Positions 1 to 64,000 of a DNA stretch of 64,000 bases are shown here, piece after piece. The DNA comes from an uncultured virus (IMG/VR IMGVR_UViG_3300032093_000023) (taxonomy: Duplodnaviria; Heunggongvirae; Uroviricota; Caudoviricetes). How positions within the stretch are numbered: the first letter of the stretch is position 1; the number at the start of each line of letters is the position of its first letter. The notes under the pieces were generated by a model. That model was not told the origin of the DNA. It saw only the letters and a program-made list of their open reading frames with translations, and ran no database searches. Both the position numbers and the translations under genes were made by a program. The stretch is from the IMG/VR virus record IMGVR_UViG_3300032093_000023. One strand, written 5' to 3'.

Positions 1-157
1 CTTCACCTGTTTTAGAACCAGGGTCATTCTCACTAAAAGCTCTTACGGCACCTACATTACCTGGATTTGTAGCTACATCTGTTTCTGTTACTACTTTAGC
101 AGCATTAAAACTATTTACTTCTTGTTCATAAGTTGAACCTTTAACTCTTATACTCAT
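1..157 (-). CDS. Partial CDS (5' end, runs off the window), probable tail/structural protein
   Basis: ATG at 157-155 overlaps the stop of the upstream gene (TAATG); open frame MSIRVKGSTYEQEVNSFNAAKVVTETDVATNPGNVG... Confidence 0.6.
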   Translation of the reverse strand, partial: MSIRVKGSTYEQEVNSFNAAKVVTETDVATNPGNVGAVRAFSENDPGSKTGE

Positions 158-753
158 TATATTATTTCTTTATAAGTTATTTTATATCTTCCCCAAGTTA
201 AATTATGTGCTACTGCAATAATATCAAAACTTGTATTTGGTGTTATGTTATAAACAGAGGCTATTATGTTTTCTAAATAAACATCTTCATCTGTATGATC
301 AACTCCATCATTTTCTACAAAGCATTGAATCTTAGTAGTCGCTGTAATCCATGGAGCTAATACTGTTGTAATTACTAAATCATTTTCAGATAGTACTCCA
401 TCATTACCAAAATCTATATTTACACTTCCTGAATGTAAAGCTGCTACTTCTTGTATTACTACTAATTCTGCATCAGTTACATAGTTTCTATCAGTACTAG
501 GAGCTATATCAGCTGTTGTAGCATCAGCTCCTGCGGTAACTAAACCTTTACTATCATAAGTAATTTTAGTTTTAGTTGCTCCTGTAATAGGGGTATTTTC
601 ATCTACTTTAGCATCTAAGGCATTTTGTAAATCTGTTTGATTAGCTAAAAAACCTGTAATAGTACCCCATATAGAAGAACCACCACCACCTCCTCCACCT
701 TCTTTTGTGGTAGAAGTAAAGATTTTAAATTTTTTAAATAAATTGTTACTCAT
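157..753 (-). CDS. Tail fibre/spike-associated protein
   Basis: Gly-rich linker, WGTITGFLANQTDLQNALDAK and TKITYDSKGLVTAG motifs typical of phage fibre proteins; lies in the tail module. Confidence 0.6.
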   Translation of the reverse strand: MSNNLFKKFKIFTSTTKEGGGGGGGSSIWGTITGFLANQTDLQNALDAKVDENTPITGATKTKITYDSKGLVTAGADATTADIAPSTDRNYVTDAELVVIQEVAALHSGSVNIDFGNDGVLSENDLVITTVLAPWITATTKIQCFVENDGVDHTDEDVYLENIIASVYNITPNTSFDIIAVAHNLTWGRYKITYKEII

Positions 754-950
754 TATTTCTTAATTTTAGTTTCTAACCATTCTTTTCTCCATTTCCAAAT
801 AGTGTATGCCACAGTAATAGCGATACCTAATATTCCAAATATATCTTTATATTGTGATAAAGTATAACTTCCAATAGTCATAAGTGGTACATCTATTAAA
901 TCCAATAGCCTATTTAATTTGTGATGAATAATATCTAGATAATGTTTCAT
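753..950 (-). CDS. Small membrane protein, holin-like
   Basis: 65 aa, hydrophobic segment DIFGILGIAITVAYTIW followed by a basic C-terminus. Confidence 0.45.
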   Translation of the reverse strand: MKHYLDIIHHKLNRLLDLIDVPLMTIGSYTLSQYKDIFGILGIAITVAYTIWKWRKEWLETKIKK

Positions 951-1071
951 TGTTCAGTTTTAACAATTTGTACCATAAAGTTTAATATTTTCTTAATTTT
1001 TTAATTTCAATCACTTGCTTAGTTTTTTTTAATTCAGTTAGTTCTATTTTTTTAATTACTTTTTCCATAAA

Positions 1072-1434
1072 TTATACATTCATATCTATTGCTCTAATAC
1101 AATGATTTGGTTTTTTATCTATTTTTTCTAAAAAATTATACCAAAACATACCATTACTAAATCCTTTTTTAGTCAGGGTTGAAGTTAAGAAATTTTTTCC
1201 AATTACGCTACTCATAGTTTCTTTTGGATTACCAAATTTATAACCATCTTTAGTAATCAGTAATTTATTAGCAATTGGAGCTAGTAAAACATTTAGATAC
1301 CTATCTTTAGCTAAAGCTAAATCTCTATTGTATTTATTATCATCTTTAATTGTAATAAGGCTATAAAACCAAGCCCATCGCCTTAGTACCCATATAGCTA
1401 GTGTAGCAATTATGTTAAGTAAAAAGCCTATCAT
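1072..1434 (-). CDS. Hypothetical membrane-associated phage protein
   Basis: N-terminal hydrophobic helix; FGNPKETMSSVIGKN ... NHC motif. Confidence 0.5.
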   Translation of the reverse strand: MIGFLLNIIATLAIWVLRRWAWFYSLITIKDDNKYNRDLALAKDRYLNVLLAPIANKLLITKDGYKFGNPKETMSSVIGKNFLTSTLTKKGFSNGMFWYNFLEKIDKKPNHCIRAIDMNV

Positions 1435-1444
1435 TATAATCTAA

Positions 1445-1843
1445 TTATAAAATTATTTTTTCTCTAGTATCTCTTCTTAAAGGATAATTATTTGCTGCAT
1501 TTAAAGAAAGTATTAATATATTTTCTAAAGTTTCTCTAGCTGGATTAATAATACCTGTGTAACCTAATGAATTAATAAATCCTGTTAATACAGCAAGTGG
1601 CTCTTGTTTCCATCCTTCAACATCATTAATAGTTTCAGGTAAATCTTGTAAAGTGTACCATTTTAATTCACTTTTAATTACATTACCGTTTGGATATAAT
1701 TCACGCTCATGATATTTTACTTTACAAAATAAAACTTCATCAGTTTCTGAAATTTCAGTATCTAAACCTGCAAATTTTCTTTGAACTGTCACACCATTTC
1801 TCAATTCAGTAAGTGTTATCCATTCATTATTTATTGTTGTCAT
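1445..1843 (-). CDS. Hypothetical protein (tail module)
   Basis: 132 aa ORF, co-directional and tightly packed with neighbours. Confidence 0.5.
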   Translation of the reverse strand: MTTINNEWITLTELRNGVTVQRKFAGLDTEISETDEVLFCKVKYHERELYPNGNVIKSELKWYTLQDLPETINDVEGWKQEPLAVLTGFINSLGYTGIINPARETLENILILSLNAANNYPLRRDTREKIIL

Positions 1844-1856
1844 TTTATATATATAT

Positions 1857-2948
1857 TTATTGTATTAACCACCAAGAACCTTGACCTATTTCCCAATTAA
1901 TTGTATTATTTAAAACACCAAATGAAGACTTAATTGTTTGACCGCCACTACTATCAATCCAAGTCCCATTTGTATTTTGTACGTTTTGAGTTGCCGCAGG
2001 GTTTAAATTAAAATAAGCGTGTGCAGTTGTTGAACTTACTACTGTAATTAAACTTCCAGATGCTCCTGTTAACGTTAATGAATTATTAATAGTATATGTT
2101 ATTCCGTTCTTTAAAGTAATAGTTCTTCCTGCCGTTACACTTGATAAATTTGAAGTAGTAAATCCTGCTGTTCCTGAAAAAATAACATTTCCCACACTCG
2201 CTAAATTTAATGTGGTACAAGTCAATAAACTATTAACTATAACTGTACCTGTTGTAATTGTTACTATATTCCAATTAATACCATTTGTATCGAGAGTAGT
2301 TGATGCCCCGATTGAAAGTGTAGAGCTAGTTGTTATAACGGTACCAGCTATATATGTTAATGTTCCTGTGTTAAATTGTAAAGTACCACTTATTGTTATT
2401 GTACCAACTGTGTTAATAGTTAATGAATTTTTAAACCCACTTGAAGTCCAAGTGCCAGTTCCAATAAGTTCAAAAACAGTAGTCCCTCCATTTGTGTTAT
2501 TCGCTAAAGAACCCCCGATTAACATTTTATTTCCGTTAAAAGTTGCAATGTTTGTAAGAAAAGAAACAGATCCTGATATAGTTAAATTATCAGCAAGTGT
2601 TACAATTTGACTACCTGCTGTCATATTAAAATCTACAGAATTAGGAAATGTTTTACCATTTGATGTTATTGTAGAGGTTGCTCCTATTGTTAATTTACTA
2701 GTTCCTGAAATAGTCATAGCTGCAACAAATGTTATACTACCATTTACAACAAGAACACCATTCATAGTCAATGTGTTTACGTAATTTGTAAAATCAATAC
2801 CTGCAATTGTAAACGTTGTATTAACTGTTAATTGGCCACTTGTTGCAGTAAATGCAATAGTATCCGTAGACAAAGGGACTATTCCCCCTACATACGTTGC
2901 GCCTGCATTTATATTACCTCCTCCATTAGCTACTGTAAAAACTGCCAT
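1857..2948 (-). CDS. Beta-helix/beta-rich tail fibre or spike protein
   Basis: Thr/Gly/Ser/Asn-rich repetitive beta strands; duplicated LxIGAxxTxxxNG motif. Confidence 0.6.
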   Translation of the reverse strand: MAVFTVANGGGNINAGATYVGGIVPLSTDTIAFTATSGQLTVNTTFTIAGIDFTNYVNTLTMNGVLVVNGSITFVAAMTISGTSKLTIGATSTITSNGKTFPNSVDFNMTAGSQIVTLADNLTISGSVSFLTNIATFNGNKMLIGGSLANNTNGGTTVFELIGTGTWTSSGFKNSLTINTVGTITISGTLQFNTGTLTYIAGTVITTSSTLSIGASTTLDTNGINWNIVTITTGTVIVNSLLTCTTLNLASVGNVIFSGTAGFTTSNLSSVTAGRTITLKNGITYTINNSLTLTGASGSLITVVSSTTAHAYFNLNPAATQNVQNTNGTWIDSSGGQTIKSSFGVLNNTINWEIGQGSWWLIQ

Positions 2949-2954
2949 AACTTA

Positions 2955-4142
2955 CTATATTGAATATGAATAAACCCAACAATTATAAATTCCTGTAGAA
3001 GCATTGTATCTAAAACCTACTGCTAAATTTTTACCTATAATTGTAGTAGTCGGTAACGATGCAAAAAAACTTGAAAATTTTGAACCCCATGTTATTGTTC
3101 GTGCCACACCATTATCTTTAATGTTTATAATTAAAGATTTAAAGTTTCCGTTAACTCCACTTAATCCAGAAGTCATTGAAGTTATATTAGTAGCTAATGC
3201 CGTAATATTTACAATATCATAAAGACTTACATCTATTGTTGGGGTTGCAGAAGAAGTAATTGTTAAAACTCTTGGGTCTATTTTAGCATAAGTAGATAAA
3301 TCAGGAGCTACTCCTGCTGCTGAATCTGTTACTAAGATATAACCAATTAACGCTGTATTAGCAGGTTGTGTTGGTAATGCAGCATATTCACTCTCAGTAC
3401 CTTCTACTTTTACAATAGTATTTGAAGTATTACCATAAAATCCAACATATCTTTGTAATCCTGCTGAACTTAATGCAACTGAAAAATCAGTATCTATTGC
3501 TGTTGTGTAATTACTTGGAGATATAAACCATACAGCAGCAGCTACTCTTACGTTATTTGCACCAAATGTACCAATAGTAATAACCCCGCCACTTGTTAAT
3601 CCATTTACTTTATCTTGCTTACCTAATAAAGCATCAATAACAGTGTCCTCACTAGGTGCTTTGTCCGTAACGCCATTAGTGAGTGTTTGAGATATAGGAA
3701 AGTCAGATAGTTCTACAGTTTCAATAATATTAGTATATGTTAAATTACTATAATTAATAGCTTTTATCTTAATAGAATATATTAATGCTACATCAGTATC
3801 TGTATAAGTTCCTGATGCTACCCAAGCTCCTGTTGTTTCATTTAAACTAGCAGTTACTACCGTACCACCAACTGTTTTAGGACTTTCAAAAGTTGGTTTA
3901 TTCGAGCCATCAATCTTTGAAAGAATGCAGTTACCCGATAACCCAAATTCCCCTGCGTTGATAATTGCTCCTGTAGGAATTGTGAGGCTTCCGCTTGCTC
4001 CTGACACAATCTCATAATATGTAATTTTGTATTCATTGTTTTCTAAATTTGTTACACGACCATTTAAGGTAGGATCAGAACCGCCGCTTCCACTTGAAGG
4101 TGTTGTAAATATTCTAACTTTACTAAATAAGGAGTTAGCCAT
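2955..4142 (-). CDS. Tail fibre protein
   Basis: TLTNGVTDKAPSEDTVIDALLGKQDK fibre motif; C-terminal IKDNGVARTITWG...LPTTT domain common in phage fibres; N-terminus resembles 157..753. Confidence 0.65.
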   Translation of the reverse strand: MANSLFSKVRIFTTPSSGSGGSDPTLNGRVTNLENNEYKITYYEIVSGASGSLTIPTGAIINAGEFGLSGNCILSKIDGSNKPTFESPKTVGGTVVTASLNETTGAWVASGTYTDTDVALIYSIKIKAINYSNLTYTNIIETVELSDFPISQTLTNGVTDKAPSEDTVIDALLGKQDKVNGLTSGGVITIGTFGANNVRVAAAVWFISPSNYTTAIDTDFSVALSSAGLQRYVGFYGNTSNTIVKVEGTESEYAALPTQPANTALIGYILVTDSAAGVAPDLSTYAKIDPRVLTITSSATPTIDVSLYDIVNITALATNITSMTSGLSGVNGNFKSLIINIKDNGVARTITWGSKFSSFFASLPTTTIIGKNLAVGFRYNASTGIYNCWVYSYSI

Positions 4143-4147
4143 TATAA

Positions 4148-4498
4148 TTATTTATAATATTGTATATTTAATTTATGTGTTCCTGCACCTACTTGAATAG
4201 CTCTAAAGTTTTCTAAATTAGGTCTACCTTCAATATCTACACCGTCTAAATTACTTCTTCTAATACCTGTAGAAGCAGTGGGTAATGTTGTATTACCTAA
4301 TTCTAAATAACGGATAGCAGGAGTAGTTAAATCTGATTCTACTTCTATTAAAGCATAAGTAGCATCAGCTGGTACAGTTAATGCTACAGCAGTCCCTCCA
4401 ACAACTAATTGTTGGTATCCTATTGCTGTTAAATTATATCTTTGTTGTCTAAGTAATTGATCTAAATAACTCTTTGACTGATTTCCAAATTGTGACAT
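4148..4498 (-). CDS. Structural/tail protein, hypothetical
   Basis: GYQQL...LTVPADATYALI...IRY...PTASTG pattern seen in small phage virion proteins. Confidence 0.5.
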   Translation of the reverse strand: MSQFGNQSKSYLDQLLRQQRYNLTAIGYQQLVVGGTAVALTVPADATYALIEVESDLTTPAIRYLELGNTTLPTASTGIRRSNLDGVDIEGRPNLENFRAIQVGAGTHKLNIQYYK

Positions 4499-4508
4499 TG
4501 TATTTATT

Positions 4509-4814
4509 TTATTGAGTTAATTGGCAATCACATATATCACATGTTGCCATTATTTGATGAGCCATTAAATCTTGTTGTTCTTCTGTTAAACAGTTAATTG
4601 AATCATTAGTAACATTAATATCTGTACTAAAGTTATAACATCTTAATACTTCTATTTTATCATTAAGTAATTTAAGTTTAATTAATTCTTTATCTGCACA
4701 ACTATTACCTATGGAGTATAGTTTAGATACTTCTTTAGCCTTAGTTGCAGAACAACATAAGGCATTAGTTAATATTAAATTTAAATTAGACTCTGTCATA
4801 AGATTATCCAGCAA
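4509..4814 (-). CDS. Cys-rich hypothetical tail-module protein
   Basis: ORF track; CC and CxxCxC motifs. Confidence 0.45.
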   Translation of the reverse strand: MLDNLMTESNLNLILTNALCCSATKAKEVSKLYSIGNSCADKELIKLKLLNDKIEVLRCYNFSTDINVTNDSINCLTEEQQDLMAHQIMATCDICDCQLTQ

Positions 4815-5304
4815 TCATACTTATATACAAGTAAGTATCGGAAGCAGAATCACCGTTACTATCTGTTACAGTACATTTCAGTAAACCAAAAATACCAGCA
4901 TTACTAGTAGCTATAGCATCAAATGCTTGTGTATATATCCCTATATTAAATAATACATTATTTGCTGTAATAGGACTATCAAAAATAAACCATGGAGTTG
5001 CACCATCAAATCCCGAGTTTATATTGTCTGCCCATTCCCATAAATAAGTATAAGGAGCTGTACCACCTGTAGTAGTAGTAAAGGCTCTAGGACCTCCTTC
5101 AGTTATTTCTATTGAAGAGATTTTTAAAGTTACACATGAACATGTCCCAGTAGGGCCTTGAGGACCAGTAGCTCCAGTAGCTCCAGCTGGTCCTGTTGCA
5201 CCAGGTGCTCCAATAGGTATTGTTAATTCTTTGCAGTTACACATACAAAATTTATTTAAAAGTTTACATATTAATAATATAAGGTTTTTTTTCATCATTT
5301 GCAA
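4804..5304 (-). CDS. Collagen-repeat fibre protein with C-terminal Ig/PKD-like domain (true start probably the internal MCNCKE)
   Basis: GAPGATGPAGATGATGPQGPTG Gly-X-Y run; GGTAPYTYLW and CTVTDSNG motifs. Confidence 0.65.
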   Translation of the reverse strand: MQMMKKNLILLICKLLNKFCMCNCKELTIPIGAPGATGPAGATGATGPQGPTGTCSCVTLKISSIEITEGGPRAFTTTTGGTAPYTYLWEWADNINSGFDGATPWFIFDSPITANNVLFNIGIYTQAFDAIATSNAGIFGLLKCTVTDSNGDSASDTYLYISMIAG

Positions 5305-5867
5305 GTTTTACATCCACTATTTAAGCATAATTTATCAATTATCTTTTTAATGCTTGTAAATGTTGCATTATCCCCACATTCTGCGGCATTCTCTAGTGAA
5401 TCAAACATAGTTTTAGCTTTTAGATATTCTTTTTCAGAATCATCTTGAGGACAACTATCACAAGTATTTACATTAGCTAACATATTACTTATACAACATC
5501 TCGTATTACAAGTAAAATATTTATAGATTCCTGTAGAATATACTTCATCGTTATCATCTACTACAGTATATACAAAGTACCATTGACCATCAGTTATGGT
5601 TGTAGGGTTGCCCATATCAGATAATGGAATATTATAAGAAGTTCCTTTTACAATAGAAGGAAATCCTTCAGCTTTTAAGTCTATAGTATATTCTATATTA
5701 TCTGGTCCTTTAATTAGTAATGTTGCGGATACTATATTACTTGTAGGTATATTAGGATCATCCCAACCACCAAGATTAGCTAGACTATATATTCCAGTAT
5801 TTTCAGAAAATTGCAATTGTGTACAACCATTGATTACACATATATCAAATTGTAAGTTAAGTGCCAT
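5295..5867 (-). CDS. Tail hub/Ig-like structural protein with Cys-rich C-terminus
   Basis: ITDGQWYFVYTV beta motif, C-terminal CxxC/CxxCK; position in the crAss-like tail block. Confidence 0.5.
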   Translation of the reverse strand: MALNLQFDICVINGCTQLQFSENTGIYSLANLGGWDDPNIPTSNIVSATLLIKGPDNIEYTIDLKAEGFPSIVKGTSYNIPLSDMGNPTTITDGQWYFVYTVVDDNDEVYSTGIYKYFTCNTRCCISNMLANVNTCDSCPQDDSEKEYLKAKTMFDSLENAAECGDNATFTSIKKIIDKLCLNSGCKTCK

Positions 5868-5894
5868 TGATTTTGTTTAATTTGCTTTATAAAT

Positions 5895-5938
5895 AAAGCC
5901 CCTGGAAAACTTTAAGGAAGAGAAACCAGGGGCTAATT
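5895..5938 (-). terminator. Intrinsic terminator-like hairpin after the 440 aa structural gene
   Basis: agcccctgg ... ccaggggct inverted repeat with an AT-rich tail. Confidence 0.55.
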
Positions 5939-6002
5939 ATACTAATTAAGGCTTTAAAGATTGACACATCAGAATGATGTGGATTGTAGTCTAAGGACTA
6001 GA

Positions 6003-7325
6003 CTATGCGATTAATACTGCAGTACTAATTTTAGTTGGAGTTCCAGCTAACCAAGCACCTATATTAGTAAGTAATTCAACACCTTCTGTTGAGTAACTTC
6101 CTGTGTCTAATGTTCTATCAAATGGATCAGCAGAACTAACATTAATAGATGGAGTAGCTATAATGATTGCTTTTTGAGCTAATGCTTGAATATCTGCCCC
6201 TGAAGTGAAAGTGTTGTCTGCAAAAGTTATAGTTAAAGTATCATAGAAATATTTTACTAAGAATGCTGTACCTGCTACAACTGCTGTTAAAGGAGATGTG
6301 ATCACAAATTTAGTAGAACTGATTATGTATTTAATCTCATAAGCAACACTATTTAAAGTAATTAATTCACCTGCTCTTAAACCTGCTGTAGAAGTAGCAA
6401 CTTCAACTACATCATATCCTACTGTATTAGCTCCTAATACACCAGTTGATGCTGCAGATAAAGCTCCTGTTGGAGTAGTTGCTGCTGCAACAACACTTCC
6501 AGATAAATAACCTGTATTAACTACATTAAATTTAACTGCTTGTGCTGGCCATAATCTACGGTTAGATAAACCTTCGTATTGGTATTCAAAGTTCTCTTTG
6601 TTATAGATTTGATTATAAGTACCTTCTCCATAAGAGTTAGCAGAAATTTGAGTACAAGAAGTAGATCCAAATCCTGTAGAATCATCTATATGACAAGAGA
6701 AATATACACGGTTTTCTTTAAAAGTACTAGATTGAAATTGTTCAATATCTTTAGCTGTAATTTCTACACCATAAGCAGTTGCACCAGTTAATCCCATTGC
6801 TCCTGAACCATTACCTACTAATAATGCTACAATTAATGATTTAAAACCACTATTATTAATATTATCTCTTAATTGAGTTGCAACACTTAATTGTGATGCC
6901 GAAACACTAGAAGTAAAGTTAATTCTTAATACTTCTGGACGTTCAGAATATAAAGATTTATCATTTTTAAAACGAATACTAGCTGTATAATCAGAAGAAG
7001 CATTTACTTCAATTGAACCTGTAGCTAATTTACGATCATATCCAATAGCCCATACTTCACGAGATGCTGGAGCATATTTTTCAAAACGTGCAGATTTTAC
7101 TGCAATACCATTAATTCTCATTGATTTTTTAAATGAACCATCTGAATACGTTTCAGAAAACTGAATATCATTTGTTGCTGTTCCTGCTATATAAGGTTCT
7201 GCTGCACCTAAAGCTGTTTGATTAGCTTTAAACATACCTAATTTACCTGGAGTTAATGTGTTTACATCTGTTTGAAATGCACCACCTGTCCCTACGAAAA
7301 TGTTTGTTACTTTATGAATTGACAT
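6003..7325 (-). CDS. Conserved crAss-like virion structural protein (auxiliary capsid/gene-74-like)
   Basis: 440 aa downstream of the MCP block; synteny with the crAss-like head module. Confidence 0.55.
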   Translation of the reverse strand: MSIHKVTNIFVGTGGAFQTDVNTLTPGKLGMFKANQTALGAAEPYIAGTATNDIQFSETYSDGSFKKSMRINGIAVKSARFEKYAPASREVWAIGYDRKLATGSIEVNASSDYTASIRFKNDKSLYSERPEVLRINFTSSVSASQLSVATQLRDNINNSGFKSLIVALLVGNGSGAMGLTGATAYGVEITAKDIEQFQSSTFKENRVYFSCHIDDSTGFGSTSCTQISANSYGEGTYNQIYNKENFEYQYEGLSNRRLWPAQAVKFNVVNTGYLSGSVVAAATTPTGALSAASTGVLGANTVGYDVVEVATSTAGLRAGELITLNSVAYEIKYIISSTKFVITSPLTAVVAGTAFLVKYFYDTLTITFADNTFTSGADIQALAQKAIIIATPSINVSSADPFDRTLDTGSYSTEGVELLTNIGAWLAGTPTKISTAVLIA

Positions 7326-7371
7326 TGTTTTTAATTTTTAAAATTTATTTATTATTTAAGATATTTATTAA

Positions 7372-7782
7372 TTAGTTTACTACAAAATTAAAAATTAATG
7401 CTGTAGTAATATTCCCACCTGTAGCATTAAGATAGCGTATTTTAAAAGACCCTGCTGTAATACTTTCAATACTAAAATGTACACCATAAGCGGTTAAGTT
7501 TGTTGTATCCATATTTGCAATAACAACGGAATCCGCTTTTACAGCCGAGTTATTTACTGTAAATACAACATTAGTTGCTGTAGATAAAGACGTTGTATTT
7601 GTAGTAATTACACCTTTTGTAGCATTTAATGTTACTTCATTAGTGCGATTAGTTGTTTGAGTTACTGTACCAGATGTACCATTTACTTCATCAATGATTT
7701 CATCAATCTTTGAAGACAGTACTTTGACATTTGGAATTTGTGCTCCTAAGAATTGCTTAGGGGATGTTTTTGATATTGCCAT
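7372..7782 (-). CDS. Head fibre/decoration-like protein
   Basis: GTVTQTTNRTNEVTLNATKGVITT ... FTVNNSAVKADSVV motif common in small phage virion proteins. Confidence 0.5.
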   Translation of the reverse strand: MAISKTSPKQFLGAQIPNVKVLSSKIDEIIDEVNGTSGTVTQTTNRTNEVTLNATKGVITTNTTSLSTATNVVFTVNNSAVKADSVVIANMDTTNLTAYGVHFSIESITAGSFKIRYLNATGGNITTALIFNFVVN

Positions 7783-7797
7783 TTTAAATTAAATTTA

Positions 7798-8475
7798 TTA
7801 TTCGTTAGTGTTATTAATCAAAGGATTAAATGATTGTGTTCTTTTACCCTCTATTCCTTCTAATGCAATGCTTACTGCGGTGTCTACTAATTCATTATGA
7901 ATATGTTCTGATAATTCACAAGTAATATTTCCAGATAAACTCATTTTAACAGGTTGTCTTAAATATCGTAATTGATAATCTACAATTGTACAATTTGATA
8001 TTAATTCAACTTTTCCTGCTATCATAAGTCTAAGAACTTTTTCATTATTAGGTTTAGCAAAAGGATCTTTTAAAGATTTAGATGCTTCTAAATGAGTAAT
8101 TGGTATTACTTCAACTCTTTGTGTTATTGGAGTACCACAATTAGTACAAGTTATTCCAGCTCTCTCCTGTATAGTAAACCAATGGTTAGTTGGTAAATTT
8201 ACAAATCTAGCATTAGCATCTATATTGTTTACTGAGTAAGCTAAAGGAGTTAGTATTGTATTTTCTGTAATATTCTTTAAATCCTCTGTACGCTTCTGAG
8301 TTTCTTCAAAAGATTGTCTTTTAGCATTATTAAAACCATACCTTTGTTTAATTAACCTATCCTGAGCATTATTCAATATCAAATCAATCTCTTCAGGTAA
8401 GAAGTTAGGATAGTTTAAGGCATCCATTTTATCTAACCTAAATTTAAATTCAATATGAAATTGAGATATTGTCAT
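7798..8475 (-). CDS. Head-tail adaptor/ring protein
   Basis: FLPEEIDLILNNAQ and YLRQP...CELSEHIHNELVDTAV motifs typical of crAss-like ring (P22 gp4-like) proteins. Confidence 0.7.
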   Translation of the reverse strand: MTISQFHIEFKFRLDKMDALNYPNFLPEEIDLILNNAQDRLIKQRYGFNNAKRQSFEETQKRTEDLKNITENTILTPLAYSVNNIDANARFVNLPTNHWFTIQERAGITCTNCGTPITQRVEVIPITHLEASKSLKDPFAKPNNEKVLRLMIAGKVELISNCTIVDYQLRYLRQPVKMSLSGNITCELSEHIHNELVDTAVSIALEGIEGKRTQSFNPLINNTNE

Positions 8476-9272
8476 TATTCAGCTTTAACTTTCTTTGGTT
8501 TTAATTTACTTTCTAAAGCTAATTTAACAGCTTGGTTTTTTAAGTCTGATAAGTAACTTACTACTTCATCAGTTGAACTACCTAATAAGTCTTCACCATT
8601 ATAAAAATAAGTTCCTTTCTTTTTAAGAATACCTTTCTCAATTAAGGCTTCAATTAAACCTCTTACTGGAGTATCTTTAGCTGTAGCTAAACGAATAAAC
8701 TCTTTAGGATCAGATTTAACTTGTTTATACAATTCAGTCTTAACCATAGTTTCAGACATTGTATCTACACCTTTCTTACCATAGATTCTCAATAGACCTT
8801 TTCTTTCTTCGATAGTTGCATTACTGAAAGCCTCAATAGCTGCAAACTCGAATTCCATTTTAGCATCTTCAATCTTAGAAGCAGCTTCTGGATCATATAT
8901 GTAGAATCTAGCTGTAGAGTTTCCAACAACGTCATGCTCTGTATTAGCAATCCAATCATGTTGTTGTAACATTCTAAACTTTAATTCATCATAATCATTT
9001 ACTATATTAAATATAGTCAATTTATCATTTCTTAATCGTACTTCCATATCACCCCAGAACTCACCATTTCTAGCACTTAAAGTTCCTTTAGGTAAGTTTA
9101 ACTTTTCTTCATAATGTTTTTGATCTTCTAAAGACAATCCAGTTTTATACAAACCATTTTGACTTAGTTGAGCACCTTGAATTACAGTTAAAGTCTTGTT
9201 GTAATAAGATTGACCTGAAAATTTGTTTCGTATGATAGGTCTAATAACATACTGTTTTAATTGTTCTTCCAT
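8475..9272 (-). CDS. Conserved crAss-like head-module protein (gene-75-like)
   Basis: Immediately downstream of MCP; C-terminal GILKKKGTYFYNGEDLLG...YLSDLKNQ pattern. Confidence 0.6.
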   Translation of the reverse strand: MEEQLKQYVIRPIIRNKFSGQSYYNKTLTVIQGAQLSQNGLYKTGLSLEDQKHYEEKLNLPKGTLSARNGEFWGDMEVRLRNDKLTIFNIVNDYDELKFRMLQQHDWIANTEHDVVGNSTARFYIYDPEAASKIEDAKMEFEFAAIEAFSNATIEERKGLLRIYGKKGVDTMSETMVKTELYKQVKSDPKEFIRLATAKDTPVRGLIEALIEKGILKKKGTYFYNGEDLLGSSTDEVVSYLSDLKNQAVKLALESKLKPKKVKAE

Positions 9273-9299
9273 TGTTTTAATAATTTGCCTTTATTAGTT

Positions 9300-9351
9300 T
9301 AAAAATAAAGAGTGTTTGGGTAAGGTACACTCTTCAAAACCTTTTATTTTT
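9300..9351 (-). terminator. Hairpin/terminator after the major capsid gene
   Basis: aagagtgt ... acactctt stem nested in aaaaataaa ... tttattttt. Confidence 0.5.
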
Positions 9352-9352
9352 A

Positions 9353-10804
9353 CTAGCTAATGCTAGAAGCATCTAAAATTAATTGAGCCGCATCTGAAGG
9401 ATCTCTTAACATGATACCACATTCAGTCATTGCTTCAAATGTGTAACCATCTACTGAACTTGCAGATGAACCATTCTTCTTAGGTCCATAAGGTCCATAC
9501 ATACCTTCGATGTAAGTTGTTACCATCTCACGATCTTTAGAGTATACTTTTTGAATATTTGGTTCTCCTTTGTTATAAGACTTAAAGTTTAAGAAAGTTG
9601 CTTTGTAAGACTCAGCTGGTTTACCAGTTTGAGGGTGTAACAAACGATTTCTTACAACATCATTATAAGGCTTGTATTCTTTTAAAGTAATCTTATCACC
9701 ATTTAAACCTGTGTAAGTCATGAACTGGCCATGTAACTCTAAGTTTTGTCCTTCACCTGCAATGAATTTACTATCAACTAAGTTGAAAGCAGATGCACTA
9801 CGTTTCATAGCTTGATCAAATAAGTTCATGAACTCACGACCACATAATGCTACATACTCACGAGGACCATCTTCAGTACCATTGTATGCTAAATCTCCCA
9901 TGAAATCACGGATAGTTTTCTCATTCAAAGTAGTGTATAAACGTTTGTTACCTGGAGCAATTTGAGATTCTAATCCAGCACCAGAATAAATAGTATTTCC
10001 TGAAGCACCTTTTAAATCTGTAGTACCGTTAGATTTAACGTTAGATTCACCAAACATTAAACTAATTTCAATCTCATCCATGAACTGTTTCCAGAATTCC
10101 CACTCAGCATATTTTACCCAAGTGTTAGTTTTTTCATTAGTTTCAGGATTTAACATTGAGATAACCATAACACGGCTGTGAGCAGCACCAGTTACAGAAT
10201 ATTTTTTACGCAATGTAGACATAAAGTTTTCTAACATCATTGGTGTAGCATAGTGAGTTTCACCAGATGTACGAGAATGATCATGCTCTACTAAGTTGTA
10301 TTCTTTAGATACCTCTTTACCAACTACTAATAACGCTCCTGGGATTGCTTTAGTAATATCAGCAGTAACTAATTGACACACTAAGATGTAATCAGCTCCG
10401 TCATAAATTGGTTCAGAAATTACACGAGCTTTATAATCTGGACTGTCAAATAATAAAACGTCACCTTCTGAGAACCATTTTTCACCTACACCAATTTTAA
10501 AAGTTGTAGCATTGATACCTACTGAAGCAGCAGCATCAAATACTGAACGTGTAATTGAAATAGCTTTACGAGAATCTCCAATGATATTCCAACGATATTG
10601 GATACCATCAATCTCTTTAGATTTACCCATACCACCTGTTAAGAATGATAGAGCATTTTTATAACCGTTTTGTTTGTTATAAATACGAGTGATAACTTGA
10701 CTAGCAATAGCTGGCTCAGTTAAAAAGAAACTAGACAAATGTGAATCTTGAGTAAGACCCGCATGCCAGTTCATGTTTGTTATTTGTAATGGACTAATTT
10801 GCAT
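9353..10804 (-). CDS. Major capsid protein (crAss-like, HK97 fold)
   Basis: 483 aa; order terminase-portal-scaffold-MCP; motifs LRKKYSVTG, SGAGLESQI, HPQTGKPAESY, SSVDGY...CGIMLRDP. Confidence 0.88.
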   Translation of the reverse strand: MQISPLQITNMNWHAGLTQDSHLSSFFLTEPAIASQVITRIYNKQNGYKNALSFLTGGMGKSKEIDGIQYRWNIIGDSRKAISITRSVFDAAASVGINATTFKIGVGEKWFSEGDVLLFDSPDYKARVISEPIYDGADYILVCQLVTADITKAIPGALLVVGKEVSKEYNLVEHDHSRTSGETHYATPMMLENFMSTLRKKYSVTGAAHSRVMVISMLNPETNEKTNTWVKYAEWEFWKQFMDEIEISLMFGESNVKSNGTTDLKGASGNTIYSGAGLESQIAPGNKRLYTTLNEKTIRDFMGDLAYNGTEDGPREYVALCGREFMNLFDQAMKRSASAFNLVDSKFIAGEGQNLELHGQFMTYTGLNGDKITLKEYKPYNDVVRNRLLHPQTGKPAESYKATFLNFKSYNKGEPNIQKVYSKDREMVTTYIEGMYGPYGPKKNGSSASSVDGYTFEAMTECGIMLRDPSDAAQLILDASSIS

Positions 10805-10836
10805 TTTTATTGTTTATATTAAATTAATAATTGTTC

Positions 10837-11967
10837 TTAAATTAAGCCATTATTTAATGCTTGGCGGAAAGCACTGAAGTTACTTGAAGATTTTTCTTGA
10901 CTAAAACTATCTGATTGACCAGTTTTTAATTTAGATCTACTATCTCCTTTAAAGTTAGATAACTTACTAGCTAACTCTGAACTTACTTTATTCTTTACTT
11001 GTTTTTCTAACTTACTCATATCCCAATCATTCATTGCTAAATAAGCATACATAAATTGAGCATTTTCGTTAGTTTCATTATGCTTCTGTAAACCAGTCTT
11101 ACCTGATTTATCGGGTTTCATAATGAAGTCCCAAAGATTATCTTTTAATTTGGGAGTTAACTTAAACCCTTGAATTTCATCTTTAGAATATAATTTGTCT
11201 TTAAACTCCTCATATTGTTTTTTAGCTAAAGCCTTTTGTTCAGCATCATATTTCTTTTGAACTTCAACTAACTGTTCTTGATAAGACTTTTCAGCATTTT
11301 GTAATTTAGTTAAAGCTGTTTTAGCTTTCTTTTCCAATATACCAGAAACTTCATATGTATCAAGAGTTTCATTAATTTCTTCTTCATCTTCACCTTGAGC
11401 TTTTAAATACTCTTTTAAAACAACTTTTGAATCAGATTCATCTTCTAATTTAAAGTCTGCCCAAGAACTTTGGTTGTAATAAAGATCCATAAATTGTTTA
11501 GGATCTCCACCTGCTTCAACAAATTCTACAAGTTTGTGTACATCTTCAGGTAAACTTTGTTTATACCTTTCAACTTCTTTCTCAACTGTAGTACTCATTA
11601 GTTTTTTTAAACCATCTTCAGAATCTTCAAAAGTTTCTTCATCATAGTCTACTAAACCTTTATCTCCTAACCAACTTGCAAATACTTTGAGAGAAGAACT
11701 CTCTTCAGTAGTTTCTTGTTTAGTCTCAACTTCAGCAACTTCTTCAGGTGCTTTAGTTTCTTCTTTGGGGATGTCTTTAACAACCTCTTTTGTAACTTCC
11801 TTAGTTTCATCAACTGGTGTCACGTCTTCTAGATTTTCAAGTAATGGTTGAGCTACTGAATTATTCTCTTTAAAATCTGAAGAATATTCATCATTAAACT
11901 GCATTTCCATACCTTCACCAAATGGTGTATCTAGGATATTAAATTCCTTTTGTTTTTCCTTACTCAT
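10837..11967 (-). CDS. Capsid scaffolding-like protein (gene-77-like)
   Basis: Highly acidic coiled-coil protein directly upstream of MCP. Confidence 0.7.
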   Translation of the reverse strand: MSKEKQKEFNILDTPFGEGMEMQFNDEYSSDFKENNSVAQPLLENLEDVTPVDETKEVTKEVVKDIPKEETKAPEEVAEVETKQETTEESSSLKVFASWLGDKGLVDYDEETFEDSEDGLKKLMSTTVEKEVERYKQSLPEDVHKLVEFVEAGGDPKQFMDLYYNQSSWADFKLEDESDSKVVLKEYLKAQGEDEEEINETLDTYEVSGILEKKAKTALTKLQNAEKSYQEQLVEVQKKYDAEQKALAKKQYEEFKDKLYSKDEIQGFKLTPKLKDNLWDFIMKPDKSGKTGLQKHNETNENAQFMYAYLAMNDWDMSKLEKQVKNKVSSELASKLSNFKGDSRSKLKTGQSDSFSQEKSSSNFSAFRQALNNGLI

Positions 11968-11989
11968 GCTTGCCTTATTAGTAATATAC

Positions 11990-12003
11990 TATAAATATAA
12001 CTG
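11990..12003 (-). promoter_or_regulatory. Probable -7 promoter element for the scaffold/MCP transcript
   Basis: Minus strand CAGTTATATTTAT, same core as the promoter at 20250-20262; no clear TTTG -33 box. Confidence 0.45.
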
Positions 12004-12063
12004 TTTTGGTTATTGTCTCCTAATTTTAAAAGTTAGACAGTTAACTAACTTTTTATAGCTTTA

Positions 12064-12588
12064 TTATCCTTTTAATTCTGTATCAAATAATCTCATTGCT
12101 ATCTTATCTTCACCAAAAGCTTCTAATTTATCTATATAAGTTTGAACTTTTCCTAGTTCTTCTTGTTGTTCAGTTAAGAATTTCATAGCTAATTGATATA
12201 ATAAATGATTACCATATTTCATAGCATGTGAAGCTAATTCATTACATTGTTGAGTAACCATTATTTCATGAGCAAATGATTGTCTAATAATATCAGGTAA
12301 TCCAGCAAATACTTGAGGAGGTTCTTTTAAAGCCGGTAACTTTGGAGTTACTCCCATATCTAAAAGAAAATCTTTAGCCCATTGAGCATGTTTCATCTCA
12401 TCTTCAGAATCCTTTAACCAGGCTGAAGCTGCTCCAGTATATCCATGATCATTTAACCATAAAGACATTATTTGATATAGCCGACTAGAATATTCTTCTT
12501 GCTCAATTCTATAATTTAATATATCAATGCATTCTTTAGATGCAAAAGGGTTTTTAACCCCACCAAGTTTTACTTTAGGTACTTCCAT
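12064..12588 (-). CDS. Ferritin-like di-iron protein
   Basis: Ferroxidase pattern E..Y / EDEMKHA / HE..VT / EQQEE over a 174 aa four-helix bundle. Confidence 0.85.
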   Translation of the reverse strand: MEVPKVKLGGVKNPFASKECIDILNYRIEQEEYSSRLYQIMSLWLNDHGYTGAASAWLKDSEDEMKHAQWAKDFLLDMGVTPKLPALKEPPQVFAGLPDIIRQSFAHEIMVTQQCNELASHAMKYGNHLLYQLAMKFLTEQQEELGKVQTYIDKLEAFGEDKIAMRLFDTELKG

Positions 12589-15167
12589 TATTTTTTAGGT
12601 TTATTAGATTTAGCTTTAGCTGCGGCCAACTTCATACGTTCTATCTCCATCTTTTTATTCATCATATCTTTATCTAAAGCAGCTTTCTTATTAGCTAATT
12701 CAATTTGATTCTTATTTTGAATTTTAATTTGTTCAAGTTTCTTATTTTCTAGATCTTGTTTCATTCTAATCTCTTTATCTTTTTGAGCTAACTGAGCATC
12801 ATGTTTAGATTTATCATGTCCAATCTTAGATTGTTCTAAGAATGCTTTAGATGATAATTCTTGTTGTTTTAATGCATTAGCCGCAATCTCTGAAGGATCA
12901 GGGATACCATTATCATTTTGATCTAAATCTTGTTGTCTAGCAAATACACCAATCTCAGCAATTTGAATTTTTGTAGAATTATTAGCTTCAGCAATATATC
13001 TTTCTTGATCAAGTTTTAAATGATCTAATTCAACTTGTTCAGCATGCATTTGTTGTTGAATAGCTTCAACTTTCATTTCATGCTCTTGTTGAGCTTTAGA
13101 ACTATCAGCTTGACGTTTATAGAACTCCTCTTCTTTACGTTGTAACAATCTTACAATATCTCTAGGAGAATCATTCATTAATGTTTCAACTATTGAAGAT
13201 AAATCTATTTTTTCAGACTGTAATGCTACTTGAACTAATTGGTCTAACTTAGCTTTTAATTCAAGATCTTTAGTATTGTTAGTTACAAATACATTAAACT
13301 CTGAATTCTCAAATTCATTCTCTTCTAGGTTAAGCATCTCAATACCCATATCATCTAAGACATACTGAGCAACTAATCCTTTCTTATAACATATCTTAGC
13401 AACTTCAATCATTGCTGTATAGGCTCTACGTTTAACTTCAGCATGAGCTTCGTACAAATATTCAGTAATTAATGATGATTGATTAACAGATCTTTCTACA
13501 TTACCAACTAGTTCAGAGTTATTAATAGCACCTAAACGTTGAGGTGTAACACCAGATACAAAGGCTACTTGTTGTTTAATGTAATCCAACATATTGATAT
13601 ATTGTTGAATAGATTGACTAAGACTTAAATCAATTGCTTGAAACTGATTAAACTTGTTGGCCAATTGTCCTGTAGCAGCACCTTTCTTACCTTCCTCAAA
13701 TGAGTTAATGAATGCAATATTCATCTCTTTAAGATAGTACATCCACTTATCAATATCGATACCTTGACTTTGAGGTATCTGAGCTAAGTCCATGATGAAC
13801 TTCTTACCTTGATCTGAAGCAAATGCTATCTCTAATCTATAAGATATAATATCATATAAATATTGATAAGGTTTTAATCTGTCAATTAAACTAACTGATT
13901 GAGAGTTAGTAGCTTCATATATAAATCCTGTATAACCTAATCTGCAGTAGTATGGATTATCCAATCTACGTCTTTGGTTAGGTTTAGGTTTAATGTCTGT
14001 AAATATATCTAATCCAATTTTAACACCTTCCCAAGCTTCATTGATCCAATACCATTCTACTTTAGCATCAGGGAAAGCTTCTTTAAATATTCTAGTATTA
14101 AAGAATTCATCTACAATCTCTGTATTAACAGTTCCTTCTTCATCAGTCCAAGTTAACTCACCAATCTTCTTCATTGATTTCCATTCAACTCTAGTAACTC
14201 TAATAGAATAGTTATTACTATTATTTCCATTATAAGCATTAGTTGGAGTAACTCCTGCAAAAGCATTTTGTCCATTAACTACATCAAACTGAGGTTCAAA
14301 TCCACCTGCTGTATTAAAAGAACCAAAGGTCCCTCTAGTATAATTTTCTAATTTCTCTATATCTGCTTTAGATAGAATATCACCATATTCATCTAAAATA
14401 GTATTGATGGCCAACATACGTTCTTCAACTACTGCTATAGCATCATCAATAAAAGTAGTATCTCCATCTAGTATCACAGTTAAGTTAACTGGATTAACTC
14501 TACGCATAGCTACTTCATCATTCTCAATACCTACCCAATAAATCTCTTCTCCAGCAATTAAAGCATCTTTCCATCCTTGAGAAAATAATAATCTAGTATT
14601 ACATTTCTTCTTTAAAGACTTAAGAATCTTGTTAGCTTTAGATTCAATTATATCCGACGGTGTATATTTTTCATGCTTGATAATTTCTTCCGGTGGAGGT
14701 GGTGGATTATTAGGATCTGCATTAGGATCAATTTGATAAGCCAAACCTTGTTGTAAAGCCTGGAAAATCTTTTCCTTAATTGCTGAAGTCTTTCTGTTAA
14801 TATCATCTGGAGATTCAGATACCACAATATGATTATCTGGACGTTTAGTTTCCTCACCAATAAGTAACTTAATTGGTTCAGAGATGATGTCATAATGTTG
14901 AAATCTAGCGGGAAATGTATTTGAAGTATTGATACCCAATGGATCACATATAGTTTCAATATCCTTATGGTTGACTTTACCATTATATAAATCGTAGTTA
15001 ATTAACTTTCTAAGTCTATCAGAACGCAGATTACTACCATTAGTATATCTGTAATTTGAATAATAATTAATGCAAGACTTACCCCACTCTTTGTCTTTGC
15101 TAGACATAGGTAACTTTTGTTGTGGTAAATTCTGACCACCTAAATTGGCGTATATATCTTGACTCAT
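12588..15167 (-). CDS. Portal protein
   Basis: 859 aa after terminase; SLIDRLKPYQYLY, SGVTPQRLG, VGNVERS motifs; long coiled-coil C-terminus as in crAss-like portals. Confidence 0.88.
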   Translation of the reverse strand: MSQDIYANLGGQNLPQQKLPMSSKDKEWGKSCINYYSNYRYTNGSNLRSDRLRKLINYDLYNGKVNHKDIETICDPLGINTSNTFPARFQHYDIISEPIKLLIGEETKRPDNHIVVSESPDDINRKTSAIKEKIFQALQQGLAYQIDPNADPNNPPPPPEEIIKHEKYTPSDIIESKANKILKSLKKKCNTRLLFSQGWKDALIAGEEIYWVGIENDEVAMRRVNPVNLTVILDGDTTFIDDAIAVVEERMLAINTILDEYGDILSKADIEKLENYTRGTFGSFNTAGGFEPQFDVVNGQNAFAGVTPTNAYNGNNSNNYSIRVTRVEWKSMKKIGELTWTDEEGTVNTEIVDEFFNTRIFKEAFPDAKVEWYWINEAWEGVKIGLDIFTDIKPKPNQRRRLDNPYYCRLGYTGFIYEATNSQSVSLIDRLKPYQYLYDIISYRLEIAFASDQGKKFIMDLAQIPQSQGIDIDKWMYYLKEMNIAFINSFEEGKKGAATGQLANKFNQFQAIDLSLSQSIQQYINMLDYIKQQVAFVSGVTPQRLGAINNSELVGNVERSVNQSSLITEYLYEAHAEVKRRAYTAMIEVAKICYKKGLVAQYVLDDMGIEMLNLEENEFENSEFNVFVTNNTKDLELKAKLDQLVQVALQSEKIDLSSIVETLMNDSPRDIVRLLQRKEEEFYKRQADSSKAQQEHEMKVEAIQQQMHAEQVELDHLKLDQERYIAEANNSTKIQIAEIGVFARQQDLDQNDNGIPDPSEIAANALKQQELSSKAFLEQSKIGHDKSKHDAQLAQKDKEIRMKQDLENKKLEQIKIQNKNQIELANKKAALDKDMMNKKMEIERMKLAAAKAKSNKPKK

Positions 15168-17257
15168 TGGTTTGTACTTGTGTTAAATTGGGAATTCTTC
15201 CTATTAAATATAAGGCCTTTTTTATAAATTCTTTCTAAGTAATTACTAATAGGGTTAGCATCATTTGATAGCTCTTCTACATGTATTCTATGTAATTCAT
15301 AGGTTTGTAAAATACATAGCATTAACGCAATAACTCTATCTGTATTTATTTCTCTATCATAAGCTATTAACTCTTTTAGCAATGGTATAGATTTAATAGT
15401 CTGAAATCTAAGTTGTTTAGTTCCTTCTACCTCACCATTAATTTCCTCATATAACCATTTCTTAAGATATAACTCACACTGATCTTTAATACCCGCCGCA
15501 CCTCCAGATCCTCTATTCATATGGATACCATATCCACGTTGAACTCTAGAATCCTTAATCATATCCTTAATAATACCAGGTTGTTCACACATATATTGTA
15601 GAGAGTTCTTTTGTTCAAAGTATACCTTTAAACCTTTTAACTGGTTCTCATACAATACTTTAGAGTTATAATACATACATAGTTTTCTACATACTTCATA
15701 AAACTCTTCTGCAGTATCTGGTCTAGATGTGTATTCAGCAACTATAATATCATGAGTTCTATCCGCTCTATAAAATCTCTTATAGACAAAGAATGAGCCT
15801 AGAGATCCAGATTCTGATTTATCTTGATCATAAGGGTCACATCCTGCAATATATAAGTAATTAGGTATCTCACCATTCTCATGTTTCTCAGGGTGTTCCC
15901 AAATCACTGCACAGCCATTTGTAGAGAATGATTCTCCTGACTTAGGATCTTTTCTTAAAGGGAAGTCTGTAATATGAACTAAGTCATCATTAGGTCTCCA
16001 TTTAACATATCCATCATCAAAGAATAGTTCACCTTTCTGAGCTTGACCTCTAAGACTAGGAGTATTCTCTAAATGACCTAACCATTCTAACATCTCTGGA
16101 GAACCAAAGACATTACCTTTATTTCTTAAAAAAGCTTCTTTCCAAGTACAAGGGAATTGAGTAGTAATATTATGAATTGCTTTAGGATCTAAACCATGTT
16201 TAGCCTTAGCTCTTAAAAAGTCAATATCATCTTGAGCTGCTTCATAGTTAGAGTTACCATCTTCATCAACCATAGGTTTTTTATACCATTTAGATTCTGG
16301 ATTAAGACATAAGCCTAATCTGCCTTTTGTAGCTGAACTAAAGAACCCTATCCTGCCATTAGGATTAAATGGATCCTCAAAATCTAACATGTTGTATTTT
16401 TCAGGATTAGTAAACATCTCATAGAAATACTTACTCCCTGAATCCATGTCTCCAGAAGATCCAAATAACAGAGCTACACCTGTGTATGTACTACCGTCTT
16501 TTATAAGGGGTTCAGAGTAACCATATGCATCTACAATGTTTCCAAAAACACCGCATTCGTCGAGGATTAACCAGTTAGCACTAAGCCCAACACCACTAGT
16601 AGGATTATCTTTGTAGCTAATGGCACGCACTTCGGAATTAAACCCCTTCCACACCTTAACCCCGCTAACAGTTGCCTGATACCTTGCCTTAATAAAGTCT
16701 TTAAGGTCAGGATTTCTTTGCTTTCTGAATTCAGTATTCATATTGATAAAATTTGAATTATCAATAACCATATTCATAGTGTTTTGACTAAAGGTGCTGT
16801 AAAAAGCACCTATAATTGCTTTACTATCTGGATAGAAATAGAATTCATGTGTACATATTGCTGCAGCTTTGTAAGACCAACCTTGACGACGACCTTTTAC
16901 AGCAACTAGTGATTTTTGATTTAGTCTACAATATTCTACCATGTGGAAGAATTCATAATCTAAATCTATAAATCTAGGAAAGATTTTAGATTTCTTTCCA
17001 GTCTTTTCATTAAGACCTAATATTGGACAGAAGTTTAAATAGAAAAAATGTTGACCAGTAATATGTTGCCCACAAGAGTTAGTAAATCCATTTAAACATT
17101 TATCTCTAACATCTTGCCAGAACTCTACATATTCTATAGTTCCTGGAATAGAGTTAGTATATAATCCTGTTCTATTATATTGTTCAGCAAGATATGAAAA
17201 CTCTTTAGTATTCTTAAAGTAGTCTACACATATTACGTATTTATTGTCATTCAGCAT
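15164..17257 (-). CDS. terL: Terminase large subunit
   Basis: ITGQHFFYLNF, Walker A KGRRQGWS, Walker B LILDECG, nuclease GCDPYD, YENQ, DRVIA. Confidence 0.93.
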   Translation of the reverse strand: MLNDNKYVICVDYFKNTKEFSYLAEQYNRTGLYTNSIPGTIEYVEFWQDVRDKCLNGFTNSCGQHITGQHFFYLNFCPILGLNEKTGKKSKIFPRFIDLDYEFFHMVEYCRLNQKSLVAVKGRRQGWSYKAAAICTHEFYFYPDSKAIIGAFYSTFSQNTMNMVIDNSNFINMNTEFRKQRNPDLKDFIKARYQATVSGVKVWKGFNSEVRAISYKDNPTSGVGLSANWLILDECGVFGNIVDAYGYSEPLIKDGSTYTGVALLFGSSGDMDSGSKYFYEMFTNPEKYNMLDFEDPFNPNGRIGFFSSATKGRLGLCLNPESKWYKKPMVDEDGNSNYEAAQDDIDFLRAKAKHGLDPKAIHNITTQFPCTWKEAFLRNKGNVFGSPEMLEWLGHLENTPSLRGQAQKGELFFDDGYVKWRPNDDLVHITDFPLRKDPKSGESFSTNGCAVIWEHPEKHENGEIPNYLYIAGCDPYDQDKSESGSLGSFFVYKRFYRADRTHDIIVAEYTSRPDTAEEFYEVCRKLCMYYNSKVLYENQLKGLKVYFEQKNSLQYMCEQPGIIKDMIKDSRVQRGYGIHMNRGSGGAAGIKDQCELYLKKWLYEEINGEVEGTKQLRFQTIKSIPLLKELIAYDREINTDRVIALMLCILQTYELHRIHVEELSNDANPISNYLERIYKKGLIFNRKNSQFNTSTNQ

Positions 17258-17258
17258 A

Positions 17259-17567
17259 TTAAAACATTATATGTAATTCATAACCATCTACAGCAGATGC
17301 TGAACATCCATTTTTATTTTTAAAAGGACTACATACACCTTCAAGATATGATAATACTTTTATGTCTTCAGGTTTTAAGTTATATTGTTCTAATGTTTTT
17401 AATTCATTATCTAATATCCAACTTTGATTTCCTTTAAAATTAATTTCTATTGGTGTATTATTACAACCAATAACTAACATGTATCTTTTTATATTTTTTA
17501 AATCTAATCCTTTTTTAGATTCATTTAATAAAAAAGTTGAATAATGATTTTCTTTTGTAAATTCCAT
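17259..17567 (-). CDS. Hypothetical protein whose C-terminus resembles a major capsid protein segment
   Basis: YLEGVCSPFKNKNGCSASAVDGYELHIM versus MCP YIEGMYGPYGPKKNGSSASSVDGYTFEAM. Confidence 0.6.
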   Translation of the reverse strand: MEFTKENHYSTFLLNESKKGLDLKNIKRYMLVIGCNNTPIEINFKGNQSWILDNELKTLEQYNLKPEDIKVLSYLEGVCSPFKNKNGCSASAVDGYELHIMF

Positions 17568-17569
17568 AA

Positions 17570-18091
17570 TTATTTATCTTCAAACATTCCAAGCTGAGCA
17601 TCTCCTCTAACTTTATTACCAGATGATTGTTCTTTATTACAATTATCTAAAGCTGATTGAACAGCTTCTTGCATCTTAGGCATATCTATAATTGCCTTTT
17701 GAATTTTAGTAATACTATCCTCATTGTATTCTGCAGTCTTAAAGAACTCCTCCATTTTACCAATAGATTCTTGAACAGCTTTAAACAATCTCATTGCAGG
17801 AGTAGTATGTATTTTATCGTACATATTAATACAAGCTAAAAGTTCTTCCGTCATTTTAAACTTAGGTTCTTTTAAAATATGATCTACAATTAATTTATGC
17901 TTATCTACATTACTATGTTGGAAGAATGGTGATTTAAATGAAGCATAATACCAAGTGTATTTAATTATGTTAAATGCATGAGTTTTATCTTTAGATTTAT
18001 CTTTCTCCCACACAGATTTGAATGGTTCTATAACCAAACATTCTGGAGCTACAATAATCTTACTATCTTTTAAATCTATTATTTTAATCAT
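17570..18091 (-). CDS. Conserved protein upstream of terL, candidate small terminase subunit
   Basis: Helical 173 aa protein with a C-terminal VRGD...GMFE tail; position near terL. Confidence 0.45.
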   Translation of the reverse strand: MIKIIDLKDSKIIVAPECLVIEPFKSVWEKDKSKDKTHAFNIIKYTWYYASFKSPFFQHSNVDKHKLIVDHILKEPKFKMTEELLACINMYDKIHTTPAMRLFKAVQESIGKMEEFFKTAEYNEDSITKIQKAIIDMPKMQEAVQSALDNCNKEQSSGNKVRGDAQLGMFEDK

Positions 18092-18495
18092 TAATTTTTT
18101 AATCTTTTAAATTTAGTATAAGCTTTTTCAAAAAATTCAATTGTTTCACTTAATAAATACCCTTGTAGATAAGCATAAGTTTCATTGGCATCTTTTTTCT
18201 TAAATATTATATTTTTATGTTCTAAAATATCTTGAGTTAAATGTAATAATTCATGACCTATTGTATCAAAGTAATATTTTTTATTTACATCATATTTAAC
18301 AATTAATACATGTAATCTAGTCTCATATTTAGAAGTAAATTTATTAAAAACACACCCTCTACATTCAATAAATTCTTCATCAATGTCATATTGTGTTTTT
18401 AAATCTTTTTTAACATTGTTAAAATTATCTATGACATAGACACTAACAAGACAACCATATATAGGTATTATTAATTCTTTATGCATATGTATCAA
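18091..18495 (-). CDS. HExxH (zincin-like) domain protein
   Basis: TIGHELLH ... NETYAYLQGYL. Confidence 0.6.
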   Translation of the reverse strand: MIHMHKELIIPIYGCLVSVYVIDNFNNVKKDLKTQYDIDEEFIECRGCVFNKFTSKYETRLHVLIVKYDVNKKYYFDTIGHELLHLTQDILEHKNIIFKKKDANETYAYLQGYLLSETIEFFEKAYTKFKRLKN

Positions 18496-18769
18496 ACTCT
18501 ACAATAATAGGATTATTTGTTTTTATAGGACATCCATCAATACATGTTGTCTCATCTTTAAGATTTAAAGATTCTAATAATACTTTTATATCACGATATT
18601 TAAAATAGATATTTCTTATCATATTTTCTCTAAAATTAAATTTTGCAGATTCCATTGAATAATGCCCCCAATAAAAGCTTAATGTGTTTGTTTTACGATC
18701 AACATAACCTGTTAAAAAGGTTTTATCTTTATATATTGCATAATATATTACTAATATCCAGTATCTCAT
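18479..18769 (-). CDS. Hypothetical protein
   Basis: ORF track; overlaps neighbours within the operon. Confidence 0.45.
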   Translation of the reverse strand: MRYWILVIYYAIYKDKTFLTGYVDRKTNTLSFYWGHYSMESAKFNFRENMIRNIYFKYRDIKVLLESLNLKDETTCIDGCPIKTNNPIIVEFDTYA

Positions 18770-19035
18770 TGTCCTAATCCTTTAATAGTAATTGGTGTAA
18801 AGTAATTATCTCTTAACTTCTTATAAGGCATATTAATCTTATAGTATTCAGTATCATATTTACAAGTAGTAAACTTAGGTACAACCTTACCAGAAGGATT
18901 CATATGTTCTTCTATCTGCATACCCTCAGTAATGAATAGCTTCTTTTGAAATATTCTTTCTGGGACATATCTTGCAATAGATCTACCTCTTTCCTTTATA
19001 GGTAATTGAGATATGACTTCTAGTTCTATTATCAT
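18766..19035 (-). CDS. Hypothetical protein
   Basis: ORF track; ATGA overlap with the downstream gene. Confidence 0.5.
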   Translation of the reverse strand: MIIELEVISQLPIKERGRSIARYVPERIFQKKLFITEGMQIEEHMNPSGKVVPKFTTCKYDTEYYKINMPYKKLRDNYFTPITIKGLGQ

Positions 19036-19036
19036 A

Positions 19037-19279
19037 TTATTTTAAGTCTTTACTGAATAACCATGTTGAATAAGAATAAAATGAATCATTATCTTTTAAT
19101 TTGATTATAATAAACATTTTAAGTTTCATTTTACGTAATTTGGGTTTAACTAAAGATATTACTTTATTTGCTAATTCTGTATCTATTTCTTTAAATAATT
19201 TAAAAGAATGGTTTTGAGGTACATTTAAAGTATCTGTAGTATAAACTTTTAATTTATTTACCATTTGTTCATTGGACAT
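19037..19279 (-). CDS. Hypothetical protein
   Basis: ORF track. Confidence 0.4.
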   Translation of the reverse strand: MSNEQMVNKLKVYTTDTLNVPQNHSFKLFKEIDTELANKVISLVKPKLRKMKLKMFIIIKLKDNDSFYSYSTWLFSKDLK

Positions 19280-19458
19280 TTAGAATATTCTGACCTTGTT
19301 TTAGCAATTAAAGGACACCCACATTGTGAGCAAGTATTGTTAATATTGTAAAAACAATTTGAACAAACTACTGCTCTGTCCATAGCTATCTTTTCTACTT
19401 TAGGATTTTCCCAAATTACATTGGACCATCCTGAAATAATTTCCATTAATTTACTCAT
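19258..19458 (-). CDS. Small Cys-rich metal-binding protein
   Basis: RxxxCxxC...CxxCGC...CPxxKW pattern. Confidence 0.65.
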   Translation of the reverse strand: MSKLMEIISGWSNVIWENPKVEKIAMDRAVVCSNCFYNINNTCSQCGCPLIAKTRSEYSKCPMNKW

Positions 19459-19684
19459 CTGTCTTAAGTTTTAATCGTTTAATATAATCTTGATTGTAAG
19501 CAGTAGGTCTAAACTTACCTAAGTAAATTAACTGAACTACTTTACCCTCTCTATTACTCATAGTATTTCTAATTACTCTGAACTGTGAGTCACATATTCT
19601 TTCAAGTTCCATTTTAGATAATGTAAAGTCACCCTTAATTTCATCCAATATTTCTTCATAGATATTACTTTTTGTTGAGTTCAT
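19451..19684 (-). CDS. IHF/HU-like DNA-binding protein
   Basis: Helix-helix then VQLIYLGKF beta motif; crAss-like phages carry such a gene near terL. Confidence 0.6.
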   Translation of the reverse strand: MNSTKSNIYEEILDEIKGDFTLSKMELERICDSQFRVIRNTMSNREGKVVQLIYLGKFRPTAYNQDYIKRLKLKTDE

Positions 19685-19841
19685 ATTTTACCTTCTCTAT
19701 CACTAGTTATATTAAAATGTTTGTCAAATTCTTCAATTTTCATATCCATAATAATACCATTTAAACCCATATTTATAAGTTTATTTCTATATGAAAATAC
19801 TTGAGATTGTAATAATAAATAATCTTTTAATAACTCTTCCA

Positions 19842-20162
19842 TTATACAAAACTTAAATTAACTGAATCATGTTTTAAAATATGTAGAATATTAGGATTAA
19901 CTTTAAGGGTTAGTCTATCTACTTGTTGTAATACTTTCTTAGTAACTAGTTTTTTAATATAGTTATTAAAATTAAACTTATCCATATCTAAGAACATACG
20001 AACATCTGTTCTAGTATTCTTATCAATAATAGTTATCTGCTTATCAGCAATAACAACTAAGATCTCAATCTCTTTATCTGTTAAGTTACCCATAATAGGA
20101 TTCAACATCTGAATAAGATATTTAGTTTTTTGAGCTATGGGAAGTTTAAGTTTGAATTCCAT
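19842..20162 (-). CDS. Winged-helix DNA-binding protein
   Basis: LTDKEIEIL...FNNYIKKLVTKKVL...KVNP pattern. Confidence 0.55.
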   Translation of the reverse strand: MEFKLKLPIAQKTKYLIQMLNPIMGNLTDKEIEILVVIADKQITIIDKNTRTDVRMFLDMDKFNFNNYIKKLVTKKVLQQVDRLTLKVNPNILHILKHDSVNLSFV

Positions 20163-20249
20163 TATTTATCATCTTCAAAATAAGCAGAAATTAATACACT
20201 TAATCCTATTACTATAAGTACTAAATTTAAATCGTTTAATTCCATACAT

Positions 20250-20281
20250 CAAATATAACTGATTTAATTATAATAACCAAA
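20250..20281 (-). promoter_or_regulatory. Bacteroidota sigma-A-type promoter
   Basis: Minus strand TTTG-N20-TATATTTG, a perfect match to TTTG-N19-21-TAnnTTTG. Confidence 0.75.
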
Positions 20282-20302
20282 TAAATTATATAACTAAGTT
20301 AA

Positions 20303-20674
20303 TTATCTAGTTATTCCATATTGTATCAATTTATGGGAATCTGGATGCATTGTTAAATATCTAACTACTTCCTCATAAAATACAGATTGAAATACTTCTA
20401 AATGGTCTACTGTTAGATCATAATTCTTTCTTAAAACAACTTTATTAAATCCTATATCAATTTTAGTTGGTTTATACCATAAAGTAAAACATACCCCTTT
20501 ACCTTCATTTGTTGTCCATTCATCTATTTCAAATCTACCATATCCAGGTTTAGATCTTACTTTGCTATCAGCATCTTTGTTTACTATATCTAATAGTTGT
20601 TGTATAAACTCTTTACTTATTTCCATAATTTTTATTTTGAATTGAACACAATATTCCCCTTCCAGTTTGTACAC
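20303..20674 (-). CDS. Hypothetical protein (probable true start at the internal MEISKE)
   Basis: ORF track; AT-rich leader before the internal ATG. Confidence 0.5.
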   Translation of the reverse strand: MYKLEGEYCVQFKIKIMEISKEFIQQLLDIVNKDADSKVRSKPGYGRFEIDEWTTNEGKGVCFTLWYKPTKIDIGFNKVVLRKNYDLTVDHLEVFQSVFYEEVVRYLTMHPDSHKLIQYGITR

Positions 20675-20981
20675 CAGATGTTAGGATTAATTATAAACTT
20701 ATATCTATCTGTCTTTAACCGTTCCAGTTACCTGGCCACTGCTTACTTTAACCCTGTTAATTCAGGAGGATACTTCATACCTCTTGTAGCAGTTATAGAA
20801 TTTCATTTATAACCTTTTTTTGTACCTATCGGAGAAACCTCAACCCTTATGTTTAGATGTTATTTCAATCTCAGAGTTTACTATCCAACTTCTAAGCAAG
20901 TGTTAACTTTTTGGGTATTCCTTGCTGAATTACTTCTTCAGTAATAGTACAGTATAAATATAAGCTTTTTCTAGGACACTA

Positions 20982-21167
20982 TCAAATTTCAGGTGTTAAA
21001 TCTTTAGAAATATCTTTAATTTCTAAATCGGATTCTGGAGTAATTATGGGTGCTTGCCCTTCTAATGAAGAATCCCACCAAACTATCCCTTTTTCTTTTA
21101 CCCAATATAGAAATTCTGTAATTTCCATTTGATTAGGTTTTGATTTTAAATCATATACTAGTTTCAT
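20982..21167 (-). CDS. Hypothetical protein
   Basis: ORF track. Confidence 0.45.
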   Translation of the reverse strand: MKLVYDLKSKPNQMEITEFLYWVKEKGIVWWDSSLEGQAPIITPESDLEIKDISKDLTPEI

Positions 21168-21168
21168 A

Positions 21169-21381
21169 TTATTCTTCAGTTATAGGACTAGTCCCAGTTA
21201 ATAAATAAAACTTATTGATTTTCTCAGCCATGATTAACTTCTCATTGATATGATCCATATCCTCATAATCTAGTTTATCGTTATAGTGTTTCTTAGTTAC
21301 ACCCATTTTAAGGTAAATTGATCCATCAGGTAATATACCTATGATTTGATGATCGTTGAAATTTTTAGATTTTGTTCTCAT
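21169..21381 (-). CDS. Hypothetical protein
   Basis: ORF track; TAATG coupling. Confidence 0.5.
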   Translation of the reverse strand: MRTKSKNFNDHQIIGILPDGSIYLKMGVTKKHYNDKLDYEDMDHINEKLIMAEKINKFYLLTGTSPITEE

Positions 21382-21851
21382 TATTTAATATTTAATTGTT
21401 GCATTAGTTTAATTAATTCTGATTTGTTTTTAATTTTAAATCTCATAACCCATTCTCCAGGTACATAAGATGAATATGCTTGTATTTTAATAACCCAATT
21501 ATCATCTTGTTGAATTAACCAATAATGAATACCATTGTTAAATCCAAACTCTTCTGTTTTTTGAAAAGTCATTAATTGTCTTCCTGTAAATGGTGATTTT
21601 TTAGAATCTCTTAATTCCCAACCTAAACTTTCTATATCAGATTGGTCTAGGTATTTAACTCTAACTGTTCTAATTCCTCCTAATAATTCTTCTTCAAACC
21701 AACTATCTGATCTTTCATAATCTGGTCCATCAGATTTATAATCTTGTATTCTCATTTTAGATTCTTCCCACCTATCTCCATTCATATATTCATATCCAAA
21801 TCCTACATGAAACTCTTCTATTGTAGGTGTATAGTATAAGTTATTTTCCAT
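21381..21851 (-). CDS. Hypothetical phage protein
   Basis: YYTPTIEEFHVGFGYE ... RVKYLDQSDIESLGW ... IKNKSELIKLM pattern familiar from Bacteroidota phages. Confidence 0.6.
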   Translation of the reverse strand: MENNLYYTPTIEEFHVGFGYEYMNGDRWEESKMRIQDYKSDGPDYERSDSWFEEELLGGIRTVRVKYLDQSDIESLGWELRDSKKSPFTGRQLMTFQKTEEFGFNNGIHYWLIQQDDNWVIKIQAYSSYVPGEWVMRFKIKNKSELIKLMQQLNIK

Positions 21852-22016
21852 TTGTATAATCTTTAGGTAATGTTGATTTATTAGATTGTTTAATTATTGT
21901 TTGGTGTAAAGCTTCTTCTAGTCTATAGGTTATAATATCATACAGATGTTTATGTTTAATCCTAATATCTACAGGTTCATCTACCCAAAACTGTTGTTGT
22001 TTATATTCATTGTTAC

Positions 22017-22199
22017 TCATTGTTGCTCATTGTTAAATAATTGTTCTACTTTAATTCTTATTTCTACTTTACCACTAGCACCATTCTTAAATTCTTTCCA
22101 CTCTTCAATAGGTAAAAATTTAGATTTACTTCCTAAGTAAATAGTTACATTTCCTAATGGGTGATTATATACAAACATTATTGGGTCTTGTTCTACCAT
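22017..22199 (-). CDS. Hypothetical protein
   Basis: ORF track, co-directional. Confidence 0.45.
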   Translation of the reverse strand: MVEQDPIMFVYNHPLGNVTIYLGSKSKFLPIEEWKEFKNGASGKVEIRIKVEQLFNNEQQ

Positions 22200-22408
22200 G
22201 AGAATTGTTCTTTAGGTCCATTAATAAAGTATTCTTCTAATATCTTGTTTCTAGCTATAATGTAATCAGCACCAGTTCCTTCTACTCTAGTAGCAGGTTT
22301 AATAATATTAGTATATTCTACAGTAGTAACTGTATGTCTTATGACTTCTCCTAACATAATAGTAGTATGTTCTAAGTCTGGAGTACGGTGTAATATCTTA
22401 ATTTCCAT
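22193..22408 (-). CDS. Hypothetical protein
   Basis: ORF track; promoter directly upstream. Confidence 0.5.
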   Translation of the reverse strand: MEIKILHRTPDLEHTTIMLGEVIRHTVTTVEYTNIIKPATRVEGTGADYIIARNKILEEYFINGPKEQFSW

Positions 22409-22412
22409 GATC

Positions 22413-22444
22413 TAAAGGTAACTAATAATTAACTAATTACCAAA
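22413..22444 (-). promoter_or_regulatory. Bacteroidota-type promoter, near-leaderless
   Basis: Minus strand TTTG-N20-TACCTTTA, 4 nt before the ATG of 22193..22408. Confidence 0.65.
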
Positions 22445-22593
22445 TACTCGTCCCAATTATCTTATATTTTGGGGACATAGAATATAGCTTTAATAGGTTT
22501 CATTTTATGAAAAATTCATGCAAAGTTGTAACAAAAGTAGTAAGTATTTGTTACACGGGAATGTGTATTATAGTGCATAAATGGGTATGAGAT

Positions 22594-23148
22594 TTAAGAT
22601 TTATCAGTGTTAGATAGTTTAAGGTATTCTACGGCTTTTAATAATAAAATTGAATTATCCTTAAACATACCCAATCCTGAATTACAATTAGAGCATAATA
22701 AACCCCTTACTAATCCTGTATCATGACAGTGATCTATTGATAATTTTCTATGGTAAGTATTACAAATCAAGCAGTTACCTTGTTGAGTACTATACAATTT
22801 ATCATAATCTTCTATCGTCATATCATAGTTAGATTTTAATTTTTGTTTTCTCTTTCTTAGAGACTCTTTAATAGGGTTAGCTTTTCTTTTTATTGCTTTG
22901 TATTTATTTCTGCATACTTTACAACTAGATTGAGTACTTCCTGTATTTTTATTGATAATTGAAAAACAAGATATATCTTTAGATTCTGTACATGTGGTGC
23001 ATATTTTTAAACCCTCTACAATAGGTTTATGTGGTTTATGACCATATCTACATTCTTTACAAAACCCTAAATACCCGTCTTTGTTTACTGAACACTGATT
23101 AAAATCAGTAAGTTCTTTTTCTACTTTACATTTTTTACATATTTTCAT
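22594..23148 (-). CDS. Endonuclease VII-like (His-Me finger) nuclease, probably a free-standing homing endonuclease
   Basis: Two CxxC...CxxC zinc repeats plus QQGNCLIC...IDHCHDTGLVRGLLCSNCNSGLG. Confidence 0.85.
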   Translation of the reverse strand: MKICKKCKVEKELTDFNQCSVNKDGYLGFCKECRYGHKPHKPIVEGLKICTTCTESKDISCFSIINKNTGSTQSSCKVCRNKYKAIKRKANPIKESLRKRKQKLKSNYDMTIEDYDKLYSTQQGNCLICNTYHRKLSIDHCHDTGLVRGLLCSNCNSGLGMFKDNSILLLKAVEYLKLSNTDKS

Positions 23149-23152
23149 AATA

Positions 23153-23185
23153 TAAAGATAAGCATTATTTAGTTATTTTTACAAA
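23153..23185 (-). promoter_or_regulatory. Bacteroidota-type promoter for the endoVII gene
   Basis: Minus strand TTTG-N21-TATCTTTA, 4 nt before the ATG. Confidence 0.65.
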
Positions 23186-23318
23186 TATTAATCACCAAAA
23201 ATTTTATTTTTTTTCAAAATTTTCAATGTATATAAGGATTTCCAGCACCCCCAATTTCCATCCCCCACTAAACTTTGAGAGAAAATCATTTCCTTTATAA
23301 CTTTAAAACTATCACATT

Positions 23319-23555
23319 ATGAAAACTTTATTAGAGTATTTAAAAGAATTAGGTGCAGTTAAAGCATCTATTATTGCTGGTCCAAATGGTAAATTTATTA
23401 GCTATGAATTAGCTAGTGGTGCTAAAGCTACATTACCAGTTGGTAAAAGGTCTTATGATGGTACATTATCAACATTTAATGTATTGATTACTGAAGAGGG
23501 ACAAGCTATTGCTACTGTCAACTCTTATGTAGAAGAGGAGACTATGTCATTATAG
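23319..23555 (+). CDS. Hypothetical protein, first gene of the rightward early region
   Basis: ORF track; AT-rich leader. Confidence 0.6.
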   Translation: MKTLLEYLKELGAVKASIIAGPNGKFISYELASGAKATLPVGKRSYDGTLSTFNVLITEEGQAIATVNSYVEEETMSL

Positions 23556-24066
23556 TATTGAGTGAGAGCCTAGTGCTCTCCTCTTTATTTAATTCTAATT
23601 CAAATCCAATTAACCAATTAACCTTATATATTATGTTAACTCTAACAATAATTCCAAACTTATCTAACAAATTATCTGATAATCAGTTAGTTAAATCAAT
23701 ATTCATTTGCTTAGCAATGGATTTTGTTATACTATTAGCTTGTATTAATCTTTAACAACACTTAAATATATAACTCTCTCCAACTGCTTTGGAGTTAATT
23801 GAGATGTTTACATCTTAGTTAAGCTTGTGGAATAGACCACTGAGGAGAGTTTATATTTAATTTAGAGTAATCTACTAGTTTAGTAGGAATTAATGCTCTG
23901 AAAGGCTTGAAAACATTGGGAATTATGGAATAGTAGATGGAGTACACTCCTCTCCCTCACCTTTTAACCCTAATCCTAACTTATCCTATAATTATATCCT
24001 CTTATATACACATAGCTTAATTAACAACTTATAAACCAATTATTAACCTCTAAAAACTATCCAACT

Positions 24067-24258
24067 ATGAACACTTTACAACGTACTACTAAAAATGGTA
24101 GACCAATTATCAACAGACAAACTAAATTACCTGAATATGCATTCAGTGTACATAACAGATTAAATACTGTTAAACGTGAATTAGGTTATGTAAACAACAA
24201 ACCTAGTCATGACCAAATTTGGGCATCAATATGTGTTGGTGTCTCACTATTAACCTAA
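24067..24258 (+). CDS. Hypothetical protein
   Basis: ORF track. Confidence 0.45.
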   Translation: MNTLQRTTKNGRPIINRQTKLPEYAFSVHNRLNTVKRELGYVNNKPSHDQIWASICVGVSLLT

Positions 24259-24607
24259 CTAAATATCTATTACATATTCCACTGTAAACCATTATATAAC
24301 AAGGACTTGTGCAAGTATCAAGTATTATATTAATGTTTGTGGGTATGTAATAGATTATCAATATTAAACAGTTAAAGAGTGGCAGATGTAGAAATACATG
24401 CAGATTTAGTTTATACTATATGTTTCCGCCTAACTGTTTATACCAAATTAATCATTTAAAACTAAATAATTATGAAAACATTTCTATTATTCTGTAAAAT
24501 GTTACATGTTAAAGAAAATACACATGAATATAATTACAGAAAAATTTACCCTAAATTAAATGCTTTAACAAATTAAATAAATTATTAACTAATTAAAAAC
24601 TATTACA

Positions 24608-24853
24608 ATGGAATCAAACTTATTACACATCATTGGATTCATATCCATATTATTCTATTTAGGTAATATGATAGCAGACTTTTGTATTGAAAGACCATTA
24701 TCTGCACACATTGGATATGGATTAATATGTATTGTTACGTCATATTATATTAATCAAATATTAGGACTTACAATATCATTTGTATTTGTAGTCTATTCAT
24801 TACTAATTCTAACTATTTATGTTGAATCAATTAAATCTAAACGTCATGCCTAA
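24608..24853 (+). CDS. Small multi-pass membrane protein
   Basis: Three hydrophobic segments. Confidence 0.5.
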   Translation: MESNLLHIIGFISILFYLGNMIADFCIERPLSAHIGYGLICIVTSYYINQILGLTISFVFVVYSLLILTIYVESIKSKRHA

Positions 24854-25123
24854 ACTAACTAAAGAAGAAATACATTATTACAGATTTCATCAAATATGTT
24901 TATCTGAATACACATACCTATATGCTTCAGTATTATACTCTTAAACAACATTAAACAATCAACAAGCTCTCATATAATCTAATTAGCTATTTATAGCATT
25001 CAGACTTGGTCTATACATTAGTTATATCATCTTGTTAATTGTTGGATAGTCTTGACATAGACTTAAACTTTGTCAAACAATTAATAAATCAATAAATCAA
25101 TTAACAATTAAAAACAAGAAATC

Positions 25124-25552
25124 ATGTCAAAATTAATCGTAAAATCAAACCCAAACACAGGCTTAGTAATCAATGTATCTGAAAAAACTCCTAACTGGGG
25201 TTCAGTAATGGTAGCAGAAGACAGTTTTGTAATTAATGGTGGAATCATTAATAAACAAACTCGTACAGCTTTCTTTAGAGCTGAATTAGCAACTTTAAAT
25301 GCTATGAACTTGGCAGCAGGTTCAGAATTTCCTATTGAAGGAAAATTAATCCATCGTGAAGCTACTGCTCCTTTCTATAAAGGACAAAAGCCTAAAACTC
25401 AAGGTAAGGATGGTGGTGTATTATTATACAATGGTATGCCTATTTATCGTGAAACAGTATTTACTTCAGAAATAGCTGAAGTAGATTTGTTAATCAAACA
25501 TACTTCTGTAGCTCCAGTTGCAGTAAGTTCTCAACAACCACTTAACTCTTAG
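25124..25552 (+). CDS. Hypothetical beta-rich protein
   Basis: 142 aa; strong AT-rich leader ttaacaattaaaa. Confidence 0.6.
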   Translation: MSKLIVKSNPNTGLVINVSEKTPNWGSVMVAEDSFVINGGIINKQTRTAFFRAELATLNAMNLAAGSEFPIEGKLIHREATAPFYKGQKPKTQGKDGGVLLYNGMPIYRETVFTSEIAEVDLLIKHTSVAPVAVSSQQPLNS

Positions 25553-25562
25553 TAGTTAGTGT

Positions 25563-25608
25563 GAACTAGTTTTGGAATAAAGGAGGGTTCGATTCCCTCC
25601 ACTAGTTC
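25563..25608 (+). ncRNA. tRNA minihelix-like element (acceptor stem plus T arm only)
   Basis: gaactagt/actagttc stem enclosing ggaggg-TTCGATT-ccctcc; no D arm or anticodon arm. Confidence 0.5.
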
Positions 25609-26410
25609 TTATATTGAGTTTATGTGATAGTTTCCTCAATACAGTTTAAGTATTCTGTAAAAATACTCCTTGTAGGTTAGTTGGTCAAACCTTACTTTAA
25701 AATATTGTAACATTAGTTACTAAAGATGATAGTTAGGTGGTGTATTTGGTAGTTCTTATACAACATACTATACGTGAGGTGGTTTAATATCTTTCCACCA
25801 GTTAGTCCAAAACTAAAAGATAATATTATATAACTTGTTGAAACAAAGTCTTACTAACTTTAAAGTAAATAAGTTATATTTTATTTAAAACATTAAAACA
25901 ATAAATTATGAAAAATATAATAAAGCTTAAAGAAGTAATGTCATTTAATGAATGTCAATATTTACTTAAAATGAATCCTTGGCAATATGATAATAAAATA
26001 CTTTACAAAAGAAGAAAGAGACTTAAAAATAAGTATTTTTATTTAATAATTGAAAGAGGTCATAATCATTGTACAAAAAATTAATCAGAGTAACTTTTGT
26101 GATACTGATTAATAATAAACTCTTATCCAATTGTAGAATAAATAGTTCAACTGAATTTAGAACACCTATCTTAAGTAGGAGGTATAGCCAAGGTACAACC
26201 TTGTAAGAGTTTATTTAAAACAAATTAAAATATAATATCCCTAATAAATATTCTAACAAAACTTAGTGGTTGTCCATTAACTTGGTAGTTGTATATAATT
26301 ATTAGTCGTTTTCTCATTATATACACAAATATGAAACCACCAAACAAGTGAGAGGCTTGTTCTTTTTAAATAATTCAATCAAAATATAAATCAACTAAAA
26401 CCTAGAAATC

Positions 26411-26887
26411 ATGAAAGAATCAGTGAAAATCAAATTGCTATTTATAAGCTTAATGCTTATTGTAATGTCTGCATGTGCATTTGCACAACAATCAGGTTTT
26501 GATACTAACATATCTAAAACTAGATCTCAATTAAAACAATTAGAAAAAACTAAAATCAAATTAGATTTATCTGTATTTGTAGATGATCAATCAATTGATG
26601 ATACATCATATGTATTAAATATTGTAAACTACAACAATGGTGTATTAACATCAATGCATGTATCTAACAAATTTGTATTATTTTTAGATTACTCTACTGA
26701 ATATGAAATATCAATAAATTATAAAAATACTAACACTAAAGTAATAATTGTTAATACTGAAGCTACCTACAATAATTGGTATATTGTAACATCTGTTGCA
26801 TTAACTTCAGGTGTAAATGATAGGATTTTAGCAGGTGGAATTAAATTTGATTATGAATTAAACACATTTAAAAAATATAAAAACTAA
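26411..26887 (+). CDS. Exported protein with signal peptide
   Basis: Basic N-terminus, hydrophobic core, AFA|Q cleavage site typical of Bacteroidota. Confidence 0.6.
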   Translation: MKESVKIKLLFISLMLIVMSACAFAQQSGFDTNISKTRSQLKQLEKTKIKLDLSVFVDDQSIDDTSYVLNIVNYNNGVLTSMHVSNKFVLFLDYSTEYEISINYKNTNTKVIIVNTEATYNNWYIVTSVALTSGVNDRILAGGIKFDYELNTFKKYKN

Positions 26888-26932
26888 TTAACGAGTCAGA
26901 TTAATTTCTGACTCACTTTAAAATAAAATACT

Positions 26933-27346
26933 ATGAATAAAATATTTAAAATTAAATTATTGACAATATTATTCTCAATAATTTTAACCAACACATTTAG
27001 TCAATCAATAACAACTGAAATAGCACAATATTGTGATTATGATACAACATTAGATTTATGGAAAGATTGTACAATGGATTATAATCATACTTCATTATTT
27101 GTAATCAATGAACAAGAAACAATGATTACACATATAACAATAGATAATAAATCAACATATTATATTACTGATAAAACAGTAGAGTTTAATGAAAAAAAAG
27201 AGAAAGTATGGATGTATACAGTAAATAGTGATTTAGGTAAACAATATATTGTTAAAATAAACCCTATTGCTAGAACTATATTATGTGTATATTCTGTAGA
27301 TAATGAAATTAAAGGAACTACTTTTACAATTAAATCAATATTTTAA
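26933..27346 (+). CDS. Exported protein with signal peptide
   Basis: Hydrophobic core then TFS|Q cleavage site. Confidence 0.6.
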   Translation: MNKIFKIKLLTILFSIILTNTFSQSITTEIAQYCDYDTTLDLWKDCTMDYNHTSLFVINEQETMITHITIDNKSTYYITDKTVEFNEKKEKVWMYTVNSDLGKQYIVKINPIARTILCVYSVDNEIKGTTFTIKSIF

Positions 27347-27597
27347 TATTGGTAATTTTGAGATTGGAGTTAAATGAGCAATTAATTACTTATAACGATT
27401 GAGTATAAATGAAGTAAACGTGAACAAAGAAGCCTATAGAAGTTGAGCCATTAATCAACCATGTGGAGGTGTAATAAACCACAGAAAAAACACCACGTTT
27501 ATTTCTTTTATACTTTGTTATAAAATTGTTTTAATGTTTTAACGTTCTCCAGCTTGTTGCAGTTGCAGATAATTAATTACTTAATAAAACAAAAATT

Positions 27598-27858
27598 ATG
27601 GATATTACAGAAAGAATACATAACGCAATAGAGTGGGCAAATAAACGCCTAACATTACAAGGTCAAGAACTTTCACAAGAACAAAAAAACTATTTAACTT
27701 TTGCCTTATCACAGAATTTTACTAACAATTACCAAGCCTTGCAATTGCAACAAACCGATGTTATAAAATCGGAGTGTGAACACGATTGGAAATGTATATC
27801 ATATATTTCACCATCAGGTGTTTGGACTTGCACTAAATGTAAGAAAACGGTAGGGTGA
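27598..27858 (+). CDS. Cassette-array ORF spanning hairpin 2, Cys-rich C-terminus
   Basis: Starts in the hairpin loop; LQLQQTDV is the translated right arm; CEHDW..C..WTCTKC tail. Confidence 0.6.
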   Translation: MDITERIHNAIEWANKRLTLQGQELSQEQKNYLTFALSQNFTNNYQALQLQQTDVIKSECEHDWKCISYISPSGVWTCTKCKKTVG

Positions 27859-27876
27859 CTGTAAAAACATAAAATT

Positions 27877-28143
27877 ATGATAACATTAACTTATAAAAAA
27901 GAAGTGACAAAAAAGAAAACTATAAAACGAATTGTAGTTGATTTTATTAATAACTATAAATACAAATGGATTCACCAAAATTTTACTGCCAATTGGAGCA
28001 ACTTAAAATTATATCCGAGGTTTTGGTTAAACAAAAGTATCGACACTCCAAACTTTAATCATTGGAGTTTTACAATTCGTTTTTTATGGTGGTATTTTGG
28101 AATACAAAAGAAATTTATTAATGAGCAGAATTTAGACGATTAA
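27877..28143 (+). CDS. Cassette-array hypothetical protein
   Basis: ORF ends just before hairpin 3. Confidence 0.55.
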   Translation: MITLTYKKEVTKKKTIKRIVVDFINNYKYKWIHQNFTANWSNLKLYPRFWLNKSIDTPNFNHWSFTIRFLWWYFGIQKKFINEQNLDD

Positions 28144-28146
28144 CTA

Positions 28147-28675
28147 GTGCGGTGGGGTGCAATTACCGCTAACGGAATCAAGCTATGCGCTGTTAGCGCG
28201 GATTGTGCGTTGAAAATAGCGCATAGGTTGTGTTAGCGGTTAGTTGCACAGCGAAGGAATAGAAACAATTTAAACAATATACAAATGGAAAAATTAAGAG
28301 TAAACAGATTTAATGATAGAGTAGCAGAAATAATATACTTCATCATCGAGCCAAGATTAAATTTAGTGTACGGAATTGTTGGCGAAACAGAAACCAAGCT
28401 AAAATACTATGATGTGTGCATAGCCCCTTTTTGGAGTGATTTTCAAAACACAACAGTTTATGAAATGGCAGTTAATCCAACAGGAGAACGCTATGAAACT
28501 GGTGAGCCTGCCACTATCAAAAAGGAATTATTAACGGAGGGTATTTTCGCCAACAAACTTGATATTACTAAAAGCAGAGATGAAGTATATTATTTGCTTA
28601 CAGGTAAAAGAAAGAAAGCTATTTACACGAATGTTATCGGGTAACCCGTGCGGTAGGGTGCAATTACCGCTAACG
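28147..28675 (+). repeat. 28 bp direct repeat (28147-28174 and 28648-28675, one mismatch)
   Basis: gtgcggtggggtgcaattaccgctaacg versus gtgcggtagggtgcaattaccgctaacg; partial third copy cggtagggtg at 27847-27856. Confidence 0.9.
28285..28644 (+). CDS. Cassette-borne hypothetical protein
   Basis: Single ORF between hairpins 3 and 4. Confidence 0.65.
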   Translation: MEKLRVNRFNDRVAEIIYFIIEPRLNLVYGIVGETETKLKYYDVCIAPFWSDFQNTTVYEMAVNPTGERYETGEPATIKKELLTEGIFANKLDITKSRDEVYYLLTGKRKKAIYTNVIG

Positions 28676-28758
28676 TTTTGCGTATAAGAGCCGTTTTTTC
28701 AATGGATTTTATACGCTGTTATAGGTAGGTTGTAACGAATGTTTAATTAGTACAAAAT

Positions 28759-28890
28759 ATGAAAAATAAGATTATGAAAATTATTAGAATTGAAAACAAT
28801 AAAAAGAAGTGGAAAGTAAAAAGATTGAAAGAAGGATTACTTTTCTATGAACGAATAGAAAAAAAGTTTGTTATGTTAAAATGTTTCTAA
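28759..28890 (+). CDS. Cassette-borne 43 aa basic peptide (not in ORF track)
   Basis: MKNKIMKIIRIENNKKKWKVKRLKEGLLFYERIEKKFVMLKCF between hairpins 4 and 5. Confidence 0.45.
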   Translation: MKNKIMKIIRIENNKKKWKVKRLKEGLLFYERIEKKFVMLKCF

Positions 28891-28982
28891 ATGATACGCA
28901 ACTTACCTATAACGGCAGCGAATTGGCGACAGGCCGTAAATAAAACACAGCATATTGGCATTAACGCTCGGCTTGCGCCAAT

Positions 28983-29291
28983 TTGTTGTTACCACTTCGT
29001 TTTGCAAGCGTGGGCAAAATAAAAATTAAAAAGATGATTGAAAACATTAAAGAACATTTATCAGATTACAAATGGATTTACATTATTACCATTGTATTAT
29101 TATCACTAATTGGATGGTGGATTTGGTATGAATATGCTTATCCGTGTGTTTATGGACACTATGAAGAACAATGGCAACAAACATATATTTATGCAGCAGA
29201 TGGTAGTATGACACCAATGGGAGGTTATTGGCAAGATGTATTCATTTGTGATTGTAGAACAGTACGCGATAGCGTGTCGGATGCAAAATGA
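28983..29291 (+). CDS. Cassette-borne single-pass membrane protein (probable start at the internal MIENIK)
   Basis: TM segment WIYIITIVLLSLIGWWIW; lies between hairpins 5 and 6. Confidence 0.6.
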   Translation: MLLPLRFASVGKIKIKKMIENIKEHLSDYKWIYIITIVLLSLIGWWIWYEYAYPCVYGHYEEQWQQTYIYAADGSMTPMGGYWQDVFICDCRTVRDSVSDAK

Positions 29292-29359
29292 GTGGTAACG
29301 TGCCGCAGCCTTATTTAGTGCGGGCTTAAAAGCACTATGTTAATTTAAAACCGAATATT

Positions 29360-29527
29360 ATGAATAGTGAAAATGTGTCCAACGAAGCCGAAAACCCCGC
29401 ATTGAATAAGGGTGATGTTAGTGGCAGTCAATTCTGTCCTAATTGCGGTAAAGAACACGATAGCGATGAATGGAATGGATATTGTTCAAAAATATGTTGG
29501 TGGGGATTTCCTGTTGATTGCCACTAA
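29360..29527 (+). CDS. 55 aa ORF spanning hairpin 6, zinc-finger-like C-terminus (not in ORF track)
   Basis: MNSENVSNEAENPALNKGDVSGSQFCPNCGKEHDSDEWNGYCSKICWWGFPVDCH; its stop is the TAA of the next TAAC core. Confidence 0.6.
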   Translation: MNSENVSNEAENPALNKGDVSGSQFCPNCGKEHDSDEWNGYCSKICWWGFPVDCH

Positions 29528-29561
29528 CGTTTTGCAGCTAATAAATCTTAAATAAACAACT

Positions 29562-29879
29562 ATGAAACAAATTATTATAATAATTATAACATTATTAACA
29601 TTAAATTCTTGTGATACACCAGGAACTACAACAATGAGATTAACAGGCACTGAAGCAAATTTACCTGAAGAATTAAAAGGATTAAAAATATATAATATTG
29701 CTACAGGTAGTGGTAATTATGTTAAAGTAGCAATACTAGATAATAAAGTTAATTCTACAACTTATAAAATTGGTAAACATGCGAAATCAACAATTATATT
29801 AAATACTAAAATAGAACAAGCGTATAAAGTTAGACGTTTAATATCTGAATCAGATAGTATACTTGTATTTTTAAAATAA
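29562..29879 (+). CDS. Putative lipoprotein
   Basis: Hydrophobic leader and lipobox LNSC. Confidence 0.65.
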   Translation: MKQIIIIIITLLTLNSCDTPGTTTMRLTGTEANLPEELKGLKIYNIATGSGNYVKVAILDNKVNSTTYKIGKHAKSTIILNTKIEQAYKVRRLISESDSILVFLK

Positions 29880-30170
29880 TCAATAAACAAACAATAAATA
29901 TGAAAAGTAAATTTAAACAATTAGAATGCTTAATTGCATGGGCACAATTTTATTCAAATCATAAAAACTTAGCTATGCCTACTAATCGAGATGAGATAAA
30001 ATTTAACAAATTACAAAAAGAAATTGAAAAACTTAAAACACAATTAATAGATTAATTATGGCAATTATTATTGAAAAGATAGACATTGATAGAACAGTGT
30101 TTAAGAAAACTTCTGAAGAAAAGAAGAAACTTAAAGAATTAAAAAGACTTTATAAACTAAGAATTAAGTA

Positions 30171-30359
30171 ATGACACTAGAACGACATATTGAACTAATA
30201 ACTACAAAGAATATTACATTACTTAACCCAACAATGGAAGAAATGATTTATTGGAGTCAAAGCAATATATTTGTATTTATTAATCTCAAATGTATTGTTA
30301 AAAGTGATAAAATAGATCAAAAGTATAAATTAAGTAAATACAACATTAAATTTAAGTAA
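30171..30359 (+). CDS. Hypothetical protein
   Basis: ORF track. Confidence 0.4.
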   Translation: MTLERHIELITTKNITLLNPTMEEMIYWSQSNIFVFINLKCIVKSDKIDQKYKLSKYNIKFK

Positions 30360-30494
30360 CTCTAAAGGTTACAACATACACTAGGTGCATCATTACAAAT
30401 ATGAAAAGAGCTTGTATATAGATTTGATAGTTTATAATAGTGAATCTAATAGTAATAATTAAATAGATACTAGTAATAGTGAAGCTAATTAAAA

Positions 30495-30752
30495 TTGCAA
30501 GATTTAATGTGTTGCTTAAAACTCGCAGCTATTATAAATAAAAACCATAAATTTAATAATATGAAAGAAATATTACAAGAAATATTCTATAGGTATATGA
30601 TGATTATGTGCGCTTTACATTTATTTTCATTTGGTATAATAATAATGCCTTTTGTAACATATAGCGAAGGACATCCTTATTACGCAATACTTTGTGCAAT
30701 AATTATATACCCATCAAGTTTTATATTATTAGAAATATTTAAAAAAGAATAA
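30495..30752 (+). CDS. Two-TM membrane protein (probable start at the internal MKEILQ)
   Basis: Two hydrophobic helices. Confidence 0.5.
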   Translation: MQDLMCCLKLAAIINKNHKFNNMKEILQEIFYRYMMIMCALHLFSFGIIIMPFVTYSEGHPYYAILCAIIIYPSSFILLEIFKKE

Positions 30753-30753
30753 T

Positions 30754-31065
30754 ATGTCAGTAAAATGTTTATGTATAAACAATAAATTAAGACCTAAAGA
30801 AATACTTCCTCAAAATTGGATTAATGAAGGTACAGAATATACAATAAACTATGTATATTACCATGTTAATCAAGGAATACAAGGAGTTACTTTAGATGAA
30901 GTACAAACTAAATCAGAAATATATTCAAGTTATAGATTAGATAGATTTGCCTTCACTAAAGAAGGTATTGAACAACTAATTGAATTAATGCAAGATTGTA
31001 CTGAATTAGGTAAATTAGATATTCAAGAATTAATTGAAGAAAATAATTTAGAATTAATTGAATAA
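30754..31065 (+). CDS. Hypothetical protein
   Basis: KCLCIN...P...WINEGTEYT...RF pattern. Confidence 0.6.
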   Translation: MSVKCLCINNKLRPKEILPQNWINEGTEYTINYVYYHVNQGIQGVTLDEVQTKSEIYSSYRLDRFAFTKEGIEQLIELMQDCTELGKLDIQELIEENNLELIE

Positions 31066-31386
31066 AACATTAAAAACAATATAATTAAACATGGGGTAAT
31101 TAACCATGACTTTAATAGTGCTGACCCTAAGGAATTATACAATTGGCCAAATTTGAGTGATTACTGGGAGGAAATTTATAAATATAGATGATTTGAAAGA
31201 AATAACTATATGAAGATAAAAGTACAGAACATAAATCTTATGAAAATTGATTATGTAAAGCAGATTATATTGTTTTTATAAAATACTCAGTGTACCCAGA
31301 GTTTAAATGGGTGCTATTGGTCTCTGAAGAAAAGGGAACACGGTTAGCTGCAAGTTAAGCTATGACTGATGGAAAGACATCAAACA

Positions 31387-31504
31387 GTTCAAGTGGTGGA
31401 AATGGAAGACATACCGAGGTGTCGGCGAGTAGGACTGGTAATGCAGTTTAAACCAATTAGGCCAAGAGGCTACTCATTTGAAGGTTCGATTCCTTCCTTG
31501 AACA
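31387..31504 (+). ncRNA. tRNA-like RNA with a Leu-type D arm, no valid anticodon loop and an oversized variable region
   Basis: Acceptor gttcaag/cttgaac; D arm gtg-gaaatggaaga-cat; ccga-ggtg-tcgg tetraloop arm; gagtag/ctactc-closed insert; T arm gaagg-TTCGATT-ccttc. Confidence 0.65.
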
Positions 31505-31611
31505 CTAATTAAACAAATAAGTTCTGTGAATGGTACAGAATAATTTAGATCCTCATTACAGAGTTAATGTGTATAAGCTTAGAGTGTTTAATTATCTCTA
31601 GACGTCAGAGT

Positions 31612-31643
31612 AAACCACTTAGGAAAGTCCTGAGTGGTTTTTA
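31612..31643 (+). terminator. Intrinsic terminator-like hairpin
   Basis: aaaccacttagga-aag-tcctgagtggttttt. Confidence 0.6.
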
Positions 31644-32014
31644 ATTTAAAAACTAATAAAATGGAAGATGAATTTATTACATTTGAAATAGCTAAATTAG
31701 CTAAAGAAAAAGGGTTTGTTTTAAAAACAGGAATTAATTATTATAGTGATAAGGAAAATGATATGGCAATGTCCTATGATTTAAATAATATAAATCATTA
31801 TCCTTGTGAAACTCAAAGTTTATTACAACGTTGGTTAAGAGAAATACATGGTTTACACATACATTTATATTTTATTGATCATATATTAGGATATAATTCA
31901 ATTATTACAAATCTTAAAACTAATACTAAATTATTTAAAAGTAAACCTTTTATAAAATACGAACAAGCTTTGGAAGAAGGACTTTATGAAGCACTTAAAT
32001 TAATTAAAAACTAA
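31634..32014 (+). CDS. Hypothetical phage protein (probable start at MEDEFI)
   Basis: ITFEIAKLAKEKGF ... TQSLLQRWLRE ... YEQALEEGLYEALKLI pattern familiar from Bacteroidota phages. Confidence 0.65.
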   Translation: MVFNLKTNKMEDEFITFEIAKLAKEKGFVLKTGINYYSDKENDMAMSYDLNNINHYPCETQSLLQRWLREIHGLHIHLYFIDHILGYNSIITNLKTNTKLFKSKPFIKYEQALEEGLYEALKLIKN

Positions 32015-32033
32015 TCACTAAAACAAAGAAATT

Positions 32034-32372
32034 ATGAATAAACTACTCGATACATACTGTCGTATGTTATACTTTTGTAAAGGCAAGCCTACAAACTTAA
32101 GTACTTTAAGTAACTGGGAATTAAATGGTATATTATTACACATTAATAAATATCCTCAAGGACTTTTAAATGGATATGATAAATCAGAATATATTACAGC
32201 AGTTAAGTACATACTTAATGAAAGATTACATTGTAGAGATTATAAACGTAATATTATTGAAACTAGATTAGCTAATAAAGCATTAGAAACTAGTAAACAA
32301 TTAACTGATTTAATATTACAATCAATGATTAATACAGAAAAGAAATCTAGAAGAAAATTAATACTAACTTAA
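32034..32372 (+). CDS. Hypothetical protein
   Basis: ORF track. Confidence 0.55.
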   Translation: MNKLLDTYCRMLYFCKGKPTNLSTLSNWELNGILLHINKYPQGLLNGYDKSEYITAVKYILNERLHCRDYKRNIIETRLANKALETSKQLTDLILQSMINTEKKSRRKLILT

Positions 32373-32378
32373 ATAATT

Positions 32379-33536
32379 ATGAAAAATAAATTTGAAGTAG
32401 GCAAATGGTATAAAGTGAATAATGAATATACTAAGTTTCATTCTTTAGGTTCTGAAGGCGTGTTTTATGGTGTTGACCATATTTATAATGATAAATACCG
32501 AAAATCTATTTATGACAGCCCAACTTATATTTTTAGAAAAGTAGATAACCCAATTTTATTAACTGATTTATCTGAAATTCAACAATATTTACCAGATGGG
32601 CATCCAGATAAATTTGTTAATAAGTCTGAAACTTCTCCATTACCTGAAAAATGGTATTTAGAAGTTACTAAAGATAATTTAAGTTATGTTAGTTCTAAAA
32701 GAGCTTGGAGTTTTGATATTATAGGATATATTCACTCTTCTTTAAGTCACAATATACATAATTATTGGTTTCATAATAATGAACCTTTAAAAGGATATAC
32801 TGAAATAACTTTAGAACAATTTAAAGAATATGTTGTAAAAGATGTTACAAGTAAAAAAGTTGAACCTGAAATACCTGAATATGTTGAGTGTATACAAAAT
32901 GGTAATAATGCTACAATGCACCAAAAGTATTGTGGTGTTGATGTTGTAAAAGGTACTATTTATAAGGTTACTGAAAAAAGCATGCCTAATAAAGGAGCTC
33001 AATCTGAAGCTTATGTACTTGAAGGTGGTGGTGTAGGCTATTGTCTAGGATTCAAACCTTCAACTAAAGAAGCTTTTGATGCTCAGAATAAGCCTAAAGA
33101 ACAATCTATTGAAGAAATATTAGAAATCTGCAAGAAGAAATATCCTATTGACACTGAAATTAAATCTGTTTATGGTAAACGTGGTGTTATAACTGGCAAT
33201 TATCATATATTTGATAGAAATAACATTTTTGCCACTAGTGATAGTAAAGGAGATTTAATTTTATATCGAGGTTCAACTAAAGAATACGCTGAAATCATTT
33301 CATTACCTGAACCTATTAAATACCCTGATTTATCATTTAAAGATTTTGGAGTTCATATACATAAAGGTAATTATCAAGAATTAGAAAATATAATATGGGA
33401 GGGTAATATGACACCTGGTAATCATTTAAATTCTTTTTTTAATACTAAAAGTAAATCAAATGATTTAGAGTTTCAATATCCTGTAATTAATGTAAGAAAT
33501 AAAAAGAAAAGTAAATTAATAATCATAAACCAATAA
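32379..33536 (+). CDS. Modular early protein (several short repeated domains)
   Basis: KFEVGKWYK, LSEIQQYLPDGHPDK, LPEKWY...GYTEITLEQFKEYV and STKEAFD modules, some shared with other ORFs. Confidence 0.65.
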   Translation: MKNKFEVGKWYKVNNEYTKFHSLGSEGVFYGVDHIYNDKYRKSIYDSPTYIFRKVDNPILLTDLSEIQQYLPDGHPDKFVNKSETSPLPEKWYLEVTKDNLSYVSSKRAWSFDIIGYIHSSLSHNIHNYWFHNNEPLKGYTEITLEQFKEYVVKDVTSKKVEPEIPEYVECIQNGNNATMHQKYCGVDVVKGTIYKVTEKSMPNKGAQSEAYVLEGGGVGYCLGFKPSTKEAFDAQNKPKEQSIEEILEICKKKYPIDTEIKSVYGKRGVITGNYHIFDRNNIFATSDSKGDLILYRGSTKEYAEIISLPEPIKYPDLSFKDFGVHIHKGNYQELENIIWEGNMTPGNHLNSFFNTKSKSNDLEFQYPVINVRNKKKSKLIIINQ

Positions 33537-33547
33537 ACAAAAACAAC

Positions 33548-33898
33548 ATGGAAGTAACAAGTAAATCAGTAAGTAAATTTGTAGCTGCAACAATTGCATT
33601 TTTAACAGGAGATTCTGATACTGCAACAGCATTAAAGAATGAGAGATTAGCTCAAGCTAGTATCAAAGGTCAATTAAGTGCTTTAGAAGGTGCTTTAGTT
33701 AATGCTGAAGTAGATGTAGAGAATGCTAAAGAGAATTTAACTAAAGCAATTTATCCTACAGTATTAATTAGTAATCAACAAGGTTATTATAACAATATAG
33801 TTGGTGCTCAATCAAAGTTAGATGATGCTGAAGAAGCTTTAGCAAACATTAAGAAATCTATTGATTACGCTCAAGCATTGTTAAAAGATAAATTTTAA
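33548..33898 (+). CDS. Coiled-coil protein
   Basis: Ala/Leu/Glu heptad pattern. Confidence 0.6.
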   Translation: MEVTSKSVSKFVAATIAFLTGDSDTATALKNERLAQASIKGQLSALEGALVNAEVDVENAKENLTKAIYPTVLISNQQGYYNNIVGAQSKLDDAEEALANIKKSIDYAQALLKDKF

Positions 33899-33919
33899 TC
33901 TAGGCAATTAAAATAAGTA

Positions 33920-33985
33920 ACACTCATAGCTCAATTGGTTAGAGCACTAGATATAGCGATGCAGGTTCGAGTCCTGTTGAGTGTT
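33920..33985 (+). ncRNA. tRNA-like RNA with truncated anticodon arm
   Basis: Acceptor acactca/tgagtgt; D arm gctc-aattggtta-gagc; only cta-gata-tag in place of the anticodon arm; T arm gcagg-TTCGAGT-cctgt. Confidence 0.7.
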
Positions 33986-33988
33986 CAA

Positions 33989-34256
33989 AAAGATGTGAGG
34001 TAAAGACACCGCTGGATGGGTTGTTGTTAAAGGGCTGAGGAAGTATACACCTCGTAATCTTTTGATTGTTTGATATGGTATTAAGTGCTGTTGTGGGAAA
34101 CTGCAATAGAATACCTAAATCACCCATTAAAAGTAAGAAACCTTTCAGGACCGAGTCGTAAGTCACAACATCCTAGCTGGGTTCTACAATTGACTAGATG
34201 AAGAAGTCCGACCAAAATCGCATGGAACATAGTAAGCGTAGATAACTCACATCTTT
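33989..34256 (+). ncRNA. Putative ~270 nt structured non-coding RNA
   Basis: Closed by aaagatgtgag/ctcacatcttt (11 bp); GC-richer than flanks; no plus-strand ORF in the track. Confidence 0.5.
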
Positions 34257-34280
34257 AAAATTAACTATTTAACTTAAATT

Positions 34281-34640
34281 ATGAAATTAGAAGATGTTAT
34301 TGCAGGACAATATTATGCTGCACATTATCCAGGAGGAGAAAATCCTACTATTATTAAAGCTACTCACGATAAAAGTTTCAAACAAGCTTCAGGGATATAC
34401 TATCGCGAATTACAGGATAATTATAATTATTTAAGCAGTAATGCATTTAGTTGTACTGATAAATTAAGATTAGCAACAGAAAAAGAAATTCATTGGTTAG
34501 ATCTATCTATAAAAAATAACTATATTGTAGACTATGAAGTAGCTATGGAATCATTTGCTAAAGAAAAACCTATTACTTATTCTAATGAACCAGATCCTGA
34601 ATTAGCAGAAATATTAAAGAAATTATTAAACTTAAACTAA
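34281..34640 (+). CDS. Hypothetical early protein (modular family)
   Basis: RLATEKEIHWL module; amphipathic C-terminal ELAEILKKLL. Confidence 0.6.
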   Translation: MKLEDVIAGQYYAAHYPGGENPTIIKATHDKSFKQASGIYYRELQDNYNYLSSNAFSCTDKLRLATEKEIHWLDLSIKNNYIVDYEVAMESFAKEKPITYSNEPDPELAEILKKLLNLN

Positions 34641-34648
34641 AAACTATT

Positions 34649-34867
34649 ATGAAAAAGAAATTAACTAAAAGACAACCTTTATCTGAAGCTATTAGACAAC
34701 AAGCTAAATTACATGCTAAGTATAAAGAATACTCTTTAAAGACTGAAGAAGAATTAACTGAAATGTATCCTTTACTTGGTGGAGGTTATCGTGAAGTATG
34801 TTTCCAAGTAATTAGAGAGAAACATTTTGCTAAAATGGAACAAGATTTAGAAGGGGAGGTAAAGTAA
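34649..34867 (+). CDS. Hypothetical protein
   Basis: ORF track. Confidence 0.5.
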   Translation: MKKKLTKRQPLSEAIRQQAKLHAKYKEYSLKTEEELTEMYPLLGGGYREVCFQVIREKHFAKMEQDLEGEVK

Positions 34868-35079
34868 TGATAACTAAAGAAGAAGTAAATCAAATTATTA
34901 ACAAACCTAAACCATCTTATGAGGATAAAATTAATGTAATTGCTAAATATATCTTTGATTTAAAACAAGAAGATATTTCAGTAGTTAAGATTAATCCTCC
35001 TCAAAATGATGTAATGGAAGCAATCATGGAGCATATGTTTACCGTGTCATCAAATTATTATCACCGTGGAGAACATTAA
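34867..35079 (+). CDS. Hypothetical protein
   Basis: ORF track; TAATG coupling. Confidence 0.5.
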   Translation: MITKEEVNQIINKPKPSYEDKINVIAKYIFDLKQEDISVVKINPPQNDVMEAIMEHMFTVSSNYYHRGEH

Positions 35080-36997
35080 TGAATTATTAGAAGCCCTACA
35101 AACTATAGATAATAAAAAACTATATTTTATAGGTAATACTGAAGTATTTGAAAGCACTTTATATAAACAAACAACTATTGATGAATGTATTAATTGGTTA
35201 AATAGTTTATATGAAGTTAATTTAGATACAGAAACTGAAGGTATGTTCAATCATAAAAACAAGATAGTAATGCTTCAATTAAATTGGGGTAATGTTAGTT
35301 TTGTTATAGATGTAAGAACAGTAGATATTTCTCCACTAAGAGAGAAACTAGAAAAAATATTAGTAGTTGGTCAGAATTTAAAATTTGATTATAAATTCCT
35401 TAAATTACATGGTATTGAACTAGACAATGTATATGATACTATGTTAGCAGAATGTTGTTTAACTAATGGTAAAGAAGATAGAGAATTAAATTTAAAAGCT
35501 TTAGCATTAAAATATTGTAATATACATCTAAATAAAGATGTTAGAAATCAATTTACAAGTTTAAATGGGCACCCTTTTACAGAAGCTCAAATAGTGTATG
35601 GTGTAGGCGATGTTACTTGTTTAACTGAGATTAAAACTAAACAAATAGAATTAATTAAAAAGTTAGATTTAGTAGAATGGGTGCAAAATGAAATGAATGC
35701 TAGTTTACCATTAGCTGATATAGAGTATAATGGTATGGGATTCAATAAAGAAGCTTGGTTATACTTAGCTAATAAAGCTGAAGCTAATGTACATAATTAT
35801 ACAGCAGAACTAGATGCATTAACTGTAAGTGAGCCTAAACTAAGTAAGTTTGTTAAAGCTGAAGTACAAGGTAATTTATTTGCTGAAATAGATGAAAGTT
35901 TTTCACATGGGAGAAATGTAAATATCAAATGGTCTAGCCCTACTCAAATGGATAAAGTATTCAAAGCTTTAGGATTAGATATCGAAAAGACAGGTGAGAG
36001 ATTCTTAACTAAGTATCAAAATGATTATCCTTTAGTTAAGAAGTTTATAGATTATAAGAAACAAGCTAAGTTAGTTACTACTTATGGTAAGAAGTTTTTA
36101 GGGTATGTAAACCCAACAACTCAAAGAATCCATACTAGTTTTTGGCAAATATTAGACACCACAAGAGTTTCTTCTGGTGATAAATATTCTCCTAATATGC
36201 AAAATATTCCAGCTAAGGTTGAATACAGAAACTGTTTTATACCTAAACCAGGTTTTAAAATGGTGTCATGTGATTTTAGTGGTCAGGAATTGCGTTTAAC
36301 AGCATTTGGTAGTAAAGAACCATTATGGGTAGACGCCTTTAATAAAGGTGAGGATTTACACTCTAATGTAGCCTCCATGGTGTTTAAAGTACCATTAGAA
36401 AATGTTAGAGATAAACCAGACTTTCTTAGAGGTAAGTCTTATAGAGATGCTGCTAAAACTGTTAATTTTGGACTAGTTTATGGTATGTCAAAGTATAAAT
36501 TAGCTGATACATTATCTATTGAAGTAGATGCTGCTGATATGATTATTAAGAATTATTTTAAAGCTACAATACAACTAAATAACTTTTTAGCTGGTTGTAG
36601 AGCTTACGGTATGAAATATGGTTATATAAGATGCTTTGCTCCATATAAAATCATTAGGTATTTTCCTAAATGGAAACCTGTTAGAGAAGCTATGGAATTT
36701 AAAGAAATAGGTAGTATTGAAAGGGCTTCAATGAATACACCTATTCAAAGTGCAGGAGGTCAGATGACTAAACGTGCTTTAGTAGTGTTAAGAAAGTATA
36801 TTAAGGATAATAATTTACAAGATAAAGTACAGATTGTAATGACTGTACATGACCAAATTGATTGTGAAGTTGAAGAATCATTTGTAAATGAATGGTCTTT
36901 AATTCAAAAAGATATTATGGAATCAGCAGGTAGAGAAATTATTACTAATATACCAGTACTATCTGACATTACTATAAGTGACTCGTGGACCAAATAA
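35066..36997 (+). CDS. polA: DNA polymerase family A with 3'-5' exonuclease domain
   Basis: Exo DTETEG, QNLKFD, YGVGDV; pol motifs DFSGQELR, RDAAKTVNFGLVYG, NTPIQS, VHDQI. Confidence 0.95.
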   Translation: MENINELLEALQTIDNKKLYFIGNTEVFESTLYKQTTIDECINWLNSLYEVNLDTETEGMFNHKNKIVMLQLNWGNVSFVIDVRTVDISPLREKLEKILVVGQNLKFDYKFLKLHGIELDNVYDTMLAECCLTNGKEDRELNLKALALKYCNIHLNKDVRNQFTSLNGHPFTEAQIVYGVGDVTCLTEIKTKQIELIKKLDLVEWVQNEMNASLPLADIEYNGMGFNKEAWLYLANKAEANVHNYTAELDALTVSEPKLSKFVKAEVQGNLFAEIDESFSHGRNVNIKWSSPTQMDKVFKALGLDIEKTGERFLTKYQNDYPLVKKFIDYKKQAKLVTTYGKKFLGYVNPTTQRIHTSFWQILDTTRVSSGDKYSPNMQNIPAKVEYRNCFIPKPGFKMVSCDFSGQELRLTAFGSKEPLWVDAFNKGEDLHSNVASMVFKVPLENVRDKPDFLRGKSYRDAAKTVNFGLVYGMSKYKLADTLSIEVDAADMIIKNYFKATIQLNNFLAGCRAYGMKYGYIRCFAPYKIIRYFPKWKPVREAMEFKEIGSIERASMNTPIQSAGGQMTKRALVVLRKYIKDNNLQDKVQIVMTVHDQIDCEVEESFVNEWSLIQKDIMESAGREIITNIPVLSDITISDSWTK

Positions 36998-37020
36998 AAA
37001 TCAATTAAATTTATTTTAAT

Positions 37021-37302
37021 ATGGGAGAATATGTAAAATGTATTAGTTTAAAAACTAAACCTGATGGTATAACGTTACCTGGTGTACTTGGTAAAATATA
37101 TAAAATTAGAGAAGAACATAGTGAATTAGATTGGTATGTAGAAGGTATAGCTCATTCTGTAGCTAAAACTAGACTTCAACCAGCTACTAAAAAAGAATAT
37201 GATTTACAACAACAAGGTGTTTATGTAGAAGATGTTTTAGTTGAAGATACCAGTCATGAAGAAATATTAATTAAACTATTAAAAGATATTAAACATGTTT
37301 AG
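37021..37302 (+). CDS. Hypothetical early protein (modular family)
   Basis: EYVKCI...GKIYKI...PATKKEYD module shared with 32379..33536. Confidence 0.6.
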   Translation: MGEYVKCISLKTKPDGITLPGVLGKIYKIREEHSELDWYVEGIAHSVAKTRLQPATKKEYDLQQQGVYVEDVLVEDTSHEEILIKLLKDIKHV

Positions 37303-37843
37303 AAAAGATGAATATATTGTATGTTTAAATACACCTGAAAAAGATTGTGATTTTCCACCTAATTATATTTACAAACAAAGAAATGATGAAGAGTGTTTAA
37401 GTGTTTATTTAGATAATACTGGTGTAGTAAATGGTTGGTCACTAATAATGTATAACGGTACAGGTAAGTATTCTGAATGGCGTTATGCAACTCCTGAAGA
37501 AGTTGAACATTATGAACTTCTCGGTAAACCTTATGATGTAACTACATTACCTAAATTTGTATTACCTGAGAAATGGTGTGTTAAAGATACAGCTAGTGAA
37601 AAATCTAATGAGTTGTATAAGTATGCTGGTATTCATGGTGCTTTTCCTCCTTATACACCAGCTGATTACTGTGTGTATTATCATTTTCCAAAACATGATG
37701 AATGTACAACATCAGATGTAGTAGAAGAAGGTTACACTGAAATAACTTTAGCTCAATTTAAAACTTATGTATTAGGCAATGTAATAGTTAAAGAAGATTA
37801 TAGTTATTTAATTGAATTTTTAACAACTAAAGGAATAAAATAA
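37295..37843 (+). CDS. Hypothetical early protein (modular family)
   Basis: WRYATPEE, LPEKWC...GYTEITLAQFKTYV, C-terminal EDYSYLIEFL. Confidence 0.65.
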   Translation: MFRKDEYIVCLNTPEKDCDFPPNYIYKQRNDEECLSVYLDNTGVVNGWSLIMYNGTGKYSEWRYATPEEVEHYELLGKPYDVTTLPKFVLPEKWCVKDTASEKSNELYKYAGIHGAFPPYTPADYCVYYHFPKHDECTTSDVVEEGYTEITLAQFKTYVLGNVIVKEDYSYLIEFLTTKGIK

Positions 37844-38295
37844 TGGAAATAAGAGAAGGAATCAGGTATGAGTATCAAATTGGTAAACTTGCTACAGTTA
37901 AAGAATGTCTAGCTGAAAAAAATAAGTTTTTTGCAGAATTTGATGATGGAGGAACCTGTGCTAGTTACACTAAAGCTTCTTGGGTTAAAGATTTTAAATC
38001 AGGTAGTATTAAATTAGTTGAGTATCCTTATAAAGTAGGTGATTGGGTTTATGATATTAATAAACATTATACTGAACAAGGAACTCCTCAAATTTGTCAA
38101 ATTACTGACATTCAAGAAAAAAGAATTTATGTTAATGGAGAATTAAGTAAATGGGTATATTTAGACAGTTTTAATGAAAAATACAGACCTTGTTTTAAAG
38201 ATGAAATACCTGGTAAAGTAGTTAAACCTAAGAAAGAGAAGAAAGAGGATTATAGTTACTTAGTAGATTTATTTAGAGAAAGGGGGATTACTTAA
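37843..38295 (+). CDS. Hypothetical early protein (modular family)
   Basis: YKVGDWV module; C-terminal EDYSYLVDLF. Confidence 0.6.
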   Translation: MEIREGIRYEYQIGKLATVKECLAEKNKFFAEFDDGGTCASYTKASWVKDFKSGSIKLVEYPYKVGDWVYDINKHYTEQGTPQICQITDIQEKRIYVNGELSKWVYLDSFNEKYRPCFKDEIPGKVVKPKKEKKEDYSYLVDLFRERGIT

Positions 38296-39378
38296 ATGGC
38301 TAAAAAAGAAGAATGTGTACATTGTGAAACACAAGAACAATGGGATTTTGTATCAAAATGTTTTGGTATAGAATTCCACACTAGTTCATTTAAAGAGTAT
38401 CTTGAAAATGGTACAGTTTGTATATATTGGAAATCAGAAACTTTTTCTGATGTAACTTATGCTAAACAATACCATATATTATTAACTTTTACTCAATGGG
38501 AAAAATTAACAAATAATTACTTAAATAATAAACAATTAAATAATAAAGGAATGATAAAACAAATTAATGAAATTTTAGAGAAAACTTATAGTAATCCAAT
38601 ATTGAGAAGAACTATTGTGCCACTGTTTATGTCTAATCCAGGTGCAGGTAAATCTAAGACAATAGCAGCATTTGCTAAGTCTAAAGGTGTTAAAATGGTT
38701 AAGATAACTCTTAGTACTAGAATGCCTAATGAAGTAACGGGTATGGTTATGCCTGACTTAATCAATGATAGAGTAGTACTATTAGATAGTTATCAATTAG
38801 CTAATTTAAATCCTGGAGATATTATATTTTTCGATGAAGTATTTAATGGGACATTAAAACAAACTTTAGATTCATTTTTAAATTTCTTAGAAGATAGGAT
38901 GTTACTTTCAGGTAAAAGCTTAGCTGACGTATTAATTGTTGCAGCTAGTAACCCTCAAGGATTAATTAATCTTACACCTCAAATCAAAGAACGTTTCATT
39001 AGATATGATTTAAAATTTGAAGCATCTGAATATCAAGCTTATTTAAAAGGTAAATATGGTATGCCTGAGAAGATTTCAGCACACTTATGTACTTTAATTA
39101 ATAAAGAGAAGTTTGATCAAGCAGGATGGGATTATGTAACTCCTAGAAGTATAGAGAAAGCTATTAATCAGTTAGGTTGTGAGATGGAAAGTCCTTATGG
39201 TCATATCCTAACTCCTTTCTTAAGTGAAGAAATAATATCTCCAATAGATATTACATCTATTAACATTAAACAAGGAGATAATGTACCTTACATTGAACTA
39301 TTAAAACTAATAGTTAAGAATGAGAATGTAAAAGAGACTGAGAAACAGTTACAAGTTAAAGCAGAATTAATTAATTAA
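38296..39378 (+). CDS. MoxR-like AAA+ ATPase with an extra N-terminal module
   Basis: Walker A SNPGAGKS, Walker B IIFFDE, sensor AASNP, IKERF, TPRS. Confidence 0.8.
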   Translation: MAKKEECVHCETQEQWDFVSKCFGIEFHTSSFKEYLENGTVCIYWKSETFSDVTYAKQYHILLTFTQWEKLTNNYLNNKQLNNKGMIKQINEILEKTYSNPILRRTIVPLFMSNPGAGKSKTIAAFAKSKGVKMVKITLSTRMPNEVTGMVMPDLINDRVVLLDSYQLANLNPGDIIFFDEVFNGTLKQTLDSFLNFLEDRMLLSGKSLADVLIVAASNPQGLINLTPQIKERFIRYDLKFEASEYQAYLKGKYGMPEKISAHLCTLINKEKFDQAGWDYVTPRSIEKAINQLGCEMESPYGHILTPFLSEEIISPIDITSINIKQGDNVPYIELLKLIVKNENVKETEKQLQVKAELIN

Positions 39379-39397
39379 CAACCCAAACAAATAACCA

Positions 39398-40342
39398 ATG
39401 ATTCAAAAAATCGTAAGTCGGAAAGTGGAGTTACCTCCAATCTTTCTAATTGAGAACGAGGAAGACTTTAAAGCCTTGCCTCGTGGATTACCTTATATTA
39501 TAGGTAACAAATCAGAGTTATCGTTCATCACGGTATACTTAGAATTTCAAGTATTATTAAAATCTGCCCTTAAAACTAACTTACCATTAAAGTGGTTAGA
39601 CTGTTTAAAGAGAATAGGTTATAATCATACTAGTATGAGACAATATCAGTTGAAATCCGGTGGAGAATATACTGATGGAGGTAGTGGTAATTACAATTTA
39701 TCAATAGATGACTTTGTAGAAGATCAATACTTTGTAGATTTTGATAAGCTATCTGATTTAAAGATTCTTCCAGTATGGTTAGATGATTTAAAACAAGCTA
39801 TTCAAACTAATATTATTGATGAAGTAATATTTGATCCAGCAGCATTTAATAAACAATTAGGATTAAATGTTGGAGCTAGCACAGTTAAGCATAATATGAA
39901 GAATCTATTAATTTTAGATATTTCATCATCTATGCCTAAATCTGTAGTAATTACCATCACACAATTAGCTAAATTAATGTCTAAGAAGTTTTACGCTGAT
40001 GTAATGTTGACAGGTAGAGAAACCTACTTGATAGATTATGATGATGTACCTAATTATGACATTGTAGGCTCTGTAGCTAAGTTTGGTGGAGGTAATGAAG
40101 GTACTATGTATAAAGAGATTGTTAAAGAACACAAGGAATATAACACAGTAATTTCATTTGGTGATGATGATTCTCCAGCTGGATTTAGTGGTTGTACTAT
40201 CAAAGAGTGTAACTTTAAATGTGAAACTTTATATACATTACATACTGAAAAGAGTAGTGATAATGTAACTGGTTATGCTAAAGCATTAGAACCTAAGACT
40301 ACAATCAAAGTTAAAAACTGGATTTCTTCAGTTAACAAGTAG
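39398..40342 (+). CDS. VWA (MIDAS) domain protein
   Basis: LLILDISSSM (DxSxS), GGGNE, VISFGD; directly follows the MoxR ATPase. Confidence 0.7.
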   Translation: MIQKIVSRKVELPPIFLIENEEDFKALPRGLPYIIGNKSELSFITVYLEFQVLLKSALKTNLPLKWLDCLKRIGYNHTSMRQYQLKSGGEYTDGGSGNYNLSIDDFVEDQYFVDFDKLSDLKILPVWLDDLKQAIQTNIIDEVIFDPAAFNKQLGLNVGASTVKHNMKNLLILDISSSMPKSVVITITQLAKLMSKKFYADVMLTGRETYLIDYDDVPNYDIVGSVAKFGGGNEGTMYKEIVKEHKEYNTVISFGDDDSPAGFSGCTIKECNFKCETLYTLHTEKSSDNVTGYAKALEPKTTIKVKNWISSVNK

Positions 40343-40398
40343 TAAATTAACAAAAACAAATAACAACTAATAATTAACAATTAAAACAAAAAACCAAC

Positions 40399-40896
40399 AT
40401 GGAATTTTTAAAAACATCTGACATCGCATTGAACCCAGCTGGGTATTTAATCAACAAAACTACTAAGAAGCCAGTAGATCACAAAGATTTCGTAACTCAA
40501 CAAAAAGCTGCTGAGTATGTAATTAAGTTAGCTGAGGCTATTAAAGACAAGAACTTTACAGTAGGTAAAGCAGATAACTTAGAAGAAATTAAAGCTGCTG
40601 TAATGGCTTCTATTAATGCTAAGAATGTAAAAGAGTATGCTAAGGCACCTACTAAACCAACTAGTAAAATACAAGATGAGTTAACTCAACATGCATTAGA
40701 TTTTGTAAATTATTATGATAAATCAGCAGAAGCTGAACAAATTAATAAATTAATGGATCAATTTAGTGCAATTGAAGCTATCGAATCAGTTGGAGATTAC
40801 TTCTCTGAAGGATTAACTAAACTGAATGCTATCTATTCAATTAAAGAGATTTTAGCTGCTGTTAAAATCAATGCTGAGAAAATGAAATCAATCTAG
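40399..40896 (+). CDS. Hypothetical helical protein
   Basis: 165 aa ORF with a strong leader. Confidence 0.6.
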   Translation: MEFLKTSDIALNPAGYLINKTTKKPVDHKDFVTQQKAAEYVIKLAEAIKDKNFTVGKADNLEEIKAAVMASINAKNVKEYAKAPTKPTSKIQDELTQHALDFVNYYDKSAEAEQINKLMDQFSAIEAIESVGDYFSEGLTKLNAIYSIKEILAAVKINAEKMKSI

Positions 40897-40979
40897 ATAA
40901 ATTAGGTGCTATTCTGCCGACACAGGGAATAGTTAAATGTGAGTAATGACCACAGCCTATTTATTTTAAAACTAATTAA

Positions 40980-41726
40980 ATGAAAGAACAATTTGAAAAT
41001 GCAATTACGCTTATTAAAAAGCAAGAAAACTTAAATGCTTGTATTGCAGGTAGCGCAATGTTAGGATACCAAGAAGACTGGAATCAAGATATTGACATCT
41101 TCTGTTATGATGAACAAAGTTTTACAGCATTATTATATTTTATGCATTATAATCCAATGTTTAATATATTGGACAAACTAGAATTACACAAATTTAATGA
41201 GTATACTCAGAGAAACAAGTCATCATTGGCTAGTATAGGGTTGATAACACTTAAATTTACTTATAATTTATGTATTCCAATTAATATTGTATTTAAAAAA
41301 TATCAAAAGAATATCTTTGATGTTTTAAGTGCATTTGATATTGATTTAATAGCTCAAGGATACTGTTTAAAAACAGGTAAGTACCTTTCATTAAGAGAAT
41401 CTAAAGATTATGTTGGTACATACAATAGTTGGAATACAAGTTTCCATATAGTAGATCAATGGTCTTGTAGAAGACTAATTCGACAATTTCTTAGGGTAAT
41501 TAAATATACAGAAAGAGGGTATGACTTAACTTCTGTAACTGAAAAATATATTTCTATGATTCAAGAAATTCTTGATGAAGATAATATTTACAAAACACAA
41601 AAAGGTACTGAATTTTATGATAGGACTCAAAAAGAGTTTAGTATTGTTTTACAAATACTACAAGTTTGGAAACTTGAACAAAAGATGACACCTGAAAATC
41701 AATTAATATTACAAACATTTATTTAA
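40980..41726 (+). CDS. Pol-beta-superfamily nucleotidyltransferase (CCA/poly(A) head-like)
   Basis: CIAGS...DIDIF signature, FDI and R..KY..RGY motifs. Confidence 0.7.
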   Translation: MKEQFENAITLIKKQENLNACIAGSAMLGYQEDWNQDIDIFCYDEQSFTALLYFMHYNPMFNILDKLELHKFNEYTQRNKSSLASIGLITLKFTYNLCIPINIVFKKYQKNIFDVLSAFDIDLIAQGYCLKTGKYLSLRESKDYVGTYNSWNTSFHIVDQWSCRRLIRQFLRVIKYTERGYDLTSVTEKYISMIQEILDEDNIYKTQKGTEFYDRTQKEFSIVLQILQVWKLEQKMTPENQLILQTFI

Positions 41727-41738
41727 TAACAACATAAC

Positions 41739-41921
41739 ATGGGAAGTGAAATAGATCGCTTATTGCAAGAATTACAAAATATGAAACATGAAGCTAGCAA
41801 ACATAATGCTAAAGATGTTTGGGATGGTATATCTCGAAAAAAAGATTGGAGTGAATTAGGTTTCCAATCAGAAGAAGAATTAAAACAATTTTTAAGTGAT
41901 AACCCTTATTCCAATATTTAA
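41739..41921 (+). CDS. Hypothetical protein
   Basis: ORF track. Confidence 0.5.
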   Translation: MGSEIDRLLQELQNMKHEASKHNAKDVWDGISRKKDWSELGFQSEEELKQFLSDNPYSNI

Positions 41922-41923
41922 TT

Positions 41924-42175
41924 ATGAGAGATTTTATAAACGAGAATAATATTTCATTTGAACAAGGTTCAAGAAATAGCAGTATAGTAACCTTAATAGG
42001 TTATGCACAACATAAAGGTTTAACTAAGAATCAATTACTTGATGCATTAGAACCTGAGATTAAAGCTGATTCATTCATAGCTCAAGAAGTAGATAGACTT
42101 TACAATTATTGTAAAGATAGAAACTATAAAGCTTTTTGGAGCACTGAAGACGCTAAAATGCAATATACTTTCTAA
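41924..42175 (+). CDS. Stand-alone primase C-terminal (PriCT-like) domain protein
   Basis: FEQGSRNSSIVTLIGYAQHKGL...EVDRLY. Confidence 0.55.
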   Translation: MRDFINENNISFEQGSRNSSIVTLIGYAQHKGLTKNQLLDALEPEIKADSFIAQEVDRLYNYCKDRNYKAFWSTEDAKMQYTF

Positions 42176-42363
42176 TGAAACAGTTATTATTAAATTGGTT
42201 ACTTAAAGATATAACTAGATTTGAAGTTATTAACCATAATAGTAATAAGTATACTTTTGGTAGATGTTTAGTTCATAGCAAAGGTGTAGGTACAGATTAC
42301 ATAGAGTATGAAGTAAATGCTTCTTTACAAGATGATAATAAAACTTTAAAAATATTTATATAA
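42175..42363 (+). CDS. Hypothetical protein
   Basis: ITRFEVINH...SLQDDNKTLKIFI pattern common in phages. Confidence 0.6.
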   Translation: MKQLLLNWLLKDITRFEVINHNSNKYTFGRCLVHSKGVGTDYIEYEVNASLQDDNKTLKIFI

Positions 42364-42665
42364 TGAAATTAGAACCATTTGATTCAAGAACAGGTATAAA
42401 TTTTAGAGATGTTGTAAAAGGTAATAATTTTATGACACCTCAAATACTAGGATATGTAAATCTTAAAAACGGTATAGCAGAAATATCTACTGGTTCAAAG
42501 TTTTTAGATCTAGATATGTTTGGAGTAACTGTAGTAAACTATGGTGTTAAATCTAATCAAGATTCTAAATGTTTTAATTCAATGGAAGAAGTTATAAAAT
42601 ATATTGGAGATTTAAATTATGAAAATCATGATGCACTAGTAAATTTATTAAATAATTTAAGATGA
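42363..42665 (+). CDS. Hypothetical protein
   Basis: ORF track, translationally coupled. Confidence 0.55.
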   Translation: MKLEPFDSRTGINFRDVVKGNNFMTPQILGYVNLKNGIAEISTGSKFLDLDMFGVTVVNYGVKSNQDSKCFNSMEEVIKYIGDLNYENHDALVNLLNNLR

Positions 42666-43129
42666 AAAGTTTTTTGCTACATAAAAACGTACCTACGATT
42701 AAATTTTCAATGCTCCCCGATGGTGTATTTTACGAAGGAGAACTACCTGGAAAAGATTATAATTTAGCAGTTTGTCCAACAGATGAAAAAATGGTTATCG
42801 TGGATATTGATTGTAAGGAAGGTAAAGGTAATGGATATGAGAATATACCAGATAATATATTTAAAGAATTAGTTAAAAGTTATAACTATAAAACTAAATC
42901 TGGAGGTATGCATGTGTTTTTACATTATACGGGAGATAAAGTTCTTTTAAATACTACTTCAAAATTTTCAATTGATTTACGAATTGGTAAAAATAAATCT
43001 ACAGGTAATAATGGTGGTTATGTACGATGGAATGGTGGAGTAGATCCTAGAACAATTGAACATCTAATCAATAATACATCACCTTCATTAAATACTTGGT
43101 TAGAAGTCTTGTTTTCAAAAAATGTATAA
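42662..43129 (+). CDS. Bifunctional primase-polymerase (Prim-Pol) catalytic domain
   Basis: NLAV, VIVDIDCK, TKSGGMHVF, IDLR...GGYV motifs. Confidence 0.8.
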   Translation: MKSFLLHKNVPTIKFSMLPDGVFYEGELPGKDYNLAVCPTDEKMVIVDIDCKEGKGNGYENIPDNIFKELVKSYNYKTKSGGMHVFLHYTGDKVLLNTTSKFSIDLRIGKNKSTGNNGGYVRWNGGVDPRTIEHLINNTSPSLNTWLEVLFSKNV

Positions 43130-43183
43130 ATAACCTTTTAAATATTCCTCTTATTTTTGTATCTTTATAATAAAAATACAGAT

Positions 43184-43921
43184 ATGAAAATAAGTGGAAT
43201 AGGGTTTATTTATATGATTACCAACCCAAAAAGAAAAATTTATATAGGGTCTACAATTGATTTTGATTATAGATTTTCTCAATATAAGAGATTACATTGT
43301 AAGGGACAAACAAAATTATATAGAAGTTTATCTAAATATGGTTATGAAAACCATGCTTTTGATGTAATTTGGGCTGGTCCTATTGAAGAGATGTATAAAT
43401 ATGAAACTATGATTGGATGGGGATTTAATGCGCTAGAAAAAGAAGAGGGGTTAAATTGTAAATTACCTAAATTTGGAGATACTTATAGTGTTTTTAGTGA
43501 TGAAATTAGACTTAAAATTAGTACATCTAATAAAGGATTTAAACATTCAAAAGAGACGAGAGAAAACATGAGTAGGGCAGGTAAAGGTCGGATTTTTACA
43601 GAAGAACATCGTAAAAATATAAGTAATGCTTTTAAAGGACGAAAATTACCTCAAAAACATATAGATATACTTATAGCTTGTCATAAAGGAAAAAAGCAAA
43701 CTCTACAACATAAAAATAATGCTACCAAAGCAAGAATGAAACCAGTATTACAATATGATTTAAATATGAATTTTATAAAAGAATGGGAAAGTATTAAAAC
43801 AGCAGCATTAGAATTAAACATCAATAGTCAAAGTATTGGTTGTTGTTGTAGAAATAAATCAAAAAAAGCCGGAAATTTTAAATGGGAATTTAAATTATTT
43901 CAAGGAGTTAAAGTATTATAA
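43184..43921 (+). CDS. Free-standing GIY-YIG homing endonuclease with NUMOD3/NUMOD1-like repeats
   Basis: FIYMITN...IYIGST, repeats HSKETRENMS/FTEEHRKNIS, KPVLQYD...FIKEWESIK; candidate -7 element TATCTTTA at 43160. Confidence 0.88.
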   Translation: MKISGIGFIYMITNPKRKIYIGSTIDFDYRFSQYKRLHCKGQTKLYRSLSKYGYENHAFDVIWAGPIEEMYKYETMIGWGFNALEKEEGLNCKLPKFGDTYSVFSDEIRLKISTSNKGFKHSKETRENMSRAGKGRIFTEEHRKNISNAFKGRKLPQKHIDILIACHKGKKQTLQHKNNATKARMKPVLQYDLNMNFIKEWESIKTAALELNINSQSIGCCCRNKSKKAGNFKWEFKLFQGVKVL

Positions 43922-43922
43922 C

Positions 43923-44216
43923 ATGACAGAAAAATCTACATTCCCATATAATAATTGGTATTTAAACTTTACTGAAGAACAAAGACCAATTGTAGATAAT
44001 TGGAGAATTAATATTATTAAATTTTCAGATAAACCTTGTCCTTCTAATTATATAAATTGGGAAGGGACTCGGTGCTGGCTGGGGGGGTGGGTGGTTTCTA
44101 TAACTTTTGACCAATTCAAAGAACATGTATTAGGTATTAAACTAGCTCCTGTTATCGAAGAACCACAAGATTACACCTACTTAATAGAATTTTTAAATAA
44201 TAAACAAATAATATGA
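43923..44216 (+). CDS. Hypothetical early protein (modular family) containing a G-rich tract
   Basis: Start MTEKST; ITFDQFKEHVLG module; C-terminal QDYTYLIEFL. Confidence 0.6.
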   Translation: MTEKSTFPYNNWYLNFTEEQRPIVDNWRINIIKFSDKPCPSNYINWEGTRCWLGGWVVSITFDQFKEHVLGIKLAPVIEEPQDYTYLIEFLNNKQII

Positions 44217-44485
44217 CAGAAAATTTAAATTTTGGACAAGCTGTTGAAGCTGCCAAACAAGGTAAAAAAGTAGCTAGAACTGGATGGAATGGTTCAGGTA
44301 TGTTTGCATACATTGTGCCAGCTAATGCTTATCCAGCAAGCACACAAGTGATGAAAGATTATTTTAAAGGTGAGTTAGTTCCTTATCGTGCTTATTGGGC
44401 TTTAAAAACAACGCAAGAAGATATTGCAACTTGGACACCAAGCGGAAGTGATACGTTAGCAGAAGATTGGATAATATTAAATTAA
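44213..44485 (+). CDS. DUF2829/Tad2-like anti-defence nucleotide-sponge protein
   Basis: FGQAVEAAKQGKKVARTGWNG...WTPSGSDTLAEDW signature. Confidence 0.8.
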   Translation: MTENLNFGQAVEAAKQGKKVARTGWNGSGMFAYIVPANAYPASTQVMKDYFKGELVPYRAYWALKTTQEDIATWTPSGSDTLAEDWIILN

Positions 44486-44507
44486 TAAACAAATAAAATA
44501 AATAAAC

Positions 44508-44711
44508 ATGGAAACAACAAATTTAAACACACCTAACACACCTAAAACTATTTCTAAATCAGAATTAACTACTATGGTTAATAATGGTGCTAAGAAAGAA
44601 ACTATTGCAACTTATTATGGTTTAAATGTAGCTCAAACTACTAAACTATTAAAAGATTGTAATTTGACTATTCGTAAGTTTCACAAACCATCTTACATGA
44701 TTGTAGACTAA
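44508..44711 (+). CDS. Small HTH-like protein
   Basis: KETIATYYGLNVAQTTKLL. Confidence 0.5.
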   Translation: METTNLNTPNTPKTISKSELTTMVNNGAKKETIATYYGLNVAQTTKLLKDCNLTIRKFHKPSYMIVD

Positions 44712-44712
44712 T

Positions 44713-45792
44713 ATGACTAAAGATCTTATTCAAGAAAAAGTATTGTCATTATTAGAAGATAAAAGTAGAGCTAGTGTAGCATTAAGTGGAGGAACAGGTA
44801 AAACCCTTATAGGATTAAAACATATGGCTACAAAGCAATTTGGTCATTGTAGATTTTTAGTAGTTGCTCCAAAGAAATCTATTTTTCAGTCTTGGAAAGA
44901 TGACGCTAAAAAGTTTAATCTTGAATATCTTCTTGAAAATATTACATTTTCTACATATATATCTTTAAATAAGCAAAATCATGATTATGATGGGATATAT
45001 GTAGATGAGTGTCACTCTTTAAAACTTTCTCATAATGCTTGGTTAAGTAAGTATCGAGGATATATTATAGGACTAACAGGAACTCCTCCTACAGATTCTA
45101 AATCTGAAAGAGGGTTTATGATAGATAAGTATTGTCCTATTATATACTCATATAATACTGATGAGGCAATTGATCATTCTATTTTAAATGACTACAGAAT
45201 TGTAGTACATTATATTAATTTAGATGGAGAGAAAAATATTAAGGTTGTGAAACCTCAAGCTACTTGGATGACAAGTGAATTAGCTGTCTATAATTATTGG
45301 ACAGGAAGAGTAGATAATTCTATTGGTAAAATGAAGCAGATTGCAGCTATTCAACGCATGAAGGCAATGCAGGGATTTTTATCAAAGGAATTAAAAGCTC
45401 GATATCTTCTTAATAGTATAGGAGAATTTAATAAATGTCTTTGTTTTGCTAGTACTCAAGAGCAATCAGCTAGAATCTGTACAACAACTTATCATTCAAA
45501 TAATAAGTTCTCAGATTCAAATTTAGAGTTATTTAAACAAAGTAAATTATTAAAATTATGTGCTGTAGAGCAACTATCAGAAGGAATTAATATACCTAAT
45601 CTTAAATATGGAATAATACTACACTCTTACGGCAATGAGAGAAAAGCTAGTCAAAAGATATTTAGGTTTCTTAGGTTAAATCCTAATGATTGTAGTACTA
45701 TACACATACTATGTTATAAAGATACAATTGATGAACAGTGGGTTAAATCTGCGTTAAGTGGATTTAGACAAGACAAAATTATGTACGTATGA
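44713..45792 (+). CDS. Superfamily 2 helicase
   Basis: GGTGKT, DECH, GLTGTP, EGINIP, QKIFRFLR. Confidence 0.9.
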   Translation: MTKDLIQEKVLSLLEDKSRASVALSGGTGKTLIGLKHMATKQFGHCRFLVVAPKKSIFQSWKDDAKKFNLEYLLENITFSTYISLNKQNHDYDGIYVDECHSLKLSHNAWLSKYRGYIIGLTGTPPTDSKSERGFMIDKYCPIIYSYNTDEAIDHSILNDYRIVVHYINLDGEKNIKVVKPQATWMTSELAVYNYWTGRVDNSIGKMKQIAAIQRMKAMQGFLSKELKARYLLNSIGEFNKCLCFASTQEQSARICTTTYHSNNKFSDSNLELFKQSKLLKLCAVEQLSEGINIPNLKYGIILHSYGNERKASQKIFRFLRLNPNDCSTIHILCYKDTIDEQWVKSALSGFRQDKIMYV

Positions 45793-46391
45793 TTGAACAA
45801 ATTAGTGTAGACTTAACAAAATTATATACTAATAAGCTTAAAATTGAGGATTGGTTCGTATTATTTTGTTTAGTTCACAATGAAGAAGAAATGTTAATGA
45901 AGTATATTTCTACCACAGGTAGAATAGAAACATTAATATTTCAAAGATTAAGAGATTCTGGATTTATTATCTTGAAAGATGAATCAAATATTCTATTTAA
46001 TGAGATTAAAGTAACAGACCAGGCTAAAAATTTATTTAATGTTTCAGATAATAAAGAATTTGAAATACTATTTAAAGAACTACTGTCTACTTATCCAAAA
46101 TCTGTTAAAAGAATTACTGGTGGTACTAGACCACTACATAATGATCTACAACGATGTAAAAAATTATATAAATCGACGATAGTGAGTATTGGTTTGGTTA
46201 ATAAAGAATTACATAAGAAGATATTATTATGTGTGCAAAAATATCACAGAGACCATCTTAAAGATAATAAACAAGAATTTATGCAATTATTAGCTACTTA
46301 CCTTTCTCAAAGAACTTGGGAACAATATCTTGATGAAGTTACTAATCTTGAAGTATTACCTAAACCAAACACAGACTATGACGCAATTTAA
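45789..46391 (+). CDS. Putative replication initiator/helicase loader
   Basis: wHTH-like N-terminus; FKELLSTYP and YLSQRTWEQY motifs; directly precedes DnaB. Confidence 0.55.
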   Translation: MIEQISVDLTKLYTNKLKIEDWFVLFCLVHNEEEMLMKYISTTGRIETLIFQRLRDSGFIILKDESNILFNEIKVTDQAKNLFNVSDNKEFEILFKELLSTYPKSVKRITGGTRPLHNDLQRCKKLYKSTIVSIGLVNKELHKKILLCVQKYHRDHLKDNKQEFMQLLATYLSQRTWEQYLDEVTNLEVLPKPNTDYDAI

Positions 46392-48398
46392 ACAGAGGAT
46401 AGAACAGGGTTTATCAGGTGAATATACAGGATTAGCTAATGGATTTGACAGAATTAATAAGTATATTTATAATATACAAAGAGGTTGCTACACTTTAATC
46501 GGTGGTTTAAGTGGATCTAGTAAGACGACACTTTGTGATTTTATATTACTAAATGGTTTACAAGATGCTCAGGCAAAAGGTATCCCATTTAATGTAACTT
46601 ATTACTCTTGGGAGATTGATGAAGTAAGTAAAAAAGCCAATTGGTTATCTGTACTAATCTATAATAAGTATGACAGAGTTATCTCTCCTCAGACTATTAA
46701 GGGATTAGGTGATTCTAGGTTAACTGAAGAAGAACAAGAAATAGTTTATGATACATTACCTGAATTAGAAGAACTATTTTCAAAGATTACTTGGCATTGG
46801 ACACCGGTTAATCCTACTGGATTGTACTCTGAGTGGTGGAAAACAATGTCAGATAAAGGTAAGTTTACAACTATACCTTATATTGATGATGATGGTAATC
46901 CTAAAGACAGAATAACAGGTTGGACAGCTTATAATAAAGAAGAATATAATATTGTAGTATTAGATCACTTAGCTTTAGGTAAGATAGAAAGAGGGTTTAC
47001 ACTTAAACAGAATATTGATAAAATATCTGAATACATTGTAGGATGTAGAAATATGTTTAATATGACATTCTATATTGTGGCCCAATTTAATCAAGGGTTT
47101 CATAAAAAAATCACAAATTAATTTGTGTATGTTAAAGTTATTTCGTATATTTAAATATGACAGGAATATACAAAATAACAAATTTAGTAACAAACAAAGT
47201 TTATATTGGTAGTGCAATAAATATAGATAGTAGAATTAAAGCACATATTAGTAAATTAAAAGGTAACTTACACATTAACAAACACTTACAATCTTCATAT
47301 AATAAGTATGGAGAGAATAATTTCAAGTTTGAATTAATAAGAGAAGTTTCTAATAATATACTGAGAAGAGCTGAACAATTTTATATTAATAAATACCAAT
47401 CAATAAATCCAAAATACGGATATAATAAGGCCACTGTTGTCTCAAATACTTGGGACGATATAGAAAAACCTATTATATTAAAAGATAAAATCTATTTTGG
47501 ATGTTATAATAAACAAGGTAAGTTAGTAAAAGTTTTTAAAACAATAGACGAGGTAAAAACTTTTTTAAATGTTAAAAAGTGTACAAGGGTTTATGAGTCT
47601 TGTAATAGTAATTTAACAAAAACAGCATATAATTATTATTGGATAAGATTAGATATGGCAATATTTAAATTTCAAAATAAATTAAATGTTTTTAAAAGAA
47701 AAGGTAGGCATCGTGAATTATTGCAATATGATTTAGAAGGTAACTTTATTAAAAAATGGGATTGTGCAACTGATGTTGCGGTTTTTTTTAATGTACACCC
47801 AAGTAATATTACAAAATGTTTAAAAACAAATAACATATACAGAAATAATAAGTGGTTTTACTCGGCCCCCTAGTATGGTAACATACTTTGAATAACCCAG
47901 AATATCGGTGGACATCCTGAAGAGGACAATACCGAGAGATAGATTAATTGTGAAATTAATAAGCTCGTAACGACTACCAATGGGTATCCTATAGTCTATA
48001 GGATAATGGTATAGTCTGCTCTGCAAGTATAACAAAATAAGTTGCAGTTAACATAACATGTGAGTAGTGTTGAACGATTAAAGTTTAAAGGTGCAGATAT
48101 TTCTCCACAACAAACTGATTTCAAAGACTCAACTTCTCCTTACCAAGATGCTGATATAGTAATGGGTTTAATGAATGCCTATAAAATGGATTTAGAAACC
48201 AACTTAAATTACAATATTAAAGTAGATGGATTTCCTTATAATTTAAAAGGTAAATACAGACTTCTTAAGGTAATTAAAAATAGATTAGGTCAAGACAATA
48301 TATCTATTGGTTTATATACCAAACCTGAAGCTGGTTACTTTGAAGAATTACCTAAAGAAATGACATCAGAAGATTACACAAGATACTTAAACAAATAA
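46378..48398 (+). CDS. dnaB: DnaB-like replicative helicase, spliced join(46378..47098,48061..48398), 352 aa
   Basis: GLSGSSKTT, VVLDH, AQFNQ in exon 1; QDADIV, IKNRLG in exon 2; splicing restores QFNQG-L-SSVER in frame. Confidence 0.88.
47122..47153 (+). promoter_or_regulatory. Intron-internal promoter for the homing endonuclease
   Basis: TTTG-N20-TATATTTA, 3 nt before the ATG at 47157. Confidence 0.65.
47157..47873 (+). CDS. Intron-encoded GIY-YIG homing endonuclease
   Basis: GIYKITN...VYIGSA...R...H...N..LQ; two NUMOD1-like C-terminal repeats. Confidence 0.92.
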   Translation: MTGIYKITNLVTNKVYIGSAINIDSRIKAHISKLKGNLHINKHLQSSYNKYGENNFKFELIREVSNNILRRAEQFYINKYQSINPKYGYNKATVVSNTWDDIEKPIILKDKIYFGCYNKQGKLVKVFKTIDEVKTFLNVKKCTRVYESCNSNLTKTAYNYYWIRLDMAIFKFQNKLNVFKRKGRHRELLQYDLEGNFIKKWDCATDVAVFFNVHPSNITKCLKTNNIYRNNKWFYSAP

Positions 48399-48399
48399 C

Positions 48400-49953
48400 A
48401 TGGGAAGAATAGTATTAGTTATTGGAGAACCTGGTTCCGGGAAGTCAAGAGGTATATTAAATTTAGATGAGAATACAACTCTATTAATTAAACCTAATAG
48501 AAAAGAACTACCTTTTAGAGGTGGTGCTGTGAAATACAGTGTAGATAAAGGCAATGTAGTTAATTGTAGTACTTTTCCTGAGCTTAAAGTTATTTTAACT
48601 AAAGCTAATGCAGGTACTAAGTTTAAAACTATTGTCATAGAAGATTTTACTCACTTTTTAACTAGTAGAGTTATGGCAGACTCTAAGATTAATGGGTTCT
48701 ACTAAAATTGAAGCTCAGGATAAACCTATTTAACTGACTGGAAACTCCTTAGAGTCTTACACACTCCCTACAACAGTAATGATTGTAGTATAGTAAAAGA
48801 GGTAAGAATTGGACAATCAGCAGCCAAGCATCTTTATGAGATGAAGGTTCAACGACTATCGAAACACATATTTGTGAAAATATGAATGGAGTAGAGTAGA
48901 TAAATTTTAGTCGAAAATTTGTCGAAAAGGTAGGTTATTATCGTATCTTTGTAATAAAATAAATAATATGAGAAGAATTAATGGTAAATTAACAAAAGAA
49001 TATAGAGCTTGGAAAAATATGAAAGCTAGATGTTATTCTACATGTAATAAAAATCACGGTAAATATTATGAAAATAATATTCAAGTTTGTGATAGGTGGA
49101 AGAATTCTTTTGAAGACTTTTTACAAGATATGGGAAAAGCTCCTGAAAATCATTCTTTAGACAGAATTGATAATTTAGGAAACTATGAACCAGGTAATTG
49201 TAAGTGGTCTACAAATAAACAACAATGTATGAATAGGGGAGAGTTTAATTTACTTTATACATATAATGGAGAAACAAAAATACTTTCTGAATGGGCTGAA
49301 TTATATAATTTAGATTATAATAATTTACATAAAAGAATATTTAGAAGTAATATGAGTTTTGAAGAAGCTATTGTTTATAACAATTTAAAATTAATTTTTT
49401 ATAAAGGAGAATTTAAAACTGCTCAAGAATGGAGTAAATTATTAAATATACCTTTAAGTATTATTTACGATAGAAAATCAAGAGGTTGGACATCTGAAAG
49501 AATGTTTGAACAACCTATTGGTGCAAAGAAAAAGATAATAAAAGATATAGTCTGACGTATAGTGAAAGTTATACGATATTTGTTCAAAAGTGGTCAGATT
49601 TAGCTCTTGATGTATTTCAAGGGTTGATTAAAATAGAAGAACAATTGCGTGATGATTTAAATGTTATAGTGATTGGACATACAGAAAGAAATACTGATGT
49701 GAATGGTAATAGTGTTATTACTTTACAAACAGTAGGGAAGTTATTAGATAATCAAATCAAAATACCTTCATACTTTACTTATGTCCTTCACACTGATGTG
49801 AAAGAAGTGAATGGAAAAATGGAATATTCATTATTAACTAATAGTGATGGTCTTAGATTAGCTAAATCACCTGAGGGTTGTTTAGATAAATTTGAACCAA
49901 ATGATTATAAGTTAATCTTGGATAAAATAGCAAAATATCAGTTAGGAGAGTAA
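48400..49953 (+). CDS. AAA_24/Sak4-like ATPase, spliced join(48400..48697,49583..49953), 222 aa
   Basis: GEPGSGKS, IVIEDF in exon 1; VIVIGH, GKLLD, AKSPEG in exon 2; splicing restores KINGFQKWSDLA. Confidence 0.85.
48918..48951 (+). promoter_or_regulatory. Intron-internal promoter for the HNH endonuclease
   Basis: TTTG-N22-TATCTTTG (spacing slightly long). Confidence 0.55.
48968..49555 (+). CDS. Intron-encoded HNH homing endonuclease
   Basis: YRAWKNMKARC...VCDRW..SFEDFLQDMG...SLDRIDNLGNYEPGNCKW; two C-terminal HTH-like repeats. Confidence 0.9.
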   Translation: MRRINGKLTKEYRAWKNMKARCYSTCNKNHGKYYENNIQVCDRWKNSFEDFLQDMGKAPENHSLDRIDNLGNYEPGNCKWSTNKQQCMNRGEFNLLYTYNGETKILSEWAELYNLDYNNLHKRIFRSNMSFEEAIVYNNLKLIFYKGEFKTAQEWSKLLNIPLSIIYDRKSRGWTSERMFEQPIGAKKKIIKDIV

Positions 49954-49998
49954 TTCCCTCCTATAAATTAAATCATTAACAATTAAAATAAATAAATT

Positions 49999-50583
49999 AT
50001 GTTCAATTTTGAAAACGCAGAAGTATCTAAAGGTAATTACAAAGAAACTATTAAACCAGGAATTAGTATTGTTAAAGTAACAGCTATTACTAATGGTGTA
50101 AGTACTCAAAAACAAACTCCTTATTTAGAGTTTACAGTTGAAGATTCTCATGGAGCAGAATTAAAACAACAGTATTACTTGAGTACAGTAGTTAATCCAG
50201 GTAAACAAAAATCTGCTTGGGATATTTCTAAGAATGCAATATTAGCTTTAGTTGCTGCATCTAACTCTTTAGATGAAACTACAGCTAAGACTAAGATGCC
50301 TAATGCTAAAACTGCTGAAGAATTAGCTCAAAAACTTGCTATTTTATTAACAGGTAAAGAATTCAGATTAAAAGTAATTGGTGAAGAGAAAGTTTCTCAA
50401 AAAGGAACTAAATATGTAGCTTCATCTTTTAGTAATGGTGTATTCTGTGAATCAAAACAAGTTGCTGAATCAGATTCTAAGTTATTCTTTAGTGCTGAGA
50501 AAAACATTAAGAAGTTAGCTATTGAACCAGCTACAACAGATACTACTTTTAGTAGCCCTGCTGCTGACTCAGTTACATTTTAA
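49999..50583 (+). CDS. Single-stranded DNA-binding protein-like (DUF669-type)
   Basis: Follows the Sak4-like ATPase; KPG...PYLEFT OB-like strands; flexible C-tail ending in F. Confidence 0.6.
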   Translation: MFNFENAEVSKGNYKETIKPGISIVKVTAITNGVSTQKQTPYLEFTVEDSHGAELKQQYYLSTVVNPGKQKSAWDISKNAILALVAASNSLDETTAKTKMPNAKTAEELAQKLAILLTGKEFRLKVIGEEKVSQKGTKYVASSFSNGVFCESKQVAESDSKLFFSAEKNIKKLAIEPATTDTTFSSPAADSVTF

Positions 50584-50902
50584 TAAATATTAAGTAAGAG
50601 GTGCTTAAAGTGATGGTAACTTGACCTTAACACAAGTTATAGCTGCTGGTTCTTAGGTTTTACAAAAGAACTCATTGGGAATACGTTTGGAAAACCATCC
50701 TCTCCCCAAGTAAATGGTTGAAGGGTTTACGTCTGGTAAGACAGTAATTGGTTACTCAAATAGCAGGAAACCAGCTAAAATCTAGTCTTTACAGTAATCT
50801 CATGTAGAGCAATTAATAATTAAGTAATAATGGGTGCTAAAGAGGATTAGCTTAAATCGAGCAGAGGGTTCAGCCTATTATTACTTTATAAAAAATTAAA
50901 TT

Positions 50903-51154
50903 ATGGAGCACTATATAGATTACAAAGCAACAGTTTGGTTTAGAATTCCTGTTAAAAAAGAAGATTTAGAATTAGTAACTAATAAACTTGTTAATGGTAC
51001 AACACCTGCAGAGTTATATGACGATATAGATTTGGAACTAGGTCAGTGTGAACCTTTATATGATACTGAAGAATTTATATCACCTAATGAAAATGATAGT
51101 CAAAATACTATTGAAATCTTTAGTGATACTCAATTAATTTGGTATAATACATAA
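50903..51154 (+). CDS. Acidic hypothetical protein
   Basis: ORF track. Confidence 0.55.
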   Translation: MEHYIDYKATVWFRIPVKKEDLELVTNKLVNGTTPAELYDDIDLELGQCEPLYDTEEFISPNENDSQNTIEIFSDTQLIWYNT

Positions 51155-51158
51155 TAAT

Positions 51159-52151
51159 ATGTTCAATTTTGATAGTGCAAGTTTACAGATAAATAAAGAT
51201 GAAATACTTAAATACATTACAGAGTTACAAATATTAGAAAGATATTGTAGTAATTATAAATCAATAGACACTAGTTTTAAATCAGAGTTTTACTCAGATA
51301 AAAATGGTAGTTGTAGAATTATAATTAGTGCTTCAGGAATACCTTATTACAAAGATTATGGAAATGGAGATTACTTTCTAGCATTTGATTATGTAAGTAG
51401 AAAGTATGGATCTAGTTATCATGAAACGTGTAATATCATAGCTAATGATTTTGGATTAAAGAGAACTAATTTGAGTGTAACACCTCAATTACTATTAACC
51501 AATGATTCTCCTAAGTTAGTTAAAGTTAAATCTAATATTCAAGTAATTGTTAAACCATTTAGTTTAATAGATTATGAGTATTGGATGCAATATGGTATAT
51601 CTTTACAAACATTGCAATTTTTTAATGTTAAAGCTTGTAGTCATGTTTATCTAAATAAAGGAGATAAACATTATGTATTTGAGTATAAAAATAGTAATCC
51701 TTTATATTCTTATAAATTCTTTAAAAATAATATGGAATATTTTAAAATCTATAATCCTTATTCTATTACTAAAGAAGGTAAGTGGTTAAGTAATGTAGGT
51801 AGTGATTGTTTGCAGGGATACGATCAATTACCAGAAACAGGAGATTTACTTATTATTACAAAAAGTTTAAAAGACGTTTTATGTTTTTATGAAATGGGTA
51901 TATCGGCAGTAGGTTTACAAGCTGAAACTAATAAGATGAGTAAGAAATCATTTGATGAATTATCTAAAAGATTTAAAAGACTAGTTTTATTGCTAGATAA
52001 TGATGACCAAGGATATACTTCAACTTGTGAATTCTTATTAACTTATGATATAGAGTTCTTCTTTATACCTAATGAAAAAGATATTAGTGATTACATTAAA
52101 AAGTATAACTTAGAAAAAGCTAAAAAATTAATTAAAAAGAAGTTATTATGA
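51159..52151 (+). CDS. DNA primase (crAss-type, Toprim domain)
   Basis: YKDYG, KIYNPY, LIITKSLKDV, LLDNDDQG, KDISD. Confidence 0.88.
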   Translation: MFNFDSASLQINKDEILKYITELQILERYCSNYKSIDTSFKSEFYSDKNGSCRIIISASGIPYYKDYGNGDYFLAFDYVSRKYGSSYHETCNIIANDFGLKRTNLSVTPQLLLTNDSPKLVKVKSNIQVIVKPFSLIDYEYWMQYGISLQTLQFFNVKACSHVYLNKGDKHYVFEYKNSNPLYSYKFFKNNMEYFKIYNPYSITKEGKWLSNVGSDCLQGYDQLPETGDLLIITKSLKDVLCFYEMGISAVGLQAETNKMSKKSFDELSKRFKRLVLLLDNDDQGYTSTCEFLLTYDIEFFFIPNEKDISDYIKKYNLEKAKKLIKKKLL

Positions 52152-52242
52152 TACCTGATGATGAAGATATTTTCCTACAAACTTTAAAATATGTGGGATA
52201 TTCTATTTTAATTACAGCAATAATTGTAATAGGTATTTTAAC

Positions 52243-52560
52243 ATGTATAATAAAATGATTAACTTAAACTTTACACAATTTTGTGATAAGTATTCTCCAA
52301 TAAAGAATACTATTGAGAAAGATACTCCTGTAGATGGATTTCTATTCTTAGATAAAGACCAACTTAGAGATGTTCCTTTAGAAAGAATATGGTCATTAAT
52401 TGATGATTCACTAAATGATGATATGTACATTACTAATGGTGCTAGAGTAATTAATGCTTTAGGCTGGTTAGTAACTAGAGAATCATGGGAATTAGATGAA
52501 TTAACTGAAGTTAGATTAGCAGAATCTGATATTAAAAAAGATGAAGATGGAGAAAATTAA
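52243..52560 (+). CDS. Hypothetical protein
   Basis: ORF track; IWSLID...G...IN..G..VT pattern. Confidence 0.55.
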   Translation: MYNKMINLNFTQFCDKYSPIKNTIEKDTPVDGFLFLDKDQLRDVPLERIWSLIDDSLNDDMYITNGARVINALGWLVTRESWELDELTEVRLAESDIKKDEDGEN

Positions 52561-52987
52561 GGTAAGTTTTGAACCAAGTTCGATATGGAATAACGAAGAT
52601 TTTAGACAATTAATTAAAGGTATAAAAGAGAATGATTATTCTTCTAAAGGATTTGAATTTGAATTATGGATTATCACTACAAATGATAGTTTAATTTATA
52701 TCAATGCAATTGCTAGTCAATTTGATATTCCAACAGATAGAGTTCAAATGGCATTAAATGACTCTACTAAAGTAGGATTAATAGTAGCTAATAGTGATAT
52801 TCATTTTGATGGTGAACAATCTATTATTAGTACTTTAAAACCTAATACTACAATTGATGCTGTAGGTATATTAGTAGATAGAAAGATAGATTATCCAGGT
52901 ATGGGATTAAAGTATATTAAAAACTTTGATACTTGGACTACTGCTATTATGAGAGAAAGAAATGGTGATGAGAAGAAAGTTTGTTAA
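52541..52987 (+). CDS. Hypothetical protein, possibly a degenerate HAD-like fold
   Basis: KVSFE, LWIITT, DIHFD echo HAD motifs but the catalytic Asp is missing. Confidence 0.4.
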   Translation: MKMEKIKVSFEPSSIWNNEDFRQLIKGIKENDYSSKGFEFELWIITTNDSLIYINAIASQFDIPTDRVQMALNDSTKVGLIVANSDIHFDGEQSIISTLKPNTTIDAVGILVDRKIDYPGMGLKYIKNFDTWTTAIMRERNGDEKKVC

Positions 52988-53534
52988 GAAAGCTAAAGCT
53001 ACCCCAAAACCAAAGAAGAAAGCTGTTCCTCATGGTGTACCAACAGTACATGATGGTGTTCAACTAAGATCTGGATTAGAAAAAGCATGTTATCAGGCCT
53101 TACAGAAAGCCAATATAACACACTTTAACTATGAAGATGATGTATTTGAACTACAAAGTAAATTTACAGCTTCAGGAGTCAGTTATCAGCTTTATAAAAG
53201 AATGATGACTTATGATGAAGCTCAAGCTTTAGGAATTAATGCTAGATTTAAAGATAAGAAGAAAGCTAAGTATGTGTATCAATTTGGTGAAGTAACTAAT
53301 AATCTTAGAGCAATAACTATTAAACCTGATTTTAGTTGTTTAGATAAAGATACTAAGACTGGTTGGATCATTGAAACTAAGGGATCCTACACAGAAGAAT
53401 ATCTTCTTAAACTTAGATTGTTTAAATATTGGTGGACTATAAATGGTTGGAATATAGATTACTTTGCTCCTAATAACTTAACTAATGTAAACAAGTGTGT
53501 TAAACTAATTAAAACTAAATATTATGGATTATAG
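52962..53534 (+). CDS. PD-(D/E)XK nuclease (T7 endonuclease I/DUF1064-like)
   Basis: RSGLE ... KPDF ... IIETKG. Confidence 0.8.
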   Translation: MVMRRKFVKKAKATPKPKKKAVPHGVPTVHDGVQLRSGLEKACYQALQKANITHFNYEDDVFELQSKFTASGVSYQLYKRMMTYDEAQALGINARFKDKKKAKYVYQFGEVTNNLRAITIKPDFSCLDKDTKTGWIIETKGSYTEEYLLKLRLFKYWWTINGWNIDYFAPNNLTNVNKCVKLIKTKYYGL

Positions 53535-53988
53535 AGAAAAGTATAAAATGGTTAAGAAATTATTAATTATCAACATGATAGCATTATGTATTGCATTAAT
53601 TTACATAACTACTAAAAATGATGATAAATTAACCTTACCAAAACCTACAAATACAATAGACACTATTAAAATTGAAGGTTTTAGTGAAGCTAAACTAATA
53701 GAATTTATGGATATTTTAGAAATAGAATATCCATCTATTGTATTAGCTCAAGCTAAACATGAAACAGGTAATTACACATCTAATAGATTTATAAAATATA
53801 ATGCTTTGTTTGGATTTCAAACATCTGATACAAGTATTATTAAGTATAAATCTTGGAAAGAATCAGTAATTGCTTATAAATGTTGGCAGATGAAAAGACT
53901 TAAACCTGATGAAAATTACTATGACTTTCTAGTTAGAGTTAAGTATTCTCAAGATTCAAGTTATATTAACAAGTTAAAACAATATTAG
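53524..53988 (+). CDS. Membrane-anchored glucosaminidase (GH73-like) peptidoglycan hydrolase
   Basis: N-terminal TM; IVLAQAKHETG...NALFG...YSQDSSY. Confidence 0.8.
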   Translation: MDYREKYKMVKKLLIINMIALCIALIYITTKNDDKLTLPKPTNTIDTIKIEGFSEAKLIEFMDILEIEYPSIVLAQAKHETGNYTSNRFIKYNALFGFQTSDTSIIKYKSWKESVIAYKCWQMKRLKPDENYYDFLVRVKYSQDSSYINKLKQY

Positions 53989-54137
53989 TATGCCTAAAGT
54001 AGATTATAAAGACCTAGAAGAGGTTACAAAGTTTTTAGATAAATTAGTTAAAGAAAATGTATCTGAAGGTATTAAAACAATATCTAATAACTTATCTAAA
54101 ATGATCAAAGATAAATACACTGAAATAAAACCTGATT

Positions 54138-54887
54138 ATGATAGGACTAATTGATGCAGATCATATACCATACATAGTATGTTATAACAAAGCAGGGGAA
54201 CCTGAGAAAACTCTGGAAGAAGCTATTCATTCTGCAAATAGTTATCTTTCAGGGTTAATCAATGGTACTAAGATAGATGAATTTCATTTGTACTTCACAA
54301 TTGGAACTAATTTTCGTTATCAGATTTATCCTGAATACAAAGCTAATAGAAAGAATAATGAGAAACCACCTTTCTTTAATGAAGTAAGAGATTATCTAAT
54401 TAATGAGTATTGTGGAATTTATAAAGCTAATTTAGAAGCTGATGACGTACTTAATATTTATAAAAATAAGTACATTAAAGAACAAGTAAGTTATATTGTA
54501 ATATCTACTGATAAAGATATTAATAACTTAGTTGGACTAAACTACGATATTAAAAACAATGTTGCAAGACTAGTGGATCAAGAATTTGCTGATCAATATT
54601 TTTGGGGATCTATAATAACCGGAGATACAGCAGATCATATTAAAGGTGTTCCTGGTAAAGGTCCTGCTTTTATTAAAAAGTTATGGGAAAGTACTAAGGA
54701 TATAAATTTATTTAAAAGTAAAGTAATTTGTGAATACATAAACTATTTTGGTGAAGAATTAGGAATTGAAGAATTTTATAAAAACTATAAATGTCTAAAA
54801 ATTAAAGACTCATACGAAGGTATGGAGTTTATTACACCAATTAAAAGTACTGAAGTTTATGCAAAAACGCTTGGAATGGCTGAATAA
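54138..54887 (+). CDS. 5'-3' exonuclease (T7 gp6/PolI-like)
   Basis: LIDAD, NFR...YKANR, LEADD, DKD, GDTADHIKGVPGKG. Confidence 0.92.
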   Translation: MIGLIDADHIPYIVCYNKAGEPEKTLEEAIHSANSYLSGLINGTKIDEFHLYFTIGTNFRYQIYPEYKANRKNNEKPPFFNEVRDYLINEYCGIYKANLEADDVLNIYKNKYIKEQVSYIVISTDKDINNLVGLNYDIKNNVARLVDQEFADQYFWGSIITGDTADHIKGVPGKGPAFIKKLWESTKDINLFKSKVICEYINYFGEELGIEEFYKNYKCLKIKDSYEGMEFITPIKSTEVYAKTLGMAE

Positions 54888-55455
54888 TTTTGGCTATATA
54901 GAAAATAGTTCTGTAAGAAGAACTAGGACGACTTTGTTTTTAATGCCTTTAATAGGTATATCAGAAACAAAAATTATGGAGCATCATCCTAAGATGTTCA
55001 TTAACGCACATATTAAAAATATTATTGATAAAGAAGTTGTTGTAGTATTAAATAAATTAGATTTTACAGAAGAATCTATTACATTTATTTTATTACAAAA
55101 CTTAAATGAAAACTTTATTGAATGTATAGAAGATGATGAAGAGTATTTATTATATTATAAAATACCTCAACATTTCTATGAAGATTTTGACAAGATTATT
55201 GAAGGTAAGTATTCTAAAACATCAGATGGATATAAGAGTGTAATACTTAATATCTATGGTGTTGAAAGAAATACTAAAGACCATAAACCATATATGCATG
55301 ACTGTTTATATCCTGATGATATTAAACGTAAGCTTTATGCAAATTACTTAAATGTAGATGTAAATCTAATAGATGAAGTATCTAGTAGACCACGTTTAAA
55401 AGAATATGAATTATTTAAAACAATTAATCAATTAAATGAAAATTATGAACTCTAG
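54859..55455 (+). CDS. Conserved hypothetical protein
   Basis: GKYSK motif; typical neighbour of the exonuclease in crAss-like phages. Confidence 0.6.
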   Translation: MQKRLEWLNNFGYIENSSVRRTRTTLFLMPLIGISETKIMEHHPKMFINAHIKNIIDKEVVVVLNKLDFTEESITFILLQNLNENFIECIEDDEEYLLYYKIPQHFYEDFDKIIEGKYSKTSDGYKSVILNIYGVERNTKDHKPYMHDCLYPDDIKRKLYANYLNVDVNLIDEVSSRPRLKEYELFKTINQLNENYEL

Positions 55456-55657
55456 TGAAAGAATTGAACAATTAATTAAAGAGAAATCTAAAGATCGAAT
55501 ATTTCCCATATTGAACAAAGTTGACCGCTACTGGACTACTAATTCAGAGTTAACCTTTTGTGAAGTTATAAAAGCTTTAGGGATTGATGGTAATTTAGAT
55601 GATTTAGACTTAACAAAAAGATTAGATGAACATATAGATGACAACAACATTAAATAA
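55436..55657 (+). CDS. Hypothetical protein
   Basis: ORF track. Confidence 0.5.
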   Translation: MKIMNSSERIEQLIKEKSKDRIFPILNKVDRYWTTNSELTFCEVIKALGIDGNLDDLDLTKRLDEHIDDNNIK

Positions 55658-56456
55658 ATATACAATAGATGATTTTATTAAATTAAAACCAATTATATAT
55701 GAATATTGTGTAAATTTAACTCAAAAGAAAACTTCAACCTCTTGGTTTAGAGATTTTGCTGATGCAAATGATTTATATCAAGAGGTTTTTCTTTATGTAC
55801 ATGATAACTATTTCAATAAACCTAAAGAAGAGATGGTAGAAGGTAAATTTATTCAGTTAATGAAGAATTGTACTTACTGGACATATCATAGAAGATTTAC
55901 AACTAAAGGGCACAAACTATATCAAAGTTTAAATCGTATAGATGATTCACCTAAAGATTTATTTTTATTTGAACAATCTAGGTATGAATATGGTACAGGT
56001 TATATTAACTTTATAGAAACTATAGACTTTAAGTATTATACTAAAACATTAAATTCTATTGAGATTAAAGCCTTACTAATGTATTTAGAAGGGTATCCTA
56101 TTAAAGAAATAGATCTTAAGTGTAATAAACGTAGAGGTTTTTTTGAGTATCTTGTTAGAAGAAAACTTTATAAGATTATTCAAAAAGATAAAATTAAACC
56201 TTCTAAGCCTATTAGTGGTAAAGTAGAGAAAAAAGTAACTTTAGAAGAGGATAATATAGCATTTTTAAGGTCTAAAATACCTTCATACGATAATGTTTTT
56301 AATTTTAAAAGGTCTAATGATAAATTTATTAAAATGTATTCACTATATTTACAAAGTGTTAGTTTAAAAGATATATCTGAAGAATTTAAAATACCAACTC
56401 AACAAATTAGTGTTGAGTTATATAGAATTAAACAAAAGATTAAAAAGTATGAGTAA
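55638..56456 (+). CDS. ECF-sigma-factor-like protein with two region-4-like HTH units
   Basis: DANDLYQEVFL (region 2), YLEGYPIKEI and YLQSVSLKDISEEFKIPTQQISVELYRIKQKI. Confidence 0.65.
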   Translation: MTTTLNKYTIDDFIKLKPIIYEYCVNLTQKKTSTSWFRDFADANDLYQEVFLYVHDNYFNKPKEEMVEGKFIQLMKNCTYWTYHRRFTTKGHKLYQSLNRIDDSPKDLFLFEQSRYEYGTGYINFIETIDFKYYTKTLNSIEIKALLMYLEGYPIKEIDLKCNKRRGFFEYLVRRKLYKIIQKDKIKPSKPISGKVEKKVTLEEDNIAFLRSKIPSYDNVFNFKRSNDKFIKMYSLYLQSVSLKDISEEFKIPTQQISVELYRIKQKIKKYE

Positions 56457-56799
56457 AGAACTAATTCCTTTAGAGGAGAAAGTAGAGTATGTTAAACAAA
56501 CTAATAAACCAACTAAACAATCTGAAGGTAAATTATTTTATGAAATAGATTGGGAGTTTATTGAAGGTATGGCCACTAGAATGGCTTTAAATAAACAAAA
56601 CGGTAAGTATGATAGATTTGGATGGAGAGATAATGGTGTAGATATTAGTGAAATGAATCAAGCTCTAGTAAGGCATTTAATTGCTATACTAAAAGGTGAA
56701 TTGCAAGATGATGAGCAACAATATTCACATTATTATGCTTTAGCATGTAACAGCATGTTAATAGTAAACTCTTTAAAATCTAAGAATGAAGTTAAATAA
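56410..56799 (+). CDS. dATP/dGTP diphosphohydrolase-like (DUF5664) protein
   Basis: KY.RFGW...ALVRHL...HYYALACN. Confidence 0.7.
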   Translation: MLSYIELNKRLKSMSKELIPLEEKVEYVKQTNKPTKQSEGKLFYEIDWEFIEGMATRMALNKQNGKYDRFGWRDNGVDISEMNQALVRHLIAILKGELQDDEQQYSHYYALACNSMLIVNSLKSKNEVK

Positions 56800-57823
56800 A
56801 TTACAAAAACCAATTTACGATTGGATTTTATCAAATCCCGGATATTTAAAATGTAGTCCTAAAGTAGTATCTAAATATTATCCTAAGAAAGCTAATTCTA
56901 AAAATATTCAAATAGCATTAGAACAAGCTAGGGTAACTTGTAAACAAGCTAATATTAAACCTGTAATATCTTTACAGCAGATTAGAAATGGTGTAAATGT
57001 TGAGAAAAAAATTAAATTTACAAATGATTTACAGTTATCTAAACCTACAATTAGAGGTCAAAGATATTTAACTCCTGGTATGTATATTGTACTAGGTTGT
57101 GTACATGCACCATTTCACTTAGCCCCTGCATTTAAAGCTGTTGAACAATTGTTGCATGATAACAAATCTGAAATAGTTGGGTTAGTGTTAGATGGTGATT
57201 TTACAGATATAAATTCACTCAGTAATCATGATAAAGGTAGAAAACCTATTCCAGGTGTAACATTAGATTGGGAATACAAAGAATCTGAAATTTTATTAGA
57301 TAGTTTACTAAATCCTTTAGCTTCAAATATTGCTAAAATATTTATTTACGGTAACCACGAGGATAGATATAATAGATATATGTCTGATATCGATAACTCT
57401 AAGTTAGGGGCAAGTTTACAATCTCCTATTGAGGGATTAAAGCTTGTACAAAAAGGGTTTGATATTTATGAAAACTGGAAAGAAGATTTTGTTACATTAG
57501 GTCATCATTTAGATGTATCTCACGGCGAATTCTATAACGTGCATAGCGCTAAGAAACACATAGATACTTATAGAAGATCTATTTTATATTACCATACTCA
57601 TAGAGTGCAACAATATATTGAAGGTGCTGTAGGTGGTTATAATGGTGGTTCTATGGCAGACTTTAATGCCCCTGTATTTGGATATGCATCAAGAGCTATG
57701 AAAAACAGTTGGCTTAATGGATTTAATACTGTTCATATAGATGAACAAGGATTTTATCATATTCAACAAATAGTTTGTTATAACAACAGCTTTGTATTTG
57801 GTAATAAAATTTATAAATATTAA
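56786..57823 (+). CDS. Calcineurin-like metallophosphoesterase
   Basis: GCVH, GDFTD, GNHEDR, SHG, HTHR. Confidence 0.85.
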   Translation: MKLNKLQKPIYDWILSNPGYLKCSPKVVSKYYPKKANSKNIQIALEQARVTCKQANIKPVISLQQIRNGVNVEKKIKFTNDLQLSKPTIRGQRYLTPGMYIVLGCVHAPFHLAPAFKAVEQLLHDNKSEIVGLVLDGDFTDINSLSNHDKGRKPIPGVTLDWEYKESEILLDSLLNPLASNIAKIFIYGNHEDRYNRYMSDIDNSKLGASLQSPIEGLKLVQKGFDIYENWKEDFVTLGHHLDVSHGEFYNVHSAKKHIDTYRRSILYYHTHRVQQYIEGAVGGYNGGSMADFNAPVFGYASRAMKNSWLNGFNTVHIDEQGFYHIQQIVCYNNSFVFGNKIYKY

Positions 57824-58212
57824 ATAAGTTATCCCGATAGTGAAGGTGCTAGGTTTACACTATAAGTTGGCTGCTTTAAAGCTAGGTTTTCTTTTCTAGG
57901 TTTCTAGATTCTGTACCTGTATCATTAATAGAGGGGACGTTGGACTCGTCAGAGGATAACTTATTTACACATTAAATAACTACACATATTAGTTTAACCT
58001 TAACCTTTTAAAGAAGTTAGTTTATTTTTTACACCTAATGTATTGTAGTTATTTGAAAAGATTGTACCAAACAACCTCTGTATATGTTCAAATGTTTGAG
58101 TTCCTTGAGTAGAAGCTAGCTCTAATCTCAAGTTGCTGTATAAGATTAGTTTTTATCTAGTGCTTATACAAAACTCCTAAGCAAAAGTCGGGGATTTTTA
58201 AATTATTAAATA

Positions 58213-58509
58213 ATGGAAAAGGTAGAATTAAATAGTGAAAAATTCCTTAGATTTGTAATTAATTACATGTTAAGAGAATTTGATGCAGATTATGAATCTG
58301 TGAAGAAGAAACAGATGTATGGTAATACACCTTGGTTTCAATATTATTGGGATACACCAGAAACTAAAAAACAGTTTTTAGATTGGTTAAGAGAATTTAT
58401 TAAAGCAACTGTTAATTACAAACCAAACTCAATTGATGATATAGTTGAATCTATAGATTTAATGTGGGGGTTAAAAGTATATGAAGATGAAAGTAATATT
58501 AAGAAATAG
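58213..58509 (+). CDS. Hypothetical protein
   Basis: ORF track. Confidence 0.55.
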   Translation: MEKVELNSEKFLRFVINYMLREFDADYESVKKKQMYGNTPWFQYYWDTPETKKQFLDWLREFIKATVNYKPNSIDDIVESIDLMWGLKVYEDESNIKK

Positions 58510-58882
58510 TATCAAATGTAATCATTGTAATGATGAAATAGAATCTAAACATAGACATAATTTTGTTACATGTAAATGTGGTAAAGTTAGTGTTGACGGT
58601 GGTAAAGATTATGGTAGAATATTATACACTGAAGAATCTGATTATACAGATACTTCAATCTACGACGATGGAACTCATGAATTAAGAAGACAATATCTTA
58701 CATGGGGTAATAACTATGATAAAGATATGAATAGATTACCTGAAACAGTTTATACTTCAATTATGAACATGACAAGTGAACATATTCAAGCAATACTAGA
58801 TGGTGGATATGCAAATAGAAATCCATTTTATAAAGAATTATTTAAAGAAGAACTTAAATTTAGAATTAATGAATCAGTCTAG
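58481..58882 (+). CDS. Zinc-ribbon protein
   Basis: KCNHCNDEIESKHRHNFVTCKCGKVSVDGG. Confidence 0.7.
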   Translation: MKMKVILRNSIKCNHCNDEIESKHRHNFVTCKCGKVSVDGGKDYGRILYTEESDYTDTSIYDDGTHELRRQYLTWGNNYDKDMNRLPETVYTSIMNMTSEHIQAILDGGYANRNPFYKELFKEELKFRINESV

Positions 58883-59066
58883 ACAAGAAGGATATTATTG
58901 GGTTAAGTATAAAGATGGTCCATTTTCAGTTGCTTTTTGGAATTTAAACTGGATGAGTAACAAACCTTGTTGGGCTGTAATAGGTAATGAAGATATGTGG
59001 CAAGATTCAGATTTTGAACATATTAATGAAGTAAGAATTAAAGAACCTGGTGAATTACCAGATTAA
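58800..59066 (+). CDS. Hypothetical protein (probable start at MNQSRQ)
   Basis: EGYYWV motif. Confidence 0.5.
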   Translation: MVDMQIEIHFIKNYLKKNLNLELMNQSRQEGYYWVKYKDGPFSVAFWNLNWMSNKPCWAVIGNEDMWQDSDFEHINEVRIKEPGELPD

Positions 59067-59072
59067 AATTAA

Positions 59073-59465
59073 ATGATGATAAAAGGAACTAGAAATCAAT
59101 TATACAACATTACTAATGCCTCTCAAGGAGAAACTAAGAAAGTATTAACTGTTTGTTCAGCAGGATTATTAAGATCTGCTACATTACAAAATATGTTAAT
59201 TAGAGAATATGGTTACAATGTAAGAAATTGTGGTACTGTAGAATCTTATGCATTAATACCTATTAGTGAAGCTCTGGTTAAATGGGCTGATGAAATAGTA
59301 TTTGTTAATCAAGAGAATTATAATGATGTTAAGCATGAAATAGATACTTTAGGTATTTCTTACAAATGTTACATATTAGACATACCAGACATGTACAACT
59401 TTAATGATCCTGAATTGGTAAGGATTTGTAAAGAGCAGTATGAGAATAAACAAGTAAAATATTAA
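59073..59465 (+). CDS. Low-molecular-weight protein-tyrosine-phosphatase-like protein
   Basis: VCSAGLLRS (Cx5R), WADEIV, LDIPD. Confidence 0.85.
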   Translation: MMIKGTRNQLYNITNASQGETKKVLTVCSAGLLRSATLQNMLIREYGYNVRNCGTVESYALIPISEALVKWADEIVFVNQENYNDVKHEIDTLGISYKCYILDIPDMYNFNDPELVRICKEQYENKQVKY

Positions 59466-59469
59466 ACTA

Positions 59470-60687
59470 ATGGAAAATATAAACTCAGTTTGTTATATAA
59501 ACAAAATTAATAAAATTGAATCTATTGAAGGTGCAGACAAAATAGAATTGTGTACTGTTAATGGATGGACATCTGTTACCCAAAAAGGCATCCATAAAGA
59601 AGGTGATTTGATATTATGTATTACAACTGATGCAGTAATACCTGAAGATTTAGCTACGCAATGGGGTTGTATTAGCTATCTTAGAAATAAATCTAGGGTT
59701 AGAACAGTTAAACTAAAAGGTGTTTATAGTGAATGTATTTTAATCCCTTTAAAAGATATATTAACTAAAAATACTTTTAAAGAAGGTCAAGATTTATCTG
59801 AAGATTTACAAATATTTAAATATGAACCTCCTGTGAGAGAAATGTTAAATGTAAGTGTTCCTAAAGTATATTTTAAATGGAATAAAATACATAAATTTTC
59901 AATGTGGAGATCATTTGTAAATTATAAAATTAATAAACTTAGAAATAAGTTTAAAAAATATTATAAAGATAATGTGAATTTTGATAAATATTATAAATTT
60001 CCTAATCAAAAGAATACTCCACACATGTTTAGTGAATTAGATGTAGTTGTAATTACTCGTAAAATGCATGGAACTAATGCTAGATATGGTATTGTTAAAA
60101 AGAATCTTATAAGTCCTTTAGATAAACTTAAGAAATTATTTGGAGATGAATGGATAGAATATGAATATGTCTATGGTTCTCATAATGTAGAAAAAGGTTC
60201 TGATTCTCAAGGTTTTTACTCTACAGATGTTTGGCAAGAAATTGCTGATAAGTATCAAATAAAACAGTTACTTTGGGGATATGTTAAAACTAATTATACT
60301 CCTAAATTATTAGGTAAAGGTATCATTATTTATGGTGAGATATTTGGACCAGGTATTCAAAAGAATTATGATTATGGGTATGAAAATATAGAATTTGAAG
60401 CTTTTGATATTCAATTTAATGGAGAATATTTATCTGATTTTGAATTTCAATCTAGGATTAAAGATATACTAACTGCTCAAAATGTAGTTGATTATTTATA
60501 TGAGGGTAACTGGTCTAAAGAAATTCAAGATAAATTTGTATTTAATAACTTTATTGAGAATTCTAAAGTACCACATGAAGGTGTCGTAGTTAAATGTATA
60601 TCTGGAGATAGGAAGAAGATTTCTAAAGTAATTAATCCTGACTATTTAACTTATGGAGAAAAACATGGAACAACAGACTCACATTAA
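59470..60687 (+). CDS. RNA ligase (DRB0094/Rnl2-Rnl5 type)
   Basis: IEGADKIE N-domain, KMHGTN, GEIFG, FDI, EGVVV, KVIN. Confidence 0.9.
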   Translation: MENINSVCYINKINKIESIEGADKIELCTVNGWTSVTQKGIHKEGDLILCITTDAVIPEDLATQWGCISYLRNKSRVRTVKLKGVYSECILIPLKDILTKNTFKEGQDLSEDLQIFKYEPPVREMLNVSVPKVYFKWNKIHKFSMWRSFVNYKINKLRNKFKKYYKDNVNFDKYYKFPNQKNTPHMFSELDVVVITRKMHGTNARYGIVKKNLISPLDKLKKLFGDEWIEYEYVYGSHNVEKGSDSQGFYSTDVWQEIADKYQIKQLLWGYVKTNYTPKLLGKGIIIYGEIFGPGIQKNYDYGYENIEFEAFDIQFNGEYLSDFEFQSRIKDILTAQNVVDYLYEGNWSKEIQDKFVFNNFIENSKVPHEGVVVKCISGDRKKISKVINPDYLTYGEKHGTTDSH

Positions 60688-60736
60688 AATTTTAACAGAT
60701 CATCATAATCGAAATACTAATTAATATTAGTAAATT

Positions 60737-60773
60737 AAAAACCCTCCTAGAGAAATCTAAGAGGGTTTTTTTT
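60737..60773. terminator. Bidirectional intrinsic terminator between convergent operons
   Basis: aaaaaccctc-ctagagaaatctaa-gagggtttttttt. Confidence 0.8.
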
Positions 60774-60795
60774 ATTCACCGCAAGTATTAAGATA

Positions 60796-63636
60796 TTATT
60801 TAGTCCTATCTACATATTTTGAATTATCAAATAAGTCTGGTAAGTTTTGACCTAATTGATTATAACCAGGTAAAATAGAACCTAGACTTCTATAAAACTT
60901 ATTCTCACCTTTATGTGAACCTGCTTTAACTTTATAATCTCTTATATAAGCACCATAAGGTAAATAAGTTACTGTAGTAATTACTGAATTAGCTAATTTA
61001 GTTACTGCAAATGGTGATTTAGACATTGCTGTAACATTCTTAGGATTAGCAAAGAATAGTATATCACCAGATACTTTATCTAATTGATTCATAGTTTCTT
61101 TATACCAAGCAGATCTTTTACGTTTTTCATCATCATCCCAACCTAAAGCCATTGCACCAACTATTGTAGCTAATAATATTACAGCTTCAGTTAATGTTTT
61201 TTTAGCATTATAGACTTCTAATTCAGTTAATTCACCTTTCTGGATTCTATCTAAAGTATCTTTAGCATTTCTAGCTAAATTAAATACTGTTCTCCACCTA
61301 CCTTCAGTATCTACCATTAATCTATCACTAAACTTCTTTTCACCAACTCTAGATTCAATAGCTGCAGGAATCCACTTCTTAAACTGAAAAGCTAATCTGG
61401 CCCATACATTTTGATTTAATATAGCCGCATCTCTAGTAGAATACCTACCATGTATCTGTTCATTAACTCCCATAATTCTAGTAGAAGTTCTTAACATATA
61501 ATCTTGAAAATCAGCTTTTGTACCAAAATGTTTTAAATATTCAAGTTTAACATCACCTTTATCATCAATCATTTCCCATAAACTAGTTTTACCATCAGGT
61601 TTAGTATGTAACATCATGGCAACCATTGTTCTAGTTTGTAAGAATACCTCACCTGCTTTTTGTGCAGAGTACATATAGTTCTTTAACTTCTCACCTGTTA
61701 AACCTTGTCTAATACTAACATTGTTAGCATATTCATAATCAGTAAGTTCTTGTAGTATAGGATAACGTTCTACTAAAGCATTCATTTTAGAATCCTTAGA
61801 AAAAGTTTGTCCAAAGAACATTCCTGAAGCTTTATTTAAATCTGAAGCATTAAAGAATCTCCCTCCAGTAGCTTCAATAATATTACCAATTTCACCTACT
61901 ACAACGTTAGTAAAGGCTGTAAATGGGTTTAAACCTATTCTTAATAAACTATTCCAATTTAATGCAAAGTCTGCTAATTCACCAGCTTTAATCACTTTCT
62001 TACCTGTAACATTACCATCAGTATCATATAATGTTTCCACAGTAATCTCATCTCTACCTTTAGTCTTCTTACCTAATATCTGCATATCAATTACTGCATC
62101 TACCATTTCATAGATATTAGACTCTTTACCATCAATTAATTCATTAGCTTTATGAGGATTAATAAATTTATTATCAGCTAAACTTCTTTGTAATAATCTA
62201 GTTTGAGGTAATATTTCAGAAAGTTCTTCATGTTCAATAGCCATTGCTGCAAACTTAAATAAACTTTCACCTAAGTCTTTAGATTTATTATCTCCAGTTA
62301 ATTTAGTAATATATTGAACAGGAATAACATCTCTTTCTAAATTAGCGTCTTTTACAAAATCATCTTTACTAATTTCATATCTTTTCATCCCAGTAATATA
62401 CTTAACTAATCCTTTAGTTTTACCCCAAGTTCCTTCAATTTTTAACACATCTGCTAATGATTCTGTATATAAATTAGGTATAAAATCTTCGGGATGTTCT
62501 TTTAACCACTGAGTCTGTCTATTAATAGGTAACTTTTCTACAGCTTCTTTAATAGTTTTTTGATAAAATTCATAAAAAGCTTTTAATTCTTTAGTTTTTT
62601 GGATTTTAACATAATTAGGATTAGTATATTTTAACTTATCAATTGGTACAAATTTACCTAAAGTTTCATCATAAGTTGCTATTTTATAAATAGAACCATC
62701 TTTAGCTTTACGAGATTCAGATAACTTATTATAAAACTCCGTAGTATAAGGTCTAGTTAATACTGTAGTTTTATCTGTATCTTGAATAAATAAAGAATAA
62801 ACTTCCTTCATAGTCATATTATTAGACTTAGCATATTCTTTTAACTTTTCAACTTCAGATTTTACATCTTCATAAACTTTACCTTGATTACTAGAAATAC
62901 TTAGTTGAGTACTTTTAATTAATGATCCCACAGTTCTAGCAATAGTGTTTTCAACATTAGTTAATGCACCAGTATACTTTTCAAAACCACCAATATCTTT
63001 TTGTTCAGATTTTAATTGTTCAAAAGTTTTACCTTGTTTAATATTAGCTTGTTTTTCAACAGTAGTCTCAACAATATGTTTAGCAATATTTAAAAATCTC
63101 TTTTGTAGTTCATCAACTCTAGCTGCAATTTCAGGTAAAAAGTATAAACTATCTAATCTTTCAGATAATTCAGCTACTCGAGAAATCTCAGTTTCTCTAC
63201 TACCCATTTCATAAGCTTTAATTAAACCTTCAATATTATCTAAATCTAATTCTGCTAATTCATATAAATAAGCTTTATTATTACTAACTTCATATTTAGC
63301 TAATAAATCTTTCATATTAGCCTCCATAGCTTTAAACTTATCATAACGAGGAGTGCCTTGAGGGGTCTTAGCTAATATGTTAGTAACATTAGCAATACTA
63401 CGTTTTAAATTAACTACTTGTTCTTTAAACTGTTCTTGAGGTTTAACTTCCTCAACTTTAGGTTTTTCAACTTTAACTTCTTTAATTCCTGGTAAATCTT
63501 CTAGTGTAGGAAATGAATCTACACCATGTTCTTTTTGCCACAAACTAACTTTAAGTTCTAATATTATTTGAGGTAATTTACTTTGCATTAATAAATGCTT
63601 GAACTCTTGAGAGTTAATATTTATACAACTAGCCAT
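60796..63636 (-). CDS. Large helical virion/cargo (ejection-type) protein
   Basis: 946 aa; QIHGRY...QFKKWIP motif and C-terminal hydrophobic segment typical of podoviral internal proteins; location matches the crAss giant-gene block. Confidence 0.6.
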   Translation of the reverse strand: MASCININSQEFKHLLMQSKLPQIILELKVSLWQKEHGVDSFPTLEDLPGIKEVKVEKPKVEEVKPQEQFKEQVVNLKRSIANVTNILAKTPQGTPRYDKFKAMEANMKDLLAKYEVSNNKAYLYELAELDLDNIEGLIKAYEMGSRETEISRVAELSERLDSLYFLPEIAARVDELQKRFLNIAKHIVETTVEKQANIKQGKTFEQLKSEQKDIGGFEKYTGALTNVENTIARTVGSLIKSTQLSISSNQGKVYEDVKSEVEKLKEYAKSNNMTMKEVYSLFIQDTDKTTVLTRPYTTEFYNKLSESRKAKDGSIYKIATYDETLGKFVPIDKLKYTNPNYVKIQKTKELKAFYEFYQKTIKEAVEKLPINRQTQWLKEHPEDFIPNLYTESLADVLKIEGTWGKTKGLVKYITGMKRYEISKDDFVKDANLERDVIPVQYITKLTGDNKSKDLGESLFKFAAMAIEHEELSEILPQTRLLQRSLADNKFINPHKANELIDGKESNIYEMVDAVIDMQILGKKTKGRDEITVETLYDTDGNVTGKKVIKAGELADFALNWNSLLRIGLNPFTAFTNVVVGEIGNIIEATGGRFFNASDLNKASGMFFGQTFSKDSKMNALVERYPILQELTDYEYANNVSIRQGLTGEKLKNYMYSAQKAGEVFLQTRTMVAMMLHTKPDGKTSLWEMIDDKGDVKLEYLKHFGTKADFQDYMLRTSTRIMGVNEQIHGRYSTRDAAILNQNVWARLAFQFKKWIPAAIESRVGEKKFSDRLMVDTEGRWRTVFNLARNAKDTLDRIQKGELTELEVYNAKKTLTEAVILLATIVGAMALGWDDDEKRKRSAWYKETMNQLDKVSGDILFFANPKNVTAMSKSPFAVTKLANSVITTVTYLPYGAYIRDYKVKAGSHKGENKFYRSLGSILPGYNQLGQNLPDLFDNSKYVDRTK

Positions 63637-64000
63637 TATTTACATTGTTTTTTATATTCATCAATACTTTCTTGTGATATTCCATATTGATTAGAATCAT
63701 CCTTAGAATTAACCCAGTCTTTAAAACCTTCTATATCTTGTTTAGAACCTAATATATGTATTTGTTTTTGAGTTTTAACAAAGTGTTGTATACCTCTTTC
63801 ATTAGTAATAAGATTAAAAGTTGTTTCATTTGTAATATCAGGATTATTTAAAATTACAGCAACTATTTCTCCATAATTTTTAGCAGCTTTTTGAGAGGGT
63901 GTAAAATAATATCCGTACCCTAATTCCCCACTTTCATAAGCCCTATCATCATCAGATGGATATAACTCAGAATTATTTTTAAAACCTTCTGTAAATATTT
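63636..64000 (-). CDS. Partial large protein, C-terminus with an ART-PolyVal-like domain
   Basis: Open frame from the window end: GELGYGYYFTPSQKAAKNYG ... QIHILGSKQDIEGFKDWV; stop overlaps the next ATG. Confidence 0.55.
   Translation of the reverse strand, partial: IFTEGFKNNSELYPSDDDRAYESGELGYGYYFTPSQKAAKNYGEIVAVILNNPDITNETTFNLITNERGIQHFVKTQKQIHILGSKQDIEGFKDWVNSKDDSNQYGISQESIDEYKKQCK

Follow-up and report, generated by a model that had tools for sequence, protein, structure and literature searches.

Introduction

Integrons are generally seen as belonging to bacteria and as relying on a single specialised integrase. Classical integrons (IntI, attI and attC; class 1 and Vibrio chromosomal) hold tandem cassettes between imperfect palindromes of the form ...AAC/GTT..., and each cassette has ends that are complementary to one another and not to those of its neighbours. 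One end of the array has a terminal site and a tyrosine recombinase from the Xer/IntI clade, and orphan arrays without the enzyme exist. The insert of IntI is considered necessary for recombination of hairpins. At attP of the CTX phage, a single integration site for the chromosomal dif, XerCD uses a single DNA strand folded into a hairpin, whereas the sites described here form cassette arrays.

Clusters of predicted attC sites that lack an integrase (CALINs), with methyltransferase cargo, have been found in lytic phages (Qi et al. 2023, Front Microbiol, PMC9892861). In the part of that report available to us, the elements were treated as ordinary integron sites and tested with IntI1, and P12002L_attC1 was the sole one of six sites without a verified IntI1 recombinant. 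The T4-type PeSL cassettes (Arbiol et al. 2010, PMC2839356; Comeau et al. 2014, PMC4122927) are repeated stem-loops around small non-essential early genes, with modular shuffling and possible mini-circles; each PeSL is a promoter plus a terminator, and the exchange goes by sequence homology.

Here we analysed 64,000 nucleotides of an uncultured virus (IMG/VR IMGVR_UViG_3300032093_000023), called the window throughout. It holds what is apparently an undescribed integron-like array of a different design, in a crAss-like freshwater phage in which an enzyme of its own is missing. A sequence-only reading of the window had known of no such description in crAss-like phages. That claim stands in part, as integrase-less attC clusters in virulent phages have been published, including, in the portion of Qi et al. 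2023 (PMC9892861) available to us, one element of the family described below. Subscription journals aside, we found no description of the site family or of its link to an Xer-like recombinase. If the reading offered here is true, it would provide a concrete mechanism for the fast turnover of small early and anti-restriction phage genes, account for near-identical genes in unrelated phages, and test whether single-stranded DNA in folded form needs the IntI insert for its recombination. With sites and enzymes that are both short and defined, this question is directly testable at the bench.

Results and Discussion

Hairpin elements and cassettes of the array

Seven hairpin elements (E1-E7) of the form TAACG...TGTTA, six whole and one truncated, were found in the window between 27393 and 29549 (Table 1). 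TAACG occurs 30 times in the 64 kb, with 11 of the 30 within 27300-29600, and its reverse complement CGTTA occurs 18 times in the window and not once within 27300-29600. The bare pattern TAACG-N20-50-TGTTA had 7 matches against 2.8 expected, 4 of 100 shuffles reached 7, and by itself this pattern is not significant. TAAC and GTTA bound all six complete elements, which matches the boxes of classical attC sites (R'' ...AAC, R' GTT...). No tRNA gene was found in 24000-33000, and no Rfam family matched in 26500-30500.

The sequence-only reading had described seven TAACG and six TGTTA motifs with imperfect palindromes between them in a block richer in GC than its flanks. The motif positions and inner stems were found again, and the GC content is 0.29-0.40 inside the array and 0.20-0.26 in the adjoining DNA. 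The last element, previously placed at 29523-29540, actually runs to 29549. There the array ends in a truncated core followed by unrelated genes, with no terminal TAAC plus AT-rich site and no Xer-like recombinase gene. Since the right end is cut inside a core, the right boundary is unrelated to GTT.

Each segment with paired ends contains, as had been claimed, one small ORF in the same orientation, on the + strand (Table 1). Two ORFs start inside a hairpin loop. The ORF 27598-27858 starts in the loop of E2 and runs on through the right arm and GTTA, and the ORF 29360-29527 (55 aa, with a weak zinc-ribbon match) starts in the loop of E6 and reads the GTT in frame as valine. Two units have probably fused to give the segment that lies between E2 and E3.

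Table 1. Elements and cassettes of the array in window coordinates. The TAACG of each element starts at its first coordinate; R1 is the covariance model described in the text, and energies are for DNA duplexes between the right (R) and left (L) flanks of the numbered elements.
Feature	Position	Strand	TGTTA start	Description
E1	27393..27520	+	27516	128 nt; 21-bp imperfect inner stem; R1 45.1 bits, E 5e-8
E2	27540..27763	+	27759	224 nt, long loop; R1 borderline, 16.9 bits, E 0.058, partial span
E2-E3 segment	27760..28173	+		Unmatched ends; tail of ORF 27598-27858 and ORF 27877-28143
E3	28170..28235	+	28231	66 nt; R1 36.1 bits, E 4.5e-6, at exactly these coordinates
Cassette B	28232..28674	+		GTTA to TAAC, paired ends (R3-L4, -16.8 kcal/mol); ORF 28285-28644 (119 aa, no family)
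E4	28671..28721	+	28717	51 nt; R1 33.7 bits, E 1.5e-5
Cassette C	28718..28913	+		Paired ends (R4-L5, -13.0 kcal/mol); ORF 28759-28890 (43 aa)
E5	28910..28991	+	28987	82 nt; R1 42.0 bits, E 2.4e-7
Cassette D	28988..29299	+		Paired ends (R5-L6, -17.1 kcal/mol); ORF 29034-29291 (85 aa, no family)
E6	29296..29420	+	29416	125 nt, commonest length class; R1 61.4 bits, E 1.7e-11
Cassette E	29417..29528	+		Paired ends (R6-L7, -15.2 kcal/mol); remainder of ORF 29360-29527
E7	29525..29549	+		Left part of an element; cut within core

Complementarity between the ends of a cassette

The inner-stem arms are 90% complementary in E1 (27402-27422/27494-27514) and 82% complementary in E6 (29306-29327/29393-29414), and the core folding z-scores of E1 to E6 were -3.3, 0.2, -6.3, -3.9, -2.0 and -1.8. 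The bulge is one-sided by our detector, with 3-9 nt on the left and 0-7 nt on the right. A first detector that used the folding energy of the whole element was too noisy and was dropped.

It had been claimed from the letters that the sequence after a right end is complementary to the sequence before the next left end, and that hairpins 4 to 6 do not match their own flanks and hairpin 3 does. Our duplex energies agree with each of these statements. The offset pairs gave -13.0 to -17.1 kcal/mol (Table 1), compared with a mean of -4.37 kcal/mol (sd 1.29, minimum -11.3) when GTTA and TAAC flanks of the window were paired at random 3000 times, and the own-flank duplexes R4-L4, R5-L5 and R6-L6 gave -4.9, -4.8 and -6.0 kcal/mol. 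In cassette C, the arms at 28715-28732 and 28899-28916 are 89% complementary. E3 pairs with its own flanks at -16.8 kcal/mol because its left flank is a copy of that of E4 (a 47-nt direct repeat, 81% identical). Both flanks of E3 are of the B type and the whole E3 site is therefore paired in place, with a native fold of -31.3 kcal/mol when the flanks are included. No offset pairing was found for E1-E2 and E2-E3 (-3.8 and -4.7 kcal/mol).

When the cassettes were circularised in silico, the junctions of E4-E6 folded 8-13 kcal/mol better than in their native context, in line with the earlier statement that the full stem exists only in the excised circle. Arrays of unrelated phages show the same complementarity of cassette ends: of 33 cassettes that lie between consecutive elements, 26 match at 13 or more of 20 end positions. 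Pairing that completes the stem only in the circle is what classical integron cassettes show, but over 7 bp there and 15-19 bp here. The positions that are not Watson-Crick pairs are G.T on the gene-sense strand, with 25 G-to-A and 3 A-to-G differences between cassette ends.

Inverted repeats of 15-19 nt that start with GTTA and end with TAAC around each cassette could also be read as the terminal repeats of small transposon- or MITE-like units, each gene being moved by a transposase or an HUH enzyme. However, the repeats differ from cassette to cassette and covary, whereas a transposase would need a constant end, and the units are strictly tandem. Neither the window nor any of four complete array-bearing phages yielded a transposase or HUH family, and the enzyme linked to the sites (see below) is a tyrosine recombinase. 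We consider the transposon-like reading highly improbable.

The elements belong to a large family of viral sites

The covariance model R1 was built solely from seventy elements of 120-130 nt from other viral contigs, where they lie upstream of the recombinase genes described below. The alignment of the 70 elements has 17 inner-stem pairs, 15 of which show compensatory changes, and one G.T pair is kept in 68 of the 70. With the filters off (the default filters returned no match), R1 found E6, E1, E5, E3 and E4 in the window at E values of 1.7e-11 to 1.5e-5, all on the + strand, and its best background match in 20 kb scored 13.4 bits. At least 121 stretches of viral contigs matched in a pattern scan. 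The elements of the window are members of a large family of sites, one that is separate from the attC sites of classical integrons.

The phages that bear such arrays have no protein family common to all of them (blastp 1e-5). The phage databases had no match with the array region or with the surrounding 20 kb, and the neighbouring 385-aa protein used as a query matched a single contig (G001).

The site family is linked to a small Xer-like tyrosine recombinase

The arrays of other contigs are followed, 0.1-1.2 kb downstream of their ends, by the gene of a small Xer-like tyrosine recombinase. One such array-linked gene is at L070:8004-8834. PF00589 matched in 8 of 35 array-bearing viral records and in 1 of 14 array-free records, and in 7 of the 8 array records a gene of 228-302 aa follows the last element in the same orientation and at a distance of 0.45-1.1 kb, with spacing and placement worked out by hand from the contig coordinates. 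In these seven phage loci the enzyme gene stands behind the array and is co-directional with the cassettes; in the bacterial loci L250 and L253 it is also co-directional and stands ahead of the cassette genes. L250 is from Flavobacterium difficile, and its enzyme gene is at 7713-8825.

The array-linked enzyme is encoded in 380 viral contigs. Among the best 80 of these 380 recombinase relatives, same-strand elements lie upstream in 45 (at least one) and 37 (at least two) of the 48 loci with at least 3 kb upstream, and downstream in 6 (at least one) and 1 (at least two) of the 72 loci with at least 3 kb downstream, counts that include near-duplicates and two seed contigs and overstate the independence of the loci. 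No locus among the same 80 has two or more opposite-strand elements. A co-occurring tyrosine recombinase, which the sequence-only reading had proposed to look for, therefore exists in the family. In the enzyme-bearing loci, the last cassette ends in TAAC and is followed by an AT-rich site and then by the recombinase gene. Against TIGR02249, the model for integron integrases with a cut-off of 265 bits, the array-linked recombinases reached 86-216 bits, and each match was split in two with approximately model positions 180-238 left out.

PF00589 had no match among the window ORFs of at least 100 aa, in contig G001, which reaches about 15 kb beyond the window, or in the record of L004, a contig with a variant of the array. 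With no such enzyme in the window or in G001, the array is an orphan, which agrees with the original description of an integron-like array without a recombinase in view. The recombinase is likewise absent from four near-complete array-bearing phages (G002 and G004-G006), and activity in trans is therefore purely something that we infer.

A 428-aa integrase, gp038, is encoded 1 kb past the final element of Cellulophaga phage phi13:2. It was rejected as an array enzyme and is taken for the lysogeny integrase, having an N-terminal arm-type region, weak Pfam scores and a place near a repressor.

Natural variants have junctions at the conserved boxes

Variants of the array were read from assembled contigs of independent freshwater assemblies, for which only gap-bridging contigs were used and depth gaps were not taken as absence. 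These assembled contigs showed no circle and no read-level excision junction. The core of E3 and cassette B are missing exactly in L004 and in contigs of the runs X11 and X12, whose joins skip 501 bases. The junction lies within a 20-nt repeat ending in TAACG; the 501-bp deletion sits between direct repeats of 20-28 nt and could be due to ordinary homologous recombination. Two X11 joints (26958>29569 and 27536>29571) were not counted, having 22 letters on the shorter side.

In a contig of run X20, the end of another cassette is joined to E1 exactly at TAAC (27393). In a contig of run X16, a different cassette is joined to the E4 core directly after GTTA (28721), and another cassette end is joined to E6 at 29295. 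Two different phages (G002 and G006) have a common 481-nt cassette with 97.3% identity, bounded by TGTTA/TAACG and with different cores on both sides, and the E4 core also occurs in another phage (L003) with both flanks different. The junctions between modules share only 5-7 nt. A search for the same cassettes in different orders with junctions exactly at G|TT had been suggested as a check, and natural variants do differ by cassettes, with junctions at the conserved boxes. The proposed crossover at G|TT holds only in so far as the junctions are at the boxes, as the TAAC side is used at least as often and the terminal site follows TAAC. In four related Cellulophaga phages, some of the block boundaries are at TAAC and others are at start codons or in opposite-strand genes.

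L004 continues with a full E7, one more cassette and a 126-nt element that has the start of a methyltransferase gene in its loop, and contigs of the runs X11, X12 and X20 run past 29549 and supply the right arm that E7 lacks in the window.

Cores and cassette ends are unlinked on both sides. This is not predicted by a model of integrons with a single crossover and counts against that reading.

These variants bear on whether the sites, though genuine members of the family, form an inert relic here that was acquired once from another phage and is decaying by ordinary deletions. The absence of a recombinase from the window and G001, the cut within the core of E7, the unmatched ends of E1-E2 and E2-E3, the 501-bp deletion flanked by direct repeats and a GC content above that of the flanks are all consistent with such a relic. 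Yet the contigs of four independent runs show various neighbours at the boxes (27393 and 28721), which goes beyond deletions, L004 has further cassettes past E7, and 5 of the 6 sites still score well with R1. A relic is thus unlikely in our view.

Comparison with integrons, CALINs and PeSL cassettes

The array shares with classical integrons the tandem cassettes between palindromes, the pairing of the two ends of a cassette and the orphan state; the family, outside the window, also shares the terminal site and the Xer/IntI-clade recombinase at one array end. The differences that had been noted from the letters (an outer stem of 15-19 nt, an asymmetric bulge and gene starts in loops) were found. 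The outer stem is 15-19 bp here and 7 bp in attC, the bulge is one-sided here while the central spacer is unpaired on both strands there, a conserved G.T pair stands in place of the extrahelical bases that attC has on the strand opposite its genes, and junctions occur on both sides of the hairpin. The recombinase of the family matches TIGR02249 in two pieces below the cut-off, without the IntI-specific insert, and its gene is co-directional with the cassettes, whereas that of classical integrons is divergent. An IntI with its IntI-specific domain beside the array, as in classical integrons, was not found in the window, in G001 or in the record of L004. The attC-like reading that had been proposed also needs changing for the gene strand, as phage genes lie on the folding strand and may start within the hairpin loop, the reverse of the bacterial arrays of the family, in which the folding strand is opposite the genes as in classical integrons.

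The P12002L_attC1 oligonucleotide of Qi et al. 2023 (PMC9892861), in the part of that report available to us, contains the TAACG...TGTTA element at record positions 30008-30056 of Polaribacter phage P12002L, as matched by eye. R1 matches five more elements in this phage, in which HattCI called one family member. That P12002L_attC1 was not recombined by IntI1 excludes IntI1 as the enzyme and says no more than this. An extended outer stem, a dedicated Xer-like recombinase, gene starts in loops and crAss-like phages are not mentioned in the accessible portion of Qi et al. 2023 (PMC9892861).

Compared with PeSLs, only 5 nt are constant here, the stems covary and a site-specific recombinase is linked to the family; a strong promoter plus terminator with exchange by homology, as in PeSLs, was not found by a promoter and terminator scan that excludes Bacteroidota promoters. 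A related possibility is that the hairpins serve a polycistronic early transcript in regulation or RNA processing, for example as RNase III-type sites, as attenuators or in the control of translation, with shuffling as a by-product of general or microhomology recombination, as with the T4-type cassettes. In phages, the strand of the element also carries the longest ORF of the cassette (30 of 30), a start codon lies inside several loops, and the sense-strand G.T, both at the cassette ends and in the inner stem, would be G.U in RNA, all of which would suit an RNA element. The array-bearing phages encode ERF, RecT, NinG or endonuclease VII, and PeSL-mediated shuffling and mini-circles are documented in the available part of Arbiol et al. 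2010 (PMC2839356). However, the 5-7 nt shared at module junctions are too little for homologous exchange, and the pairing is held across the gene and not across the local hairpin. In the bacterial arrays of the family, moreover, the genes are opposite to the element strand in 11 of 11 cassettes, so that the folding strand is antisense to the mRNA, and the family is tightly linked to a tyrosine recombinase. In 27000-30000, sigma-70-like promoters (21 against 17.8 +/- 4.5, by the scan that excludes Bacteroidota promoters) were not in excess, and terminator-like sites (3 against 1.3 +/- 1.0) were not clearly so. We regard RNA elements as an improbable explanation of the array.

A proposed recombination system and its cargo

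We think it likely that the sites of the block recombine as folded DNA, as parts of an integron analogue whose enzyme acts in trans. Each site has conserved TAAC and GTTA boxes that a G.T pair closes, a bulge of 4-5 nt on the left side only and a covarying inner stem. The outer stem of 15-19 bp is whole only once the unit is circularised, because its halves sit at the two ends of a cassette. The sense strand would fold, and a small Xer-like tyrosine recombinase would cut and exchange strands, with the TAAC box used more often than the GTTA box. A unit, made of a hairpin core and the gene behind it, could thus be excised as a circle, lost, gained or reordered. The enzyme gene lies at the array end, behind an attI-like terminal site, in many phages as well as in some bacterial chromosomes. 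The crAss-like phage has no enzyme and its array is truncated, so that recombination would have to occur in trans, by a co-infecting phage or the host. As the conserved G.T pairs are on the mRNA-sense strand, the hairpins may have a role at the RNA level as well.

To a broader proposal, taken as a whole, we give slightly less than an even chance: Bacteroidota phages and some bacterial chromosomes may carry a second, independent kind of integron, in which a plain Xer-like recombinase without the IntI insert would shuffle cassettes at long-stemmed one-sided hairpins. The phage form would be of reversed design, with the hairpin core ahead of the gene and in some cases supplying the gene start, and both hairpin edges could cross over, so that whole genes as well as gene fronts would be swapped. 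Lytic phages without the enzyme would join a shared cassette pool and borrow the enzyme in co-infection or from the host.

The cargo of the family is mainly small unknown proteins, plus DNA methyltransferases and Mom, and suggests swappable early anti-restriction genes.

Hairpin elements and offset pairing in the window

The array of the window is an orphan and is cut; hairpin-cassette arrays of its kind form a widespread family, which has a Xer-like recombinase as its own enzyme. The elements, here E1 to E7 (TAACG...TGTTA, window 27393-29549), had been taken for an integron-like cassette array by the sequence-only reading; the observation was confirmed and the reading is supported, with some details changed. 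A motif search of the window found the seven TAACG and six TGTTA boxes where that reading had placed them. Of the 30 copies of TAACG in the 64 kb, 11 fall within 27300-29600, a range that has none of the 18 copies of the reverse complement CGTTA. The bare spaced box pattern was by itself not significant (7 matches vs 2.8 expected). The inner stems of the elements are real as judged by arm complementarity, and the cores (the hairpins between the TAAC and GTTA boxes) of E1 to E6 had folding z-scores of -3.3, 0.2, -6.3, -3.9, -2.0 and -1.8.

The proposed offset complementarity, in which the sequence behind element n pairs with the sequence ahead of element n+1, was correct by duplex energies for n = 3 to 6. 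The 22 nt after GTTA of element n and the 22 nt before TAAC of n+1 gave -13.0 to -17.1 kcal/mol, whereas the same right flanks with their own left flanks gave merely -4.8 to -6.0 kcal/mol, and 3000 control pairs of GTTA and TAAC flanks, drawn at random from the window, had a mean of -4.37 (sd 1.29) and a best value of -11.3 kcal/mol. Offset pairing was absent from E1-E2 and E2-E3 in the same test. When the cassettes were circularised in silico and folded, as had been suggested, the E4-E6 sites gained 8-13 kcal/mol over their native context. We infer that the window sites recombine as folded single strands, and their exact cleavage point and the source of the enzyme acting on the array of this phage are likewise matters of inference.

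Covariation of the inner stem

Alignment of seventy 120-130-nt elements, all from contigs other than the window, revealed a 17-pair inner stem with compensatory changes in 15 pairs (for example, AU 36 / UA 30 and CG 34 / GC 27). A G.T pair inside this stem (alignment A2, columns 26/139) was kept in 68 of the 70 elements. A second conserved G.T was noticed in the outer stem, 7 nt outside the GTTA box and on the same strand as the first.

A covariance model (R1), built from these seventy elements without window sequence, was run with filters off over window 20000-40000. The model matched E6 with 61.4 bits (E 1.7e-11), E1 with 45.1, E5 with 42.0, E3 with 36.1 at exactly 28170-28235, and E4 with 33.7 (E 1.5e-5); E2 was borderline (16.9 bits, E 0.058), and the best match outside the array in this range had 13.4 bits. 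With default filters R1 had no match in the window. R1 also matched elements of Polaribacter phage P12002L and of two bacterial chromosomes.

The same architecture in other viral contigs

An 18-base piece of the E3/E4 left flank is present, exactly, in five further viral contigs. One of these (L004) is the same phage as the window; the remaining four are different phages (36-68 kb, GC 0.31-0.42), each with its own array. Among the 33 cassettes between consecutive elements in these arrays, 26 show 13 or more matching positions of 20 between their two ends, and the ends vary from cassette to cassette yet covary. The mismatches are non-random: at position 11-12 a G in the right end faces a T in the left end in 22 cases, and in total there are 25 G-to-A vs 3 A-to-G differences. 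Because the mismatches are biased in this way, with G opposite T, the pairing works on the strand reading TAACG...TGTTA.

Scanning a viral collection with one box pattern returned at least 121 stretches, from which 80 loci were retrieved, three being duplicates of others. At least two same-strand elements were found in 49 of the 80 loci and none in 21, and opposite-strand elements numbered 7 across all 80. By length, the elements form classes near 48-49, 58-62, 67-78, 86-93 and 118-130 nt.

Natural variants at the boxes

L004 is 100% identical to the window up to 28174 and the match resumes at 28642, so that L004 is without the E3 core and cassette B (28232-28674). The same 501-base skip is bridged by assembled contigs of two independent freshwater sequencing runs, X11 and X12, with the junction free within a 20-nt repeat ending in TAACG. 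In a contig of run X20, E1 is preceded, with the junction exactly at 27393, by the 3' end of a different cassette, which in L004 stands before a methyltransferase element. One contig of run X16 carries a different cassette right behind the GTTA of E4 (28721) and another cassette's end joined to E6 at 29295, and contigs of X12 and X20 have different cores beside the flank type of E3 and E4 at 28176 and 28229. That flank type surrounds three unrelated ORFs (in the window and in the viral contigs L003 and L006), and the E4 core recurs in L003 with one mismatch and different flanks on both sides. Phages G002 and G006 have in common a 481-nt cassette (97.3% identity, TGTTA to TAACG) between cores that differ on both sides. 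Sequence identity at the module junctions is 5-7 nt only. Several variants join at the boxes, as the sequence-only reading had proposed to check, and speak for the boxes as points of exchange; some boundaries lie elsewhere. Several contig break points lie within cores that are alike only at their start.

The right end of the block had been described as clipped, and E7 of the window is indeed cut inside its core; a complete E7 followed by further cassettes is present in L004 and in contigs of X11, X12 and X20. Two public assemblies of the window phage break within the array: G001 stops within the E6 loop (window 29363) and L004 inside the methyltransferase cassette, as would be expected if strains differ at the cassettes.

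A Xer-like recombinase linked to the arrays

As had been noted for an integrase, no tyrosine recombinase was found in the window. Nor was one found in G001, which matches the window without differences from 29363 to the window end and extends ~15 kb further, or in the array-bearing viral records G002-G006, four of these five being at least 94% complete. In G002 and G004-G006, 119 further ORFs were scanned with Pfam, which gave ERF and NinG as the only recombination functions.

The search for a co-occurring tyrosine recombinase (PF00589) succeeded in other viral records: a strong match was found in 8 of 35 other array-bearing records vs 1 of 14 records without arrays. From contig coordinates, seven of the eight genes lie on the same strand, 0.45-1.1 kb behind the last element. 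Five of these recombinases (267-297 aa, 33-45% identical) retain the catalytic R..K..HxxR..H..Y and reach their highest scores with the XerA model (144-206 bits, against a cut-off of 220), followed by XerD and XerC. The integron-integrase model stayed below its cut-off, matching two stretches only and having no match across the IntI insert region. Among solved structures, XerC-like 4a8e, XerA 5hxy, XerD 1a0p and IntI4 2a3v are the nearest.

Starting from the protein, we found relatives encoded on 380 viral contigs and examined the best 80. Among the 48 of these loci with at least 3 kb upstream of the recombinase gene, 45 have one or more same-strand elements on that side and 37 have two or more, usually at a distance of 140-1200 nt; among the 72 loci with at least 3 kb downstream, the corresponding numbers were 6 and 1, and no locus of the 80 had two or more opposite-strand elements. 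These counts are not fully independent, since they include the two seed contigs and several near-duplicate loci. The sequence behind the last cassette consists of TAAC, a short AT-rich site and the recombinase start, in this order; TAAC and the AT-rich site take the place that attI, read on the folding strand, has in an integron.

Four related Cellulophaga phages were observed to be mosaic upstream of L025 8809-8825 (phi13:2; L026 7709-7725) and conserved from the TAAC-AA-TGTTA-TA-TAAC motif there on; in phi13:2 the motif precedes gp037 and a 428-aa tyrosine recombinase.

Bacterial relatives and known systems

Bacteroidota and other bacterial phyla also encode relatives of the enzyme, in 593 genomic stretches, of which the best 80 were kept. 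In Flavobacterium difficile and Desulfitobacterium sp. Sab5 the recombinase, likewise without the IntI insert, adjoins arrays whose elements are nearly uniform, have the same boxes and show offset pairing of -11.7 to -20.5 kcal/mol. R1 matched five of the nine Desulfitobacterium elements at E <0.001. An integron-like array in a Firmicute was unexpected.

Bacterial arrays adjoining the recombinase
Array	Position	Elements
L250 (Flavobacterium difficile)	9441-16618	nine 126-nt elements, 69-86 bits (R1)
L253 (Desulfitobacterium sp. Sab5)	9705-16308	nine elements: eight 69-73 nt, one 123 nt (pattern detector)

Cassette genes lie opposite to the element strand in the bacterial arrays (11/11) and on the element strand in the phage arrays (30/30). 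Because its genes are opposite to the elements, the bacterial form is laid out like a classical integron, although enzyme and site geometry differ. In the phage form the genes are turned round, so that each hairpin core stands ahead of its own gene. The start codons in the loops of E2, E6 and many other elements are consistent with this position of the core.

Qi et al. 2023 (PMC9892861) reported, from a screen of 10,705 phage genomes, 17 attC clusters without integrase, some in virulent phages. Their P12002L_attC1 oligonucleotide contains (by eye) the 49-nt TAACG...TGTTA element that we detected at P12002L record 30008-30056, and is the single site of six without a verified IntI1 recombinant. 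The PeSL cassettes of T4-type phages (Arbiol et al. 2010, PMC2839356) shuffle genes via homologous promoter-terminator repeats, whereas in the window array neither promoter-like nor terminator-like sites were clearly enriched, in a scan for sigma-70-like promoters and terminators. Full-text searches of the literature outside subscription journals yielded no description of the hairpin-site family or of its link to a recombinase.

Cargo and setting of the array

The cassette ORFs of the window had no convincing protein family. Among 77 ORFs of other arrays there were N6_N4, C-5 and N-6 DNA methyltransferases, Mom and HTH proteins, and most had no match. ORFs with a start in a loop mostly read the right-box GTT in frame as valine, often in ...D/S-V-S-G-S (window 27760, 29417 and others); this held for 7 of 8 such ORFs inspected by eye, the exception being G005 16776. 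The in-frame valine may be a simple consequence of the conserved DNA.

The window phage is crAss-like by Pfam Crass_capsid (E 8e-123) and a crAss tail ring 3/4 protein. The minus strand carries the terminase and portal genes and the plus strand those for a family A DNA polymerase and other replication functions, with the array block where the plus-strand gene run begins. The higher GC content first remarked for the block was borne out (0.29-0.40 vs 0.20-0.26 on each side). Downstream, at 31200-31650, the GC content rises again over a short distance (0.37), and ARAGORN found no tRNA there. Two GIY-YIG/NUMOD homing-endonuclease genes (43184-43921 and 47157-47873) are located amid the replication genes, and a ferritin-like gene (12067-12588, minus strand; Pfam Ferritin, E 5e-22) is located between the portal gene and a capsid-adjacent gene.

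Follow-up and report, generated by a model that had tools for sequence, protein, structure and literature searches.

Integron-type exchange is understood as the reordering of whole, promoterless genes. An attC site lies 3' of its ORF, and it is the bottom strand, as seen from the cassette genes, that folds and is recombined. In class 1 integrons a start may be borrowed from upstream, as shown by the short ORF in attI1 and by the N-terminal variants of aac(6')-Ib, and a Xer-type tyrosine recombinase can also use a hairpin substrate, as XerCD does with the folded single-stranded attP of CTX phage. In virulent phages, attC sites and CALINs were described by Qi et al. (2023; PMC9892861). These loci comprise small cassettes split by imperfect hairpins with RYYYAAC / GTTRRRY-type cores, with complementary cassette ends, frequent DNA methyltransferase cargo and no phage integrase. 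For T4-type phages, promoter-early stem-loop (PeSL) cassettes were proposed as exchange motifs (PMC2839356, PMC4122927); they involve small ORFan genes in hyperplastic phage regions, and the stem-loops, which are promoter-terminator motifs between complete genes, mark the borders of insertion, deletion and replacement.

Here we analyzed a 64,000-nt stretch of an uncultured virus assigned to Caudoviricetes (IMG/VR record IMGVR_UViG_3300032093_000023), hereafter the window. It contains an array of seven sites within 27392-29547, all of which have attC-like cores (TAAC-G / GTTA type). The features are as follows:

27392..27521, plus strand: site Z, a hairpin ATAAC-G ... GTTAT (inverted repeat I5, 21-nt arms, 90% complementary)
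27517-27543, plus strand: "empty" unit of 27 nt between site Z and the left core of site A
27539..27764, plus strand: site A, a long hairpin of 226 nt with left core TTAAC-G (27539-27544) and right core GTTAT (27760-27764)
27553-27568 and 27738-27754, plus strand: stems of site A, whose loop contains an ATG at 27598
27598..27858, plus strand: ORF A, 86 aa, consisting of an N-terminal part (residues 1-54), V55 (GTT 27760-27762) and a 31-residue four-Cys tail
27761..27859, plus strand: mini-cassette with tail A alone, without a start codon; its 3' boundary is a mutated left core, GGTAGGGTGAC (27849-27859)
28169..28236, plus strand: site B, a short hairpin CTAAC-G ... GTTAG, loop without ATG, duplex -18.1 kcal/mol
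28175..28675, plus strand: 501-nt unit made up of the site B interior, ORF 28285..28644 and the left-arm repeat
28670..28722, plus strand: site C, a short hairpin CTAAC-G ... GTTAT
28909..28992, plus strand: site D, a short hairpin ATAAC-G ... GTTAC, -20.1 kcal/mol
29295..29421, plus strand: site E, left core GTAAC-G (29295-29300), right core GTTAG (29417-29421), inverted repeat I11, loop ATG at 29360
29360..29527, plus strand: ORF E, 55 aa, consisting of a 19-residue leader, V20 (GTT 29417-29419) and a 35-residue four-Cys tail
29418..29528, plus strand: mini-cassette with tail E alone, without a start codon, with a 10-bp inverted repeat, GTTAGTGGCA / TGCCACTAAC, at its bounds
29524..29547, plus strand: site F, left arm only (CTAAC-GTTTTGCAGC...); the right arm is absent in this genome, and loose ends lie at 29549

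The inverse core pair of the attC type (RYYYAAC ... GTTRRRY) is present at the hairpin foot, and the array has the composition of a CALIN (at least two attC sites, no integrase), provided that its sites are counted as attC. Sites B-E measure 53-127 nt and site A 226 nt, the common class being about 128 nt including the cores; integron attC sites are about 57-141 nt long. The facing outer arms of sites C and D (the right one of C and the left one of D) are complementary across the intervening ORF 28759..28890 (I20, 18 nt, 89%). An Rfam scan of the window returned only a tRNA at 33920-33985, and deposited phages contained no blastn match to 26000-31000.

The present locus and its relatives share the hairpin-split small cassettes, core types, complementary cassette ends, methyltransferase cargo and missing phage integrase of the loci described in PMC9892861. 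One of those published sites is itself a member of this family: P12002L_attC1, upstream of a methyltransferase gene in Polaribacter phage P12002L, was predicted by HattCI only, and according to Table S3 it was the only one of six phage sites without a verified IntI1 recombinant (PMC9892861). With PeSL regions, the locus has in common small ORFan genes and stem-loops at the borders of change; however, coding crosses the hairpins here, the sites have invariant AAC/GTT cores, covarying long stems and, in relatives, a link to a tyrosine recombinase, and no excess of promoters or terminators was seen. In 27300-29700, there were 13 sigma-70-like promoters (12.1 +/- 3.5 expected; Bacteroidota promoters lay outside the scan's models) and 3 intrinsic terminators (1.4 +/- 1.1 expected).

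At this locus, the border between cassettes lies within a reading frame. The first-pass annotation had singled out ORFs A and E as beginning in hairpin loops, crossing the right arm and reading an in-frame GAT GTT at the putative crossover, followed by a Cys-rich module. Coordinates and cores agreed with this on each point: GAT GTT forms codons 54-55 of ORF A (27757-27762) and codons 19-20 of ORF E (29414-29419), and each tail has four Cys, spaced C-x5-C-x12-C-x2-C in A and C-x2-C-x12-C-x3-C in E. We consider it quite likely that the two ORFs are local cases of a general design, in which fronts (hairpin interiors) and bodies are re-paired in frame at starts encoded by the sites. The N-terminal part of ORF A was predicted as a helical hairpin (residues 3-40) followed by a linker encoded by the right arm, with an AF2 pLDDT of 77-86 for residues 1-40 and under 50 for residues 46-58, and front A looks like a folded domain of two helices. 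Most fronts are probably disordered leaders of about 20 residues (pLDDT under 50), effectively portable starts. The stop codon of ORF E (TAA, 29525-29527) falls within the next left core, CTAAC, and the tail A unit of locus L015 ends with an intact TTAAC that includes its stop.

Such short ORFs in an AT-rich genome could be annotation artefacts, i.e., chance open frames through hairpins, with Cys-rich tails that are unexpressed or started elsewhere. The AF2 mean pLDDT of ORF E (54) and its weak Pfam zinc-ribbon matches (E 0.002-0.007, below the cut-off) would fit this explanation. However, 12 protein clusters conserve tail E, and 19 alignment columns are invariant, among them those of all four Cys; both Cys-codon changes in tail E between the window and L150, a 130-kb contig, are synonymous; and neither tail A nor tail E offers an in-frame ATG, GTG, TTG or CTG 3' of GTT from which it could be started instead. 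Analysis of related sites also argues against chance frames. Among 98 unique sites of about 118 nt from other phage contigs, 65 had a loop ATG and an ORF extending at least 30 codons beyond GTT, compared with a mean of 10.2 when loops were shuffled (sd 2.9, maximum 19, 200 rounds) and with 5 of 98 on the antisense strand, although all of these counts were made over related sequences whose members are non-independent. The remaining 33 sites showed no read-through. Copies in bacterial chromosomes, which are oriented opposite to the genes and served as a control, gave 6 of 58, none of them convincing. An antisense small ORF across these bacterial copies was also considered and dropped, being open for at least 60 codons in just 9 of 38.

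The frame at GTT, which the first-pass annotation had expected to be non-random in a larger set of sites, proved to be so: GTT was itself a codon (phase 0) at 49 of the 65 read-through sites and was read as xxG TTA (phase 2) at 16, and phase 1 did not occur. The open frame of the right arm agreed with that of the cassette (38:2 versus 3:5, Fisher p 6e-4, the sequences being non-independent), and a loop indel between relatives was 3 nt long. Taken with this agreement of arm and cassette phases, an artefact appears very improbable. As the ATG lies in the loop and the right arm is apparently translated, anything placed behind GTT would be read in frame. Class 1 integrons are similar in that a frame reaching the 5' boundary of the cassette is expressed from an outside start, giving context-dependent N-termini, but the examples known there are isolated ones in which attI or an adjacent gene supplies the start, whereas here the start lies in the site's own loop, in most of a large family and in two conserved phases. 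The loop start seems sometimes dispensable, since in 13 of 68 read-through ORFs GTT is immediately followed by an ATG (GTT ATG). DNA methyltransferases account for 10 of 40 scanned read-through ORFs; the C5-MTase profile begins at residue 30-31, about 6 codons past GTT, with no intervening ATG.

With respect to the hairpins themselves, single-sequence folding was uneven. Site A has a 14-bp long-range stem in both the MFE and the centroid fold, but its 248-nt stretch gave a z score of +0.22 (115 of 200 shuffles folded as well), whereas site E gave -2.14 (7 of 200 as good). Single-sequence thermodynamic support is thus weak, and the pairing rests on the family. Alignment of 72 related sites of about 118 nt revealed 23 consensus pairs, 17 of which show compensatory changes, i.e., the attC-type conservation of structure over sequence. 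In these sites, which were preselected by duplex energy, 93.9% of cells were paired, compared with 67.8% in shuffles (0/500) and 37-48% with slid partners; the covariation score was 0.615 versus 0.156 in shuffles (0/500). The sites are a covarying, structured family. TAACG and TGTTA were found in 72 of 72 aligned sites, but the site finder demanded AACG and GTT[AG], so that invariance is independent only for the flanking T, A and T. Exact 15-mer matches numbered at least 121 in viral contigs and at least 122 in genomes; by a rough estimate, collections of this size could yield that many by chance, and the matches were excluded from the evidence. Only the hairpin-bearing subset was kept (58 of the 79 viral loci evaluated and 48 of 80 in genomes).

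Some properties of the family would fit a role in RNA. The sense strand is the better-folding strand in phages, with fixed G.T wobbles at columns 8-136 (72/72) and 27-121 (67/72) and about 209 G.T cells versus about 17 A.C cells in the pair table, and conserved blocks of 15 and 11 nt lie at the two interior ends. The hairpins might act in mRNA processing, stability or translational control. Exchange of modules would then need no site-specific enzyme of its own and would proceed by homologous or template-switch recombination at the conserved arms, the mechanism proposed for PeSL motifs. Such exchange would give no role to the cassette-specific inverted ends (mean 6.95 of 10 positions complementary, versus 3.4 for random pairs), and the numbers of promoters and terminators given above also speak against it, within the models of that scan.

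Similarity searches showed that the same modules occur in other pairings. The first-pass annotation had proposed searching phage proteins for the N-terminal halves, with similarity breaking exactly at DV and different C-termini attached, and this was found for both ORFs: similarity stops at the D-V (GTT) junction. Front A is followed by at least 11 unrelated tails after DV in 14 carriers (12 of the 14 matches of the first protein search, one from the second and L016), and its alignment against viral contigs yielded no carriers beyond the contigs already found. Tail A occurs behind three different fronts (that of ORF A and those of P0013 and P0014), tail E behind at least 10, and a near-identical front E precedes at least eight other bodies (5 in the protein search and 3 at DNA loci), the database proteins being gene-caller predictions with the longest ORF taken. 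At the DNA level, tails A and E are units of 100-110 nt without a start codon, bounded by GTTA... and ...TAAC, and the tail E unit is also present in L150 behind a different front. The same methyltransferase bodies likewise stand behind different fronts. Because the halves of ORFs A and E recur in many other phage pairings, the cassette boundary is inside the predicted protein. From their sequences, the fused ORFs would be translated; the sole RNA-library signal was a 161-nt contig within another cassette, where DNA carry-over is possible.

Related loci also show rearrangements of the array. The site A interior lies behind three different left neighbours (in the window, L015 and L016), and the site C interior (in L005) and the site E interior type (in L024 and L025) have different neighbours on either side. 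The 501-nt unit is missing from L001 and from contigs assembled in two runs of other studies (X11 and X14), and site F is complete in L001, followed by two further cassettes. When L015 and L001 were compared with the window, some breakpoints fell 14-20 nt within the left arm, off the core, a position that homologous exchange at the arms would also produce.

The polarity of the sites bears on where recombination takes place. In four Bacteroidota chromosomes, 16 of 17 sites have the canonical integron geometry, being placed 3' of cassette ORFs and folding on the strand opposite to the genes. In phage arrays, by contrast, it is the coding strand that folds better, and sites extend over the 5' end of the following ORF. 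The phage sites are flipped relative to the genes in comparison with the bacterial copies, and they differ from integron attC further in having starts in their loops, a right arm that is predicted to be translated and two cores that both act as junctions. Homology with the bacterial arrays, and analogy with IntI, would place the catalysed cut of the phage sites in the left core. It has to be considered, then, that each hairpin belongs to the gene started by it and that, as with IntI, crossover occurs at AA|C of the folding strand, in the left core. Ordinary exchange would then move start and body together, and fronts would be shared because sites are related or have been homogenised, or as the outcome of infrequent side events. 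Besides the bacterial geometry and the gene-strand polarity in phages, this is favored by the 501-nt indel, which starts immediately 3' of CTAAC, and by the arrays of L004 and L007, which terminate with CTAAC and then give way to backbone. Among 127 pairs of sites with interiors at least 85% identical at different loci, 4 shared only the downstream flank and none only the upstream flank, 9 shared both, and 114 shared neither. The four pairs point to the same ownership, but the 114 unlinked ones do not. In the four contexts of a cassette of about 125 aa (MLIYKC...), the interior upstream differs each time, near-identical front E stands before at least five unrelated bodies, interiors are dissimilar inside arrays with no within-array homogenisation seen, and the cleavage position itself rests on analogy. 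We therefore regard this explanation as unlikely, though to be taken seriously.

The earlier proposal that a hairpin is part of the upstream cassette had to be given up, as none of the 127 pairs shared the upstream flank alone and 114 shared neither flank. Neither core appeared sufficient by itself: crossover confined to the right core, the interior being part of the upstream cassette, was rejected because the interiors downstream of the MLIYKC cassette vary or are missing and because of the same 0 of 127, and crossover at the left core as the sole process was rejected because of the four interiors upstream of that cassette and the 114 unlinked pairs. The suggestion that reshuffling at G|TT creates in-frame chimeras held in part. 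The ORFs are modular and their frame is non-random at the sequence level, but the regular cut may, by analogy, be at the left core. As a cut there would keep the start with its gene, re-pairing at GTT may be a second type of event.

Returning to the general design of re-paired fronts and bodies, the picture is as follows. The small accessory genes of this crAss-like phage form a cassette array whose units are split by folded, attC-like hairpins, the foot of which (TAAC-G ... T-GTTA) is invariant. The loops of many of these sites contain an A-rich leader with an ATG, so that the right arm would be translated. Some cassettes are start-less coding bodies, such as the two four-Cys tails here and whole DNA methyltransferases elsewhere. 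Judging from the comparison across phages, hairpin interiors and cassette bodies have been re-paired repeatedly, at or adjoining GTT, and two reading phases have persisted (one in which G|TT encodes Val and one of the form xxG|TTA), giving chimeric ORFs. Most fronts would act as portable start or leader modules and front A as a real domain, and exchange might be catalysed by a Xer-like recombinase in a reaction of integron type, the enzyme being supplied in trans for this phage. In a wider and more tentative proposal, to which we give somewhat less than an even chance, Bacteroidota phages use, in flipped form, an integron-like system of Bacteroidota with a Xer-like recombinase and folded sites of about 118 nt. 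Here the sites would double as translation-initiation and N-terminal coding modules in two fixed codon phases, and cassette exchange would re-pair fronts and bodies in frame. This would be a prokaryotic equivalent, on DNA, of exon shuffling between compatible phases, and it would act on anti-defence cargo (methyltransferases and small zinc-ribbon proteins). As with intron-phase compatibility, the junction phases are fixed, namely phase 1 (G|TT) and phase 0 (xxG|TTA), and because of this the modules could re-pair without loss of frame; unlike exon shuffling, this would be a DNA-level event in phages, with no splicing. A literature search, with subscription journals outside its coverage, returned no paper on loop-encoded starts, these arrays or the enzyme link.

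Under this design, initiation codon and N-terminal residues come from the site, and there are cassettes with nothing but a protein tail or an enzyme lacking its start. Translation of the fused ORFs would mean that gene callers and the definition of cassettes have to be revised for such phages, to include start-less cassettes and site-encoded N-termini. Phages could then express any captured body immediately, and sites of the front A type would let them assemble new two-part proteins.

Finally, we examined the recombinase. None of the 107 ORFs of the window matched PF00589, and a recombinase was absent from 5 of 5 smaller related records, which is what hairpins acting in RNA without a dedicated enzyme would predict. 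On the other hand, members of the site family are also found in jumbo phages and on chromosomes of Bacteroidota, where they accompany a Xer-like recombinase that lacks the IntI insert. All 4 jumbo contigs with a gene for this enzyme have it at the array's end, and it adjoins arrays in 4 of 5 bacterial isolates. Since the folding strand of the bacterial sites is, moreover, the non-coding one, a purely RNA-level function with homology-driven exchange seems distinctly improbable, more so than left-core exchange of start and body together. An integron-like reaction on folded sites, as preferred here, would differ from an integron proper (IntI, attI and array) in its Xer-like enzyme and in the lack of such a gene in the window, and from CTX attP, a single site of a filamentous phage with no coding through it, in acting on a cassette array. 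The array-linked recombinases matched TIGR02249 in two stretches at 151-158 bits (cut-off 265), skipping profile positions of about 180-239. As an enzyme without the IntI insert in both Bacteroidota and phages, it makes a testable candidate for a minimal recombinase of folded single-strand sites. Its gene, where linked to an array, is located at the distal array end and runs in the same direction as the genes.

Two small ORFs had been proposed in the first-pass annotation to start inside hairpin loops and to run in frame through GAT GTT at a putative crossover, which is the right core (GTTA) of an attC-like site, and we found both of these predicted reading frames:
27598..27858: ORF A, 86 aa; ATG in the loop of site A, in-frame GAT GTT at 27757-27762
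29360..29527: ORF E, 55 aa; ATG in the loop of site E, in-frame GAT GTT at 29414-29419

The seven sites of the window (Z, A, B, C, D, E and the truncated F) had a common foot, with ..TAAC-G as its left side and T-GTTA.. as its right side. Behind GTT, each of the two ORFs encodes four Cys and contains no in-frame ATG, GTG, TTG or CTG; ORF E stops at the TAA within the next CTAAC. Support from single-sequence folding was uneven (z -2.14 for site E and +0.22 for site A, whose MFE fold nonetheless contained a 14-bp long-range stem). The 27-nt unit at 27517-27543, which separates the right core of site Z from the left core of site A, resembles an 'empty' cassette, and GTTATAAAAT is repeated at the right cores of both sites, as if the interior of site A and its small gene might have been inserted as a unit.

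The expectation that N-terminal halves occur with different C-termini was borne out among database-predicted proteins, front being the part encoded before GTT and tail, or body, the part behind it. Front A (residues 1-54) was 65-99% identical in 12 of 14 protein-search matches, and its 14 carriers (these 12, one further search match and locus L016) showed at least 11 unrelated tails, most of them CxxC-rich and three not; one protein was 163 aa long. At L016-L018 the ORF ends six codons past GTT, and two distant relatives (L019 and L020) encode a stand-alone 43-aa version that stops before the right arm. AF2 predicted helices at residues 3-20 and 27-40 of front A (pLDDT 77-86) and gave a pLDDT under 50 for the linker encoded by the right arm. 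Tail A also followed two other fronts (proteins P0013 and P0014). Tail E, for which 12 clusters share 19 invariant columns, had no fewer than 10 different fronts before it. A near-identical front E preceded five unrelated bodies of 69-91 aa in the protein search and three more in DNA loci L024, L025 and L136. Two front families, ..NEKLLLSDV and ..TPKL(D/G)ISDV, were common to tails A and E, each of which forms a DNA unit of 100-110 nt that opens with GTTA.. and closes with ..TAAC.

Read-through, defined as a loop ATG opening an ORF of at least 30 codons past GTT, was observed in 65 of 98 unique sites whose interiors measure 105-130 nt, compared with 5/98 on the antisense strand and 10.2 +/- 2.9 with shuffled loops; it was scarce in short interiors (6/85). 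Random use of the frame at GTT, which the annotation had named as refuting its idea, was not seen: GTT was a codon in 49 of the 65 sites and was read as xxG TTA in 16, and the third frame, which reads GTTAG as a TAG stop, was never used. The open frame of the right arm agreed with that of the cassette (38:2 versus 3:5, p 6e-4, the sequences not being independent). When 68 read-through ORFs with at least 40 codons after GTT were inspected for an in-frame ATG, 17 had no later one, 13 had their own start at the border (GTT ATG) and 38 had an ATG further in. DNA methyltransferases accounted for 10 of the 40 read-through ORFs scanned; the C5 methyltransferase profile starts about six codons past GTT, the interval lacks an ATG, and different fronts preceded the same methyltransferase bodies.

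A scan of viral contigs with a 15-nt left-arm motif found a matching right arm in 58 of the 79 loci evaluated; many of the counts here depend on a home-made site finder and on sequences related to each other, and many phage loci (L026-L105) were gathered with a single left-arm motif, so that one subfamily is favoured. When 72 sites belonging to the 114-122-nt class and preselected by duplex energy were aligned, the foot TAACG/TGTTA was invariant, and inside it lay an internal loop (4 nt versus 0 nt), three pairs, a G.G mismatch that was frequent and a long variable stem. Among these preselected sites, covariation was observed in 17 of 23 pairs, and 93.9% of cells were paired, versus 67.8% after shuffling and 37-48% with slid partners. 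G.T wobbles were fixed at two positions of the sense strand (72/72 and 67/72 sites); therefore, the coding strand of phage sites is the better-folding one. Each ORF was also flanked by inverted ends of its own: the right outer arm of one site is complementary to the left outer arm of the next (mean 6.95/10, mode 9; 3.46 across one hairpin and 3.37 for random pairs). Complementarity of 10/10 was almost never reached in any array; in examples checked by eye, one position (right-arm AGT versus left-arm ATT) formed a G.T pair, with this wobble on the strand that also carries those of the inner stem.

The annotation had assigned the hairpin to the upstream cassette, which our data contradicted. We compared 127 pairs of sites that come from different loci and whose interiors are identical to 85% or more: neither flank was shared in 114, both were in nine, only the downstream one in four and only the upstream one in none. 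A cassette of about 125 aa recurred in four contexts, its conserved part reaching exactly from GTTAGCGG.. to ..CCGCTAAC, with different upstream interiors in all four and downstream interiors different or absent. Contigs resembled each other from CTAAC onwards and up to GTTA; of 472 alignment ends, 109 coincided exactly with these points. Therefore, on flank sharing and alignment ends, both cores behave as junctions. Some breakpoints lay 14-20 nt inside the left arm. The 501-nt unit at 28175-28675, whose borders fall within a 34-nt repeat ending at CTAAC, was missing both in locus L001 and in contigs of two runs that belong to other studies. ORF 28285..28644 is the cassette missing from relatives; in an RNA-library run (X20), a contig of 161 nt matched it at 28352-28512 with 0 differences and may be DNA carry-over. 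IntI cuts the folded strand at its 5' box, between AA and C (AA|C). By analogy, the catalysed cut in phages would be at the left core, in which case GTT re-pairing would require either the other strand or exchange through homology within the conserved blocks of the arms.

None of the 107 window ORFs of at least 50 aa matched a tyrosine recombinase at E <= 0.01, and none was present in five smaller related records (four of them at least 94% complete). Four of five jumbo phage contigs carried exactly one, and each of these four had an array of 4 to 14 sites, all in one orientation, that stopped 0.4-0.8 kb before the recombinase gene, itself in the orientation of the array; beyond the gene there were no sites except one weak 25-nt match on the other strand. 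These enzymes were Xer-like: their TIGR02249 matches fell into two stretches, left out the IntI-specific region and scored below cut-off. The arrays (L156-L159, on G010, G007, G009 and G006) have 4 to 14 or more co-oriented sites just before the sole tyrosine recombinase; in G009 the last cassette before it encodes a methyltransferase, the ORF opens within the hairpin, and the junction reads GTT ATG.

The 118-nt hairpin was also found in 48 of 80 genome loci, 44 with Bacteroidota names in their record titles. A homologous recombinase (37% identity to a phage one over 259 aa) heads an ORF-site-ORF-site array in four genomes:
L282, Pedobacter glucosidilyticus: chromosomal cassette array
L283, Arundinibacter roseus: chromosomal cassette array
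L284 and L285, Flavobacterium: chromosomal cassette arrays

Their cassette ORFs, of 130-700 aa and each followed by a hairpin of about 118 nt, lie downstream of the Xer-like recombinase (345-558 aa) in the same direction. These arrays are an integron-like platform of Bacteroidota that IntI-based finders would miss. The folding strand was opposite to the genes in 16 of 17 bacterial sites; thus, phage arrays are the same system with sites flipped relative to genes. Read-through was seen in 6 of 58 genome-collection sites, none convincing, and loop starts are limited to the flipped (phage) form. An antisense ORF over bacterial hairpins (L195, L196, L214 and others) is probably no gene, being open for at least 60 codons in only 9 of 38 copies; in some copies this frame has a Met just outside the hairpin and ends at the TAG of CGTTAG, giving 49-57 aa (...LRNRHLRVAAKR).

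No description of loop-encoded starts or such arrays was found in the non-subscription literature searched. CALINs in virulent phages have been reported (Qi et al., 2023; PMC9892861), and P12002L_attC1 of that study belongs to the present hairpin family; it was predicted by HattCI only, and its recombination by IntI1 was not verified.

The window comes from the genome of a crAss-like phage: it encodes the major capsid protein of a Crassvirus (PF23898, E 8e-123; minus strand, 9356-10804) and a tail ring protein, and its GC content is 23-35% in 1-kb windows. Blastn with 26000-31000 found no DNA relatives among deposited phages. The cassette sites lie within a small-ORF region separating divergent structural and replication modules. 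At 46330-48398, two ORFs match the DnaB_C helicase domain (profile positions 1-62 at the start and 184-239 in the later part) with a GIY-YIG/NUMOD1 homing-endonuclease ORF (47157-47873) between them, an arrangement that looks like the interruption of a helicase gene by either a mobile intron or a free-standing endonuclease. Another GIY-YIG ORF occupies 43157-43921, and the 90-aa product of 44213-44482 resembles the Tad2-like Thoeris anti-defence domain (PF11195, E 4e-23). Finally, a ferritin-like protein (PF00210, E 5e-22; 12067-12588, minus strand) is encoded within the structural module, adjoining the capsid genes.
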